DNA from: Macrostomum lignano
Lineage: Eukaryota
Assembly (NCBI GenBank): GCA_002269645.1
Contig: NIVC01001121.1
Location: 186,001-250,000 of the forward strand
Length of the DNA stretch: 64,000 nt
Direction of reading: 5' to 3'
Positions 1-64,000 of this stretch are shown here, piece by piece. The notes below the pieces were generated by a model. That model did no database searches. It saw only the letters and a program-made list of their open reading frames with translations, and was not told the DNA's origin. A program made the translations under genes and the position numbers. Within the stretch, counting starts at the first letter, position 1. Each line of letters starts with the position of its first letter.

Positions 1-120
1 ATTCCCTTTCCAACCAGTTTTTTTATTAGGAAAAGTTTCTGGTGCCCTTGCCTCAGCATATTGCCTGCTATTGTGGGTTAGATGTCTCAGATGGTTCGAT
101 GGCTCATACCCGTATTCCAG

Positions 121-1155
121 CTACTACAAGGCCAACACCGTCAAGGGCTGCATGGATCCCAATTCGCAAAACTTTGACCCCATCGCCAACGTCGGCGGCC
201 AGTGCGAGGCTCCCGCCTCCAACTTCAGCTTCGCTGGCGTCTATCAGCAGTGCCGGGAGTCGAACCCCGGGGCGGGCATGAAGCTGTGCTCCGGGGACGG
301 CAACGGCATTCTGCCAAACCCCATCACAGGAAAATTGACTTGCCCAGCTGGATACGAGCCGGTAGGTTGTTGAATTTTTCCCCTGCCTTATCGACTGAAA
401 ATAGAAAAAAATACTTTGGGTAACAGCTGTCTAAAAATCTTGCTGTTCTAGATCCAGCTGCTGTCCACCATTGGCCGTACGGGAAAACGCTGCTGGGAGA
501 AGACGCGTCGGTGCTGGTTGGTCTTCACCTGCAATGACGGGGTCGAATGCGCCGACTCGCATACTGTCGTGACTGCCTACTGGTGTGCGGCTCGTCGAGG
601 TGCGAAGCTCAACCAAAACTCCGGCATGGTGTACGCAGGCGCCTACGCTGCTGACGGACGATTCGTGAACGAAATCACGCAGGGTAAATCCTGTCCGGAG
701 TACTTTCGGCCCTACAAGATAGGACGCGACATCTACCTCTGCCTGAGCCTAGATCTGGATGCGGCTTCCCGCTACCGCATCCCTTTCGCCGGATTCTTCG
801 CCTGCAACTCAGGCAACCCGCTGTCGGAGATGAACAGACGCCTCGTGGCTTACTCCAGCTCTGGCAACGGCGCCAAGTCAACCTCGCCGAAACGCTGTCC
901 GGACAGCTTCAGCCAGGTGACTCTGGACACGATCGATGGCTGCGCAATCATGCAGTGCGTGAAGGGCCGCTCTGGGCTCAGCCGTCTGCACATCAGGCGT
1001 CCGCCTTTTGAGGAGCCGGACTATGAGCTCATCGAGCACCCCGTGACCCGCATTGAAAGCCACGGCTGGCGCTGGGCCTACAATGCTACAAAGAACATTT
1101 GGCGTTTTCTTGGCTTCTACGGCAGCAGCTCTGAGGAAGTCGGCTCTAGCAGTGT

Positions 1156-1198
<43 letters not shown>

Positions 1199-1585
1199 CA
1201 AGCGACGCCCAACAGCCGCGACTCGGGTTCCGACACGTCAACGGCCATCCTGGCCATCGTGAGCTGCCTGGCAGCCATCGCTGCGATTGGCCTCATCGTA
1301 CTGCTGGTTCGCAAGCGCGCCTCGCCCGGCCCCAGAATTCGTCGGGTTCTCCGCGACCTGCGCAGCCGCCGTCGTCAAGGCCGACAGCAGTCGTCGGCGC
1401 CCTACCGAGAAGTGCCTCCGCCGGACGAAAGCACGCAGCCACTGACTGAGGACGGCCAGGTGAACAATTCGTACGGTTCGCTGGAGGCCGACGAGGTCAG
1501 CTGCGACGACGAAGACGACGAGGTTGTCATGGACGACGAGCTGGCCTCAAGTGTGCTCCGCAGGAGCAACGGCGCCTCCGTTTGA
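121..1585 (+). CDS. MPEG1: Perforin-2/MPEG1-like protein, paralog A, 3' part (exons 121-361 and 452-1585; MACPF exons lie upstream of the window)
   Basis: YYKANTVKGCMDPNSQNFDPIAN...FSFAGVYQQC...NPITGKLTCPAGYEP and the Cys-rich P2/MABP region (YWC, CP..F, GFFAC..GNPL, CP.SFSQ..L...DGC.I..C, RRPPF) match MPEG1. These are followed by a Ser linker, a TM helix (AILAIVSCLAAIAAIGLIVLLV) and an acidic tail. Acceptor ttccag at 120; intron 362-451 (GT..AG, phase 0) keeps the frame. Confidence 0.9.
1158..1196 (+). repeat. (AGC)n microsatellite encoding the poly-Ser linker of MPEG1 paralog A
   Basis: About 13 AGC units in frame between the P2 region and the TM helix. Confidence 0.9.
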
Positions 1586-2305
1586 GCTGTGAAATGAGCC
1601 GCGGTGTCAAGAAGCACAGGTAGTAAAATGACGTAACACTTGCTGTGACGCAACATTTGCTGTAACAGCCCCATTTCGTCTCAAATTTTACCAAGATAAG
1701 ATTAAAATTAAGTGTAGACGTGTGATGACAAAAAACAGACTTTGTTTTCTTTCATTATTCATTTGCAATTTTAAACTTTTATTTGAAGTGGTCACTTACT
1801 CTTACTCGGAATCTATTTTTTAAATCGAGACTATTTTTTAAACAAAAAGCGCTGTTTGGTTTTTTTAATTTTTTTGTTTAACTATTTTGCAAGATTAGTT
1901 CATCAAATAGTTAACTAGTACTCAAGTTTAAGATCATGAAACATCCAGCTGTACAATACACTGGTTTTGTTATAAATCTATACAAGTATGTAAATTTGAC
2001 CAAGCCTCCTCCTTTAATGTTAAACTTTCAATATTTATATTATGGTTGTATATATTAACTGCAGTATAAACACTTACCCTGTGACGCTTTGCTCTATCAT
2101 TCTTCTGCGGAGATAAAACTCAAAACATCTATTTTTTACTATGTATCTTTCCTTCAGTAAACGTTTTTATAGTTTTTAAGAGCGTCATTTTATTTTTAGT
2201 TCGCAATCAAGTAAAAAAAGAAAAAAAATGTTTTATTTGAGAAATTTTTTTCACGCATAATTATCACCTGCCGAATTTCGACTTTTACTTTTTAATGTGC
2301 CGGAT

Positions 2306-2752
2306 CCCCTCTGTCTCTTGGTGGGCGCCTCTGTCTCTTGGTGGGCGCCCCTGTCTCTTGGTGGGCGCCCCTGTCTCTTGGTGGGCGCCCCTGTCTCTTG
2401 GTGGGCGCCTCTGTCTCTTGGTGGGTGCCCCTGTCTCTTGGTGGGCGCCCCTGTCTCTTGGTGGGCGCCCCTGTCTTCTTGGTGGGCGCCCCTGTCTCTT
2501 GGTGGGCGCCCCTGTCTCTTGGTGGGCGCCCCTGTCTCTTGGTGGGCGCCCCTGTCTCTTGATGGGCGCCCCTGTCTTCTTGTTGGGCGCCCCTGTCTTC
2601 TTGGGTGGGCGCTACTGTCTCTTGGTGGGCTTCTTCTTGGTGGACGCCCCTGTCTCTTGGTGGGCGCCCCTGGCTCTTGGGTGGGCGCCCCTGTCTCTTG
2701 GGTGGGCGCCCCTGTCTCTTGGTGTGGGCGCCCCTGTCTCTTGGTGGGTGCC
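2306..2752. repeat. 20-bp GC-rich minisatellite (gcccctgtctcttggtgggc)n
   Basis: About 22 tandem units; explains the repetitive ORFs at 2292-2890. Confidence 0.95.
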
Positions 2753-3490
2753 CATGTATTTTATGTTGGTAGTTCAAAATATTTAGGTGGCCACACATGC
2801 GGACTCAGACGCTCAAAAGAAAGTGTAAGTAGGCTCGATACATTTTTGCAAGAAATATTGTCAACTTTTAACATCTGTAGCAGCGCCTGACAAGTATGTC
2901 TATGGCAAAGGAATCTAGCCAAATCCTGTGCTGGATTTAGAGTTCCAATTGATTTCAATTGCGATCAATATTAATAATTAATCTCGTTTTTTCTAAACTT
3001 ATTGATTCGATTAACTCAGGCTAGCTACACAGCAGCATACAATATGAGAAGCAAGACTCCAGAAGCAGAGAGCGAAAATCAATTCAATAAGCGAGGCGGT
3101 TCAGTCAGCCGTCATCACAGTTTCACGGTTGGCGGTCTGTTTAATTCGATGCAGCACACCTGGAAGATTCGAGACCCACCACCACTCAGCAAGCAGCTGT
3201 CAGATGAGCTTCTTAATTCGGTCTGTTCGCATTTTGTCTGGCTGCCAAAGCGGCAGTGCAGCAGCTTTTGCAAGTGCTCGGACGTCAAACAATTACCAGT
3301 CGATCTGTCTGCCCTGATTCGCTGTAGCAACTATTTTTCATTGCTGATGCAATACGTCAACGGTCGGTGAGCATAAGTAGCACCATAAACTCTGTATAGT
3401 AAAGTAAGACGTTATACGTTATATCGAAGTTTCTGTCCCTCCCCGCGCCTTGTTTTTTCCTAGCCAATCATTCCCTAAGCCTAGAGAGAA

Positions 3491-3531
3491 ATAGTATAGT
3501 GGACTAGCGATCTGCGCCCCCCGTCGGGGAA
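3491..3531 (+). pseudogene. Internally deleted tRNA-Asp-like remnant
   Basis: ATAGTATAGTGG (D-arm/A box) and CCCCGTCGGGGA (3' T-stem/acceptor) resemble eukaryotic tRNA-Asp(GTC) in the right order, but the anticodon arm and T loop are missing. Confidence 0.45.
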
Positions 3532-4288
3532 GCAACAAAGAAAGGAACTTTTTAATGCTATACATTTAACTTTTGACCTTGTACAGTCGCTATTGTTAGT
3601 TTCGTAAGTAAAATAATGTTTAAATCACTAAGGCATCAGCCCTGAAACAGAGCTGTCTAGCCTACGATATGAACTTGTGAGCTTTGACATCACAGCCTCT
3701 CTTCAAGCCATGGCTTAATCCTTACTCTCCCTTGACATCTCAGCAACTCCCCATATGAGCCTTGACATCTCAGCAACTCCACCATTAGTCTTGACATCTC
3801 ATCTATTCCCGGTGGGTTGTTCGCAGTTGATTGTCTTTTGTGTCTTTGAGTGATACCATAGCTTTGTCGATTGCATCAGCTATTTTCCTGACATTCGTTC
3901 CTATGCACCAGTAGATTTTGTCCTGCTGATCAATGCGACTCGTCTCAGTTGTTTGGCGACAGCTTCTGTCTTATAAAAAATGCATCGAGCAATTTCTTAG
4001 CCACGACACATGTGTACCATCGCCGGAAAAGTTCTGACGGAACAGTGCAAGTTTCATGAAAAGCGATTGAGCCGTTTTTTCTGAAATCAATCACTTACCG
4101 AGATTGGAGATATCAAAAACTTATTTTGTAATTTAGCATTGTGGATTGAACAACTGTGTACATTCCAAAAGTAACTCTGTTAAAAAGAAAAACATGTCCA
4201 CAGCTAATTAAAATCTGTCTTCTAGTGAAGAGTGTACCTGTGCAGATGACGCTGTCTGATATAATCATTTTTAACCCTCCCCCCGCAG

Positions 4289-7200
4289 GGTGCTCCAACT
4301 GCCGAGCAACCAGCTCCCTTTCTTAGAAACAGGTTTCCAAGCTTTTCTCAGCTTCGCAAACGACTCGCCATTCAAAGTCACAGACGGGAACGCCATGGAC
4401 TTGTACATGACTGCCGACTTTTTCCTCTGTCGAGAACTTGGCGCAAAAGTTCTGCAATTTCTTGCCGAGCGCTTCAAACGAGACGTGCATTTTGCTTTGC
4501 ACCTGCTGATGGAGATTGACGAATTCTGGCTGCCTGAGCTGGAAAGAGTTGCCATGGGGGCGGTCTTGAGCAATTTTACTAAAATTTTTGAAGCAACGAA
4601 TTCTCCAGAACAGTGGTTGAAGCTCAGCGCTGATCTGGTGAGAGATGCTATTTATAACACAAGGACTACTTAAGAACTGTGTACAGAAGTTGTTAAGTAG
4701 TCCTTGTTATAACATATGCTCATTTGCTCACTCATTTCATCACCCTGGTGCTAAAGCCACTGGTGCTGAAGCCCCTTGTGCTAAAGCTCCTGGTGCTAAA
4801 GCCCCTGGTGATAAAGCCCCTGGTGCTAAAGCCCCTGGTGCTAAAGCCCATGGTGCTAAAGCCCCTGGTGCTAAAGCCCATGGTGCTAAAGCCCCTGGTG
4901 CTAAAAGCCCCTGGTGCTAAACCCCTGGTGCTAAAGCCCCTTGTGATATAGATTTTTCGGTAAGTCATTTATTCGAGCATTTCCCATTCTCATCCGCAGG
5001 TGCATCGCATACTGAGTCACAACGCTTTGAACTGTCAATCAGAGGAGCAGGTGCTGGCTGCTGCTGCTGGCTGGCTACGCGCCAACCCCGGCCACCAGCG
5101 AGCGGCCGCGCGGCTCTCCGAGTGCGTCCGGTTCGGCCTGCTCGAGCCCGGCCAGAGAGCTCGGCTCAGCATGAGCTATCCGGATCTGATGCGCTGGTCT
5201 CCGCCTCCCTGGTCTGTCGCCATGTTGAATAACTCTGCAACGGGAAAGAGCCGAACTCGGCACTCTGGTGGGGGCGCGGCGAATTCTGTCAACTCGAGGC
5301 CAAGGGAGCCGCACGAGGTGAGACTAGCGCTAGCTGGCTCCCCATTGGGCCATACGCTTTAGAGAAAGCTTTGACAACAATTGCATTGGCCCTGCTTCTT
5401 GACTTTTGACACCCAAAATTTACCCTTGAGCTTTCGACTCGTGGAAGTCGACTCACTTTGAACGTGTCATCACAGCAACCTTTCTGAGCAAACTCAGAAA
5501 TGCACACAGTTAGTGAAGGGGATCGAGGCAAAGACAAAGACAAAGACAAACCGAGTGTGGCGATGGCGAGGCAGCGAAAAGCAGCGAAAATCATGCCACT
5601 CACCGGGAGTCTGATCACGTTCTCTCGCAGCCGCCGTGCCACTGTGACGCGCTTCAGCGAGCTCTGCCTCGAGCTGAGCCTCTCTTTTCTTCAGGTCCAG
5701 CAGCCGAATGCGCAGTTCAGTCTCTCGCAGCTGATCCTCGAAACCGCCTCCCGTCGCCGCCCGACCCTCGGCTGAGGCGCCCACCGCCGGTAGCATCTCG
5801 TCCTCAGGTGGAGCCAGACTTAGCTCGGGTGCGCCCGCATTCGTCGGTGATGTCTTGTCATCTTGAGCACGACGAGATGAGCCTCTGTCCTGCTCCAACG
5901 CCTGCCTCTCAAGCTCCTTGGCAATGCTGAGTTTTAGACGACTTGTTAGCTCTTGCTTATTGCCATTAGTAGGCAGGCCGCGCTCACTAAGGGCTTCTCG
6001 TAGCGCTTTGTTAGTTGCGGGCAGTACAAGGCTATCTGCCATGATTCAGCAAAAAAATTCAAAAATTCAACCGCGAGCAACCCCGTGCAGCCACAAAGGT
6101 GGCGGCCTAAATAGGCACGCGCACGCACAAACGCACCCACCACCCCACCAGACAGCCAGCACCCAAACAGCCCCCCCCCCTTGCACTAACAGCGGTTAGC
6201 CCTCGCGGGCTCGCGCAAACCGATGCAAAAAATACTAAAGAGCGCTAAACACGCTAGTTTTTGAGTTGCTGGAGCTGCAGGATAAAGCAATCTGACGCAC
6301 GATGAGTCGCCGAGTGGCCCTCGTCCGTCCAAGCGACCTGTTGCGCAGTCGGCGACTCCAGCTGGCAGGCCGCATCATCGGCGCCGAGTCGCCTGTCCTG
6401 CCCACAGCCTTCCTTCTCCACTTCCTCAACTAACGGCTAACATTTCTAGAATATTTACGCACCACTATGCAGATTGTGCTCGTGTTCGGCGGCTGGGGTC
6501 AGAGACCTGCGCCCATCGCAGTCGCAGGCAGAGTGGCAGCAGCAGCTACCAACCAATCGGCGCACGACGCCGATAATGCAGCAAACCAGCAGCAACAGCA
6601 GGTGCCGCAGGTTCAGACCGCTACCGGCACAACGGGTCCTCAAGCGGCATGTCAAGTGTACAACCCGCGAGCCGACTGCTGGCTTCTTCGCTGTCCGAAC
6701 AGTGGAAGCAGAAGTAGGACTGGCCACGGTCTTCCATCGAATCACATTGGTCAGCTGGGCGCTCGCGTCTACTCCGGCTGCCTGCTGGTTGACGGAGTCA
6801 TCTACGTCATCGGCGGTTACGACGGTCAGCAGGCGTTGCGGGCTGTGTGGCGCTACAGCCTGCGCCAGCCCGAGCTTGGCTGGCACATCGGCTCCTGTCT
6901 GACGCATAAACGGTACTACGTCAGCTGCGCGGCCACCGAGACGGGCGCGATGTACGCCATCGGCGGCCACTCCGGCGAAGTGGTGGCGCAAGATCAGCGC
7001 GGACTGACTGCCCGGCTTAGCTCCGTTGAACGGCTTCAAGCTGGGGAGAGCGTCTGGATTGAGGTTTGCAGCTGCTAACTGTTGTCTGTAACTTGCTGAA
7101 TGATTGCTGATTGAGTTATTGCGTTTTTCGATACTGCATCCGGAAGGCGTATCTATGTACAAATAGGTGTGCACCAGAGTTTTGCAGGCGTGTTCATGCC

Positions 7201-8064
7201 GAAATTTGCAGCTGGGTTCACGCAGAGCTCTAACCGTGATGTTGATGCTTTTGCTGTCGAATGTTAGGTGAATACAAAAGTCTGAATTTTCTTTACCTCG
7301 ACCCAGGTCGCCAGCCTGCACGTGGTGCGCAGCGACGCCGGCGCCGCAGCCATTGGCGAGAGAGTCTTCGTAGCCGGAGGTTTCGACGGGCAGCGCTACC
7401 ACGACACGGCCGAATTGTACGACCCGGATGTTGACCAGTGGACTCTCATTGGTCGTATGTGCCATCCGCGAAGTGGCGTCGCTCTGGTTGCTATTGGCGA
7501 CGCAGTCTATGCAGTTGGGGGCAACGATGGGGAGAAGAGGCTGCGCTCGATCGAGAAGTACCGACTCGGTGGACTGGACAACGAATGGGTAGAGGTAGGA
7601 CAGGTGAGAGAACAGACTTCTACGCTCGTATGTGATGTAGGTTCAGAATGAGAATGAGAATTGATACCTGTACACAGATGCAGAATGTGAACATGGGCAC
7701 AAACTGTTCACAGATACAGGAAGTGTAAACAGGTACAACACACGCGCGAAGACCACGGCACATTTACGATGCGCATAAATATTTTTTTAGATACAAATGC
7801 AACCCAGTCAGCTGTACCCAATTGCAGATGCTGCAGGCCAAGAGCAACCTGTCGGCCGTGGCCCTGGACGGTGGCACCCGAATTCTGTCCATCGGTGGCT
7901 GGTCGGACGACGGTCAGCCAGGAGTTTTGGCCACCTCCGAGACCTTCTGCTTGTGCAGCGGAGCGTCGAAGCGGACAGCGAATTGCGGCTTCGCAGCGTC
8001 AGCCACGGCTGCCTGCGTGCTCCGGGATCATCAAACTGCTCAGTGGCTTCTGCAGCAGCTATAG
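4289..8064 (+). CDS. BTB-BACK-Kelch (KLHL-type) protein; exons 4289-4637, 5000-5317, 6473-7063, 7307-7603, 7828-8064; first exon not located
   Basis: BTB C-terminal part (LYMTADFFLC..L), BACK (ILSHNALNCQSEEQV..A...W...VRFGLL) and Kelch blades (IVLVFGGW, VIYVIGGYDG, MYAIGGH, VFVAGGFDG, VYAVGGNDG, ILSIGGW). All four inferred GT..AG introns are phase 0 and keep the frame. Confidence 0.88.
4744..4942. repeat. 15-bp minisatellite (gcccctggtgctaaa)n in a Kelch intron
   Basis: About 13 tandem units. Confidence 0.95.
5494..6042 (-). CDS. SAP-domain/coiled-coil ORF nested antisense in a Kelch intron (TE-derived gag-like fragment or exon of a nested gene)
   Basis: NKALREALSERGLPTNGNKQELTSRL fits the SAP consensus and is followed by a coiled coil (EDQLRETELRIRLLDLKKREAQLEAEL). 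ATG at 6042; candidate donor G|GTGAGT at 5603. Confidence 0.55.
   Translation of the reverse strand: MADSLVLPATNKALREALSERGLPTNGNKQELTSRLKLSIAKELERQALEQDRGSSRRAQDDKTSPTNAGAPELSLAPPEDEMLPAVGASAEGRAATGGGFEDQLRETELRIRLLDLKKREAQLEAELAEARHSGTAAARERDQTPGEWHDFRCFSLPRHRHTRFVFVFVFASIPFTNCVHF
6312..6392 (+). mobile_element. Short LINE (RTE/CR1-like) fragment
   Basis: Homologous to the reverse complement of ~8975-9050 (gtccgtccaagcgacctg..gcgc.gtcggcga..ccagctggcaggcc.catcatc). Confidence 0.7.
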
Positions 8065-8478
8065 AGACAGCAACAGGAACCATTGCTCAACTTAACAGTT
8101 TATTGATCTAAGTAATCAAAATTTTAGTGGGTTTTTATTAGTAGTCTAATGTGACGAAAGAAGTTTGCGTTTTGCAATTAAAAATTCATGACTAGAGCAT
8201 TGATTAGGAGGTATATTAATGCCCTTATTTTGAATGCATAAGAGCATATTTCACACAGGTATTCAATATCCCGAAGGAAGATAATAAATTTAATTTCAGA
8301 ATGAAATATATATATATACATTTAAAATAAATTTCTTCTTGATATGCTCTGCGAAGTATGATGATCAAATTCAAAGCTGATGGATTTTTGCCTCGGTATT
8401 TTGTTAACACCCGAAAGGTTTTGACGTTTTGAGATCAAGTTATTCAGCTTCCGCAGTTATTTTGTACTGCATCGTCGC

Positions 8479-8663
8479 CCAAGCCACTGCGGCATCACCG
8501 GTAATGAGGTGGCGGATGCCGCGGTCAAGGAGTGCGTTGAGGAAGTCGGAGTACTGGCCAGCCTGGTCGTCAAGGCAGCCCGGAGACGCAGCAAGCACAG
8601 GTCCGAGTGGAGACACAAGAGAATGAAGAGTGTGTACGAAGGCTCGCAGCAGGTGAAGCCTTA
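8479..8663 (+). mobile_element. Non-LTR retrotransposon RNase H C-terminal fragment
   Basis: Translates as PSHCGITGNEVADAAVKE, matching the W.PSH.GI.GNE.AD..AK RNase H motif. Confidence 0.7.
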
Positions 8664-8747
8664 GCGAACACCCCAGTGAAGCGAAGCTCTATGGGAGTGG
8701 CTTAAGAAGCATCCGCCGTGAAACAAGTAAGGGATCGTTGGCAGTAT

Positions 8748-8748
8748 C

Positions 8749-8783
<35 letters not shown>

Positions 8784-9220
8784 AAGAATACGCAGTTAGC
8801 GTCACAGGGCGCGCTTCAAGGCCAGGTCGCGAATGAACGCCACGCCGCCGGCCGAATCCGGGACGCCGGCGTCAGCCAGCAGGCAGTCGACGAAACGCCG
8901 AGTGCGCGCCTGCCCCTGCCAGTAGGGTGCCTGCAGCGTTAGCAGCAGCACCTCCTGCACCGGCTCTGGGCAGTACGACTCAGCGCGGATGATGTGGCCT
9001 GCCAGCTGGGGTCGCCGACGGCGCAGCAGGTCGCTTGGACGGACCAGGCCGGCGCGGAGATACTAAAGCCGCGTTGGTCACTCGCTCGTAGCCGATCTTG
9101 AAGGCGGCGCGCAGCAGGCCAGCGTGCACCGCGTCAACTTGCTGCTCGAGCGACTCCGTCAGCGTCCAGGTCTCGGCGTTGTACAGCAGGACGGTATCGA
9201 TCACCGCCTGGAACAACGCC
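8748..9220 (-). mobile_element. 5'-truncated LINE (RTE/CR1/L2-like RT C-terminus) with (TTG)n tail
   Basis: FQAVIDTVLLYNAETWTL...RRRRxQLAGHIIR (with a frameshift), a stop codon, then a (TTG)n tail seen as (CAA)n at 8748-8783. Confidence 0.85.
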
Positions 9221-10557
9221 GCCCGAATGCTAAAAAATTGACCAACACTGTCAGTCTTAAAGACAATTCAACTTGAAGATACCAAAATAATTGACAGATT
9301 TTATATTTATCTCAAAGTTTCAGTCTCAAACTTAATATTTTTACCATATACCGGTACACGTTGAGTAGTTAGAGGAGCACTATTATGGTTGCATGGATGC
9401 ATAAGGCACGTACATCTAGGCTTTACAATAAGTAAAACACGGAACCAGTACTCAAACTTCGGTATCACCTGGGACGTAAGAGCCAAAAGAGACCTTGGGA
9501 TTCAATAAAAAGAAGTGACAATCATTTTAGTCCACAAACTTGGACTCATCAAAGAAGCATGCGTTTCGTTGAAATTATGTGGAAATGGCACTCTTATGAG
9601 CAGGTTCGAACTGTTAGGATACATTTTCATAACATTGTTTTCCATGGGTCTAAAATAAAACTTGCGCGTATTAATAAATATTTGACATACAGAGGGTTGC
9701 TACAATCCACATCGGTAGCCAGAATTGCCGTAAAAATTTTCTAAACGTACGTGCATTTTGATTTCAGTTTCAGTGTTGTTACAATTCTGAAACTTTAAAT
9801 ATAATATCCGTAAGAACCCTAAAATTTTATTTTATCTTTCAGATTCATATTTCAAGCCAAGCAAAAAGTCCCTGTTTCAAGGAGTGGCCACTCGTAGAAA
9901 GTTAAGCCTCAAACTTTGTTATAATGATTATGTTTTTAGATATTGACATTTGATAGCTGCATAGTTTTTATATATTTGATATACGCAAGTTTAAAATGGT
10001 TACACTTAAGATTGCAAGCAGGAAAAACAGAACCAGTTCTCGCAAATCGGGATTTTTACAATAGCTACACATTTGCAGTAGTTATAGCAATTCTCATGGG
10101 CTTGAAATCATGCTGTACGTATATGTGGATTTAAAAATTGTGTGTCTCTGATGATAGATAATAAGCATTATAGTCGTGATCACCTGGGAAATACGAGTCT
10201 AAAGGGTATTAAGAATTTTCTAAGAACAAACGCTCCGATTCAAAAAAGTAAACAATAAAAATGCTTACACAATGTAGCAAATCAAATTCGAGATTGTGAC
10301 GGTTAAGTTAATATATGCTCGATGTACATTGAAGAAAAGCGCGTTGTACTGTGCAATTATGTCAAATGAACATGTGTATGAATGTGCCTGTGTATGAATG
10401 TGAATTTTACGACATAATGAGTGCTCCAATAGGCTTGTCGTGAATATCAGATTCCTAGAGACGGTCATTTACAAAATTAAGTAAATAAAAAAGCACGTCC
10501 TCGAGTCTCAGCCTCTGCATCAGCGACTGTCTCAGAGCCATCGCGTTGCTCCAGCGA

Positions 10558-12225
10558 TTAAGCGGAGGCTTCTTGCGGTGTGGCAACTGCTGCTTCGTCC
10601 GAAGCCGAGCGGCAGCGAGCGCAGCGCCTGCGGAGCCACACAGACAGCACGACAATTCCGGCGATGCCCAATATGATGCCAACGAGGGCCGCGATACCTG
10701 CCGGAGACGGAGAGGCGGACTCCGAAGTGGACTCCTGAGCAGAGCTGTAGGGCGCCGATTCGGCATCAGAACTGCTGCTGCTGCTGCTGTTGTAGCTGCT
10801 GCTACTGTCGATTGAGCTGGTTTCGTCATCGCTCGAAGCTGAGCCGAAGAAGCCGAGGAAGCGCCACACGTGCTGTGTGATATTAAAGGACCAACGCCAG
10901 CCGTGATGTTTCACGACAGTGACGGGATGCTCGACCAACTCATAGTCGGGCTCCTCGAATGGCGGGCGCCTCACTTGAATCTGGGCGAGCCCGGAGCGAC
11001 CTTTCACGCACTGCATGATTGCGCAGCCGTCGACCGTGTCCAGAGTCACTTGGCTGAATTCTTTCGGGCAGTGCTTCGGCGCATCCAGACCTCCGCTTGT
11101 CTCCGACAGCGGGTTGCCCGAGTCGCAGGAAAAGAACCCGGCGAACGGGATTCTGCCGCGAGAAGCCCTGCTCAGGTCCATACTCAGGCACAGGTAGATG
11201 TCGCGTCCGACCTTGTAGGGCCGGAAGTGCTCCGGACACTCTTTGCTCTGCGTGATGTCGTTGAGGAATCGTCCGTCCGCAGCGTAGGCGCCTGCGTAGA
11301 ACATGCCGGGGTTGGAGATCAGCTTCGAAGTGCGACGAGCAGTGCACCAGTAGGCAGTCAGGACGGTGTACGAGTCGACGCATTGGGTTCGCTCTTCGTG
11401 GTGAACGCACCAGATAAACCAGGAAGTGCAATGCTTCGTCTTCCAGCAGCGCTTGCTGTTGCGGCCAACGGTCGAAAGAAGCTTCACCTGGAAAAGCAAC
11501 ACTTTACGGATCGTTAAGTAGCCTGAAACGGTCCGCTGGTAGGACAGAGTGTTATTGTGAAGCAGAAAGTTGTACCCTACACTTAAATCGAACTACTCGT
11601 AAGTACAAATGTAGCTAGATTTACTCGAGGGGCCGTAGCCCAGTGGTGCCCAGCGCGGCGCTCTGATGTGCCAGCGGCCTGGGCTCGATTCCAAGTGCAG
11701 TCGCATTAACTTAGGGCTAAATTGGAATCTCGGCTTGGGTCTGCTCGAGCAATAAACACCCTTGAGGGCCAACCTCCAAGGCAAAATGAAGTGTACAGGC
11801 CTAACAATAAATAAAGTTTGGGCCGCTGTACACTCCTGTGCTGTGCGTATGACTTCATATGTATGATGCGCTTGTGTGCTTGCTCAGGGGAGTCGGCGGA
11901 ATGGGCAGTAATGCCGCCTCTCTTAAAGTGAGCCAGGGTGCACACAACCCTCTGCCTCTAACTGAAAAAGCTAAATTTACTCACCGGCTCATACCCAACT
12001 GGACACCTGGTCCCGCCCGTGATGGGGTTGAGCAGAACGCCGCTGCCTGCACCGGAGCACAGGTTGAAGCCCGCGCGGGGGTTCGACTCCCAGCACTGCT
12101 GATAGACGCCAGCGAAGCTGAAGTTGGTGCCAGGAGCCTCGCACTGGCCGGCTGTATTGGCGATGGGGTCAAAGTTTCTCGAATTCGGGTCCAGACAGCC
12201 CTTGACGGTGTTGGCCTTGTAGTAG
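10558..12225 (-). pseudogene. MPEG1: Inverted partial MPEG1 copy (last two exons only, no MACPF)
   Basis: Reverse complement of 12930-14597; the breakpoint lies in the intron upstream of the YYKANT exon. Confidence 0.85.
11627..11968 (+). mobile_element. tRNA-derived SINE (mirror copy in the left arm)
   Basis: GGGGCCGTAGCCCAGTGG (A box) ... GGCTCGATTCC (B box-like), about 330 bp. Confidence 0.85.
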
Positions 12226-12296
12226 CTGAAATCAGTCATGGCAAACCTTCTTTTGAGCAGCATTCTTTTGAGCATGCTTGAAAAGCTTCTCATTCG

Positions 12297-14597
12297 AGCT
12301 TCAACCAGACTTCAAGCTGTCTGCAGCGCTCACCAATCGCTTGACGGAAGTGATGAACGCGCTGGTGAACAATCAAACAAAGCTGGCTCGATACCTGTCC
12401 GATCTAATCGTCCGGGACTTCGGAACCCACGTGATCACCTCTGTAGAGGCTGGAGGCATTCTTGAAAAGCTGGACTTCTTTAATTCTCGTTCCATCGACG
12501 ACTCGAACTTCATGCAGAACAAGTTTTCAGCAGCAGCAAGCTTCAGCTTTCTTCGTTTTTTCAGCTCCAATATTAGCATCGGTGTTTCCGTGACGAATGA
12601 AGAAGTCACCAAGTACAAGAATAGCATTCGCAAAATGATTTTACGAACTTCGGGCGGACCAGTCCTTGGTTCGAACCCGAAGCTGGACGACTGGATCAAG
12701 TCTTTACACGAGAATCTGGTGCCGATCGATCGCAATGGCGAGCCGCTGTACAGCGTGGTCAACAGGCGCTCCCTTCCGAACCTGCCCATGACGCACATGT
12801 TGAAGCTGCGGAAGGAGATCGAGGATGCCGTAATGCGGTAAGTATTACCGAGCATCTACGAATGAGAAGCTTTTCAAGCATGCTCAAAAGAATGCTGCTC
12901 AAAAGAAGGTTTGCCATGACTGATTTCAGCTACTACAAGGCCAACACCGTCAAGGGCTGTCTGGACCCGAATTCGAGAAACTTTGACCCCATCGCCAATA
13001 CAGCCGGCCAGTGCGAGGCTCCTGGCACCAACTTCAGCTTCGCTGGCGTCTATCAGCAGTGCTGGGAGTCGAACCCCCGCGCGGGCTTCAACCTGTGCTC
13101 CGGTGCAGGCAGCGGCGTTCTGCTCAACCCCATCACGGGCGGGACCAGGTGTCCAGTTGGGTATGAGCCGGTGAGTAAATTTAGCTTTTTCAGTTAGAGG
13201 CAGAGGGTTGTGTGCACCCTGGCTCACTTTAAGAGAGGCGGCATTACTGCCCATTCCGCCGACTCCCCTGAGCAAGCACACAAGCGCATCATACATATGA
13301 AGTCATACGCACAGCACAGGAGTGTACAGCGGCCCAAACTTTATTTATTGTTAGGCCTGTACACTTCATTTTGCCTTGGAGGTTGGCCCTCAAGGGTGTT
13401 TATTGCTCGAGCAGACCCAAGCCGAGATTCCAATTTAGCCCTAAGTTAATGCGACTGCACTTGGAATCGAGCCCAGGCCGCTGGCACATCAGAGCGCCGC
13501 GCTGGGCACCACTGGGCTACGGCCCCTCGAGTAAATCTAGCTACATTTGTACTTACGAGTAGTTCGATTTAAGTGTAGGGTACAACTTTCTGCTTCACAA
13601 TAACACTCTGTCCTACCAGCGGACCGTTTCAGGCTACTTAACGATCCGTAAAGTGTTGCTTTTCCAGGTGAAGCTTCTTTCGACCGTTGGCCGCAACAGC
13701 AAGCGCTGCTGGAAGACGAAGCATTGCACTTCCTGGTTTATCTGGTGCGTTCACCACGAAGAGCGAACCCAATGCGTCGACTCGTACACCGTCCTGACTG
13801 CCTACTGGTGCACTGCTCGTCGCACTTCGAAGCTGATCTCCAACCCCGGCATGTTCTACGCAGGCGCCTACGCTGCGGACGGACGATTCCTCAACGACAT
13901 CACGCAGAGCAAAGAGTGTCCGGAGCACTTCCGGCCCTACAAGGTCGGACGCGACATCTACCTGTGCCTGAGTATGGACCTGAGCAGGGCTTCTCGCGGC
14001 AGAATCCCGTTCGCCGGGTTCTTTTCCTGCGACTCGGGCAACCCGCTGTCGGAGACAAGCGGAGGTCTGGATGCGCCGAAGCACTGCCCGAAAGAATTCA
14101 GCCAAGTGACTCTGGACACGGTCGACGGCTGCGCAATCATGCAGTGCGTGAAAGGTCGCTCCGGGCTCGCCCAGATTCAAGTGAGGCGCCCGCCATTCGA
14201 GGAGCCCGACTATGAGTTGGTCGAGCATCCCGTCACTGTCGTGAAACATCACGGCTGGCGTTGGTCCTTTAATATCACACAGCACGTGTGGCGCTTCCTC
14301 GGCTTCTTCGGCTCAGCTTCGAGCGATGACGAAACCAGCTCAATCGACAGTAGCAGCAGCTACAACAGCAGCAGCAGCAGCAGTTCTGATGCCGAATCGG
14401 CGCCCTACAGCTCTGCTCAGGAGTCCACTTCGGAGTCCGCCTCTCCGTCTCCGGCAGGTATCGCGGCCCTCGTTGGCATCATATTGGGCATCGCCGGAAT
14501 TGTCGTGCTGTCTGTGTGGCTCCGCAGGCGCTGCGCTCGCTGCCGCTCGGCTTCGGACGAAGCAGCAGTTGCCACACCGCAAGAAGCCTCCGCTTAA
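12297..14597 (+). pseudogene. MPEG1: MPEG1-like paralog B, 5'-truncated (exons 12297-12837, 12930-13170, 13668-14597)
   Basis: MACPF second half (LQPDFKL..ALTNRL...LVNNQTKLARYLSDLIVRDFGTHVITSVEAGG...SGG...LVPIDRNGEPL) spliced via CG|GTAAGT..ttcag|C to YYKANT, then P2, TM and a short tail. The start, signal peptide and N-terminal MACPF are replaced by the inverted arm. Confidence 0.85.
13187..13528 (-). mobile_element. tRNA-derived SINE in the MPEG1 paralog B intron, 14-bp TSD
   Basis: A/B boxes; TSD GAGTAAAT(T/C)TAGCT at 13173-13186 and 13529-13542; absent from the orthologous 90-bp intron of paralog A. Confidence 0.85.
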
Positions 14598-15597
14598 TCG
14601 CTGGAGCAACGCGATGGCTCTGAGACAGTCGCTGATGCAGAGGCTGAGACTCGAGGACGTGCTTTTTTATTTACTTAATTTTGTAAATGACCGTCTCTAG
14701 GAATCTGATATTCACGACAAGCCTATTGGAGCACTCATTATGTCGTAAAATTCACATTCATACACAGGCACATTCATACACATGTTCATTTGACATAATT
14801 GCACAGTACAACGCGCTTTTCTTCAATGTACATCGAGCATATATTAACTTAACCGTCACAATCTCGAATTTGATTTGCTACATTGTGTAAGCATTTTTAT
14901 TGTTTACTTTTTTGAATCGGAGCGTTTGTTCTTAGAAAATTCTTAATACCCTTTAGACTCGTATTTCCCAGGTGATCACGACTATACTGCTTGTTATCTA
15001 TCATCAGACACACAATTTTTAAACCTACATATACGTACAGCATGATTTCAAGCCCATGAGAATTGCTATAACTACTGCAAATGTGTATTGTAAAAATCCC
15101 GATTTGCGAGAACTGGTTCTGTTTTTCCTGCTTGCAATCTTAAGTGTAACCATTTTAAACTTGCGTATATCAAATATATAAAAACTATGCAGCTATCAAA
15201 TGTCAATATCTAAAAACATAATCATTATAACAAAGTTTGAGGCCTAACTAAATTCTATTCTCTAAATCCTTACAAGACACATCATAAACCCATCAAAACG
15301 CAGTCCCCATCACAAATTTTATAGAGAATGTGATTTTTAAGGTTTGTGATAACGCCCCCTTCGTTTCTGTTATCGATCGCTACATCTCCTCCCCCTCTCT
15401 CTGGCCTCTCATTCTCCTCTGCTAAGCTTTCGTGTTGCATATTATTTCAGCTTCCGTTTCGGCTTCTAACTCTGATTCATTCTCATGCACAGAATATTCG
15501 TTTTCACGAATCTTGCAAAGCCAAGTCAGATGTTCTTCATCAGAACTCTCTTCTTCCGATTTTTATTTATTTTTTCTGGCGTGGCTTCCCTTGCTTG

Positions 15598-16241
15598 TAG
15601 GGGTCAAAATCCCGGGATCCCGGGATTCACTGGGTCGGGATTCAATCCCGGATAGTTAATGCTATGTTTTTATAATGTCTGATAAAATAACAATTAGCAA
15701 GACAGTTAGGTAAAATATGGAACATACATGCATCCATGTCCACTCTCCGTTGCACACTTTGCAAAATCTTTGATGTTTGAGTTCAGTCTTGTTTAAATAA
15801 TTTAAGGTTGTTTTTAAATTTTGAACTTATCGTGCATGTCGTGACAACCTTGACAACGTGAATGCCCACTGCCTAGACAGTAGTATGTTGTGATTGTGAA
15901 TGTAATGTATACATTCATATTGCTTTGCACAGTGGTACATGTACATTACATTATTTAATATATGTTATACATAAAATATATGCATATTACAATATTGATA
16001 TTACGAGTAGTAATATACTACTATAATATTTGCTATACTACAAGTATAATAACATCACTGTTATAATATTATATATTACATTACCAGCCTAGCATTTCCC
16101 CTTTAGCTCCGACCAAAACTGTAAGCCTTATAAAAATGTCAGTCACAGCATTTTAATGACATTGTAACAATGTTACGACAAGGATGGTACTGGGAAATAT
16201 CAATCCCGGGATTGACAGAATACGGGATTTTGTGACCCCTA
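15598..16241. mobile_element. Non-autonomous hAT-type MITE with 8-bp TSD
   Basis: TIRs TAGGGGTC(AC)AAAATCCCG at both ends; flanks CTTGCTTG (15590-15597) and CTTGCTTA (16242-16249); AT-rich interior; interrupts the gypsy integrase tail. Confidence 0.8.
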
Positions 16242-17142
16242 CTTGCTTACTACTGATTGTTCTACCTTCTGCTGATTTTCCTTACTTAGATGCTTAGCTT
16301 TCTTCCGGCTTTTCTTATTTGTAACTTCTGTTACGAGTATCTCAGCGCTCTCCTGGCTTCCCTTATCTATTGGTTCTTTCACTGTCACAGAATTTGGCAC
16401 TGGCGCTATATTATCCCTATGCACTAATAACTTATTACCTACTAATTCGCCTTCTTCTTTCTGAATCTTAAAAACAACTTCTGAGATTTGCTTTAGCACT
16501 CTAAAAGCGGCTCTCTTTTTCCTATGGAACTTATTAGATTCATAAATGTTAAGCTGTGGATTATTAAATAACACTAAGCTTCCTACTTCGATAATTTTTT
16601 GCTTTTTCTGACTTTCGGCGGCGGTTCGTCGTTTGTTCTGCACCTTTCTCAAATTTTTCCTTTACTAATTTCCTAGCACTTTTTAATCTCTCTGCTGCAT
16701 GCTCGGAAACATAAGTTGGATAATTAGAATATTGCTTTGGCTCTCTGATCTCACTGTCTATGGGCAGAACCGTCTCTCTGCCAAATAATAAGTGCGGCGA
16801 ATAACCTGTAGTCTGATTAACACTGGTTCTAACTGCGACTAGGGCGGCTGGAATTAACAGGTCCCAATTGCTGTGATCCTTTTCAATTAGACACGTGACT
16901 ATCGATTTCACTTGTTTATTCAATCTTTTTACTAAACCATTGCTTTGAGGGTGTGAAGAGTTTGATCGGGTGGTGATCAGTCACCCGAAAACTGCCACTT
17001 CCAGACGTTAAGCCTGGGAACAAAATCCAGTGATCACTTTCCGGTGCGGGCTCCTCTTCTTTGTCGGGCGGGTTCTCCGAGCTCGTTTCTTAAAGGATTC
17101 TTCCTCCGGAGTAGTCTTCTTGAACTCTACAATCGGCCGAAT

Positions 17143-17510
17143 TTTTTTTTTTATTAGAGGCAGGGGGGTTGTGTGCACCCTGGCGCACTTTAAGCGACAT
17201 AGGCACACAACCGGCGAGAAGCATTACTGCCCATTCCGCCGACTCCCCTGAGCAGGCATACAAGCGCGCGGATACGTACGCAGGCACACACTCACACAGG
17301 AGTGTACAGCGGCCCTAACTTTATATTATCGTTAGGCATGTACACTTCACTGCGCCTTGGGGGGTTGGCTCTCAAGGCCGTTAATTGCACGAGCAGAGCC
17401 AAGCCGAGATTCCAATTCAGCCCCAAATTAATGTGACTGCACTTGGAATCGAGCCTGGGTCGCTGGCACACCAGAGCAGCTGCGCTACCGCTGGGCTACG
17501 GCCCCCCTTA
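17143..17510 (-). mobile_element. tRNA-derived SINE with poly-A tail and perfect 14-bp TSD
   Basis: Same family as 13187-13528; tail CTCTAAT(A)n; TSD ACAATCGGCCGAAT at 17129-17142 and 17511-17524. Confidence 0.92.
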
Positions 17511-19303
17511 ACAATCGGCCGAATGTGAGAGCGTAACAATTTACTCCGTCGACGTCGAAGTATCCTCGAGTGCCGAAATCAATATGTTCCCCGAGTGCGG
17601 AAATTCAGAATCAACGATGCGCCCTAATAACAAAGTCAACTCTATAACAATGACGAGGTCCTCTAGAAAAGGCGTCTTCTTCTAGAAATAACGGAATCGG
17701 AGTCGTGTGCTCCTATCGGTTACTCTAGGGTATCAAAATCAATCAAATCAATAATCCTCTAAGGGTATTGGAATCGGTCCACAGATCCTATCCAATCCCT
17801 TAGGAAAAGGGAGGCCTCAAATTCAATAGACTCAGTAAAATTAACTGAGCAGTAACGGCCGGCAATAACAATCGCTCTCAATAATCAAAATAACGAAGAC
17901 TTGAACAAAGCTTACCAATTGGTGTTTCTCTTCCTCAGAGATGTAGCCTCGTTTGGCTGCTCTTAGAAAGCCCAAGATCTTTGGAGGCTGCTCCGAGTCT
18001 GAGATTTCAGCTCGGGTTTTGCGTTTATATTTATACACAATTTGTCGGCCTTGAGTCGACCTTGAGCTCAAAACCGGTTTTTTGATGAGTTCACGAAAGG
18101 AATTTTATTATTTGACAGGTGGGTTTTTTTGATAGAAGTGGGTGAGACTTGGGTCACATTCAGGTTAACATTGACCATATTTGGAAGTTCTAGAAATAGA
18201 TGTTGAGAACCGGTTTTTCGGACAATAGCATAGCCACTCGCTGTTTGCGTGATGCTATTGGCATTACTAAAAACAGAGTATGACGCATAGCTATTTTTAA
18301 ATTTGTGTTCATAATTTTATCTTACTACTTCTAGTAGGCTACCATGTTTGGAGATCTCTACATGTAATATTGAGTTGTGAAAGTGTGCTTCACGTTGTAC
18401 AATTCACAGAATGCACTAAACTGCTTGTTAGTGAATGCTTTGCCGTTATCTGTATGGATCCAATGACATTGGCCACATTCACTAAACACTCTTTCTTGCA
18501 ATAGCTTAACAATTGTGTAGGCTTTTTGATTGAGCATCGGAAATGCAAATGGATACCGGGTATTGCTGTCTACTGTTGTCAGCACATACTGATGACCCCT
18601 ATTTGTAGCTAATCTATGTGTAATTGGTGAAACAGCTCACTAATTGGAAATTACTGAATCGGAGCTTGCACTTTATGACCTCTTTTACTCTCTAGGCGAT
18701 GCACTCTGCCTCTGCCACATGCTTCTCTACTGCAGCTACTAGGCCTGGTCTCCATTAAATCTCCATCGAACACGCTGAACTGCTTTATCTCTACCTAGCG
18801 GGCTATCATGCAGATCGCTAAACACTAGCTTATCTAAAGACTTAGGCATCTAAAGACTTAGGCAAAACAATTTTCCAGGTTCCTTCTTCTTCTATGTCAA
18901 CAGATTCCTTTCTAATTTCATCTTCTAATATTTTCGGCTTAACTGCTTCATTTCAACTGACTCATTTTTCTGAACTGGTGGGACTGACAGATTTTCTTGC
19001 TTCCACTCTATTAGTGTGTAGATTGCTGTATCTTCCCTTTGAGCTTTAACAATTTGCTCTCTCTTCAATGGTACTTGCAAGAAGTCAGTTGGCAATTTTT
19101 CAACTTTAGTGGTCAGGCTCAGTGTCTCTATTTTGTTGCTTTAAGCTTGAACTCGGTGCTGACACGTGCTACCATCACACCTTCTACTCCTGAAATGACT
19201 AGTGACTCGTTCCTAGATTCTGGGTCAACTGGATGCGGAGTCTGCATCTCACTTTCTCCTTCCTCTACTCTCTCGCCTACTGCAGCATTCACGCTGTCTC
19301 TCG

Positions 19304-20072
19304 GCTTCACGCCTTTTTCAATTTCACAGGCTTTCACGCCTTTTTCACTTTTACAGGCTTTCACGCCTTTTTCACTTTCACAGGCTTTCACGCCTTTTCA
19401 CTTTCACAGGCTTTCACGCCTTTTTCACTTTCACAGGCTTTCACGCCTTTTCACTTTCACAGGCTTTCACACCTTTTTCAATTTCACAGGCTTTCACGCA
19501 TTTTTCACTTTCACAGGCTTTCACGCCTTTTTCACTTTCACAGGCTTTCACGCCTTTTTCACTTCCACAGGCTTTCACGCCTTTTTCACTTTCACAGGCT
19601 TTCACGCCTTTTTCAATTTCACAGGCTTTCACGCCTTTTTCACTTTCACAGGCTTTCACGCCTTTTTCAATTTCACAGGCTTTCACGCATTTTTCAATTT
19701 CACAGGCTTTCACGCCTTTTTCACTTTCACAGGCTTTCACGCCTTTTTCAATTTCACAGGCTTTCACAAATTTTTCACTTTCACAGGCTTTCACGCCTTT
19801 TTAACTTTCACAGGCTTTCACGCCTTTTTCAATTTCACAGGCTTTCACGCCTTTTCACTTTCACAGGCTTTCACGCCTTTTTCACTTTCACAGGCTTTCA
19901 CGCCTTTTTCACTTTCACAGGCTTTCACGCCTTTTTCACTTTCACAGGCTTTCACGCCTTTTTCAATTTCACAGGCTTTCACGCCTTTTTCACTTTCACA
20001 GGCTTTCACGCCCTTTTCACTTTCACAGGCTTTCACGCCTTGCTCTGTTTCACTTTCACAGGCTTTCACGCC
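19304..20072. repeat. 27-bp minisatellite (KACE(S/I)EKGV on the pol strand) inside the degenerate gypsy pol
   Basis: About 28 units of tttcacaggctttcacgcctttttcac with 26-bp variants, lying between RNase H and integrase. Confidence 0.95.
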
Positions 20073-23000
20073 ATTCCTAATCTCGGTTGCTTCAGCTACT
20101 TCTGCCGGTCTTCTGGACAAACTGTCCGCGTTAGAGTGTTTTGCACCGCTTCTATGTTCGATATCGAATTGGAATTCGTTCAGCCGCTACCCAACATCCT
20201 AGAATCCCTTGGGCCTGTGTTTGCCTTGACAACCATGAAATCGCCTAATGATCAGTGCGCTAAAAATCGCTTTCCTATCAGATAAAATCTGAAATGCCTA
20301 CTAATGTCTACTAACGCTAGTAACTCTTTTCTAGTTATCTGGATACCGCTTTTCTGATTCCTTCATAGCATGACTGAAATATGCTATAGGCCTCTCGATG
20401 CCATCTGACTGGATTTGGCCTAGGCAGGCCCCTATGCGTCCATCACTAGCATCAGTGTCTAAGACCATTCTAACATTTTCATCGTCTACAAATTCTGGAT
20501 AGGCTAATACTTCTGTTGACATCATTCTACTATTAAGCTCCTCAAATGCTTTATCATGAGCTCTAGTCCACTTTGCCTTAGTTTCAGTCCGGGATTATAA
20601 TTAGTCTTTGAAATACCTCTTTGAGGTGTTCTAAATGATCTTCAAATTGTTTAGAATAGGTCACGATGTCATCTATGTATGCTGAATGCTTGCCAATACC
20701 AAATTCATTAGTCTTTTAAAGGTACCTGAGGCATTAGATAAGCCCCGAGCCATGACTTGGTACTCAAATTGACCTCTCGTTAATGTTGAAAATGCAGTCA
20801 TAAACTTGTGTTCCTCTTTCATCGGAACTTGCCAATAACCAGAATTTAGATCAAGGTTACTAAAGTAATGACTGCCTGTCAGATGCGAAGATGTCTCTTG
20901 AATGTTTAGGTCAGTTGCCATCTTTCTTGGCTACTATCACTAAAGGTGTTGAATAAGTCGAATAGCATGGCCCAATTAGATTTTTGGCTAACATGTCATC
21001 TAACTGAGCATCCACCTGTTTCTGAAGATGGGGGGATCCTTCTAGTCGAAATCCTAACAGGTGTCTCATCTTTTAATGAGATCTCATGCGTGACTAATGC
21101 TGTTAAGCCCATATCTGGATCATGTTGTGAGAAGGCCTCTCTATGCTCTTGTACGGGCTGAATCACTTCTTCTCTCTGTTCTGCTGTCAAGTTTTCACTA
21201 ATATCCATTTCGCTAATCCAAGTTTCACTTGTATAGATTGCGCTTGATTGACATGTCCGGTGATTGGCTGGTTCAGAACGGTTTGATCTACGTCACTGGT
21301 CATGTAGGTGAGCTCTCTGGGTCTCATTGGCTTAGCTAGACCTACTAATGACGATTTCGGCGACTTCAATACTACTTCCAATAGTCTCAATAGTCATTGG
21401 CGTGCCATAATTAGCTTCTGAATTTTTTGCTAATCTCACTGGGATTCGCAGTGCGCTATTAGGCGGAACAACTGCTCTCTCCTGAGTATACACTCGGCAA
21501 ACTCTCACTGGCAAATGAGTATACTGCATGGGGATACAAGTCCCCTCTTTTAAAATTAACATGCCTTTGGCTAAATGGGTGCTTTCACAGCGCTCCTTAA
21601 AGAATTCCATGCCTAATATATGATCGCAATCCTGACTGCACAATACTAATTCAATTTCTATCTCTAGATCTCGAACTGCACTAAAGTACTTGCTTCTCCA
21701 TCTAATTTCATTCACTGTAGTCCCATCAAATGTGGAGATTCTCCTAGTGGTTTCTCTAATCTGATTCGGTTTGAAAAACTTCGACCAAACTGATCTACTC
21801 AGAAAATTATTTTGAGCGCCTGTGTCTATTAGGAAGTCTACTTCTTGGTTTTCGATATTGCCTACTACTACTGCTTCATAGCCTGTTTGCAAGGACAACT
21901 TAAGTAGGACGCTACACTCGAAGTCGATGGTAAATGTTTTGAAGGCAACTTTTCGCCGAAAAATACACTGCAGAGATAGGAGGTTTTAATTTTTTCAGCA
22001 CAAAATTTGTTGTTGCTTTTGATAGGAGGCAGATCCAGTGTTCATCTTTTGATATGTTGTGTCCTTCTTATTGCTCTATCGATACTCATAAAGCTTTTCG
22101 TTCAGAAATAGTTTTGAAGGCAGGTTTCACCGGGAAAATACACTACTGAGATAGGAAATGTCACGATTTTCAACACTAAAACAGTGATTGGGTCTCTTAA
22201 CAGTGTCAGAGAAAGTTCTAATCACACTAGTCTGTGCCTCACATGCTGCTCTAACGACGCATTAATCGATTTTTCATGTTAAATTGGTCTGTCACTAGGA
22301 AAAATGTTTAAAATAATGACAAGATTTACAGTTTGTTTCGGTTTCAGTTTTACAGTTTGGCTGGTGCAGACGCAATTGATGCTGTCGCAGTATAAGTAGG
22401 TATTGGTGCTGGTGCAAACGCATTATTTGCAGGCACACCAAGCATGTGTCTTCTTCGCATTGGGACTGTTCGCCAACCTTCTGAATCTACACTCTATATT
22501 TACAATTAGAGGCCTTCACTTCACATTCACTTCTCCTAGAGGGTCGTGGCCTCGCATGCCGCCCTCCGTTTCCCTGTTTGCGATTCACCTGGCACTGGTG
22601 ACCTATTCCAGGCCTCATCGAGCCGCGGGGTGCTAGCAAATTGCACACCTTCCTGGCTGCGGCTGACAATATGCCGGCACTCTCAGCTGAAACCCCGGTT
22701 GCTCTGAGCTGGGCATGGCTGAGGTCTCGCCACAGATGGTGGCTTATGCGCCATCAGCTTCTTCTGCTGCTCTAGCTCACTCTTCTGCTGCTGAACTAAA
22801 TCTTGGAGCTTCTTCTCTTGCTCGCCTTCTCCCTCTTTCATCATTATAACACCTCCTTTGTGCGATAGTTGCCATGCGGCCTCAATTCGCCTTAGCATTC
22901 GTCTATAGCCTCGACTCATCTCTTCCTTGCATGCGGCCTCTAAACTCTTCTCTAAACTCTTCTCTAAACTCTGACGCATTTCCTATTCTTACCAAATCTT

Positions 23001-24676
23001 TCAATCAAGTGCAGCTCCTTGAATTCGTCATACCCTAGATCTTCTGGCAGATTGAGTTGCTGTACAGCAGCGAATGCTGTTGCTAAGTCAAAGTTGGCTA
23101 ACAATTCTGTTTTCTTATGGTTCTCCTCAATTCCTTCTGATTCACACCTCTGATCGAAAGCTGTCAACCAGATTCTAATGTCTTGACTTGGTGTGTACTT
23201 CTGGATTCTCCCATGCCTCGCCGGTCCTATTTCTAAACGATTCCTAAGTTCTTTGGCTAAAAGCGCTAGTGCGTCATTAACTCCTGCCATTTTTCACTTA
23301 TCTAATTTGCTTTCCGCTGGTTTCTTGATCCCACCGCTGCCACCAAGTTGTAGCAGGTGTAATTTTACTTATTTGTTTTATCTTACAATCTTTCACTAAG
23401 TTGTTATAGGCCTCTTCTTTTTGCCTAATTAAATTCGTACTGTCTGTCACTAAGCTATGAAAACTTCCTAATTCATTCGATTTCTTAGAAATCTCGCAGT
23501 AGCGATTAGTGCCCGAGCGGTAAGACACTGTTCTAAATTCCTAACTAAGTCCGAAATTATAGCGTTCTCCGGGGAACAAGGATGTCCAGCATCAGCTTCT
23601 TAGCTTCCTAATGCCTACTATTACTGTGCGTTAGCCTGTGCGTTTCCTTAATATGCCTATTCTGGGTCTCCTTGACCTCAGTTTCCCCATTCTAGCAAAG
23701 AACTAACAACTTAAGTCTCTTTAGCAGAGATTTCGTTTAGGCTAAAAGTCTATAGCTAAGTAAGAAGATCGGAACCGATAGCAAAGGTTGAGTTTATGAT
23801 AATATTCAATAAAAAAACCTAGAAACTAGCTGATTGGTTGGGGTGAATAAAATACGAATCTAGCTACTAGTAGTAATATAGTTTGAAAAGACCCTGCCTC
23901 TATTTTTCTCTCTGCATTTCTCGATAGATGCTGGCGAATTGCGATCTAAGCTGTGCTTCTAGACATTCAGCAGTACAGCTTAGGCTGCCACTGAAGTGAA
24001 CATAAAAAAACTGGGCATCGGGTGCTAAAAATTTGACCAAAACTGCCACTTTTAAAGATTATTCCACCTAAAGGTACCAAAATAATTGACAGATAATTTA
24101 GGAACCATGCATGCAGTAATTACAAATATTTGTCATCATGGGAAGTCAGCTATAGAGTCTGAGAATCATTTCAGTGCTCATAACAGTGCGCATTTTTAGT
24201 TCATTTTAACAAAAAAACACGTTCTTTCTTTAATGAGCCTAAAATGTGTAAAGATGTCAGCGGATATTGACAAGGACCACTAGAAGTCATCGAGTTATAT
24301 CGTCACGTCGTGATACACCGGTAGCTTCTAGTTGTCCTTGATATTGGCATGGACAGGGCCTCTGGCTGTGCTGCAATCTTTAAAAACAACCCCACTAGCT
24401 AGCCCTCTTCCAAACATCTTTGCTTCGATTGAGACAGGCTGCGAGAGATCAGGAATTGGATGCTTGAATATTAAATTTTAGTGTGACCGATTTTGTCACT
24501 CAGTTGTATTTTGCCGACACTAATTAGAGAGTCGAGCTGCAGACTGTTGCAATAACAAGAAATTGCAATATACTCAACTATATCTTGGTTTTTTGAGATG
24601 ATCTTAACTGAGAAAATAATCTTCTTCCAGCGTCACAGGGCGCGCCTCTCAAGAAACAGCGGTTGCCGTCATTCAG

Positions 24677-25851
24677 CTAACGCATGTCGTAGCTGCCCAC
24701 CAGGCACTCAAATTTCTTCATGGAATAGGACTACGTCAGCACGGTATGGCCAGAGTCGAGGGAGTACAGCAGGTAGTAAAGTCCTCCTCCTGACATAAAG
24801 TTTGAGTAGTCCTTGTACAGTCCATTTGGATCCATGAACGAACAATGACCGTACCACCAACCAGCCTTCCTGCCTTCAGCGCAGCTTCCATCGTTCCAGC
24901 TGTCATTGTCGGAATCCGGGGTGCTGAACTGCTTGTTGTCTGCAGTCAAGCTAGTACTATTTTTCTGTCCAACATTCGACCTGCTCGTGTCCAGCGGTCC
25001 CATCGAGCACCTGTACTTATCGGCCGTTGGGCCAACAGAGAATGGAGCATTCTCAGCCCAGTACCAGGTGCCGTTCCAGTCGCTGAACTCCCAGCGGACT
25101 CTCCACACTCCGGTCTTAGTGAGCTGGTGGAGCTGATCCAGACCCATCCAGTAGTTGAGTCTCTCGCCCTGACCAAACCCGCTCGCATACTCCGACCAGT
25201 TCCGGTTGAAGCTGACGGAGCCGTCGCTCTGCGCTGAAAAGTTGTCCAGCACTTCACCGGCTTCCTCATCTGAAACGGTGTCAATTGTGCTTGACTCGAT
25301 GATCGCTGCCTAATGCATCCTTGAAAAGATATACTTGCAGTTCATTCACTCACTAACAGAGCTAGAGTACTCATCCACGTACAGATTACTCACCCACAGA
25401 GTGCTCACCCACAGAGTACTCACCCACAGAGTACTCACTCACAGAGAAATCACCCACAGATCGTGCTCACCCACAGAGTGCTCACCCACAAAGTACTCAA
25501 CTCACAGAGTACTCAACCCACAGAGTGCTCACCCACAAAGTACTCAACCCACAGAGTACTCACCCACAGCTGAGGCAGGCTGGAGTCGCTGGCGTGCCGG
25601 CACTTCCTGCAGGCGTCCATCGCTCCCTGACCGCAGGCCAGCAGCCAGCAGGAGCCGGAGGCCGCATCAAAGCGGACCGCATCCGCATTTTCAGCGGCCA
25701 TCACGCAGTGCGTGTCACTGACTGCGGACTTCACCGCCAGCACGCGGTACTCAGCGAGGTCGCCTCGCTGGAGCTTCCAGTTGAGATCGGCGACTACTGA
25801 CGCGACTATCAGTGCGAAAATAATACCGAAATTTACGAGTCGATTTTTCAT
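24677..25851 (-). pseudogene. Secreted fibrinogen-related (FReD) protein gene with apparent frameshift and premature stop
   Basis: Signal peptide MKNRLVNFGIIFALIVASVVA; Cys-containing N-terminal exon 25851-25564; FReD motifs DGSVSFNRNWSEY..GFG..NYWMGLDQLHQLT, FSTPDSDND, GWWYGHC. WTTFQRR lies in another frame (1-nt loss near 25226). TAG at 24731 precedes SYSMKKF. Confidence 0.8.
25390..25570. repeat. 15/16-bp minisatellite built on the FReD 5' splice site
   Basis: Minus-strand unit ctgtgggtgagtact repeated about 11 times, starting at the real donor. Confidence 0.9.
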
Positions 25852-26564
25852 ACCTTTTTGTGCGGCAGCTTTTTTGGGAGCTTCGGTGTGTCGTTTGGGC
25901 AATTTACGTGTACATGTAATTGCGGGCCGTCTCACTGGTGAAAATAAAGTCCTAGCTTGAAATTGGACTTTCGATGAATTGCTCGTTAAGTCTGCGCTCT
26001 CAGGTGAAGACGCTGAACTGATCAAAACTGACACACTTTAAATATTTAAAACTGAAATAGTCTCTTTCGCAGTAGCAGCTGCTTATTGAAGACTTTTCCC
26101 AGGCATTTTGTTCCAAATTAAAGGCGTGTGACCCACCACTATTTTGTAGAAATTTACAGCTTTTTTGTCTTTGAGTCTTCGATCAATTTTTTCATTACTA
26201 CTATATTGCAAGCAGTTACATTAGCTAGAGTTTTGCTGTGCATAAATAATGTCAATTTCGATTCACAGCCTATAGTTTTATTACTTGTAGATTAATTCAA
26301 ACACAATCATCCGTCAATCAAAATTAACATGTTGCATGAAAATGCAGTTTCAAGTTCCAAACAGCTAGGGTCGAGATTTTGCCCGCGGGAGTGAATTTCC
26401 TGTCGAGATTTTCCAATGGAATGTAGCCCTAAATGCTTAGTAAGTGTTCCAAGGAAGGATCGTGCGAAAAGAAGGTCTAATAAAGTTTTGGTCTTGTATA
26501 ATAAATGTATAAGTTTTTGTTTTAATATCTGACCACGAACAACAGCAATCTGACGTATCCAGGT

Positions 26565-27012
26565 TCCTAGTCACTTCGTCATCTGCCATTTCGTCATCTG
26601 GGGTGTCTGGGGTGCTCACCTCGACTAGGGTCACTTCGTCATCTTAATTTGCATGCAGTACATGTACCTCAAGAGAGTCATTTCGTCATCTACCAGTTCC
26701 AACTTCCAAGTGAATTAATGTGGCAATTAAACATATTTACATGGAATCCTAATCATCCCAGTCATTTTGTCATCTCGATTGATAAAACCTGTCGATCGAT
26801 CGGTTCTGCTTGCCGCAGCTTATAGTTAATAAAGACAAAAATAGTTTACACTAACTCGAATCTCACACAGATTGATTGGTTTGATGACGAAGTATCCAGC
26901 ATAACTAAATATTTGGTCACTTCGTCATATTATTTTTCAAAGCTACTTTGCTTCTGGTCACTTCGTCATCCGATATGACGAAATGGAATATGACGATCTG
27001 ACCAGTGACCCG
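26565..27012. mobile_element. Probable non-autonomous DNA-transposon remnant with dispersed GTCACTTCGTCATC motifs
   Basis: About 9 copies of (gtca)(c/t)ttcgtcatc in both orientations with unrelated spacing; ends and TSD not resolved. Confidence 0.4.
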
Positions 27013-29377
27013 TATCCAACGTCAGCCGACATTTCCGATGTCTATCGACGTCGTTGCTAAATTTTCTGGGTATCTTTTTTACATTACGCCGACGGATAGA
27101 ACGGCGTCAATCATCGGCTAAATGTTTCAAAATTAGCAAGAAGGACGCGATTAAGAAGACGGCCTATTAAAAAAAGTCGACTTTGACGAAAAGTTTAGGA
27201 TCTAAAGTATTAAATTAAGTTTTAGAGCCCAAACAGGAAAAAAACTCTGATTTATCAAAGCGAGAACTAACAATAGCATGCGGACACAGCGCTGACAGTG
27301 ACAGAGAATGAGATATTACATGTAATATGCACCGCGCTGTCATTAAGGCGATCGACATTCTTTTTACTGGCCAAGTCCAAGACAGGCAAGGGTAGCGCGA
27401 TGAGTTAAAAATGGTTAGTGACTTGAGCCAATGCATTGCATTTCCACAATTTGTATAATGATAGGTATACAATTTGTATCTGAACAACCTTAAGTTAAAA
27501 GTAGAAATATAAACTTGCATATTTCGTTAGAGAAATTTGAACAAGAAACGTCTTTACTTAAAAATGTTTTTAAAGTTGAGATTAATATTTTAGCAAAATT
27601 GAGAAACAATAAGTCGAATAAAAGTTTTAAATTGACAGCATCATCAATTTTTTTACAGAGTACTCACTTACAAAAGTATTTGTAACACTTTCTTACAAAA
27701 ATTGTTTTTGAAAATAAAAAACTTCGAGCTTATGAGGTCGGGGGGGGGGGGTTTAAAGAAAAACTTCTGGTGGTCGCCGGGTTTAATTCGTTCGTTCCAG
27801 CCGTTCGAATCGGTGCGCTTCCGACGTTTCAAACAAACTTAAACGAAGGTCCGGCTTGCAGATGATGGGGAGCTCCGCTGCTGAGTTCTCAGACTCAGGG
27901 GGAGGGTAGCTGTGGTCGCGGCTGAGCGGTCTAGTTTTGCCGACGTTCAGAATGCCGAATGCAGAGATTTGTAGCCGAAAGGGGACTTCAAAATAAGCCA
28001 AATTTGTCGAGAGTCTTACTAATAGTAGTACATGTAGGTCGCTGCCACCACCGCAGTTATACGCGGGAAAAGCTCTAAAGCCTCCAACTAGCTTGAGTTT
28101 CGCTCTAGCGCTTCTCTGTAGACCGCTGAGAGTCAAAATAAAGCTTCCGAGGTCAGGAAGGCTAATACACCGTTTCACACACAAGATTTTATAAATCAGG
28201 CTGGCGTTAATATGGGGCCAGGTAGCTGAGTATAGCACTTATTTTATTACTGGCTGTTGCGCGCACTATAAGTAATATACTATGATGATAATTATTAGCT
28301 TCTAGATTACTTGGTCGGGTGAGGAGCTGGTCGGATCGGGATGTCGGGATTAAAGGTAGGGTCACCTCGAATATCTGGAGCTCGGAGTTCGGGACGGGTG
28401 AATTCAAACGATCAGAAGGGGGTTCCCGTCGAGAGTCTGATGGCTGGTAAAGGGGGGCGCAGACTCTTAAATAACGCTCTCATGAGCCACCCGGAGGAAA
28501 GGAGTTACCCCGGGTGGGAAGAGAGTTACACGCAATGGAAATGATCGGGTACACCGGGTGGTAACGATTAAACACCGGGTGTAAACCCTTATTCAAAGCA
28601 CAGTAAAACCAAGTTACGGGTCCGAGTGGGAGCCCGAAATACACTAAGAGGAAAAGTGGGATTTCCACGCAGGGAAATGACGTCGGTATGCGTAATTTCA
28701 CTTGGTGAGTAAATCCACGCAGAGGAAAATAAACATTACATTCGGTGGGGATAGTGGGAGGCCTCCGCGCCTACCACACTTATGTGGTAGGCCGGTCTAC
28801 CACTGGGGCTCCTTCAACAGTTGGCGACGCGCGAAACGCCTCCATCCGTTGGGATTGTGTTGACGTCATGAGCCGCTCCCCCGGATGACTGTGCGTTTTC
28901 CCCTCGTTGATCCCACCTTTGGTCCATTAGTTGCCCCGTCCTTTGGTTCCGCCTTGTTTTACTGTGTTATTCCCGGGTTTTATCCCTCTTTCCCACCAGT
29001 GTTCCCCTCGGTGTTCCCCCCTAGTGTTTCACCAGTTGAATTTATGTAATTTTTTGTATAAAAATCATTGCGTATAAAGTTTTGCTTAGACTGGAGCCTC
29101 CCCGAGTTACCTTGAGTTAAGTGTGAATTTGCAGTTATAACCGCCGTTTCACTCGGTCTACTGTCTCGTCTCATTCGTCTAATTTGATAGTTTGCGATAT
29201 TCATTTGTTTATTACTCAGAACTATTAACAAGTAAGCTAACTTGTCACTTGCTTAATTTATCTTACGTAGCATCTTTATTAATAATTAGTTGAACCGTAA
29301 TAATAATAACGAATAAGATAATAAGCTTCTAACATTAATATTTATCCAGTTGGACTTAATCGAAGCCTCTAGTTTAT

Positions 29378-32300
29378 CAGCCGTATATACACGTTAGGCG
29401 GTATAGAACACGGCAAAAACCGCCTATAAGGCAGTCCGTATCATGCTATATGATACAGTAGCATGCTATAGACCGCCTTTTTTATGCGCACAAGGGCCAA
29501 ATATGGCACAAATTTGAACAGACGTTTCTGCTTATTTTTTAGTTCACTAATGCAAAGTAGGCCTAGCGATTTTACTAACCTACTACGCTACTATTCTCTA
29601 GTACAGTATTTTAGTGTCACTAGAATGCTAGATAAAAATTAGGTCAGGATGACTTAGTTACAAGTGTAAGTGTTAACATTTAACATTATTTTATGTAGGC
29701 CTACTAGCTGTTTATTATTTCCACAATATTAATAGGCCCAGCGAATTAATATTAGAACAGGAGAACAATACAACTCGACTTAAAGTTCAATTAGTGAACT
29801 TGGATGGCGCTCAGTTTCAGTTTGTAGCTAGGCCTATGCACAATTTTGTAACTGAATGCAATAACTGTGTGACTAAGCTAGGCCTAGGGCTATATATTCA
29901 ATATTCTTTTTTCTGAACCCTGAATCCTGAGTTTAGGAGAGAAACTATTTAGTAAAGCTAGCTATATTGATAGATATATTGAACAACCATAATTTAGGGT
30001 TCTAATATACTATACTAATAGCCTATTATATATACGTAGTACAACTAGCTGAGCTAGCATAAAATTCCATAAATGGATGTATTTTTTATTTTTTATTTTA
30101 TTGATAAATTGGGTTCTATTCTACTATTTTATGTTATAGGTTAAGCCTGAAATTAGTATTTAGTATTTAGAGGTTCTATATTTTTTGTTTTTTTAACCTT
30201 CCCTTTCCCCATAACCTGCTAGCCTTCCCTATATGGTTACACCCTACTGCCCTTTACCATACCTTACCCCAATGGCCTTCCTACAACACTTGCTACCTTT
30301 TCTTATCAATACAAGCCTTTCCCATACCTTGCTGCCCTTCATTGTCTTTTATAGGCCTTTTCCATACCCTGCTGTCTTTCACAAACCTTGCTGCTCTTCA
30401 ATGTATCCTGCTTGGCCTTCATTGTATCTTGTTGGCCTTCCCACATGGCCACACCTTGCTGGCTTTTCCCATATCCTGCTAGCCTTCCCCACACCCTACT
30501 GTCTTTCCCCATACCCTGCTGTCTTTCCCCTACCCTGCTGTCCTTCCCCACACCCTTGCCAGCCTTCCTTACTCCTTGCTGGCCTTCCCCACACCCTGCT
30601 AGCTTCCCCACATCCTGCTGGCCTTCCCTACTCCCTGCTACCCTTCCCCACACCCTGCTGTCCTTCCCCATCAATGCAGGCCTTCCTCACTCCCTGCTGG
30701 CATTCCCCACACCCTGCCGGCCTTCCCCACACCCTTGCCAGCCTTCCTTACTCCTTGCTGGCCTTCCCCACACCCTGCTAGCTTCCCCACATCCTGCTCG
30801 CCTTCCCTACTCCCTGCTACCCTTCCCCACACCCTGCTGTCCTTCCCCACATCCTGCTGGCCTTCCCTACTCCCTGCTACCCTTCCCCACACCCTGCTGT
30901 CCTTCCCCATCAATGCAGGCCTTCCTCACTCCCTGCTGGCATTCCCCACACCCTGCCGGCCTTCCCCACATCCTGCTGGCCTTCCCTACTCCTTGCTACC
31001 CTTCCCCACACCCTGCCGGCCTTCCCCACATCCTGCTGGCCTTCCCTACTCCCTGCTACCCTTCCCCACATCCTGCTGTCCTTCCCCACACCCTGCTTGT
31101 CTTCACTACCAATGCAGGCTTTCCCTACACCCTGCTGTCCTTCCCCATACCCTGCTGTCTTTCCCCTACCCTGCTGTCCTTCCCCATCAATGCAGGCCTT
31201 CCTCACTCCCTGCTGGCATTCCCCACACCCTGCCGGCCTTGACACCCTTGCCAGCCTTCCTTACTCCTTGCTGGCCTTCCCCACACCCTGCTAGCTTCCC
31301 CACATCCTGCTCGCCTTCCCTACTCCCTGCTACCCTTCCCCACACCCTGCTGTCCTTCCCCACATCCTGCTGGCCTTCCCTACTCCTTGCTACCCTTCCC
31401 CACACCCTGCCGGCCTTCCCCACACCCTGCCGGCTTCCCCACATCCTGCTGGCCTTGCCTTCCCTACTCCCTGCTACCCTTCCCCACACCCTGCTGTCCT
31501 TCCCCACACCCTGCTTGCCTTACACTACCAATGCAGGCTTTCCCTACACCCTGCTGTCCTTCCCCATCAATGCAGGCCTTCCTCACTCCCTGCTGGCATT
31601 CCCCACACCCTGCCGGCCTTCCCCACATCCTGCTGGCCTTCCCTACTCCTTGCTACCCTTCCCCACACCCTGCCGGCCTTCCCCACACCCTGCCGGCTTC
31701 CCCACATCCTGCTGACCTTCTCTACTCCCTGCTACCCTTCCCCACACCCTGCTGTCCTTCCCCACACCCTGCCGGCCTTCCCCACACCCTGCCTGCTTCC
31801 CCTCATCCTGCTGGCCTTCCCTACTCCCTGCTACCCTTCCCCACACCCTGCTGTCCTTCCCCACACCCTGCTGTCTTTCCCCACACCCTGGTAATCTTCA
31901 CTACCAATGCAGGCTTTCCCTACACCTTGCTTTCCTTCCCCATCAATGCAGGCCTTTCCCACTCCCTTCTGGCATTCCCTACACCCTGCCGGCTTCCCCA
32001 CTTCCTGCTGGCCTTCCCTACTCCCTGCTACCCTTCCCCACACCCTGCCGGCTTCCCCACTTCCTGCTGGACTTCCCTACTCCCTGCTACCCTTCCCCAC
32101 ACCCTGCTGTCCTTCCCCACACCCTGCCGGCTTCTCCACATCCTGCCGGCTTCTCCACATCCTGCCGGCCTTCCGGGCTTCATCTCCCACTCAACCTCTT
32201 CCAGACAGCGCTCCTAGGCTACCCTTCCTGGCTACTCTTGCCAGGCTACCCCTCTTACTCAACCCCTCTCAGGCTCCTCTTCCACTCTACCCCTCCAAGG

Positions 32301-32939
32301 CAGCGCTCCGAGACTACCCCTCGCAGGCAGCCCTTCCAGTCTAACCCTCCCAGGCAGCTCTTCCAGGCTACTCTCCCAGGCTACCCCTTCCATGGCAACC
32401 ACTTCCAGGCTATCTCCCACTGTGCCCTTGAGTACTGTCTCCATTTATGTTCAAAACTGAGAAGATTGTTTCGTTTCGGTATTATTAAAAAATATAACAC
32501 TATGCATCATTATTTACTTCAGACGCTTCACTCTCACCATTTCAGGTGCGTACATGCGAGTCAGCTAACGCTGACGCCGCACTTTGTATTCGGCTTTCCA
32601 ACGGGGAACTGTGCGTTTATGAAAGCCATTTGGGATTTGGAATGCCAGAAAAGATATTTTATTTTGCAAGGATCCGATGAATGCTGCGGCTTCGGCTGCA
32701 GTGACCACTGGCTCAAGCGGAGGACGATCGCAGGACTGTCTGCTGCCTGCCGCTTCGGCTGCAGTGACCACCGGCTCAAGCGGAGGACGATCGCAGGACT
32801 GTTTGCTGCCTGCCGCTTCGGCTGCAGTGACCGCCGGCTCAAGCGGAGGACGATCGCAGGACTGTTTGCTGCCTGCCGCTTCGGCTGCAGTGACCGCCGG
32901 CTCAAGCGGAGGACGATCGCTGCTCCGCGTGCTATCATC
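29378..32939 (+). repeat. Left TIR: ~830-bp AT-rich domain, C-rich ~21-bp minisatellite (~30200-32170), 63-bp tandem repeats (~32686-32920)
   Basis: Reverse complement of the right arm; ORF 30233 mirrors ORF 45810. Confidence 0.92.
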
Positions 32940-33899
32940 CAGTCCGGTTCCGTTTCGACCTTAACGAACAGTGGCAAAGTGAGGGTTATTTAATAACTAT
33001 GTTTATTACCTGAACGATTGTCTGAAGTGATGCGTGTTCGTGGGATTCACCCTGGCGATGCGCAGTCCTGTACCAGCGGTTTGTAGTTGCTGTGTAGCTG
33101 AAGTTTTTGCGGGCAGCTCTATGTTGCGCGTATTACTTCAGTTGTTTTTGCGTAGCTGCATAAAGTTTTTCTATCCAAGCGGCACGTTACCTTTGCGTTT
33201 ATTGAGAGCTGTAATTTTTTGTCCGAATAACAAATAAAAAAGCACTTTTGCTCGATCGATGTCACCCGGTAATTTGGCTGTTGCGCCACGCATTTTAGTG
33301 CAGTTTTGAAAGGTCAAATCGTCCAAGTAGTTTTCTAATTTTTTCACTTTGTGTTACACTTATTTGAGAAATTTCGTTCGTGCAAAAGAATTGACCAGAC
33401 TGCAAGTCGCGGTTTGAATTTCGGATCGCGGCGGCCTGAAAATTCTCTCATCCTGCTCAGAATGTTAAACTATCCTTAGCTAATGGCAAACTATCCACAT
33501 AGTCTGGCTAATTTGCTACCTCAAGTAAGCTAGGCTTAAAAATAGCACCAAAATTGGGTTGCATGAACAAGCTCGCACTAGCAAAAGCAAGCACGGCTAG
33601 AATGGAGATTAGCACAAGAGCTCAAGTATTTTGGAGCAAGAGCGTATTGACACTGACGCAACTCACGCAAGTATTTCACCTACATGTATGTTCAATCATG
33701 GATTAGTGCCAGTATGCACACGAGTATGTTTGACCTAGCTGCAGAGGAGATCATCCGGCGGATGCAGCGATCAGGAGGCGAAGAAGACCGCCCAATTCCG
33801 CTAGCCTCTGGCGACCATGAATGACTTCCATCGAAGTGATGTCCCTTCCGGGGGCGTCGGTCTCGCTTGCAGCGCGGTCCTCCTCACCGGCGGTGGGGA

Positions 33900-34620
33900 A
33901 AACTCAGCTGAGGTACCGGGTGAGCATCGATATGCTCTCGGGCTTGCAAGCGTCGGAGAGTTGGGCCGGGGTGAGTGAGTGGTGAAGACCAGGTAGTGGC
34001 AGATAAATTGTTCTGCGTTTTTACTGCCTGTTGAGCGGCAGAAGAGCTTGGGGCACCGCGCACGGCTCCTCAAGTACCTGGCCCTGAGGAAGCGGTGGCG
34101 AGAGAAGCAGCCATGCATGCCCGGAGAGGGCCCATGTACATGTAAATGCTCTTAAGATCCCTGAGGTTGAGCCTAAGGAAGGCTCTACGCAGGGGGACAG
34201 CAGCACGAGATTTCCTGCAATTTCGAGTGTTGATCCTGCCACCTGCGGAGATGCTAAGAGTCAGCCCAGTGCTTGACGCGGGAGTTAATCACCGAGGCGC
34301 AGGGGTGGGGGCCCCTGGGCCCGGTCCAGAAGCGTGCCGGCGGAGCCAGCCTTGCCGGGATGGAAACCATGACATCGTAGGCCGGGATCAATTTGAGCTC
34401 CACCTGCTGGTTGCCCAGCGCAAGCCCTGCATGGAGCCGGGCGTTGCAGTCCAGGACAGATCTGGAGTTGGTGGTGCTGCAGCAGACGGCCAGAAGGGCT
34501 GCTTGGCTGTCGGAGTGAAAAATAAATTTCTGACTGCAAGCTAAGCTGCCTTCGAACAGCTCTGGCACCACACAGGAGCTGATGGCAAGCACCTCGCTCT
34601 AAAAAACACTGGAATTGAGT
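33900..34620 (-). mobile_element. Decayed non-LTR retrotransposon RNase H / C-terminal fragment (R1/I-like)
   Basis: SSVF*SEVLAI (SVFQAEV.AI motif with CAG>TAG), FHSDSQAALLAV...SRSVLDC...VELKLIP, RFWTGP, and a degenerate C-terminal Cys/His region. Confidence 0.75.
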
Positions 34621-34934
34621 CCCTGTGTGCTGCTATTTGGTAGTTAATAATACCTTTGCATGCAAGCTTAATATTTAACAACCAAAACAGATCTCTACTT
34701 TTGCCACTTTTACTGATTGCAAGTGAATCCACACGAAGCCGTGAAGTGGATTGAGCTGGACTAAAAAACGTATTTTGCGCTGATTTGAAGAGCACTGGAA
34801 ATTCACCGAAATTGTAGCATCGATATCTCAGCAACTATTCAATATTTTGACAAGCGGTAAAGTACTGCTGGTGCAGAATTTCTTTACCTATTATCGAGTA
34901 TAATTTCATGCGCCAAATCTATCGTTTTGGGGAA

Positions 34935-35548
34935 CAGTATGGCTCGGAAAGAAGTGCATTTTGGCATAACTCCAGTACAAAGGTACAAAAGTGGAATATA
35001 AAGGAAACTCCAGCACTGAAGCCTTGTAGACTCCAATACTATAGATTGATGGTAGATTTTAGCGTGCAGTTTAGTGCGACACTGCTCAGCGGCTTGCGTA
35101 GTTTTGATTAGTTGCAAGTTGCAGGACAGCCGGTTTACTTGCAGAATCTTTACCGGCAGCAGGTTGATAAGGTGTGAATTTGACAAGTACACCTAGGCCG
35201 GGGGATACATTTTTTTGGCATTTGCAGAGTGCCTTTCGCGCCTATGCGACCAACATTTTCTGATAGATTTCGGCCCCCTGAGTCGATTGGCGCCGGTCCC
35301 AGAGCGCCAGAAGGTCGTCCGGTAGAGTTATTTGCACTTTTCCGGTGCCAAAACCGAAGCTCCAGTATTGGAGCTGATACATGTATGACTCCAGCATTAG
35401 AGCATAAGGAAATTCCGGCATTGGAGCCAGCACCGATGCTCCAATGCTGGATTTATATCAGCGATCCAGTACTCGCTCCAATGCTGGAGTTTCCTTTATA
35501 TTCCACTACTGGAGTTATCCCAAATGCACTTCTTTCCTAGCCATACTG
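34935..35548. mobile_element. Tc1/mariner-type MITE
   Basis: ~80-bp inverted ends (cagtatggct.ggaaagaagtgcattt..gtggaatataaaggaaactccagca); right flank ACTG|TA, left flank AA|CAGT. Confidence 0.6.
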
Positions 35549-37414
35549 TACTGTAGTCCAGCTGAAATCCACTCCACGGCTCAGCGAGCAGAATGCATTT
35601 TTAGTCAAGTTTTTGTGCATTTTTGTGTAAACGTAGCCACTTATGTAGTAAATAGATCAGGCTTTTTCCTCGGCAGAAATTTGAGCAAGGGATAAACTTA
35701 CCTGTAGCTCATCAAAACTGACATTCTCTTCAATTTGATGGGTTCGGCCTTTCTAAGCCTATAGCTTCGGGCCTCAGAATTCGGAAATGAATCACTTAGA
35801 ACTCTGGCCTCTCACTCCTGTCAGATGGTCAGCCCCATGGTAGCTAGATTGTGGGCGAGCAGCAAGGTCCTATAGCTAGGAGAAGACAGCGAGAGACAAG
35901 CAGGGAGAATTTGAAAGGTAGAGATTAGCTAATCCGCAGATTAACTAACCCGCTACCACCAGTCCGTGCGCCCCGGCTCACCAAACCGGAGCTATCGAAA
36001 TCGGACTTCCGACTAGAGGGGCACTGCACTTACCTGCCATCTAGTGTCTTTTAGCTGTCTATCTCGAAGTCATAGCCGAATAGAAGGGACGCTGCTGGGA
36101 CTAAGATCGCATTGGCCATGCAGGGACAGAGAGGACTTTTGCAGGGGGTTCTTGCGCTGGCGAGCCTTCATACACTACTAAATGTACTATTTCATTACCG
36201 AATTCCCAGAAGTACATGCATAAGTACACGTAACTGCACGCTTTTGGCACTAAATGTGTTAACACGTCGACAGATAACGATGGTGTAGATGTATTGTCAC
36301 TTTTGGAGACCTTCAGACTAATATTTATCTCGTTTTAGCCGCTTAGCTGCCTGAGACAGCGCGAAAGCGCCAGTCTGGCACTTAATTTGCATGCTTAACA
36401 TAATGATTTCTTAGATCGACTGATTGACTGGGAACTGTGCCGCTTCCGGTCCACCGTGACCTCTGCCTCTAGATTAAGCCGCTCATCTCAGCTGGTATTG
36501 CGAAAAAGAAAGAAAACGCTAAGTCTTTAACTTCCAGATTTAACTTTCTCACTTAATCCGCAATCCTAAACACATTAGATTGAGTTAGAGCAAATGGCTA
36601 ATTTTAATATTAACTAACACTTCTGCCTCGAGATTGGCACACAAAAGCAAGTAAGCAAAAGTGCAAATCCTATCAGACTACCTAGGAAGGGGTTAGACAA
36701 AGGGTGCACCCAGTTAAGCAGGTCAAAAGAGCCTCTCACCCAACTAATCAGAGGACCTATCTGCCGGTAGCCAAGGAATCCACAGAGACCGAAACACTCA
36801 GATGGTATGCTGCTGCTGATCTTAACTGACGCGCGACGCTGTTGCTCCTCACTTGCCGGTTGTCGTTGCTGCTCTTAGATCACTGCCGGGAGATATTGAT
36901 GATGCTTCTCAGGGGGAACTTAGCTTTTGAAGACGAAACTGCCGGGGGAAGGAGGATCAGATCGGCAGGACCGTAGGGGGAAGAGCCAGAAGGCAGTATC
37001 AGGCCAAGTTGAGCGCCCCAGGCATTGGCAAGGACAAAAACCGGGAGATATTTCGAGCGCAGTTAGAGTTGCCGCCTTTTATAGCTCTCACGCGGCCGAT
37101 TTGTTTTAACGCACGCTGAATTTTCCGATTGGCTGAGAGCTTTTGTTAAAACTCCGCCGTTGTGAAATTTCGGTCTTATGAAGTATCGGTCTTGTGAAGT
37201 ATGGTTTCGGCGTTGTGAAATTTCGGTCTTATGAACCCCCCCCATGTAGCTAGTGCATGTGCACTTGCCAAGCACGTCACAGAGAAGGCAAAACTTTTCC
37301 CCGATATTGTGCTTCTCAAATCAAATACTCGTACGTATTTAAATTAATAACATGCAATCCGTGTTTCCCGTTCGTTATTTTCAGCAGTACAGCATTTTTG
37401 CACCCCCTCATAAT

Positions 37415-40400
37415 TGTTGTGTGTCGCGTTTTAGAACTCTTTCTTAATTCAAAATGCACACTAGCTCTATGTACACGCGACACTGTACATTGCATGAATC
37501 AATATTTCAACCCGCTTCACTTGACAATATATATAGTCTGACTTTGGCCAACTTGGGCCTTAAGAGTTTTGTCGTGCCTAAATGTCTCGCTTGTTCCTAC
37601 ATAACATGGCGTCGCAAGCATAAAGTACTTTCCCCAATAGCCAAGCAAGCTAGCTAATGGAAGGACTGAGGCCTCCAGAGCCGATGGTTTTTGATGCCAA
37701 TCGCGCAGATAACTGGAGAAAATGGAGCAAAGCGATCGACTTCTACATGAAGGCAACCAAGAAGACGGAGGAGAGCGAAGAGGTCAAGATTGCAATACTG
37801 TTGACTGCGCTCGGATCAGAAGGACAAGACGTGTTCTCCACCTTCCCGACAGCCGAAGTGGCGACATACGCTGGGGTTCTCAATCAATTCAAGAATTACT
37901 GTGAGCCAATGAGCAACGAGACCTTCGACCGCTACCTGTTCAGAACCAGAGTGCAGAAGGAGTCGGAAGACTTCGATCAGTTCGTTGCCTCTCTGCGACA
38001 GCTCGTGACCAGGTGCAACTACGCGACACCGGCCAACGGCGAGTCAGTCGGCGACAGCGTCATCCGCGACCAGATCGTGATCGGAGTCGGCGACCCAGCG
38101 CTCAAAGAGAGACTACTCCGTGAGTCCAACCTGACACTCAACCGTGCAATTCAGATGGGACGGGCTTCGGAGACGTCAAAGCGACAGGCTAGCGCTCTGC
38201 TGGCAACTCAGAGCGGCCGAGCTCCGCCGTCAACGGTGGATGTTGTCCAAGGTGGACCCCGAGCACCAGCTGGCCCACCAAAACCGCCTTCAGGCCGCGG
38301 CTGTGGCTTCTGCGGACTGCAGCACGAGCGGAGAAAATGCCCAGCCTACGGTAGGAAGTGTAACAGCTGTGGCCGTCTGAACCACTTCTCGTCAATGTGC
38401 CGGTCCTCAAAGAAAGTCAACGAGCTCCAGGAGGACAAGCAGCAGCTGGATGACGCTGACCAAGAGGCAAAACCAGCGACAGTCATGACAGTTGAGAAAC
38501 TGGAAGCTCAGCGTCTGCACGACTACTCAGCAATGATGGTGAATCTCACGGCAAAGGATTCGGGACGGATGCTCCAGTTTAAGGTCGATACTGGGGCAGA
38601 TGTCAACGTTGTTCCGCTGCGATGCCTGATCAAGTTCGCCCCTGCGGCTGAAATTGAGCCCACATCCTGGACACTCACTACCTACAACAGACAGCAGCTG
38701 GATGTCGTCGGCCTAACTCACCTGACAGTTTCGTCTCCGTGTCAGAAAAACGTTAAACTTCAGTTTGTAGTCGTTGGAGAAAACGCGACTCCGATCATAG
38801 GTTGGAAGTCAGCACTGCATGAGTTGCATCTCATCAGGAAGCTTTTTGCCATAAACAAGAGCCCAGCCAATCTCAGCAAAGTTGAGAAACCCCACCAGTC
38901 TCAGATCACTAGCAGCCAGCTGATAGCAGACTATCCGACTGTGTTCAAAGGTGTCGGGTGCATGAAGCAGCAGTACACAATTCAGCTAACAGAAAATGCC
39001 GCTCCAAAAGTCCAGCCGCCACGCAAGGTTCCATTCGCGGCCTATCAGCCATTGAAGTGCGAGCTGGAGCGCCTGGAGAGAGATGGGAAAATTGTTCGAG
39101 TAGACGAGCCGACTCAATGGGTTTCAAACGTCACCATTGTCTGGAAGAAGGACGGCTCGATGCGCCTATGCCTTGATCCAACATACCTGAACCAGTTCAT
39201 CATCCGCGAATATCACCCGATTCCAACGGCGGAGGAAGTTCGGATGGCGACTGCTGGAGCCGTGGTGTACAGCACATTTGACGCCAACGAGAGTTTCCAT
39301 CAGCTCAAGCTAGATGAGCAGAGCTCGTTCCTCACTACGTTCCATACTCCATTCGGCCGTTACAGGTGGAAGCGGGTGCCGTACGGCTTATCATCGATCC
39401 CCGAAGTGTTCCAAAAGCGCATGGAGGAGAATGTCACCGGTCACGTCAAGAACTCGAAAAACTTTTTCGATGACATTATCGTGTGGGGGCGCACCATCGA
39501 GGAACATGACACTGCAGTTCGCAGCCTGATGGAGCAGTGCAAGCGCGCTAACGTGACGCTGAATCCGAACAAGATGCGAGTTGGAGCCCCAGAGCTGAAC
39601 TACTTAGGTGATATTCTGGGCCCTGATGGAATTCGAGCTGATCCACAGAAGGTCAAGGCAATCAAGCAGATGGCAAGACCCGACTCTCTGGAAGGCGTAA
39701 CCGCAAAGAAAGAGCAACTGAGGCGTTTTCTCGGCTGTGTCACCTACTTGGCAAGATTCTGCCCGCACCTGTCAGCCACTGCGGAACCACTGAGGCATCT
39801 CCTGAAGAAGGAAATCATATGGAGCTGGCTGGATCAGCACGACCAGGCGTATGATGCAATCATCGCGGATCTGTGCTCGAACCGGGTGCTGGCTACCTTT
39901 GACACAGCCAAGCCCGTAACGGTTTCAGTCGACGCAAGCAAGAGTGGAATTGGCGCAGTGCTGCTACAAGACCATCGCCCAGTCGAATACGCGTCCTCTG
40001 CAATGACCAGTGCCCAGCGAGCATATGCACAAATCGAGAAAGAGCTTCTTGCTATTGTCTATGGCTGCAAAAAGTTCCATCGATACATCTGGGGCCGGAC
40101 AGTGCATGTCCAGAGCGACCACAAGCCGTTGGAGGCGATCTTCAAGAAGGCTCTGTGTGACACAACGCCTCGAATTCAGCGACTTATGCTCCAGTTGCAG
40201 CCTTATGACATTCGCGTCAAGTACACTCCCGGAAAGGAGTTGCACGTAGCCGACACATTGAGCCGAGCACACGGTGCAGCTGATCTCCTCACAATTCAGC
40301 TAGAAGAAGCCCTCGATGGTCAAGTCCTATCAGTCGAGCGCTGCTTTAGCGGGGACCGCGAGATCTTGCACATGATCAAGAATGCAACAGCCAAAGATAT

Positions 40401-42400
40401 GACGAGCGAGCGGTTGCGGAATGTCATCCTAGACGGTTGGCCAGAGCACAGAGCGAGGTTGACAGACGACCTGAAGCCGTTTTGGGACGTTCGGCATGAC
40501 CTGACCTATGCTTCCGGACTTTTGTGCTTGAAGGACCGGATCTATGTTCCCAGCGGAGATTCAAGGAAACAGGTGCTCAAAATTCTTCATGCTGGGCACC
40601 CAGGCATCGTGAAAATGCACCTCAAGGCTAAGGACTATTTCTACTGGCCAGGAATGCGGAGCTGTGTGGAGCAGGTCGTCACTGACTGCGAGTCTTGTCA
40701 GCGAAACATGAGAACCCAGTCTAAGGAGACGCTGATGACGGTGGACATGCCGAGCTTCCCATTCCAAGATTGCTCCACAGACCTGTTCGAGTTCGGCGGT
40801 TCATCCTACCTGGTGTACGTGGACTCCTACAGTCGCTGGATGAATGTCACTCGAATGAGATCGACCACCAGCGCAGCTGTCGTTTCAGTGATTCGGGACC
40901 ATTTTCAAAACTTCGGAGTGCCAGAGAAACTCGTCAGCGACGGAGGTCCACAGTTTTCCGCTCGGGAATTTCGACAGACGATAGCAGAATTCAAGGTCGA
41001 GCACCGAACTTCAAGTCCGACGTACCCGCAATCAAATGGAAGAGCAGAACGCTACGTACAAACGGCAAAGAATATGCTGAAGAAGTGCTCAGAGACTGGA
41101 CAGAACCTGGAGCTGGCGTTGCTTCACTACCGCAACACCCCAGTCGGCAGCGGCTTTCCGAGTCCAGCTGAGATGGCATTCGGTCGTAAGCTCCGGTGCG
41201 ACTTGCCGGCAACTGTTCAAGATTTGCGGCCAAAGGAAATTCACCTACACTCAAGCATAGAGGCCTTTGAGAAGCAGCGCACTCGGGCAGCGCAGTTGTA
41301 CAACCGAGGAGCTCGACCATTGAGGAGACTAGCTGCTGGTGATCTGGTCTGGCTCCAACGAGGTCGTCGCGACTGGGTGGCTGCTGAGATCGACAGCGAG
41401 CTGGAGAATTGTCCAAGGTCGTACTGGGTTCGAACCGAGACTGGTCAGCTGCTCAGAACGAATCGCCGTTTCATCAGGCCTCGAATGGTAGATGTGCCAT
41501 TCAGCGAGTCTCTCCATTGTGACAGCGAGGATGTCGACGAGGCTGAGCAGCCGGCCTCCGTGCAGCCGGCCTCTGCGCAGCCGGCCTCCGTGCAGCCGGC
41601 CTCTGTGCAGCCGGCCTCTGCGCAGCCGGCCTCCGTGCAGCCGGCCTCTGTGCAGCCGGCCTCTGCGCAGCCGGCCTCTGTGCAGCCGGCCTCCGTGCAG
41701 CCGGCCTCCGTGCAGCCGGCCTCCGTGCAGCCGGCCTCCGTGCAGCCGGCCTCAAAGCAGTCAGATGAGCCGTACAGGACAATGCGTGGCCGAGTTGTCA
41801 AAACGCCAGTTTTCTATCATCCGAGTTAAGCCGCTGTATTGATGAAGATAAGTTGACGCTTGATTCTGATTTGAGTTAAAGTTTGATGAACTGTTTTTTT
41901 GGAACTGTTTGAGCTTGCGAATCGTAAGGTCGCGTTATATTCCGCATTGACTTCCGACTTTGTATTCTTAGACAGTGGAGAGATTAGGAGTGTATTGTTG
42001 CATTGTATCGGTCCAGAGCTTTGCATTAAAGTTAATGTGCATTGTTTGTATCAATGTTGCCAATGTTATTAGTCCAACATGACTCAAAGATTGTAGTTTT
42101 TTTAAATCCGCTTCCATTCGAATTTGCTTTTATTTCCGCTTCCGTTCGGAGATTTTGCTAAATACTTTAATACTGTAATCGGTTAACAAACTTATTTCTT
42201 GCGTTGGGAGATGTGTGTCGCGTTTTAGAACTCTTTCTTAATTCAAAATGCACACTAGCTCTATGTACACGCGACACTGTACATTGCATGAATCAATATT
42301 TCAACCCGCTTCACTTGACAATATATATAGTCTGACTTTGGCCAACTTGGGCCTTAAGAGTTTTGTCGTGCCTAAATGTCTCGCTTGTTCCTACTTAACA
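37415..42400 (+). mobile_element. Intact young Ty3/gypsy (Mag/K02A2.6-like) LTR retrotransposon
   Basis: LTRs 37415-37606 and 42212-42400 (TG..CA; differ by a 3-nt terminal indel and one substitution); PBS TGGCGTCGC at 37607; 5-bp TSD ATAAT (37410-37414, 42401-42405). Confidence 0.97.
37657..41829 (+). CDS. Single-ORF Gag-Pol polyprotein (1390 aa)
   Basis: Gag with Cys/His knuckles (CNSCGRLNHFSSMC), protease (KVDTGAD), RT (FFDD), RNase H (VDASKSGIGAVL..EKELLAI), integrase (HAGHPG..CESC; DLF, SDGG, NGRAER), C-terminal S(V/A)QPA repeats. Confidence 0.97.
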   Translation: MEGLRPPEPMVFDANRADNWRKWSKAIDFYMKATKKTEESEEVKIAILLTALGSEGQDVFSTFPTAEVATYAGVLNQFKNYCEPMSNETFDRYLFRTRVQKESEDFDQFVASLRQLVTRCNYATPANGESVGDSVIRDQIVIGVGDPALKERLLRESNLTLNRAIQMGRASETSKRQASALLATQSGRAPPSTVDVVQGGPRAPAGPPKPPSGRGCGFCGLQHERRKCPAYGRKCNSCGRLNHFSSMCRSSKKVNELQEDKQQLDDADQEAKPATVMTVEKLEAQRLHDYSAMMVNLTAKDSGRMLQFKVDTGADVNVVPLRCLIKFAPAAEIEPTSWTLTTYNRQQLDVVGLTHLTVSSPCQKNVKLQFVVVGENATPIIGWKSALHELHLIRKLFAINKSPANLSKVEKPHQSQITSSQLIADYPTVFKGVGCMKQQYTIQLTENAAPKVQPPRKVPFAAYQPLKCELERLERDGKIVRVDEPTQWVSNVTIVWKKDGSMRLCLDPTYLNQFIIREYHPIPTAEEVRMATAGAVVYSTFDANESFHQLKLDEQSSFLTTFHTPFGRYRWKRVPYGLSSIPEVFQKRMEENVTGHVKNSKNFFDDIIVWGRTIEEHDTAVRSLMEQCKRANVTLNPNKMRVGAPELNYLGDILGPDGIRADPQKVKAIKQMARPDSLEGVTAKKEQLRRFLGCVTYLARFCPHLSATAEPLRHLLKKEIIWSWLDQHDQAYDAIIADLCSNRVLATFDTAKPVTVSVDASKSGIGAVLLQDHRPVEYASSAMTSAQRAYAQIEKELLAIVYGCKKFHRYIWGRTVHVQSDHKPLEAIFKKALCDTTPRIQRLMLQLQPYDIRVKYTPGKELHVADTLSRAHGAADLLTIQLEEALDGQVLSVERCFSGDREILHMIKNATAKDMTSERLRNVILDGWPEHRARLTDDLKPFWDVRHDLTYASGLLCLKDRIYVPSGDSRKQVLKILHAGHPGIVKMHLKAKDYFYWPGMRSCVEQVVTDCESCQRNMRTQSKETLMTVDMPSFPFQDCSTDLFEFGGSSYLVYVDSYSRWMNVTRMRSTTSAAVVSVIRDHFQNFGVPEKLVSDGGPQFSAREFRQTIAEFKVEHRTSSPTYPQSNGRAERYVQTAKNMLKKCSETGQNLELALLHYRNTPVGSGFPSPAEMAFGRKLRCDLPATVQDLRPKEIHLHSSIEAFEKQRTRAAQLYNRGARPLRRLAAGDLVWLQRGRRDWVAAEIDSELENCPRSYWVRTETGQLLRTNRRFIRPRMVDVPFSESLHCDSEDVDEAEQPASVQPASAQPASVQPASVQPASAQPASVQPASVQPASAQPASVQPASVQPASVQPASVQPASVQPASKQSDEPYRTMRGRVVKTPVFYHPS

Positions 42401-43832
42401 ATAATTGGTGCCCCTCATTACTCATGTTGGCCTCCCAAACTTGGACCGCCCCCTCCCAAAATGAAATTCTAGATCCGCCACTGCTCGTATATGATAAGAC
42501 TGACTGAATTTACTATTACTAATATACTTATACTAGTTATAAATCATGTCTCAATCCGATGGAAACAACTTACGTATGTAAATGTCCATGTACCAGGAAA
42601 GTCATGGCTATTTAAAAAGTGGCAGGATGTCAGGCTATGAGAGCACGAGACTTTTCCACAGAGGCTTTTCTTGCCGAGCTTTCCTCTCATTTTTAACCAA
42701 CAGGTGCTGCAGAGACAGAGGGCGAGAAGGAGAAAGGGAGGCCAATAGGGGGAGATAAACTATTGAGACTACTGTAATGTAAAATCATACCTCTCGTAAA
42801 ATCATGTAAAATCATGTAAAATCACTTTATACCTCGCGCCATATGGCTCTACCTCCCACTATTCTTTGTGACCATATTTGTGTCATCATCAAAAGAGAAT
42901 TCGATAAAACAGGAATGTTTCAGGACATGACAGAGCGAATTATCGTAAAAAGCATAGTTAAAAGCAGTGAAGTCTGTTTTATTTTAGAGGCACATGTTTA
43001 CAATACTCAGTTAAGTATATACATGTACCCGTAAAACTGCACATTGACAAAAGACAATGAAAAACTCTTGTCGAAAAAATGCGCTGCATAGTTCTCTCAA
43101 ACTCGACAAGGGGGGGACAAAAAACTGGTTACAGCATTACAGAGCGAGAAAAAGAGCGTCAGCGTTTGATGGTAGTGCAATAGTGCAAAGAAGTCACGGA
43201 TTAAATGTTGCATACGCCACGGGCACAGAGAAGTGTGACCAAACATTTATACGGCTACGTCGGCTAACAGCTAATTTCTGTCCAATGTGGCTGAATAGTC
43301 ATCCATGTCGTAGTCGTCACCGTCGTCTTCTTTCACCTCAGAGGATCCTGCGTGCACTCTGCGTCCTATGAATAGGCAGCAGCGTAATGCACATTGCTTT
43401 GTCTCATCTCGATACCTGCCAATGAACGAGAGAAAAAGTCCTTGTATTTAAAATGCAAATGCATGATGCAAAGCATTCCAATACAGTTCATAGCTAATCT
43501 GCATTGTTAGCACTTGATGCTTGAGTGACTATGAGCGGAGAAGCTGAATAGGTTCTGTAAGCGACCAACACAATTCACTGATTTCACTAGGAAGAAGCTA
43601 AATACATGCCATCTTACCATCTACGTACTCTTGTTTCAAACGACTTCAATTTACGTATTCTGCTGATGATATTGTAGAGTCTATAAGCGGCAGCATATAA
43701 TTGTCGTATTTTTTTACTCACTGCTAATTAAACGAGAAGATAAATAACTGGCATAGATCTCCTCTAAAAGAAATCGGATAATATGCTTCTTCATTAGTCC
43801 TTCGATCGCCCTTAGCACTCACAACACTAGTA

Positions 43833-46667
43833 GATGATAGCACGCGGAGCAGCGATCGTCCTCCGCTTGAGCCGGCGGTCACTGCAGCCGAAGCGGCAGG
43901 CAGCAGACAGTCCTGCGATCGTCCTCCGCTTGAGCCGGCGGTCACTGCAGCCGAAGCGGCAGGCAGCAGACAGTCCTGCGATCGTCCTCCGCTTGAGCCG
44001 GCGGTCACTGCAGCCGAAGCGGCAGGCAGCAGACAGTCCTGCGATCGTCCTCCGCTTGAGCCGGCGGTCACTGCAGCCGAAGCGGCAGGCAGCAGACAGT
44101 CCTGCGATCGTCCTCCGCTTCTGGAAGAGGTTGAGTGGGAGATGAAGCCCGGAAGGGCTGCCTGGGAGGGGTAGAGTCGGGTTAGCCTGGAGGGGCTGTC
44201 TGGGAGGGCTGTCTGGGAGGGCTGTCTGGGAGGGATAGCCTGTGAGAGGTAGAGTGGCAGGGTGTGGGAAATGACAGCAGGGTATGGGGAAGGCCGGCAG
44301 GGTGTGGGGAAGGGTAGCAGGAAATAGGGAAGGCCGGCAGGATGTGGAGAAGCCGGCAGGATGTGGAGAAGCCGGCAGGGTGTGGGGAAGGACAGTAGGG
44401 TGTGGGGAAGGGTAGCAGGGAGTAGGGAAGTCCAGCAGGAAGTGGGGAAGCCGGCAGGGTGTGGGGAAGGGTAGCAGGAAAAAGGGAAGGCCAGCAGTAG
44501 GGAAGGCTGGCAGGGTGTGGGGAAGGCCGGCAGGGTGTGGGGAATGCCAGCAGGGAGTGGGAAAGGCCTGCATTGATGGGGAAGGACAGCAGGGTGTAGG
44601 GAAAGCCTGCATTGGTAGTGTAAGGCAAGCAGGGTGTGGGGAAGGACAGCAGGGTGTGGGGAAGGGTAGCAGGAAATAGGGAAGGCCGGCAGGATGTGGA
44701 GAAGCCGGCAGGATGTGGAGAAGCCGGCAGGGTGTGGGGAAGGGTAGCAGGGAGTAGGGAAGGCCAGCAGGAAGTGGGGAAGCCGGCAGGGTGTAGGGAA
44801 TGCCAGAAGGGAGTGGGAAAGGCCTGCATTGATGGGGAAGGAAAGAAAGGTGTAGGGAAAGCCTGCATTGGTAGTGAAGATTAGCAGGGTGTGGGGAAAG
44901 ACAGCAGGGTGTGGGGAAGGACAGCAGGGTGTGGGGAAGGGTAGCAGGGAGTAGGGAAGGCCAGCAGGATGAGGGGAAGCAGGCAGGGTGTGGGGAAGGG
45001 TAGCAGGGAGTAGAGAAGGTCAGCAGGATGTGGGGAAGCCGGCAGGGTGTGGGGAAGGCCGGCAGGGTGTGGGGAAGGGTAGCAAGGAGTAGGGAAGGCC
45101 AGCAGGATGTGGGGAGGGCCGGCAGGGTGTGGGGAATGCCAGCAGGGAGTGAGGAAGGCCTGCATTGATGGGGAAGGACAGCAGGGTGTAGGGAAAGCCT
45201 GCATTGGTAGTGTAAGGCAAGCATGGTGTGGGGAAGGACAGCAGGGTGTGGGGAAGGGTAGCAGGGAGTAGGGAAGGCAAGGCCAGCAGGATGTGGGGAA
45301 GCCGGCAGGGTGTGGGGAAGGCCGGCAGGGTGTGGGGAAGGGTAGCAAGGAGTAGGGAAGGCCAGCAGGATGTGGGGAAGGACAGCAGGGTGTGGGGAAG
45401 GGTAGCAGGGAGTAGGGAAGGCGAGCAGGATGTGGGGAAGCTGGCAGGGTGTGGGGAAGGCCAGCAAGGAGTAAGGAAGGCTGGCAAGGGTGTGGGGAAG
45501 GACAGCAGGGTAGGGGAAAGACAGCAGGGTATGGGGAAAGACAGTAGGGTGTGGGGAAGGCTAGCAGGATATGGGAAAAGCCAGCAAGGTGTGGCCATGT
45601 GGGAAGGCCAACAAGATACAATGAAGGCCAAGCAGGATACATTGAAGAGCAGCAAGGTTTGTGAAAGACAGCAGGGTATGGAAAAGGCCTATAAAAGACA
45701 ATGAAGGGCAGCAAGGTATGGGAAAGGCTTGTATTGATAAGAAAAGGTAGCAAGTGTTGTAGGAAGGCCATTGGGGTAAGGTATGGTAAAGGGCAGTAGG
45801 GTGTAACCATATAGGGAAGGCTAGCAGGTTATGGGGAAAGGGAAGGTTAAAAAAACAAAAAATATAGAACCTCTAAATACTAAATACTAATTTCAGGCTT
45901 AACCTATAACATAAAATAGTAGAATAGAACCCAATTTATCAATAAAATAAAAAATAAAAAATACATCCATTTATGGAATTTTATGCTAGCTCAGCTAGTT
46001 GTACTACATATATATATAATAGGCTATTAGTATAGTATATTAGAACCCTAAATTATGGTTGTTCAATATATCTATCAATATAGCTAGCTTTACTAAATAG
46101 TTTCTCTCCTAAACTCAGGATTCAGGGTTCAGAAAAAAGAATATTGAATATATAGCCCTAGGCCTAGCTTAGTCACACAGTTATTGCATTCAGTTACAAA
46201 ATTGTGCATAGGCCTAGCTACAAACTGAAACTGAGCGCCATCCAAGTTCACTAATTGAACTTTAAGTCGAGTTGTATTGTTCTCCTGTTCTAATATTAAT
46301 TCGCTGGGCCTATTAATATTGTGGAAATAATAAACAGCTAGTAGGCCTACATAAAATAATGTTAAATGTTAACACTTACACTTGTAACTAAGTCATCCTG
46401 ACCTAATTTTTATCTAGCATTCTAGTGACACTAAAATACTGTACTAGAGAATAGTAGCGTAGTAGGTTAGTAAAATCGCTAGGCCTACTTTGCATTAGTG
46501 AACTAAAAAATAAGCAGAAACGTCTGTTCAAATTTGTGCCATATTTGGCCCTTGTGCGCATAAAAAAGGCGGTCTATAGCATGCTACTGTATCATATAGC
46601 ATGATACGGACTGCCTTATAGGCGGTTTTTGCCGTGTTCTATACCGCCTAACGTGTATATACGGGTG
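43833..46667 (-). repeat. Right TIR: 63-bp repeats (~43851-44119), G-rich minisatellite (~44250-45845), AT-rich outer domain
   Basis: Mirror of the left arm with different repeat copy numbers and ~0.5 kb of the inner segment missing. Confidence 0.92.
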
Positions 46668-49356
46668 AGTTTATATTGAGTTCTTTGCCCGCGGGGCGTA
46701 AAATAACCAGTCTGTCTCAACTCAAAGAAAGCTCTGAGACCCTCAACGTTCCGTAAAACGACATTTACGGTGGTGGCAGCGCTACTCTTACTATTGTTAG
46801 TAACGAAACGAGCATCTTCGACGAATTACGAAGTTTACGGTGTCTGAGGACCCAGACCTGAACGACCCGGGCCGCTACAAGACCGCTCGACTACGATTAC
46901 GACTACCCTCCCCCCGGAATTGAGGATCCCGGCAGACGGAGTACCCAAGAAGAAGAATCGACGCAGCTATTTGTGCATTTTTTCCGGCTTTACGAGTGCC
47001 GACGACAACCCAATTTCAAAAACCCCCTCCCCCTTAAATTTTTCTTCTCCACCCCCACTTAGGGCCTTTTCATATTGCTTGTTCTGGTTCCAGAACCAGA
47101 ACCAATTTGTGAAGTATAACTTTTTGTCTCCATAACTAGAGGGAGATACGTGCTATAAAGTTTTTATTATTGAATGACAATCGCCAAGAAGAAAGTGAAA
47201 AATTGTGCTAAGTTAGGTTGTTAAGGCAGTCAAATATTAACAGAGTTTAATAGTTATACTGCTGTTTTTCTTGGAATTCCGAACCGATTCTGGTTCTGGA
47301 ATTGGTAAAATGAAAAGGCCCTTACATCCACTTCATAACCCTGATCAAAAGCTGAAAACCAGGATGTCATGAGAGTGGCGTCAATACAGAAGTTACAGGC
47401 TAGTTATGCTACAGTGGTACTTGATTAAAGTTCAAAGAAATGGTTTCAATTTTACAAGGTTTTTTCTAATTTATTATTAGGCCTAGATTCATTGTTCTAG
47501 TTTTGATTTTGATAGGCAGCATAGGCTTAGACCTAGGCCCTAAGTTAACTTTTATTGGTTTGGTAAGAATTGGCATCAATCTCAGAAAAAAACAGTGTCA
47601 ATTTGGTATTGTTGGTCTAAATCCAAGATGCTATGGCTACATAGCACCTGTATACTATAGCCATAGGCCTAAAAACAAAACCTAGATCTCAAATATATAG
47701 CTATAGGCATAGGCCATATACCAAAATTAGAAAAATCTGGGATTAAATAAAAATTAAATTGAATTAAAACAAATAAATTTCCTCTAATTTAAAATGAGTC
47801 TAAGACTAAATATTTTTCAACTAGTTTTTTGTTCATTTATCTGCTAAGGCCTAATAGCTTATTTACTAATTAGACAAAATATCTTTTTCTTTTAAAACTT
47901 TTTATGTATGTACTAGATTGCTAGGAAATGAAGGTGGGGATATGGAATAAAGTAGAAAACATGCTTAAACTTCCTTTTTTAATATTATTTAAATGCTTTA
48001 CTGGTCTTTTTTATCATTTTTAAAAAAATGTTTGTTTTAGCAATCTATTACAAATAAAACAAAACAAACTTTAATCTTCAATCTAATAGAGTTCTAATCA
48101 TGCATTATACTTTGTAGCTAAGGATCATATAAATAAAATAATATTAGTAGCTTATTAAGAAGCTTTAGAATCTAGAGACTTTTGTTAATGTTATATATCA
48201 TGTTTCCCTTTTTGCTTTTTTCTCCCTTTACCATAGAAATCCTAATGGCATATCAATATCCCTATAGCATTTTAACAATATTATTGATCAAATTAGATTG
48301 TTTGGTAGCTCTTCATCCTATTGCTTCCCTATATCATCATTTCTTAATAGACAAATAGTTTTAGAAAGAGAAAACTGCAAAAAATGGTTAGAAATAGAGA
48401 TAGCTAATAGCTAATAGAGATAGCCAAGCCTTATCTTTTATAATCCAAGCCCAAGGCTTAATGCAAATATAAAAGTAGTCTTTTAGATAGTATTTTCTTA
48501 AAGCCTGAATATGCAAACTTAAATATTATTTTTTTGCTAGCCTAGTCTAGTCTTTAGTAGACTTATTAGCATTAGTATAAGAAAGTGTTTTAGCAATAGT
48601 GTCTGGATATACATATATACTAGAAATATTTAAATCATTATTTTGAGCAGTTTTAATTTTCTTCTGAATAATTCTAATGTCTTTATTTAATAGATAATAA
48701 TTTAATAGAAAATATCTTTGACTTTGTAATTGTTGTTTTGTTCAATTTTTAAAGCAAAAGATAAAAGTAATGAGTAATAGTTTGAATTATTCATTTTTTT
48801 AAATTGCTCTATTAATTGAAATTTAATCTAAATATTTTGTATGATAATGTCTCCATTTAGAGAAAGGCTTTATACTTATTATCTATATCTTAGGCTAAGG
48901 ACTATTGGTGCTTTTTATATCATTGTTGTCTTATTGGACCTACCTAGTTCTTGTTTTTAACTTTAGACAAATATGCTGTGATAGGCCTAGGAATTATATA
49001 TTCCCTTGTTCCTTTAATAAGATGGTTTTTGTAACATAGTTTCATATTGAAATCATTTTAAAGTACAATTTTGTGATTTGTATGTAAAGTGCATTAGTTT
49101 TCATTTTATTATATAATTGCAATTTATAAAAAATTCATTAGTAAAAGACAACTTGTATAATAACTGCATATTGTGTGCAATACCCAGCTGGATGAGCTGA
49201 GTGATTAAGGTAGATAGATATGTTGCAAACTAGTCAATAGAATAAAAATCATTGGATCTTTTTGTTAAGCTTAGTATTTTTTTATATGCATTGCAGTAAA
49301 ATTATATGTTATATTATCGATTGTTAGGGTCAATGTCGCAGTATTACTAAAAGTAG

Positions 49357-49875
<519 letters not shown>

Positions 49876-50169
49876 ATATTCTGTTTGCTGCCAATAAGAG
49901 ACGCCTTGATTGACAGACTTGTGTCAGAGTGCTTGCGATGCGGGCTGTTGTAGAGCTAAATACATCTAGTTAGGCGTTGGCTTATTGATTTCGAATGCGC
50001 TGAAATCACTTGTGTGGATTTGAAGAGAAAAAACGATAGTAGTTTAACAGTCTTCAGTAACCGTTTTTTTTACTTTTTCTTATCTTTCTCTAGTGCTGAG
50101 GCAAGACTGCGGACCAGAATAGGGGAGAGAAGAGAGAGAATTGAGATCAGAGAAAAATGAGAGGAGATT

Positions 50170-52080
50170 AGATAGTAGGTAGCTGAGATGAGACATAAAG
50201 GTTAAGTGGAGAAACAATAGAGTAGAGAGGAGAGACAAGAGAGTAGAGAGAAGGAGAGACAAGAGAGTAGAGAGCAGGAGAGACAAGAGAGTAGAGAGAA
50301 GGAGAGACAAGAGAGTAGAGAGAAGGAGAGACAAGAGAGTAGAGAGAAGGAGAGACAAGAGAGTAGAGGTGAGGAGAGACAAGAGAGTAGAGATGAGGGA
50401 CAAGAGAGTAGAGGTGAGGAGAGACAAAAGAGTAGAGGGGAGGAGAGACAAGAGAGTAGATGTGAGGAGAGACAAGAGAGTAGATGTGAGGAGAGACAAG
50501 AGAGTAGATGTGAGGAGAGACAAGAGAGTAGATGTGAGGAGAGACAAGAGAGTAGATGTGAGGAGAGACAAGAGAGTAGATGTGAGGAGAGACAAGAGAG
50601 TAGAGGTGAGGCGAGACAAGAGAGTAGAGGTGAGGAGAGACAAGAGAGTAGAGGGGAGGAGAGACAAGAGAGTAGATGTGAGGAGAGACAAGAGAGTAGA
50701 TGTGAGGAGAGACAAGAGAGTAGATGTGAGGAGAGACAGGAGAGTAGATGTGAGGAGAGACACAGAGTAGATGTGAGGAGAGACAGGAGAGTAGATGTGA
50801 GGAGAGACACAGAGTAGATGTGAGGAGAGACACAGAGTAGATGTGAGGAGAGACACAGAGTAGATGTGAGGAAAGACAAGAGAGTAGAGGGGAGGAGAGA
50901 CAAGAGAGTAGATGTGAGGAGGGACAAGAGAGTAGAGGGGAGGAGAGACAAGAGAGTAGATGTGAGGAGAGACAAGAGAGTAGATGTGAGGAGAGACAAG
51001 AGAGTAGATGTGAGGAGAGACAAGAGAGTAGATGTGAGGAGAGACAAGAGAGTAGATGTGAGGAGAGACAAGAGAGTAGAGGTGAGGAGAGACAAGAGAG
51101 TAGAGGGGAGGAGAGACAAGAGAGTAGATGTGAGGAGAGACAAGAGAGTAGATGTGAGGAGAGACACAGAGTAGATGTGAGGAGAGACAGGAGAGTAGAT
51201 GTGAGGAGAGACACAGAGTAGATGTGAGGAAAGACAAGAGTAGATGTGAGGAGAGACAAGAGAGTAGATGTGAGGAGAGACACGAGAGTAGATGTGAGGA
51301 GAGACAAGAGAGTAGATGTGAGGAGAGACAAGAGAGTAGAGGGGAGGAGAGACAAGAGAGTAGATGTGAGGAGAGACAAGAGAGTAGAGGTGAGGCGAGA
51401 CAAGAGAGTAGAGGTGAGGAGAGACAAGAGAGTAGAGGGGAGGAGAGACAAGAGAATAGATGTGAGGAGAGACAAGAGAGTAGATGTGAGGAGAGACAAG
51501 AGAGTAGATGTGAGGAGAGACAGGAGAGTATATGTGAGGAGAGACAAGAGAGTAGATGTGAGGAGAGACAGGAGAGTATATGTGAGGAGAGACACAGAGT
51601 AGATGTGAGGAGAGACAGGAGAGTAGATGTGAGGAGAGACAAGAGAGTAGATGTGAGGAGAGACAAGAGAGTAGATGTGAGGAGAGACAAGAGAGTAGAT
51701 GTGAGGAGAGACAAGAGAGTAGAGGTGAGGAGAGACAAGAGAGTAGAGGGGAGGAGAGACAAGAGAGTAGATGTGAGGAGAGACAAGAGAGTAGATGTGA
51801 GGAGAGACACAGAGTAGATGTGAGGAGAGACAGGAGAGTAGATGTGAGGAGAGACACAGAGTAGATGTGAGGAAAGACAAGAGTAGATGTGAGGAGAGAC
51901 AAGAGAGTAGATGTGAGGAGAGACACAGAGTAGATGTGAGGAAAGACAAGAGTAGATGTGAGGAGAGACAAGAGAGTAGATGTGAGGAGAGACAAGAGAG
52001 TAGATGGGATGAAAGACAAGAGAGTAGATGTGAGGAGAGACGAGAGAGTAGAGGCGAGGAAAGACAAGAGAGGAGTGATT
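50170..52080. repeat. Purine-rich 24/22-bp minisatellite (agatgtgaggagagacaagagagt)n
   Basis: About 80 units; explains the 576-652 aa low-complexity ORFs. Confidence 0.97.
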
Positions 52081-52516
52081 CGTGAAGTTTCAATTAAGGA
52101 CCCGAAGGTGGAATTAGATATGCTTCGCTGGTAGAAGTTTTCAGGCCTACATGTATACATTGTAAAGTGTAATTTTTATAAAGAAATAATTCATCTTTAG
52201 CCAATTTCAAAATCATTAGGTAGTTTTCCTCAATGTACACCCTGTTTGAGCGTGGGACAAATGTTAAGGCGGTCAGAAATCTTATTAGGTAGACTACAAA
52301 TAGCCCTCAAACTTTACGAGTATTCGAGTTTTTTCTTTGGCTGCCAATCAAAATCGCTTGAAAGGAACTGATTTATGAGTACTGGGCTTTCTAAGCCCCA
52401 GTTATACCAGCTATAGTCTTCGGGTTTGCACTTTTAGAACGACTGCATGTCTTTTGTACTTTTTAAGAGTGCCAATAGTTATACACAGCTTTACATATAC
52501 GCTTCTACATGTACTG

Positions 52517-53010
52517 CTGGGTCACTGATCAGCTGTCTAGAGATCCTGTTGGGGTCACTGATCAGCTGTCTAGAGATGGGGTCACTGATCAGCTGACTAG
52601 AGATCCTGTTGGGGTCACTGATCAGCTGTCTAGAGATCCTGTTGGGGTCACTGATCAGCTGTCTAGAGATGGGGTCTGTCTAGAGCTGTCTAGAGATCCT
52701 GTTGGGGTCACTGATCAGCTGTCTAGAGATGGGGTCACTGATCAGCTGTCTAGAGATGGGGTCATGATCAGCTGTCTAGAGATCCTGTTGGGGTCACTGA
52801 TCAGCTGTATAGAGATGGGGTCACTGATCAGCTGTCTAGAGATCCTGTTGGGGTCACTGATCAGCTGACTAAAGACACTGTTGGGTCACTGATCATGATC
52901 AGCTGACTAAAGATACTGCGGGGTCACTGATCAGGTGACTAGAGATCCTGTTGGGGTCACTGATCAGCTGGACTAGAGATCCTGTTGGGGTCACTGATCA
53001 GCTGACTATA
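52517..53010. repeat. 27/33-bp minisatellite (ggggtcactgatcagctgtctagagat[cctgtt])n
   Basis: About 16 tandem units. Confidence 0.95.
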
Positions 53011-53279
53011 GAGATCCGTAGTCATTTGATCCTACATCCTACTCATTATATCCTATATCAGTAGAGCTGTAACGTGCATCTATACAAGGTGCAAATGTTA
53101 TCAAAGTGCTTCAATTTGCACGTACTATATTCCCTGCCCAATTGCCATAGACTAATCGATAGACAAATTTCAACCAGCTCAATCGCTTTATTTGAGCACA
53201 GCCTAAGCTCAGTCTTAGGCAGCTGTTTACGGGCGGGTTAAAAGCACTCACACACACACACACAGCTCAGTGCAGTGCC

Positions 53280-56200
53280 ATGCCATCGACTTCAACTCCA
53301 ATTCCGCCCGAGAGTCTCGGCGGCGTCAGCAGCACCTCGCAGTCGTCCAGCGAGGACTCCGCCGCGGTCAGCGAGGACTCCGCAACAGCCACTTCTCCGG
53401 CCTCGGTGTCGGCGAAATTTCGTCGCCGAATGCTGGAGACCTCGGAGCCGGTGATGCAGCGCACCTGCTGCCCCTGCTGCGACAGGAACTTTCTCAAGGC
53501 CTCGGAGCTGCTCGCCTCCTTCAAGGAGCACCTGAAGCAGGCGCTGGCTGCGCAGCAGGAGCAGCAGAAGAGCAAAAAACAGAACGGCAGTGAGCTGAGT
53601 GAGAATTCTGTGCTGCATGGCATGAGTCAGGTAACTGCGCTCAGCGACCTGGTGGTGTTAGATAAGGATTAGATAAGGATATTCAACCTGTTAGATAAGG
53701 ATATTCAACCTGTTAGATAAGGATATTCAACCTGTTAGATAAGGATATTCAACCTGTTAGATAAGGATATTCAACCTGTTAAATAAGGATTCAACCTGTT
53801 AGATAAGGATTCAACCTGTTAGATAAGGACTCAACCTGTTAGATAAAGACTTAACCTGTTAGATAAGGATTCAACCTGTTAGATAAGGATTCAACCTGTT
53901 AGACAAGGATATTCAACCTGTTAGATAAGGATTCAGCCTGTTAGATAAGGATTCAACCTGTTAGATAAGGATTCAACCTGTTAGACACCAGAAACACCTG
54001 TTAGACACCAGCAACACCTGTTAGACACCAGAAACACCTGTTAAACACCAGAAACAACTGTTAGACACCAGAAACACCTGTTAGACACCAGCAACACCTG
54101 TTAGACACCAGAAACACCTGTTAAACACCAGAAACACCTGTTAAACACCAGAAACACGTGTTAGACACCAGCAACACGTGTTAGACACCAGAAACACCTG
54201 TTAGACACCAGAAACACCTGTTAAACACCAGAAACACCTGTTAGACACCAGCAACACGTGTTAGACACCAGCAAAACCTGCTAGACACCAGTTTCACATG
54301 TTAAACACCGAATTCACCTGTTAGACATCAGTTTCACCTGTTAGACACCAGTTTCACCTGTTAGACACCAGTTTCACCTGTTAGACACCAGTTTCACCTG
54401 TTAGACACCAGTTTCACCTGTTAGACACCAGTTGCACCTGTTAGACACCAGTTTTACCTGTTAGACATCAGTTTTACCTGTTAGACACCAGCCTCACCTG
54501 TTAGCCAGGTTTAAGCCCCTCAATTAAAACTTGCAGACTGAAAGCAAAATCTTTCTTGGAGACGACTTCCTGAGCCGGCTGCTCGCCAGGTGCAACTGTG
54601 ACTTCGTGCGCGCCTCGGAGCGCCTGACGGTGGCCCGGACTGTGCACCAGAAGTACACCTTGGATACCAGCGTGTCCTGCAAGGTGTGCACTCAACGGCC
54701 TGGATTTCACAGCTTCCGTCAGGTGAGCTATGATTTATGACTTAGCTAGTGCACTGGCTTGTAAACCTTATTGTTTTTTTACATGATTTCGCTGCTTTAA
54801 GATCCCATTCGGTTTATGATCCCATCCAGTTTATGATCCCATCCAGTTTATGATCCCATCCAGTTTATGATCCCATCCAGTTTATGATCCCATCCAGTTT
54901 ATGATCCCATCCATTTTATGACCATATCTGGTTTATGATCCCATCCAGTTTAAGATCATACCCAGTTTATGATCCCATCCAGTTTATGATCCCATCCAGT
55001 TTATGATCCCATCCAGTTTATGATCCCATCCAGTTTATGATCCCATCCAGTTTATGATCCCATCCAGTTTATGATCCCATCCAGTTTATGATCCCATCCA
55101 TTTTATGACCATATCCGGTTTATGATCCCATCCAGTTTAAGATCATACCCAGTTTATGATCCCATCCATTTTATGACCATATCCGGTTTATGATCCCATC
55201 CAGTTTAAGATCATACCCAGTTTATGATCCCATCCAGTTTATGATCCCATCCAGTTTATGATCATATCCAGTTTATGATCATATCCAGTTTATGATCCCA
55301 TCCAGTTTATGATCCCATCCAGTTTATGATCCCATCCAGTTTATGATCCTATCCAGTTTATGATCCCATCCAGTTTATGATCCCATCCAGTTTATGATCC
55401 CATCCAGTTTATGATCATATCCAGTTTATGATCATATCCAGTTTATGATTCCATCCAGTTTATGATCATATCCGGTTTATGATCCCATCCAGTTTATGAT
55501 CCCATCCAGTTTATGATCATATCCAGTTTATGACCATTTAATTTATGATCCCATCCAGTTTGTGATCCCGTCAAGTTTATGATCTCATTAAGTTTATGAT
55601 CCCATCGAATTTATGATCCCATCCAGTTTATGATCCCATCCAGTTTATGATCCCATCCAGTTTGTGATCCTGTCGAGTTTATGATCTTATTAAGTTTATG
55701 ATGCCATCCAGTTTGTGACTCGACATCTAGTCGAAACTAGTTTTTAACAATTTGATCCCATTTGTCCAATCGCATCCAACTCCCCTCATGGCATCTGAAC
55801 TTCAGGTGGGCTTCGACCGCTGCGGTAAGCCAGTGCTGTACACCTGCCTTAATCAGGACTTTGAGACCGGCACCCAGCCCGAGCAGGTACGGGACTACCT
55901 GCTGCACATGATTCTCATTGTCAAAGAGGCTGAAAAGACCATTCCTGAGAGCCAGCACTCTCTGGTATTGGTGTTCGACGCCACGGGTCTCGGCATGAAT
56001 CACGTGCGCACGGACACCGTGTCGCAGTTTGGCGAAATCCTGCGCTACTTCCCCGCTAGAATGAGCTACGCATTAGTGCTTAACATGAGCAGGTGAGTGC
56101 TCAGGGCATCCGGGTTGGCGCTGTGGGAGTTTGTTCTCGAGGTGAATTGAGTATCGAACAAGTAGATTGAGTATCGAACAAGTAGATTGAGTATCAAGCA

Positions 56201-59200
56201 GGTGGATTGAGTATCAAACAGGTATAGATTGAGTATCAAACAAGTAGATTGAGTATCAAACAGGTGGATTGAGTATCAAACAGGTGGATTGAGTATCAAA
56301 CAGGTAGATTGAGCATCAAACAGGTAGATTGAGTATCAAACAGGTAGATTGAGTATCAAACAGGTAGATTGAGTATCAAACAGGTAGATTGAGCATCAAA
56401 CAGGTGGATTGAGTATCAAACAGGTAGATTGAGTATCAAGCAGGTGGATTGAGTATCAAACAGGTATAGATTGAGTATCAAACAAGTAGATTGAGTATCA
56501 AACAGGTGGATTGAGTATCAAACAGGTGGATTGAGTATCAAACAGGTAGATTGAGCATCAAACAGGTAGATTGAGTATCAAACAGGTAGATTGAGTATCA
56601 AACAGGTAGATTGAGCATCAAACAGGTGGATTGAGCATCAAACAGGTAGATTGAGTATCAAACAGGTAGATTGAGTATCAAACAGGTGGATTGAGTATCA
56701 AACAGGTAGATTGAGTATCAAACAGGTGGATTGAGTATCAAACAGGTGGATTGAGTATCAAACAGGTAGATTGAGTATCAAACAGGTAGATTGAGTATCG
56801 AACAGGTGGATTGAGTATCAAACAGGTGGATTGAGTATCAAACAGGTGGATTGAGTATCGAACAGGTAGATTGAGTATCAAACAGGTAGATTGAGTATCG
56901 AACGGGTAGATTGAGTATCGAACAGGTAGATTGAGTATCAAACAGGTAAATTGAGTATCGAACAGGTAGATTGAGTATCGAACAGGTAGATTGAGTATCA
57001 AACAGGTAGATTGAGTATCAAACAGGTAGATTGAGTATCGAACAGGTAGATTGAGTATCGAACAGGTAGATTGAGTATCGAACAGGTAGATTGAGTATCA
57101 AACAGGTAGATTGAGTATCAAACAAGTAGATTGAGTATCAAACAGGTGGATTGAGTATCAAACAGGTAGATTGAGTATCGAACAGGTGGATTGAGTATCG
57201 AAACAGGTAAATTGAGTATCGAACAGGTAGATTGAGTATCGAACAGGTAGATTGAGTATCGAACAGGTAGATTGAGTATCAAACAGGTAGATTGAGTATC
57301 GAACAGGTAGATTGAGTATCGAACAGGTAGATTGAGTATCGAACAGGTAGATTGAGTATCAAACAGGTAGATTGAGTATCGAACAAGTAGATTGAGTATC
57401 AAGCAGGTGGATTGAGTGTCAAACAGGTATAGATTGAGTATCAAACAGGTGGATTGAGTATCAAACAGGTGGATTGAGTATCAAACAGGTAGATTGAGTA
57501 TCAAACAAGTAGATTGAGTATCGAACAAGTAGATTGAGTATCAAACAAGTAGATTGAGTATCAAACAGGTAGATTGAGTATCAAACAGGTGGATTGAGCA
57601 TCAAACAGGTAGATTGAGTATCAAACAGGTAGATTGAGCATCAAACAGGTAGATTGAGTATCAAACAGGTAGATTGAGCATCAAACAGGTGGATTGAGCA
57701 TCAAACAGGTAGATTGAGTATCAAACAGGTGGATTGAGCATCAAACAGGTAGATTGAGTATCAAACAGGTAGATTGAGTATCAAACAGGTAGATTGAGTA
57801 TCGAACAGGTAGATTGAGTATCAAACAGGTAGATTGAGTATCGAACAAGTAGATTGAGTATCAAGCAGGTGGATTGAGTGTCAAACAGGTATAGATTGAG
57901 TATCAAACAGGTGGATTGAGTATCAAACAGGTGGATTGAGTATCAAACAGGTAGATTGAGTATCAAACAAGTAGATTGAGTATCGAACAAGTAGATTGAG
58001 TATCAAACAAGTAGATTGAGTATCAAACAGGTAGATTGAGTATCAAACAGGTGGATTGAGCATCAAACAGGTAGATTGAGTATCAAACAGGTAGATTGAG
58101 CATCAAACAGGTAGATTGAGTATCAAACAGGTAGATTGAGCATCAAACAGGTAGATTGAGCATCAAACAGGTAGATTGAGTATCAAACAGGTGGATTGAG
58201 CATCAAACAGGTAGATTGAGTATCAAACAGGTAGATTGAGTATCAAACAGGTAGATTGAGTATCAAACAGGTAGATTGAGTATCGAACGGGTAGATTGAG
58301 TATCGAACAGGTAGATTGAGTATCAAACAGGTAAATTGAGTATCGAACAGGTAGATTGAGTATCGAACAGGTAGATTGAGTATCGAACAGGTAGATTGAG
58401 TATCAAACAGGTAGATTGAGTATCGAACAGGTAGATTGAGTATCGAACAGGTAGATTGAGTATCGAACAGGTAGATTGAGTATCAAACAGGTAGATTGAG
58501 TATCAAACAAGTAGATTGAGTATCAAACAGGTGGATTGAGTATCAAACAGGTAGATTGAGTATCGAACAGGTGGATTGAGTATCGAAACAGGTAAATTGA
58601 GTATCGAAACAGGTAAATTGAGTATCGAACAGGTAGATTGAGTATCGAACAGGTAGATTGAGTATCGAACAGGTAGATTGAGTGTCGAACAGGTAGATTG
58701 AGTGTCGAACAGGTAGACTGAGTGTCGAACAGGTAGATTGAGTATCGAACAGGTAGATTGAGTATTGAACAGGTAGATTGAGTATCGAACAGGTAGATTG
58801 AGTGTCGAACAGGTAGATTGAGTGTCGAACAGGTAGACTGAGTGTCGAACAGGTAGATTGAGTATCGAACAGGTAGATTGAGTATTGAACAGGTAGATTG
58901 AGCATCACAGGGGCATTGACTCTTATGCAGTTATTGAGCCAGCAATTAAAGCTCTACTCTTCAAACCATATTTATCAACTCTGCAGGGTGACCCGATTCC
59001 TGCTGAAGCCCATCATCCACCTGACGGGGCACCAGGATGATGTAGTCCTACTGCCCAGCGGCAACCTGGAGCCCCAACTATCCGAGTGCTTCGACGCCCC
59101 CCTCGCCCGCTGGATGACGCGCGAGTCGGAGCGCAACGAGACGGCCCGGATGCCGTTCTGGTCTGCGCCAGAGGACTCGTCAGGTGCCGCTCACGATCCC

Positions 59201-59284
59201 AGAGGCGAGCCGGCCTACGTCAATAATTTCGTGAAGCGCCGGCACCCGTGCGGCCATCGGCCTCACCCTTCCATCGTGACCTGA
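53280..59284 (+). CDS. CRAL-TRIO/Sec14-like lipid-binding protein, ~373 aa; exons 53280-53630, 54537-54722, 55806-56092, 58987-59284
   Basis: DDFLSRLL (CRAL-TRIO N-terminal part), GFDRCGKPVLY, LVLVFDATGLG..H, ILRYFPARMSYALVLN. GT..AG introns (phases 0, 0, 2) join into one open frame. Confidence 0.88.
53665..54505. repeat. Intron 1 satellite, 20/22-bp units sharing the ACCTGTTAGA core
   Basis: Units gttagataaggat(at)tcaacct, then gttagacaccag(a/c)aacacct, then gttagacaccagtttcacct. Confidence 0.95.
54800..55720. repeat. Intron 2 satellite, 17-bp (atgatcccatccagttt)n
   Basis: About 50 tandem units. Confidence 0.95.
56145..58905. repeat. Intron 3 satellite, 20-bp (gattgagtatcaaacaggta)n
   Basis: About 135 units with internal block duplications. 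Confidence 0.97.
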
Positions 59285-59434
59285 GAGTTCACCTCGCTTC
59301 TAAACACTTTATAACAAAAGTTTACTTTTGGTTGGGAGTGAATTAATTGGAATTTGTTTTCAAATACAGAAACTCTTGCGACGACATCGGTGTGCCAAAT
59401 CAATTATGTCAGCTGCTTTCGAGTGCGGTTGTTT

Positions 59435-62060
59435 CGTGTGCCAGTTGTTGGAGGTGTGCCAGTTGTTGTGAGGTGTGTCAGTTGTTGTGAGGTGTGTCAG
59501 TTGTTGTGAGGTGTGCCAGTTGTTGTGAGGTGTGTCAGTTGTTGTGAGGTGTGTCAGTTGTTGTGAGGTGTGCCAGTTGTTGTGAGGTGTGTCAGTTGTT
59601 GTGAGATGTGTCAGTTGTGAGGTGTGTCAGTTGTTGTGAGATGTGTCAGTTGTGAGGTGTGTCAGTTGTTGTGAGGTGTGGCAGTTGTTGTGAGTTGTGT
59701 CAGTTGTTGTGAGGTGTGCCAGTTGTTGTGAGGTGTGCCAGTTGTTGTGAGGTGTGCCAGTTGTTGTGAGGTGTGTCAGTTGTTGTGAGGTGTGCCAGTT
59801 GTTGTGAGGTGTGCCAGTTGTTGTGAGGTGTGCCAGTTGTTGTGAGGTGTGCCAGTTGTTGTGAGGTGTGCCAGTTGTTGTGAGGTGTGTCAGTTGTTGT
59901 GAGGTGTGCCAGTTGTTGTGAGGTGTGCCAGTTGTTGTGAGGTGTGTTAGTTGGTTGTTGTGAGGTGTGGCAGTTGTTGTGAGGTGTGTCAGTTGTTGTA
60001 AGGTGTGCCAGTTGTTGTGAGGTGTGCCAGTTGTTGTGAGGTGTGCCAGTTGTTTTGAGGTGTGTCAGTTGTTGTGAGGTGTGGCAGTTGTTGTGAGGTG
60101 TGGCAGTTGTTGTGAGGTGTGGCAGTTGTTGTGAGGTGTGTCAGTTGTTGTGAGATGTGTCAGTTGTGAGGTGTGTCAGTTGTTGTGAGATGTGTCAGTT
60201 GTGAGGTGTGTCAGTTGTTGTGAGGTGTGTCAGTTGTTGTGAGGTGTGTCAGTTGTTGTGAGGTGTGCCAGTTGTTTTGAGGTGTGTCAGTTGTTGTGAG
60301 GTGTGGCAGTTGTTGTGAGGTGTGGCAGTTGTTGTGAGGTGTGTCAGTTGTTGTGAGATGTGTCAGTTGTGAGGTGTGTCAGTTGTTGTGAGGTGTGTCA
60401 GTTGTTGTGAGGTGTGTCAGTTGTTGTGAGGTGTGCCAGTTGTTTTGAGGTGTGTCAGTTGTTGTGAGGTGTGGCAGTTGTTGTGAGGTGTGGCAGTTGT
60501 TGTGAGGTGTGTCAGTTGTTGTGAGGTGTGTCAGTTCTTGTGAGGTGTGGCAGTTGTTGTGAGGTGCATCAGTTGTGAGGTGTGTCAGTTGTGAGGTGTG
60601 TCAGTTGTTGTGAGGTGTGTCAATTGTTGTGAGGTGTGTCAGTTGTTGTGAGGTGTGTCAATTGTTGTGAGGTGTGTCAGTTGTTGTGAGGTGTGTCAAT
60701 TGTTGTGAGGTGTGTCAGTTGTTGTGAGGTGTGTCAATTGTTGTGAGGTGTGTCAGTTGTTGTGAGGTGTGTTAGTTGTTGTGAGGTGTGTTAGTTGTTG
60801 TGAGGTGTGTCAGTTGTTGTGAGGTGTGCCAGTTGTTGTGAGATGTGTCAATTGTTGTGAGGTGTGTCAATTGTTGTGAGATGTGTCAGTTGTGAGGTGT
60901 GTCAGTTGTTGTGAGATGTGTCAATTGTTGTGACGTGTGTCAGTTGTTGTGAGGTGTGTCAGTTTTTGTGAGATGTTCCATTAGTTGTGAGGTGTGTCAG
61001 TTGTTGTGACGTGTGCCAGTTGTTGTGAGGTGTGTCAGTTGTTGTGGGGTGTGTCACTTGTTGTGACGTGTGCCAGTTGTTGTGAAATGTGCCAGTAGTT
61101 GAGGTGTGTTAGTTGTTGTGAGGTGTGCCAGTTGTTGTGAGGTGTGTCAATTGTTGTGACGTGTATCAGTTGTTGTGAGGTGTGTCAGTTTTTGTGAGAT
61201 GTTCCATTAGTTGTGAGGTGTGTCAGTTGTTGTGAGGTGCATCAGTTGTTGTGAGGTGTGTCAGTTTTTGTGAGATGTTCCATTAGTTGTGAGGTGTGTC
61301 AGTTGTTGTGACGTGTGCCAGTTGTTGTGAGGTGTGTCAGTTGTTGTGGGGTGTGTCACTTGTTGTGACGTGTGCCAGTTGTTGTGAAATGTGCCAGTAG
61401 TTGAGGTGTGTTAGTTGTTGTGAGGTGTGCCAGTTGTTGTGAGGTGTGTCAGTTGTTGTGAGGTGTGTCAGTTGTGAGGTGTGTCAGTTGTTGTGAGGTG
61501 TGTCAGTTGTTGTGAGGTGTGTCAGTTGTTGTGAAGTGTGGCAGTTGTTGTGAGGTGTGGCAGTTGTTGTGAGGTGTGGCAGTTGTTGTGAAGTGTGGCA
61601 GTTGTTGTGAGGTGTGTCAGTTGTTGTGACGTGTGCCAGTTGTTGTGAGGTGTGTCAGTTGTTGTGGGGTGTGTCACTTGTTGTGACGTGTGCCAGTTGT
61701 TGTGAAATGTGCCAGTAGTTGAGGTGTGTTAGTTGTTGTGAGGTGTGCCAGTTGTTGTGAGGTGTGTCAGTTGTTGTGAGGTGTGTCAGTTGTGAGGTGT
61801 GTCAGTTGTTGTGAGGTGTGTCAGTTGTTGTGAGGTGTGTCAGTTGTTGTGAAGTGTGGCAGTTGTTGTGAGGTGTGGCAGTTGTTGTGAGGTGTGTCAG
61901 TTGTTGTGAGGTGTGTCAGTTGTTGTGAGGTGTGTCAGTTGTTGTGAAGTTTGGCAGTTGTTGTGAGGTGTGTTAGTTGTTGTGAGGTGTGTCAGTTGTT
62001 GTGAAGTGTATCAGTTGTGAGGTGTATTATTAGTTGTTGGTTGTCAGGTGTGTCAGTTTT
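59435..62060. repeat. 19-bp satellite (tgttgtgaggtgtgtcagt)n
   Basis: About 135 units with 16-bp variants and higher-order blocks. Confidence 0.97.
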
Positions 62061-63223
62061 TTCCAGGTGTCAGTTTTTGTCAGGTTTTTGAGAAGTGGTT
62101 CAGCGAGGTTTAACAGTCTCACAAGGCTTACGCTCACATGCTTGTATTAGGAAGAATTCTACAGCTAAACAAACATGGACTTTTAATCATATTACGTCAC
62201 GTCGGTTGAAGACGTTTTAAGCGCGCATTTCAAGCGTAAATAGAAATGGCTGTGCAATTAGTAGGCGTGAGTAAAGTTTTAATCTAACCTTTACAAATAA
62301 ACCATGGTACAGTTGGCAAATCAGCAAGATAAAAACGCTTCAGATAGCCAAGTACACCTGCATACACTGTAATAGGTGACTAATGAGAGTTAAAATTATA
62401 GCAAACTCTGACCAGAAGACAGAATTGGAGCTGGCACACATTTCCCTGTGAGCAAAAGCGCATTGTATGCAGTATACAATAAAATCGGCACTGGGATTTG
62501 GCATTCCCTATACGCGATCGCTTACAGAAAAAGTTGAAAAATACATGCAGTTCATCGTCAGACTTGAAAAGGGATCGATTAAATAAGTTGTTGATGATTA
62601 AAACCAAAGAAGTTACCAAGGACAACTTAACAACAGTTGTTAAGTAGTCCTTGGAAGTTACACTTAGGCAACATGATGGATATTTTACATCACACGGGTG
62701 TCAATAAGTACTCGAACACATTGGGTAGCTTAGTGGCAGGTGTTGTATCTCTCATAGCTCCAATCAAATAACGTTATACTGCAGATTTAAACTGACGTCA
62801 TTAATAGCATTATTCTGTTAATTCATAAATTATAATAGAGTAATATAATCGAGAATTTGATTCTTCGTTAATGCGCAGAAAAATGGACAGACAGTATAAG
62901 TGCTAACTCTCGATCGACCAGAGAAAAGAAACAGCACGATACCCTGGTAGCAATTGCATTCCGTGTTAAAAATGACAAGTTCAAGTCACAAAAAATGGGT
63001 CTATATTCGCGGTTTAATTACCAAAAATTTTAGTAGATTCGAAAATGAATTACAATGAATTATCACTTTTCAGTTTTTACAAGCAGTTCAGAAAGGCGCA
63101 TATACAAGACGGAGACTGTATGTACTTCATAGAACAATTGCAAAACATAGGTGATTATGCTACCGGTATAAACCATTTGCAGGGTGATTATAACCGTTAC
63201 GTCACCGCAGGTCACCCATGGTT

Positions 63224-63946
63224 TCAGCAGCTGACTGGCGCAGAGTCTCGCAACGATTCAGTTGACGCAGGCGTCGCCGCCGCTGTTCTGTCAGCTGCAG
63301 AGTCTTCTCCAACAGAGACGTCATCTATGGATGTCTGCTGAAGTGCTGGCTGCTGTTGCAGTTGCTCCTGTTGTGAGGGCGGCTGCTGCTGCTGCGATGC
63401 CGCGGCAGTATCAACACCAGATGGAGGCTCCGGCTGTTCCGGTATCGCCTCCGCGTCTGCCGCTGCTGCCGCTGCTCCAGCGGCCGATCCCGCGGACGTG
63501 GCTGCCTGCGCGGCGGCAGGCCGAACCCTGTCCCGACGAAGGCTGCCGGCGCTGCGCGACAGCCGACGACTCGACGCCCGACGGAAGCTGCGAAACGATC
63601 GAAACGAGGAGCCGAGCGAGCCGCAGTCGGCCGTGTCCTCGTCGACGCTGCCGGCTTCGGCGTCGCCGTTGCTCGGCTTCTTGGAGTCGCCGCCGCGGGC
63701 GTAGAACCGCTTAGCTATCGATGACTTTCGCTCCGGAGTGCAGAAGCAGCGGTTGCACCAGCAGCCCAGGCCGGCCAGGAGCAGCAGCAGCAGGCTGGCG
63801 CACAGGAGCCCGATGCCAGCAGCAGTCTGCGAGGCGATCCCCTTCGAGTCGCCGTTGCCCCACAGGCTGCCACCAACGATGAGAGAGACTGCCCCCAGCA
63901 GTGACAGCGCCATAATCACCGGGGTGCTTTCGTCGAGGCACAGCAT
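63224..63946 (-). CDS. Uncharacterised membrane protein (two N-terminal hydrophobic helices, Cys cluster, disordered tail)
   Basis: 240-aa GC-rich ORF; hydrophobic LSLLGAVSLIVGGSLW and AAGIGLLCASLLLLLLAGL, then GCWCNRCFC. Pyrimidine-rich acceptor ccccatag at 63951, 4 nt before the ATG. Confidence 0.6.
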   Translation of the reverse strand: MLCLDESTPVIMALSLLGAVSLIVGGSLWGNGDSKGIASQTAAGIGLLCASLLLLLLAGLGCWCNRCFCTPERKSSIAKRFYARGGDSKKPSNGDAEAGSVDEDTADCGSLGSSFRSFRSFRRASSRRLSRSAGSLRRDRVRPAAAQAATSAGSAAGAAAAAADAEAIPEQPEPPSGVDTAAASQQQQPPSQQEQLQQQPALQQTSIDDVSVGEDSAADRTAAATPASTESLRDSAPVSC

Positions 63947-64000
63947 GTCTCTATGGGGAGGGGTGAATATAACGGCAATGCAGTTCCTTCAAGTTCTAAG

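What the first reader, a model, noticed from the sequence alone, without database searches (positions are those of the whole stretch)
9900..15249. MPEG1 gene folded into a 2.4-kb-arm palindrome: candidate hairpin-RNA locus
A foldback inversion copied the last two exons, introns, SINE and 3' flank of paralog B into head-to-head orientation. The 5' half of the gene is gone and half a MACPF exon is left as the 562-bp loop; the junction shows TCG microhomology. Neither copy can encode a full perforin. Any transcript crossing the centre would form ~2 kb of perfect dsRNA complementary to MPEG1 family mRNAs. By analogy with Drosophila hpRNA/endo-siRNA loci, this could be a gene-derived silencer of a toxic immune gene family (inference).
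Basis: partly seen in the sequence, partly recalled or inferred. Interest (0 to 1): 0.8.

Follow-up and report, generated by a model that had tools for sequence, protein, structure and literature searches.

The report
Centre-deleted palindrome of flatworm MPEG1 genes
The 2.4-kb-arm palindrome is really in the assembly, but it is what one 4.5-kb central deletion left of an older, larger palindrome holding two complete head-to-head perforin-like (MPEG1) genes in the flatworm Macrostomum lignano; it is most likely a dead gene remnant, not a shown hairpin-RNA silencer.

Summary
Arms 9900-12296 and 12859-15249 align over 2397 nt with 5 mismatches and 2 indels, all in the outer 270 bp. The 562-nt loop is the 3' part of the MACPF exon.

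The proposed origin is not supported. The window is Macrostomum lignano (Mlig_3_7), a neopolyploid. Two sister contigs (C833, C2244; about 98-99% identical) carry a larger palindrome with base-identical outer boundaries. It has 4.2-kb arms, each holding a complete four-exon MPEG1-like gene (annotated Mlig003757 g1-g4), and a 1.5-kb LINE-derived spacer.

The window copy differs by one 4492-bp asymmetric central deletion. This removed both promoters, both first exons, all of the left exon 2 and the first 344 nt of the right exon 2. Only 12296|12297 is a novel junction.

Arms group by contig rather than by side (18 sites against 1), and the spacer is flipped between C833 and C2244. Both point to arm-to-arm recombination.

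A transcript across the centre would form a 2128-bp perfect duplex. However, no native promoter remains, no protein is annotated from the arms, and nothing could be tested for transcription or small RNAs. The most likely reading is post-polyploid loss of a gene pair. The hairpin-RNA role stays speculative (about 7%). An assembly artefact for the deletion is not excluded (about 20%).

The parts
9900..12296 (-). Left arm: inverted 3' part of the MPEG1-like gene B. Contains 3' flank 9900-10557, exon 4 10558-11487, intron 3 11488-11984 (interspersed repeat 11629-11914), exon 3 11985-12225 and the intron-2 remnant 12226-12296.
   Evidence: arm alignment; ORFs and exon coordinates; exon 3+4 ORF of 389 aa is intact.
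12296..12297 (.). The only novel junction. It joins the equivalents of C833 positions 18399 and 22892, a 4492-bp deletion. TTCG lies on both sides, with one A missing.
12297..12858 (+). Loop: 3' 542 nt of exon 2 (second half of the MACPF domain, with the FGTHVITSVEAGG motif) ending at the GTAAGT donor at 12839, plus 20 nt of intron 2. It is 100% identical to both C2244 copies and has 1 mismatch to the C833 copies.
   Evidence: the MACPF domain assignment is from then on the full-length copy P0004.
12859..15249 (+). Right arm: rest of intron 2 (12859-12929), exon 3 (12930-13170), intron 3 (13171-13667, repeat 13241-13526), exon 4 (13668-14597 with stop; transmembrane segment and tail) and 3' flank to 15249.
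121..1585 (+). Last two exons of paralog A (121-361 and 452-1585). The 5' exons lie just upstream of the window. The gene is intact (809 aa) and 72% identical in protein to gene B.
4275..8111 (+). Kelch-repeat gene upstream of the left arm, on the + strand. It is the only obvious source of read-through transcription into the palindrome from the left. Its last coding ORF ends about 1.8 kb before position 9900.
   Evidence: Kelch_1, E = 2e-14.
16239..23293 (-). LTR-retrotransposon-like fragments on the minus strand to the right of the right arm (weak sub-threshold integrase C-terminal match, aspartyl protease). A possible read-through source from the right. Part of it is absent from C833 and C2244.

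Best explanation
The locus is a derived, internally deleted copy of an older palindrome.

Ancestral state. It is kept in two sister subgenome contigs of the neopolyploid flatworm Macrostomum lignano. It is a ~9.9-kb inverted duplication with two 4.2-kb arms. Each arm holds a complete four-exon MPEG1/perforin-2-like gene (signal peptide, MACPF domain, C-terminal domain, transmembrane segment, tail). The genes lie head to head around a 1.5-kb spacer made of a LINE endonuclease/reverse-transcriptase fragment.

Maintenance. The arms are kept nearly identical within each chromosome copy by arm-to-arm gene conversion, and a crossover between arms has flipped the spacer.

The window's copy. One asymmetric deletion of about 4.49 kb across the centre removed the spacer, both promoters, both first exons, all of the left exon 2 and the first 344 nt of the right exon 2. 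This left 2.4-kb arms around a 562-nt loop.

Consequence. This chromosome copy has lost its gene pair, which is ordinary gene loss after polyploidy, here through the known instability of palindrome centres. The remnant has no demonstrated function.

Shown: the structure, the comparison with the sister copies, the single junction, and the concerted evolution of the arms. Inferred: that the deletion is biological rather than an assembly error, and that the remnant is inert.
For:: contigs C833 and C2244 are colinear with the window across paralog A, the Kelch gene, both flanks and both arms (about 98-99% identity).

C833 arms are 15994-20179 / 21674-25859 (4186 bp, 1 mismatch) with a 1494-bp spacer. 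C2244 arms are 4196 bp (99.6% identical) with a 1488-bp spacer.

the outer boundaries are base-identical in all three contigs, and the loop maps to C833 22892-23453.

a single junction (12296|12297) explains the window structure.

each long arm carries exon 1 (ATG, signal peptide) through exon 4.

these copies are annotated as BOX15_Mlig003757 g1-g4.

MACPF domain in gene B; LINE endonuclease and reverse transcriptase in the spacer.

18 substitution sites are contig-specific yet shared by both arms, against 1 orthologous-arm site. The tree pairs the two arms of C833 (support 99) and of C2244 (100); the two window arms are neighbours on the tree but are not resolved as a pair (78).

the spacer is inverted relative to the flanks between C833 and C2244.

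the organism is M. lignano, assembly Mlig_3_7, with three subgenomes 1.4-2.4% apart (PMC5730564, PMC10733133).

no protein is annotated from the window's arms.
Against: No reads could be examined, so the deletion rests on one contig consensus.

The left part of the locus is present on four contigs. PMC10733133 reports that most 4-copy blocks in this assembly have only 3-fold read coverage and that 36% of the assembly by length is chimeric between subgenomes.

The window's flanks are identical to C833 for 1.5 to 3 kb, while its inner arms carry states shared with C2244. This mosaic could reflect real homeologous exchange or a mixed consensus.

The older ML2 assembly contains two identical intact proteins whose exon 3-4 sequence is of the window type (P0004).

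Pilon polishing with multi-mapping reads could exaggerate the identity between arms.

Nothing excludes low-level read-through transcription.
Confidence: 0.66

Rival explanations
1. Hairpin-RNA (endo-siRNA) locus. Read-through from the upstream Kelch gene (+ strand) or from the retroelement on the right (- strand) produces an RNA that folds into a ~2.4-kb duplex. Dicer-2 dices it, and the siRNAs silence the intact Mlig003757 copies on the sister chromosomes and, weakly, other MPEG1 paralogs.
For:: the modelled transcript of 9900-15249 folds at -5270 kcal/mol with 2388 arm-to-arm pairs and a 2128-bp perfect helix.

1350 perfect 21-mers are shared with gene B mRNA.

(PMC5594548): M. lignano has Dicer-2, 13 Ago paralogs and 4 RdRPs.

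On the + strand, such a transcript would end at the right copy's own 3' end.
Against: Both native promoters and first exons are deleted.

No gene model is on record here although the intact copies are annotated.

The nearest upstream coding ORF on the + strand ends about 1.8 kb away.

Only 33 21-mers match paralog A.

No expression or small-RNA data could be reached.

The structure is fully explained as a by-product of a deletion.
Confidence: 0.07
2. The deletion is an assembly artefact. The window-type chromosome really carries the full 4.2-kb-arm palindrome, and contig C1121 took the junction from a chimeric or mis-trimmed long read or from a mixed-subgenome consensus.
For: (PMC10733133): most 4-copy blocks are over-represented in this assembly, and many scaffolds are chimeric.

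the window's similarity to C833 and C2244 is mosaic.

ML2 has two identical intact proteins with window-type exons 3-4.

homopolymer indel errors clearly exist nearby. The C833 'frameshift' is in frame in ML2.
Against: The junction joins two points 4.5 kb apart within the same locus, next to a TTCG match. Random ligation chimeras would join unrelated loci, and overlap mis-joins need far longer similarity.

C1121 is a 304-kb contig with its own haplotype: about 90% identity to C833 at window 3730-5509, a 7.8-kb indel and a variant private to both of its arms.

Assembly coverage was 130x PacBio.
Confidence: 0.2
3. One reading: a primary fold-back inversion of the 3' half of a single-copy gene, with the 5' half lost in the same event.
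For: The window alone is compatible with it.
Against: It needs the outer boundary of an independent event to coincide, to the base, with that of the larger palindromes in two sister contigs. The deletion model needs one junction; this model needs two.
Confidence: 0.02

Closest known systems
Gene-bearing palindromes kept alike by arm-to-arm gene conversion (primate X/Y ampliconic palindromes; my own knowledge, not tested against a paper here)
   Same: Long, nearly identical inverted arms around a unique spacer, with genes in the arms. Arms are more alike within a chromosome copy than the same arm is between copies. The spacer orientation is flipped between copies. Partial deletions occur.
   Different: Much smaller (4.2-kb arms against tens of kb to Mb). 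Autosomal, in a hermaphrodite flatworm. Carries an immune effector gene rather than testis genes. The comparison is between subgenomes of a neopolyploid, not between species.
Drosophila hpRNA loci and mouse-oocyte inverted-repeat pseudogene endo-siRNA loci
   Same: An inverted duplication of part of a protein-coding gene, able to fold into a long duplex complementary to the parent gene. Such loci are born from their targets (PMC10317233).
   Different: The defining signatures could not be tested: Dicer-2-dependent small RNAs, a primary transcript with defined ends, and target derepression. The arms are about ten times longer than the ~200-bp arm-to-target homology reported for hp-ODox1 in the Drosophila paper I read. 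No promoter is evident.
Central deletions of long palindromes (replication slippage or hairpin processing; 'centre-break' events in transgene palindromes; my own knowledge)
   Same: An asymmetric deletion spanning the symmetry centre, with a junction at very short homology. It leaves a smaller palindrome with a new spacer.
   Different: Here it is seen as a fixed difference between natural chromosome copies. The resulting spacer (562 nt) is shorter than the old one (1.5 kb), so the deletion did not obviously stabilise the structure.
MPEG1 / perforin-2 gene family expansions in invertebrates
   Same: A tandem cluster of MACPF genes. PMC10781884 counts 13 MPEG1 genes in M. lignano. The best named hits are mollusc and vertebrate MPEG1 at 31-38% identity.
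   Different: These genes have four exons, whereas vertebrate MPEG1 is intronless (my own knowledge). The palindromic pair arrangement has not been described in the papers I could search.

Membership tests
MPEG1 / perforin-2 (MACPF pore-forming proteins) | MACPF domain | tested here: met
   Pfam PF01823, E = 1.7e-23, residues 138-349 of the full-length gene B protein P0004. The window's loop encodes its second half.
MPEG1 / perforin-2 (MACPF pore-forming proteins) | MACPF signature (Y/W/F)-G-T-H-x7-G-G; N-terminal signal peptide; single C-terminal transmembrane segment and short tail | tested here: met
   Read directly from the translations. FGTHVITSVEAGG is in the loop. MQLPLVLSILAGLCCC is at the N-terminus in C833 and C2244. 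AGIAALVGIILGIAGIVVLSVWL followed by RRR is in exon 4. No dedicated predictor was run.
MPEG1 / perforin-2 (MACPF pore-forming proteins) | Closest named relatives are MPEG1 over most of the length | tested here: met
   outside M. lignano the best hits are 'macrophage-expressed gene 1 protein(-like)' from molluscs, echinoderms and vertebrates, at 31-38% identity and 63-96% coverage.
hpRNA / endo-siRNA hairpin locus | Long inverted repeat able to form an intramolecular duplex | tested here: met
   (2128-bp perfect helix in the modelled RNA).
hpRNA / endo-siRNA hairpin locus | [quoted passage not shown] | tested here: inconclusive
   Native promoters and first exons are absent. No gene model from the arms is on record. 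No RNA data could be reached.
hpRNA / endo-siRNA hairpin locus | Dicer-2/Ago2-dependent 21-22-nt small RNAs from the arms but not the loop | not testable with these tools
   No small-RNA data are available. The machinery exists in the species (PMC5594548).
hpRNA / endo-siRNA hairpin locus | Antisense complementarity to, and repression of, a target gene | tested here: inconclusive
   Complementarity is met: 1350 perfect 21-mers against gene B mRNA and 33 against paralog A. Repression is not testable.
Gene-converting palindrome | Arm-to-arm identity higher than identity of the same arm between chromosome copies | tested here: met
   There are 0-1 differences per 4.2 kb within C833, against 24-27 per 2.4 kb between C833 and C2244. 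18 sites support grouping by contig against 1 by arm; bootstrap support is 99 and 100. Caveat: polishing with multi-mapping reads could inflate this.
Gene-converting palindrome | Unique spacer that can invert through crossover between the arms | tested here: met
   the spacers of C833 and C2244 are 99.4% identical but in opposite orientation relative to their flanks.
   The outer boundaries are shared to the base with two sister contigs that carry longer arms. Only one junction is private to the window.

The most novel reading that the evidence does not exclude
The centre deletion turned a divergent pair of immune-effector genes into a promoterless perfect hairpin. Read-through transcription then makes it a newborn hpRNA whose siRNAs (possibly amplified by the species' RdRPs) silence the intact homeologous copies. 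This would be an RNAi route to dosage reduction or subgenome dominance after polyploidy, and the first gene-derived hpRNA in a flatworm.
Probability: 0.05. Interest if true: 0.7.

Novelty: new member of a known kind. Interest (0 to 1): 0.27.

Why it matters
As it stands, this is an example of how a duplicated immune gene pair is lost from one chromosome copy of a young polyploid. It also shows that small gene-bearing palindromes in a flatworm behave like the well-known sex-chromosome palindromes of primates: concerted evolution, spacer flipping and centre deletion.

It is a warning for annotation. The 'frameshifts' in the sister copies are at least partly homopolymer errors, so the intact pairs are probably functional genes.

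It would matter more only if the remnant were shown to be transcribed and diced. It would then capture the birth of a hairpin-RNA gene from a simple deletion.

Tried and rejected
1. Independent support for the junction. I looked up the junction-spanning ORF and the intact ML2 protein P0004 in the contig index. Nothing was on record, and the tool notes that records of the window's own genome, or of one very near it, may be left out.

2. The 'SINE' label. An Rfam scan and a tRNA scan of 8000-18000 gave nothing relevant, only a sub-threshold chance hit. The element is high-copy, but its class is unresolved.

3. A fourth, more diverged contig (C118, about 95% identity) as the pre-duplication state. 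It carries paralog A and the Kelch gene, but colinearity stops at window 8320 and it has no gene B. It is therefore uninformative about how the palindrome arose.

4. Reading the frameshifts in C833 (exon 4) and C2244 (exon 3) as proof that all copies are pseudogenes. I rejected this for C833 because the ML2 protein P0123 is in frame there (C4 called as C3). It remains open for C2244, where ML2 protein P0124 shows the same shift.

5. Deciding which arm is the original from LINE continuity. This is not possible, because the spacer is flipped between the sister contigs.

6. Bacterial-style promoter and terminator scans were not run, as they are meaningless for this animal genome.
Full report
**1. 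The observation**

The inverted repeat is real in the assembled sequence and sits at the stated coordinates. Arms 9900-12296 and 12859-15249 align over 2397 columns at 99.54% identity, with 5 mismatches and two indels. The 562-nt loop is 12297-12858. Every difference lies within 270 bp of the outer ends. The inner 2128 bp are perfectly complementary. This is far beyond chance.

The loop is the 3' 542 nt of a MACPF exon read on the + strand. It ends at a GTAAGT donor at 12839 and is followed by 20 nt of intron. The right arm continues with:
- the rest of that 91-nt intron;
- exon 3 (12930-13170);
- a 497-nt intron containing an interspersed repeat;
- exon 4 (13668-14597);
- 650 nt of 3' flank.

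The left arm is the mirror image. Both arm copies keep an open exon 3+4 reading frame of 389 codons.

**2. Where the window comes from**

The window is contig C1121:186001-250000 of a 764-Mb, 5269-contig genome. Protein hits identify it as Macrostomum lignano, and the size, contig count and BOX15 locus tags fit assembly Mlig_3_7. That assembly was built with Canu from 130x PacBio data and polished with Pilon (PMC5730564). The species is a neopolyploid whose inbred DV1 line holds three subgenomes about 1.4-2.4% apart. About 70% of the assembly is in three copies (PMC10733133).

**3. The sister copies change the interpretation**

Contigs C833 (+) and C2244 (-) are colinear with the window through paralog A, the Kelch gene, both flanks and both arms. 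In both, the palindrome is larger:
- C833 has arms 15994-20179 and 21674-25859 (4186 bp, one mismatch) around a 1494-bp spacer.
- C2244 has 4196-bp arms (99.6% identical) around a 1488-bp spacer.

The outer boundaries are identical to the base in all three contigs.

Each long arm carries a complete gene:
- exon 1 with ATG and signal peptide (MQLPLVLSILAGLCCC...);
- a 107-nt intron;
- the 886-nt MACPF exon;
- exons 3 and 4.

NCBI annotates these four copies as BOX15_Mlig003757 g1-g4. The spacer and the inner few hundred bases of the arms are a LINE fragment with endonuclease and reverse-transcriptase domains.

Relative to C833, the window lacks positions 18400-22891 (4492 bp). That is the inner 1780 bp of the left arm, the whole spacer and the inner 1218 bp of the right arm. 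One junction (12296|12297) therefore explains the window. The loop's right edge is only the mirror of the left breakpoint.

At the junction, TTCG occurs on both sides, but one A of the right-hand 'TTCGAAGC' is missing. It is either a blunt join or a 4-nt microhomology plus an AA-to-A homopolymer miscall.

I reject it.

**4. The palindrome behaves as a recombining unit**

I compared the six arm copies over the shared 2.4 kb. At 18 substitution sites the state is contig-specific but shared by both arms. At 16 sites the two arms of one contig differ. One site, 5 bp from the outer boundary, keeps the same left/right difference in two contigs.

A maximum-likelihood tree pairs the two arms of C833 (support 99) and of C2244 (100). 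The window's two arms sit next to each other.

The spacers of C833 and C2244 are 99.4% identical but in opposite orientation relative to their flanks. This is the expected product of a crossover between arms.

These features argue that the palindrome is a genuine, old genomic structure rather than a missed-adapter artefact. Such an artefact would have no spacer and would end a contig.

One caveat: 93% of short-read pairs map to several loci in this genome (PMC10733133). Pilon polishing could therefore exaggerate the identity between arms.

**5. Are the genes alive?**

Paralog A, whose last two exons open the window, is intact (809 aa). Gene B is 72% identical to it in protein.

In Mlig_3_7, both C833 copies carry a 1-nt deletion in exon 4 and both C2244 copies carry one in a C5 run of exon 3. 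The older ML2 assembly informs this:
- P0123 gives a C833-type protein that is in frame ('SKLIPNPG'), so the C833 shift is probably a C4-to-C3 miscall.
- P0124 shows the same shift as C2244.
- P0004, present twice, is an intact protein whose exons 3-4 match the window type.

I therefore do not treat the sister copies as proven pseudogenes. In the window contig, neither copy can make a perforin.

**6. The hairpin-RNA idea**

The physical part holds. A modelled RNA of 9900-15249 folds at -5270 kcal/mol with 2388 arm-to-arm pairs and a 2128-bp uninterrupted helix. The species has Dicer-2, many Argonautes and RdRPs (PMC5594548).

Several points weaken the idea:
- The deletion removed both native promoters and first exons.
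- The nearest + strand coding ORF (the Kelch gene) ends about 1.8 kb upstream.
- To the right lie retroelement fragments on the minus strand.
- No protein from these arms is on record, while the four intact copies are.
- No transcript or small-RNA data could be reached.

Perfect 21-mers are shared mostly with gene B itself (1350) and barely with paralog A (33, confined to exon 3). The natural target would be the homeologous Mlig003757 copies, not 'paralog A'.

The accepted signatures of hpRNA loci are Dicer-2-dependent small RNAs, a primary transcript with defined ends that rises in dcr-2 mutants, and target derepression (PMC10317233). All are untested here.

**7. Could the deletion be an assembly error?**

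Points for an error:
- The left part of the locus is on four contigs, including C118 at about 95% identity, which lacks gene B.
- The literature says most 4-copy blocks are over-represented and many scaffolds are chimeric.
- The window is identical to C833 in the flanks next to the arms, yet shares most inner-arm states with C2244.
- ML2 has two intact window-type proteins.

Points against an error:
- The junction is local, joining points 4.5 kb apart in the same locus, next to a short match. Random chimeras would not look like this.
- C1121 is a long contig with its own haplotype: about 90% identity to C833 at window 3730-5509 and a 7.8-kb indel.
- It has a variant private to both of its arms.

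I put the artefact at about 20%.

**8. Verdict**

The structural description is right. The origin is different from the one proposed, and the function is unsupported.

The most likely account is loss of one subgenome's MPEG1 gene pair through a central deletion of a gene-converting palindrome. That is a new example of known phenomena and is of modest interest. The hairpin-RNA reading is not excluded, and existing public reads could test it directly.

Noticed in passing
L019 2180-3673 (C833 20180-21673) versus C2244 77496-78983: The 1.5-kb LINE-derived spacer of the large palindrome is 99.4% identical between the two sister contigs but inverted relative to the flanks. This indicates a crossover between the arms.
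   Followed up: yes
C833 arms (exon 4) and C2244 arms (exon 3); the equivalent window positions, about 13145 and 13840, are intact: Single-base deletions at C runs truncate all four annotated Mlig003757 proteins (531 and 431 aa). The C833 one is in frame in the older ML2 assembly, so at least part of this is homopolymer error in Mlig_3_7.
   Followed up: partly
window 14700-equivalent flanks and arms; C833 14700-28700: Mosaic similarity. The window has 0 mismatches to C833 in 1.5 kb of left flank and about 3 kb of right flank, but about 10 differences per 2.4-kb arm, and at most of these the window carries the C2244 state. C833 and C2244 differ by only 1-2 bases in the inner 1.8 kb of the arms, against about 3% at the outer arm ends and flanks. 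This is either homeologous exchange or a mixed consensus.
   Followed up: partly
G000:C118:125155-135145 (L025, L027): A fourth, more diverged copy (about 95% identity) of paralog A plus the Kelch gene. Colinearity ends at window 8320 and there is no gene B, so this stretch is a 4-copy block in a genome described as three subgenomes.
   Followed up: partly
L023 (C1121 176001-186000) and window 1-1585: A tandem cluster of further MPEG1-like genes upstream. It includes paralog A (intact, 809 aa), another on the + strand (L023 5742-7919; annotated Mlig012544) and one on the minus strand (C1121 178537-179421).
   Followed up: partly
window 29377-32939 and 43833-46668: A second, larger inverted structure. 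Arrays of a 20-bp satellite (CCACACCCTGCTGGCCTTCC, about 87 and about 68 copies) plus a 63-bp repeat lie in inverted orientation about 11 kb apart, at 89-98% identity, with extreme GC skew.
   Followed up: no
window 2311-2757, 19306-20072, 50208-52072, 54796-55718, 56146-58907, 59436-62018: Many short-period tandem arrays (17-27 bp units, up to 138 copies). This fits the reported 15% simple/tandem repeat content of this genome. The 20-bp array at 2311-2757 is greatly expanded in C118.
   Followed up: no
window 24731-25309 (-): An ORF with a fibrinogen C-terminal domain (Pfam PF00147, E = 6e-32). This is another candidate innate-immunity gene next to the MPEG1 cluster.
   Followed up: partly
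window 8748-9224 and 15598-16200: Young high-copy interspersed repeats flank the palindrome: about 475 bp at 93-97% identity on dozens of contigs, and about 600 bp at 82-92% identity. Neither lies at the arm boundaries.
   Followed up: no
window 20907-28682: A 7.8-kb stretch, including retroelement protease/gag-like ORFs and the fibrinogen-domain ORF, that is present in the window but absent from the colinear C833 sequence.
   Followed up: no

What the first reader, a model, noticed from the sequence alone, without database searches (positions are those of the whole stretch)
29378..46667. Giant Galileo-like foldback transposon carrying 10.9 kb of cargo
Multi-kb inverted arms end in CA(G/C)CCGTATATACACG and are bounded by an exact 7-bp TSD (AGTTTAT), so the unit moved as one piece. 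Long TIRs with internal tandem repeats, CA..TG ends and 7-bp TSDs are hallmarks of Galileo, a P-superfamily foldback known from Drosophila, where it generates chromosomal inversions. I found no THAP or transposase ORF. The interior holds a LINE RNase H relic, a Tc1 MITE, an intact gypsy and unexplained DNA. It may represent an undescribed non-autonomous foldback family able to carry cargo and rearrange chromosomes.
Basis: partly seen in the sequence, partly recalled or inferred. Interest (0 to 1): 0.85.

Follow-up and report, generated by a model that had tools for sequence, protein, structure and literature searches.

The report
Flatworm foldback transposon, transposase unknown
A 17.3-kb mobile DNA element with multi-kilobase mirror-image arms sits in a Macrostomum-type flatworm genome and shows a clean insertion footprint. 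It encodes no enzyme of its own, so calling it "Galileo-like" rests only on its shape and a 7-base footprint.

Summary
Window 29378-46667 is one unit. Its inverted arms are 3,562 and 2,835 bp. The ends are CAGCCGTATATACACG and CACCCGTATATACACG, and an exact 7-bp direct repeat (AGTTTAT) flanks them.

Each arm has an 800-bp unique outer domain, a 20-bp tandem array (about 87 and 68 units) and 63-bp repeats. The 10,893-bp middle holds:
- an intact Ty3/gypsy element
- a Tc1-like MITE
- a 5'-truncated LINE fragment (RNase H and C-terminus)
- about 4.4 kb with no detectable homology

No transposase is detectable.

A Macrostomum lignano gene model (UniProt A0A1I8IG78) is translated across a second copy. 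That copy has inverted 63-bp repeat blocks flanking the same middle pieces, including the LINE relic. So the family has at least two copies, and part of the "cargo" is inherited.

It is best read as a non-autonomous foldback-type cut-and-paste transposon moved in trans. The superfamily is unresolved. A 7-bp TSD fits Galileo/1360 (P superfamily). However, the TSD sequence does not fit Galileo's GTANTAC, foldback architecture has arisen in several superfamilies, and no autonomous copy could be reached. The Galileo label and the inversion idea remain untested. Interest is moderate: a new member of a known kind.

The parts
29371..29377 (.). Left target-site duplication AGTTTAT
29378..32939 (+). 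Left arm, 3,562 bp. The terminus is CAGCCGTATATACACG.
29378..30177 (+). Outer unique AT-rich domain of the left arm. It holds the terminal 16-mer, a GGCGG...CCGCC hairpin motif, and the palindrome TAGGCCTA four times (29558, 29696, 29829, 29879).
30178..32174 (+). 20-bp tandem array (consensus CCACACCCTGCTGGCCTTCC). Units are degenerate toward the terminus (30178-30448) and homogeneous further in.
32216..32412 (+). 13/27-bp short tandem repeats in the inner left arm
32413..32683 (+). Stretch with no aligned counterpart in the right arm. Part of it (32571-32640) is nearly identical at the protein level to the M. lignano copy seen in P0018.
32684..32920 (+). 63-bp tandem repeats, 3.8 copies, at the inner end of the left arm
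32940..43832 (.). Middle domain, 10,893 bp. No transposase. About 4.4 kb has no detectable homology.
33730..34637 (-). 5'-truncated non-LTR (LINE) fragment covering the C-terminal half of RNase H to the end of ORF2. It aligns to aa 965-1227 of a 1,235-aa M. lignano APE-RT-RNase H ORF2. The copy in P0018 shares it.
34934..35549 (.). Tc1-like MITE, 616 bp. Its TIR is ACAGTATGGCTCGGAAAGAAGTGCATTTTGG. It has no ORF.
37418..42400 (+). Nested intact Ty3/gypsy element. The 189-bp LTRs (TG..CA) differ at 1 position. The gag-pol ORF runs 37657-41829 (1,390 aa). The 7-nt repeat ATAATTG flanks it.
43833..46667 (-). Right arm, 2,835 bp. The terminus reads CACCCGTATATACACG on the minus strand. It holds 63-bp repeats (43852-44120), the 20-bp array (44257-45594) and the outer unique domain (45868-46667) with TAGGCCTA four times.
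46668..46674 (.). Right target-site duplication AGTTTAT

Best explanation
This is a non-autonomous, foldback-type class II (cut-and-paste) DNA transposon of a Macrostomum-type flatworm.

Shown:
- It has two near-identical multi-kb inverted arms. Each has a unique outer domain carrying the termini, then a 20-bp tandem array that is degenerate toward the tip, then 63-bp repeats.
- The arms enclose a non-coding middle domain, and an exact 7-bp target-site duplication bounds the whole unit.
- A related copy with the same middle pieces exists in M. lignano.

Inferred:
- A DDE transposase encoded elsewhere in the genome recognises the terminal CA(G/C)CCGTATATACACG and subterminal sites. The fourfold palindrome TAGGCCTA and the GGCGG/CCGCC motifs are candidates for those sites.
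- The transposase excises the whole unit and reinserts it through cuts staggered by 7 bp.
- The arrays grow and shrink by unequal exchange or slippage, and exchange between the arms keeps them alike.
- The middle domain is passenger DNA. An old 5'-truncated LINE fragment was acquired before the family spread. The MITE and the intact gypsy are nested insertions of uncertain timing.

Which transposase superfamily moves it is unresolved. P (Galileo/1360-type, 7-bp TSD) is the leading candidate at about 0.35, and Mutator/Foldback is next at about 0.2.
For: - The exact 7-bp TSD and the termini are unique to the two outer ends.
- The arms are collinear, with 4 mismatches and one 2-bp indel over the first 1,291 bp.
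- The array anatomy, and its degeneracy toward the tip, match classical foldback elements.
- TAGGCCTA occurs 4 times per outer arm against 3 times in the other roughly 62 kb.
- No protein domain was found in any frame of the middle apart from the gypsy.
- No homolog of the arms or middle was found apart from the LINE relic.
- The M. lignano gene model P0018 (UniRef A0A1I8IG78) matches the element in order and on one strand: 44248-43823, 43425-43304, 34511-34268, then 33114-32571. The 63-bp blocks at its two ends read from opposite strands. Its other 590 residues match nothing in the window.
- The literature supports two points: foldback elements are non-autonomous long-TIR derivatives mobilised in trans, and TSD length tracks the transposase (PMC4079207, PMC3169594, PMC3688188).
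Against: - Only one complete copy with both junctions was seen, so the TSD length rests on n=1.
- The second copy is known only through a chimeric gene model. Its DNA, termini and TSD could not be retrieved. The gaps in its match could be introns or deletions.
- No autonomous partner, empty site or excision footprint was seen.
- The host species is not pinned down. The best homologs are M. lignano paralogs at 72% aa identity and 82-86% nt identity in exons. The window's exact RPS27A protein is not on record.
Confidence: 0.8

Rival explanations
1. The element belongs to the P superfamily. It would be a Galileo-type foldback mobilised by a THAP-domain P transposase.
For: - The 7-bp TSD is the length made by Galileo and 1360, and sometimes 8 bp (PMC4168063).
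- The ends are CA..TG, and the long TIRs carry internal tandem repeats, as in Galileo (PMC3573991, PMC3688188).
- A TNNGGCA (THAP-core-like) match lies at +50 from the end, near where the P and Galileo THAP sites lie (PMC3688188). Such a match is expected by chance at about 0.2 per 100 bp, so this is weak.
Against: - No THAP domain or P transposase was found in the element.
- The TSD AGTTTAT matches GTANTAC at 2 of its 6 specified positions, and the 15-bp target is not palindromic (PMC4168063).
- P and Pdre2 ends start CAT, whereas this element starts CAG/CAC. Pdre2, the non-Drosophila example, makes 8-bp TSDs (PMC10983969).
- Architecture alone is not diagnostic (PMC3169594).
Confidence: 0.35
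2. The element belongs to the Mutator/Foldback group (MULE or Phantom transposase), like Drosophila FB, Arabidopsis FARE and Meloidogyne Tm1.
For: - Most foldback elements whose transposase is known are Mutator-related (PMC4079207, PMC3169594).
- The arm architecture, with arrays degenerate toward the tip and a non-coding middle, is the classical FB plan.
Against: - The TSD here is 7 bp. Tm1 makes 8-10 bp (mostly 9) and Tetris 8-10 bp (PMC3169594, PMC4079207).
- No MULE or FLYWCH domain was found.
Confidence: 0.2
3. It is a composite or coincidental structure. Either two separate elements inserted in inverted orientation around host DNA, or the region is a non-transposon inverted segmental duplication like the 9900-15249 palindrome in the same window.
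For: The window does hold another 2.4-kb, 99.5%-identical palindrome without a TSD. So inverted duplications do arise in this genome, or in this assembly.
Against: - The matching 7-bp repeat sits at the two outer ends only.
- The inner ends of the arms (32939 and 43833) carry no terminus-like sequence.
- The same middle pieces lie between inverted 63-bp blocks in an M. lignano gene model whose other exons are absent from this window.
Confidence: 0.04
4. It is an assembly artefact, for example a chimeric palindromic long read or collapsed repeats.
For: Palindromes and long tandem arrays are hard to assemble, and there are no read data here.
Against: - The arms differ in array length (87 against 68 units), in an arm-specific stretch and in point differences.
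- The middle is 10.9 kb of asymmetric sequence.
- The junctions carry a clean TSD.
- A missed-adapter palindrome would be symmetric about a point.
Confidence: 0.03

Closest known systems
Galileo (Drosophila; P superfamily foldback-like transposon)
   Same: Both have a 7-bp TSD, CA..TG ends, long TIRs with internal tandem repeats that differ in copy number between the two arms, many non-autonomous copies, and nested TE insertions inside copies (PMC3573991, PMC4168063).
   Different: - Galileo TIRs are about 0.7-1.6 kb; these arms are 2.8-3.6 kb.
- Galileo's TSD consensus GTANTAC and palindromic target motif are not seen here.
- No THAP/P transposase is linked to this family.
- The host is a flatworm, not a drosophilid.
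- The conserved 40-bp Galileo end could not be compared.
Drosophila FB (Foldback), FB-like Tetris, and Meloidogyne Tm1 (Mutator/Phantom)
   Same: All have arms built of a terminal unique segment plus tandem arrays that are more degenerate toward the tip, a variable non-coding middle domain, arms of unequal length and trans mobilisation. Tetris shows that such arrays can seed satellites (PMC4079207, PMC3169594).
   Different: Those families make 8-10 bp TSDs (mostly 9); this one makes 7 bp. No MULE or FLYWCH coding remnant is present.
P-like elements outside Drosophila (zebrafish Pdre2 / THAP9)
   Same: They are cut-and-paste elements of animals with CA-initial ends and subterminal inverted repeats (PMC10983969).
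   Different: Pdre2 has 13-bp TIRs starting CAT and an 8-bp TSD. It has no foldback arms.

Membership tests
Foldback-type DNA transposon (structural class, polyphyletic) | Long terminal inverted arms containing tandem repeats, around a variable middle domain | tested here: met
   The arms are 3,562 and 2,835 bp and carry 20-bp and 63-bp arrays. The middle is 10,893 bp.
Foldback-type DNA transposon (structural class, polyphyletic) | Target-site duplication at the outer ends, showing transposition of the whole unit | tested here: met
   AGTTTAT lies at both junctions. The termini are unique to the outer ends.
Foldback-type DNA transposon (structural class, polyphyletic) | Multi-copy family | tested here: inconclusive
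   One further copy is inferred from the M. lignano gene model A0A1I8IG78. No DNA for it, and no genome-wide count, could be obtained.
Galileo (P superfamily, Drosophila) | Autonomous copies encode a P-type transposase with an N-terminal THAP domain | not testable with these tools
   This copy encodes none. The host genome could not be searched for autonomous relatives.
Galileo (P superfamily, Drosophila) | 7-bp TSD | tested here: met
   The TSD is 7 bp, from a single copy.
Galileo (P superfamily, Drosophila) | Target preference GTANTAC within a 15-bp palindromic motif | tested here: not met
   The TSD is AGTTTAT in the context CTCT|AGTTTAT|ATTG, which is not palindromic (PMC4168063). One site only, so this is weak.
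Galileo (P superfamily, Drosophila) | A terminal sequence of about 40 bp conserved among Galileo subfamilies | not tested
   No Galileo terminal sequence was available in the tools or in the texts read.
Mutator/Foldback (MULE, Phantom) | TSD of 8-10 bp, usually 9 | tested here: not met
   The TSD is 7 bp, and no alternative boundary gives 8-10 bp (PMC3169594, PMC4079207).
Mutator/Foldback (MULE, Phantom) | MULE (with or without FLYWCH) transposase in autonomous copies | not testable with these tools
   This copy has none.
Dada | 6-7 bp TSD together with insertion into snRNA or tRNA genes (these features are from my own knowledge of the family) | tested here: not met
   The TSD length fits, but the window has no Rfam family and no tRNA.
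hAT | 8-bp TSD (from my own knowledge of the family) | tested here: not met
   The TSD is 7 bp. The 8-mers at the two junctions do not match in register.
Ty3/gypsy LTR retrotransposon (nested element 37418-42400) | TG..CA LTRs and a gag-pol ORF with domain order RT, RNase H, integrase | tested here: met
Non-LTR (LINE) retrotransposon fragment (33730-34637, minus strand) | Homology to the ORF2 of an APE-RT-RNase H element, truncated at the 5' end | tested here: met
   It aligns to aa 965-1227 of the 1,235-aa P0019, which carries Exo_endo_phos, RVT_1 and RNase_H domains.

The most novel reading that the evidence does not exclude
The family is a genuine P-superfamily foldback in Platyhelminthes. 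In that case the Galileo-type combination (7-bp TSD, kilobase TIRs with arrays) exists far outside Drosophilidae. It would have been active recently in the Macrostomum lignano group (arms 99.7% identical over the first 1,291 bp). It would be able to carry kilobases of passenger DNA, making it a candidate substrate for the ectopic recombination behind that group's unstable karyotypes.
Probability: 0.25. Interest if true: 0.55.

Novelty: new member of a known kind. Interest (0 to 1): 0.35.

Why it matters
Foldback transposons are recombination-prone. In Drosophila, Galileo copies generated natural inversions. M. lignano and its relatives have polymorphic, recently reorganised karyotypes and a genome rich in tandem repeats (PMC5730564, PMC5068713, PMC7013459).

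My literature searches found no description of a foldback family in this group, and this copy looks recently active. A genome-wide survey of the family could test three things: whether it marks rearrangement breakpoints, whether it seeds 20-bp and 63-bp satellites, and which transposase moves it. None of that is shown here. What is shown is one clean insertion and evidence for one further copy.

Tried and rejected
- **Pfam scans.** Six-frame Pfam scans of 32900-37700 and 42380-43900 found no transposase, and also missed the LINE relic.
- **Arm ORF homolog search.** A spurious 425-aa arm ORF gave no hits.
- **Word-indexed homolog search.** A 3,359-aa pseudo-protein of all stop-free segments of at least 50 aa from the outer arm and middle gave no hits. 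The later full HMMER search showed this was a false negative for the LINE relic.
- **Metagenome scan.** A 26-nt terminal sequence found nothing among metagenome contigs. Eukaryote genomes are not in the DNA collections.
- **Exact-protein look-ups.** The gypsy ORF, RPS27A and P0018 were not on record, so no empty site or second-copy DNA could be fetched.
- **M. lignano loci.** The two loci fetched around fibrinogen-related paralogs share only exons and one repeat-rich gene with the window. They hold no copy of the terminus.
- **Literature.** Searches for described Macrostomum DNA-transposon superfamilies or foldbacks found nothing.
- **Rejected alternatives.** An 8-bp (hAT) or 9-bp (MULE) TSD with shifted boundaries does not fit the junctions. 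A Dada-type insertion is ruled out because the window holds no RNA gene. Each arm as a complete element is ruled out because the inner ends lack the terminus.


Full report
**1. Observation**

The finding is accurate to the base.
- AGTTTAT lies at 29371-29377 and again at 46668-46674.
- Between them, the element starts CAGCCGTATATACACG and ends with the reverse complement of CACCCGTATATACACG. The two ends differ only at position 3.
- A 24-nt terminal pattern allowing 3 mismatches occurs only at these two places in 64 kb, with none expected by chance.
- The arms run 29378-32939 and 46667-43833. The first 649 bp differ at one position, a 2-bp indel follows, and the next 642 bp differ at three positions. 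Further in, the arms differ mainly by whole repeat units.
- No shifted boundary yields an 8- or 9-bp duplication, so 7 bp is the only consistent reading.
- By my estimate from flank composition, a chance 7-bp match at the junctions has a probability of about 1e-4.

**2. Anatomy of the arms**

Measured from the tip:
- Offsets 1-800 are unique and AT-rich.
- Offsets 800-1100 hold degenerate 20-bp units, 62-68% identical to the consensus CCACACCCTGCTGGCCTTCC.
- A homogeneous array follows: about 87 units on the left and 68 on the right.
- Next come short 13/27-bp repeats.
- On the left only, there is a stretch of about 270 bp with no aligned counterpart on the right.
- The arms end with 63-bp repeats, 3.8 copies on the left and 4.3 on the right.

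The outer domain carries the palindrome TAGGCCTA four times per arm (offsets 181, 319, 452, 502). It occurs only three times in the remaining roughly 62 kb. Small GGCGG...CCGCC hairpin motifs lie within the first 100 bp. These are candidate protein-binding sites, which is inference. Arrays that degenerate toward the tip and arms of unequal length are the classical foldback plan (PMC4079207, PMC3169594).

**3. The middle domain (32940-43832)**

- **Gypsy.** An intact Ty3/gypsy element occupies 37418-42400. Its 189-bp TG..CA LTRs differ at one base. Its 1,390-aa ORF carries a zinc knuckle, RT, RNase H and integrase. The 7-nt repeat ATAATTG flanks it, so it is a nested insertion.
- **MITE.** A 616-bp Tc1-like MITE lies at 34934-35549.
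- **LINE relic.** Six-frame Pfam scans of the rest found nothing, and a word-indexed homolog search also found nothing. A full HMMER search of a pseudo-protein built from the longest stop-free segments did hit the RNase H region of M. lignano non-LTR ORF2 proteins. The fragment spans about 34637 to 33730 on the minus strand. It corresponds to aa 965-1227 of a 1,235-aa APE-RT-RNase H ORF2, which makes it a 5'-truncated LINE copy.
- **Remainder.** About 4.4 kb has no detectable homology.
- **Transposase.** No THAP, P, MULE, hAT or other transposase remnant was detected.

**4. Host**

The flanks carry:
- a MACPF exon
- a fibrinogen-related gene whose best homologs are M. lignano proteins at 72% aa identity
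- an intronless ubiquitin-RPS27A gene

Two M. lignano loci fetched around the paralogs align to the window only in exons (82-86% nt identity) and in one repeat-rich gene. The window's exact RPS27A protein is not on record. The host is therefore a Macrostomum-type flatworm. It is either M. lignano at an unannotated locus or a close relative. I cannot say which.

**5. A second copy**

One hit of the HMMER search, P0018, is UniRef A0A1I8IG78, a chimeric M. lignano gene model. It aligns to the window on one strand and in order:

| P0018 residues | Window coordinates | Part of the element |
|---|---|---|
| 142-285 | 44248-43823 | right-arm 63-bp repeats and arm/middle junction |
| 281-321 | 43425-43304 | middle domain |
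| 320-398 | 34511-34268 | LINE relic, 70-89% identity |
| 388-715 | 33114-32571 | middle/left-arm junction, about 14 63-bp repeats, and an exactly matching 21-residue stretch in the left-only segment |

The two 63-bp blocks are read from opposite strands of the unit, so they are inverted in that DNA too. The other roughly 590 residues of P0018 match nothing in the window, which points to a different locus.

This shows the family is not single-copy. It also shows that the LINE relic and other middle pieces belong to the family and have been carried.

Caveats:
- The DNA of that locus could not be fetched.
- Its termini and TSD are unknown.
- The unmatched stretches may be introns of the model or deletions.
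- If the window comes from a sibling species, orthology of the two sites cannot be fully excluded.

**6. Mechanism**

The best-supported reading is a non-autonomous cut-and-paste element mobilised in trans.
- Shown: termini, TSD, lack of coding capacity and a related copy.
- Inferred: recognition of the outer domain by a DDE transposase encoded elsewhere, integration with a 7-bp stagger, array dynamics by unequal exchange, and homogenisation between arms.

The arms are 99.7% identical over 1,291 bp, while the M. lignano copy is visibly more diverged. This points to a recent insertion, to exchange between the arms, or to both.

**7. Comparison with known families**

- A 7-bp TSD is what Galileo and 1360 make (PMC4168063). 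Tm1, Tetris and other Mutator-type foldbacks make 8-10 bp (PMC3169594, PMC4079207). Dada-type targets (snRNA or tRNA genes) are absent from the window.
- So TSD length favours the P superfamily.
- Several points weigh against the Galileo label:
  - The TSD sequence does not fit Galileo's GTANTAC, and the target is not palindromic.
  - P and Pdre2 ends start CAT, and Pdre2 makes 8-bp TSDs (PMC10983969).
  - Foldback architecture has evolved repeatedly in different superfamilies (PMC3169594, PMC4079207, PMC3688188).
  - The one defining feature, the transposase, could not be tested.
- I therefore file it as a foldback-type element of unresolved superfamily: P about 0.35, Mutator about 0.2, other or unknown for the rest.
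- It works like Galileo or FB. Membership in Galileo is not established.

**8. Cargo and size**

Of the 10.9-kb interior:
- 5.0 kb is the gypsy and 0.6 kb is the MITE. Both are discrete nested elements that may postdate this insertion.
- About 0.9 kb is the shared LINE relic.
- About 4.4 kb is unexplained, and parts of it are shared with the M. lignano copy.

"Giant" therefore largely reflects nesting plus long arrays. Without the gypsy and the MITE, the element is about 11.7 kb.

**9. Verdict**

This is a real, well-delimited foldback transposon. My literature searches found no description of such a family in flatworms. It is a new member of a known kind. The Galileo/P assignment and any role in inversions remain hypotheses, and a genome-wide survey would settle them quickly.

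Noticed in passing
window 9900-15249: A second large palindrome. Its arms, 9900-12296 and 12859-15249, are 2,397 bp long and 99.5% identical. The 562-bp spacer is a MACPF-domain exon (ORF 12272-12838, plus strand). There is no TSD at the outer ends. The arms carry 344-aa ORFs, and a paralog with 72% nt identity lies at 434-1194. It could be an inverted duplication of a gene segment or an assembly issue.
   Followed up: partly
window 37410-37417 and 42401-42408: The nested gypsy is flanked by ATAATTG(T) on the 5' side and ATAATTG(G) on the 3' side. This is a 7-nt direct repeat, offset by one base at the 5' junction. From my own knowledge, LTR elements usually make 4-6 bp TSDs.
   Followed up: no
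window 49408-49875 (+): An intronless 155-aa ubiquitin-ribosomal protein S27a fusion ORF lies 2.7 kb to the right of the insertion. The exact protein is not on record in the collection. It may be the functional gene or a processed copy.
   Followed up: partly
window 50100-52200; also 52500-53000, 53650-54500, 54800-55700 and 56140-58940: A run of long tandem arrays. The 50.1-52.2 kb array is open in three frames on the minus strand. It is 66-72% identical at the nucleotide level to the 5' end of an annotated M. lignano gene (L002:1-1046).
   Followed up: no
window 24734-26037 (-): Two exons of a fibrinogen-related (FReD) gene. M. lignano paralogs share 82-86% nt identity in the exons only.
   Followed up: partly
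window 21335-21985 (-) and 16242-16661 (-): More retroelement debris lies in the left flank: a gag-type aspartyl protease fragment and a weak integrase C-terminal hit.
   Followed up: no
method note: The word-indexed homolog search returned nothing for a query that contained the LINE relic. The exhaustive HMMER search then found hits down to E=2e-26. Long, low-complexity pseudo-protein queries seem to swamp the word prefilter.
   Followed up: yes
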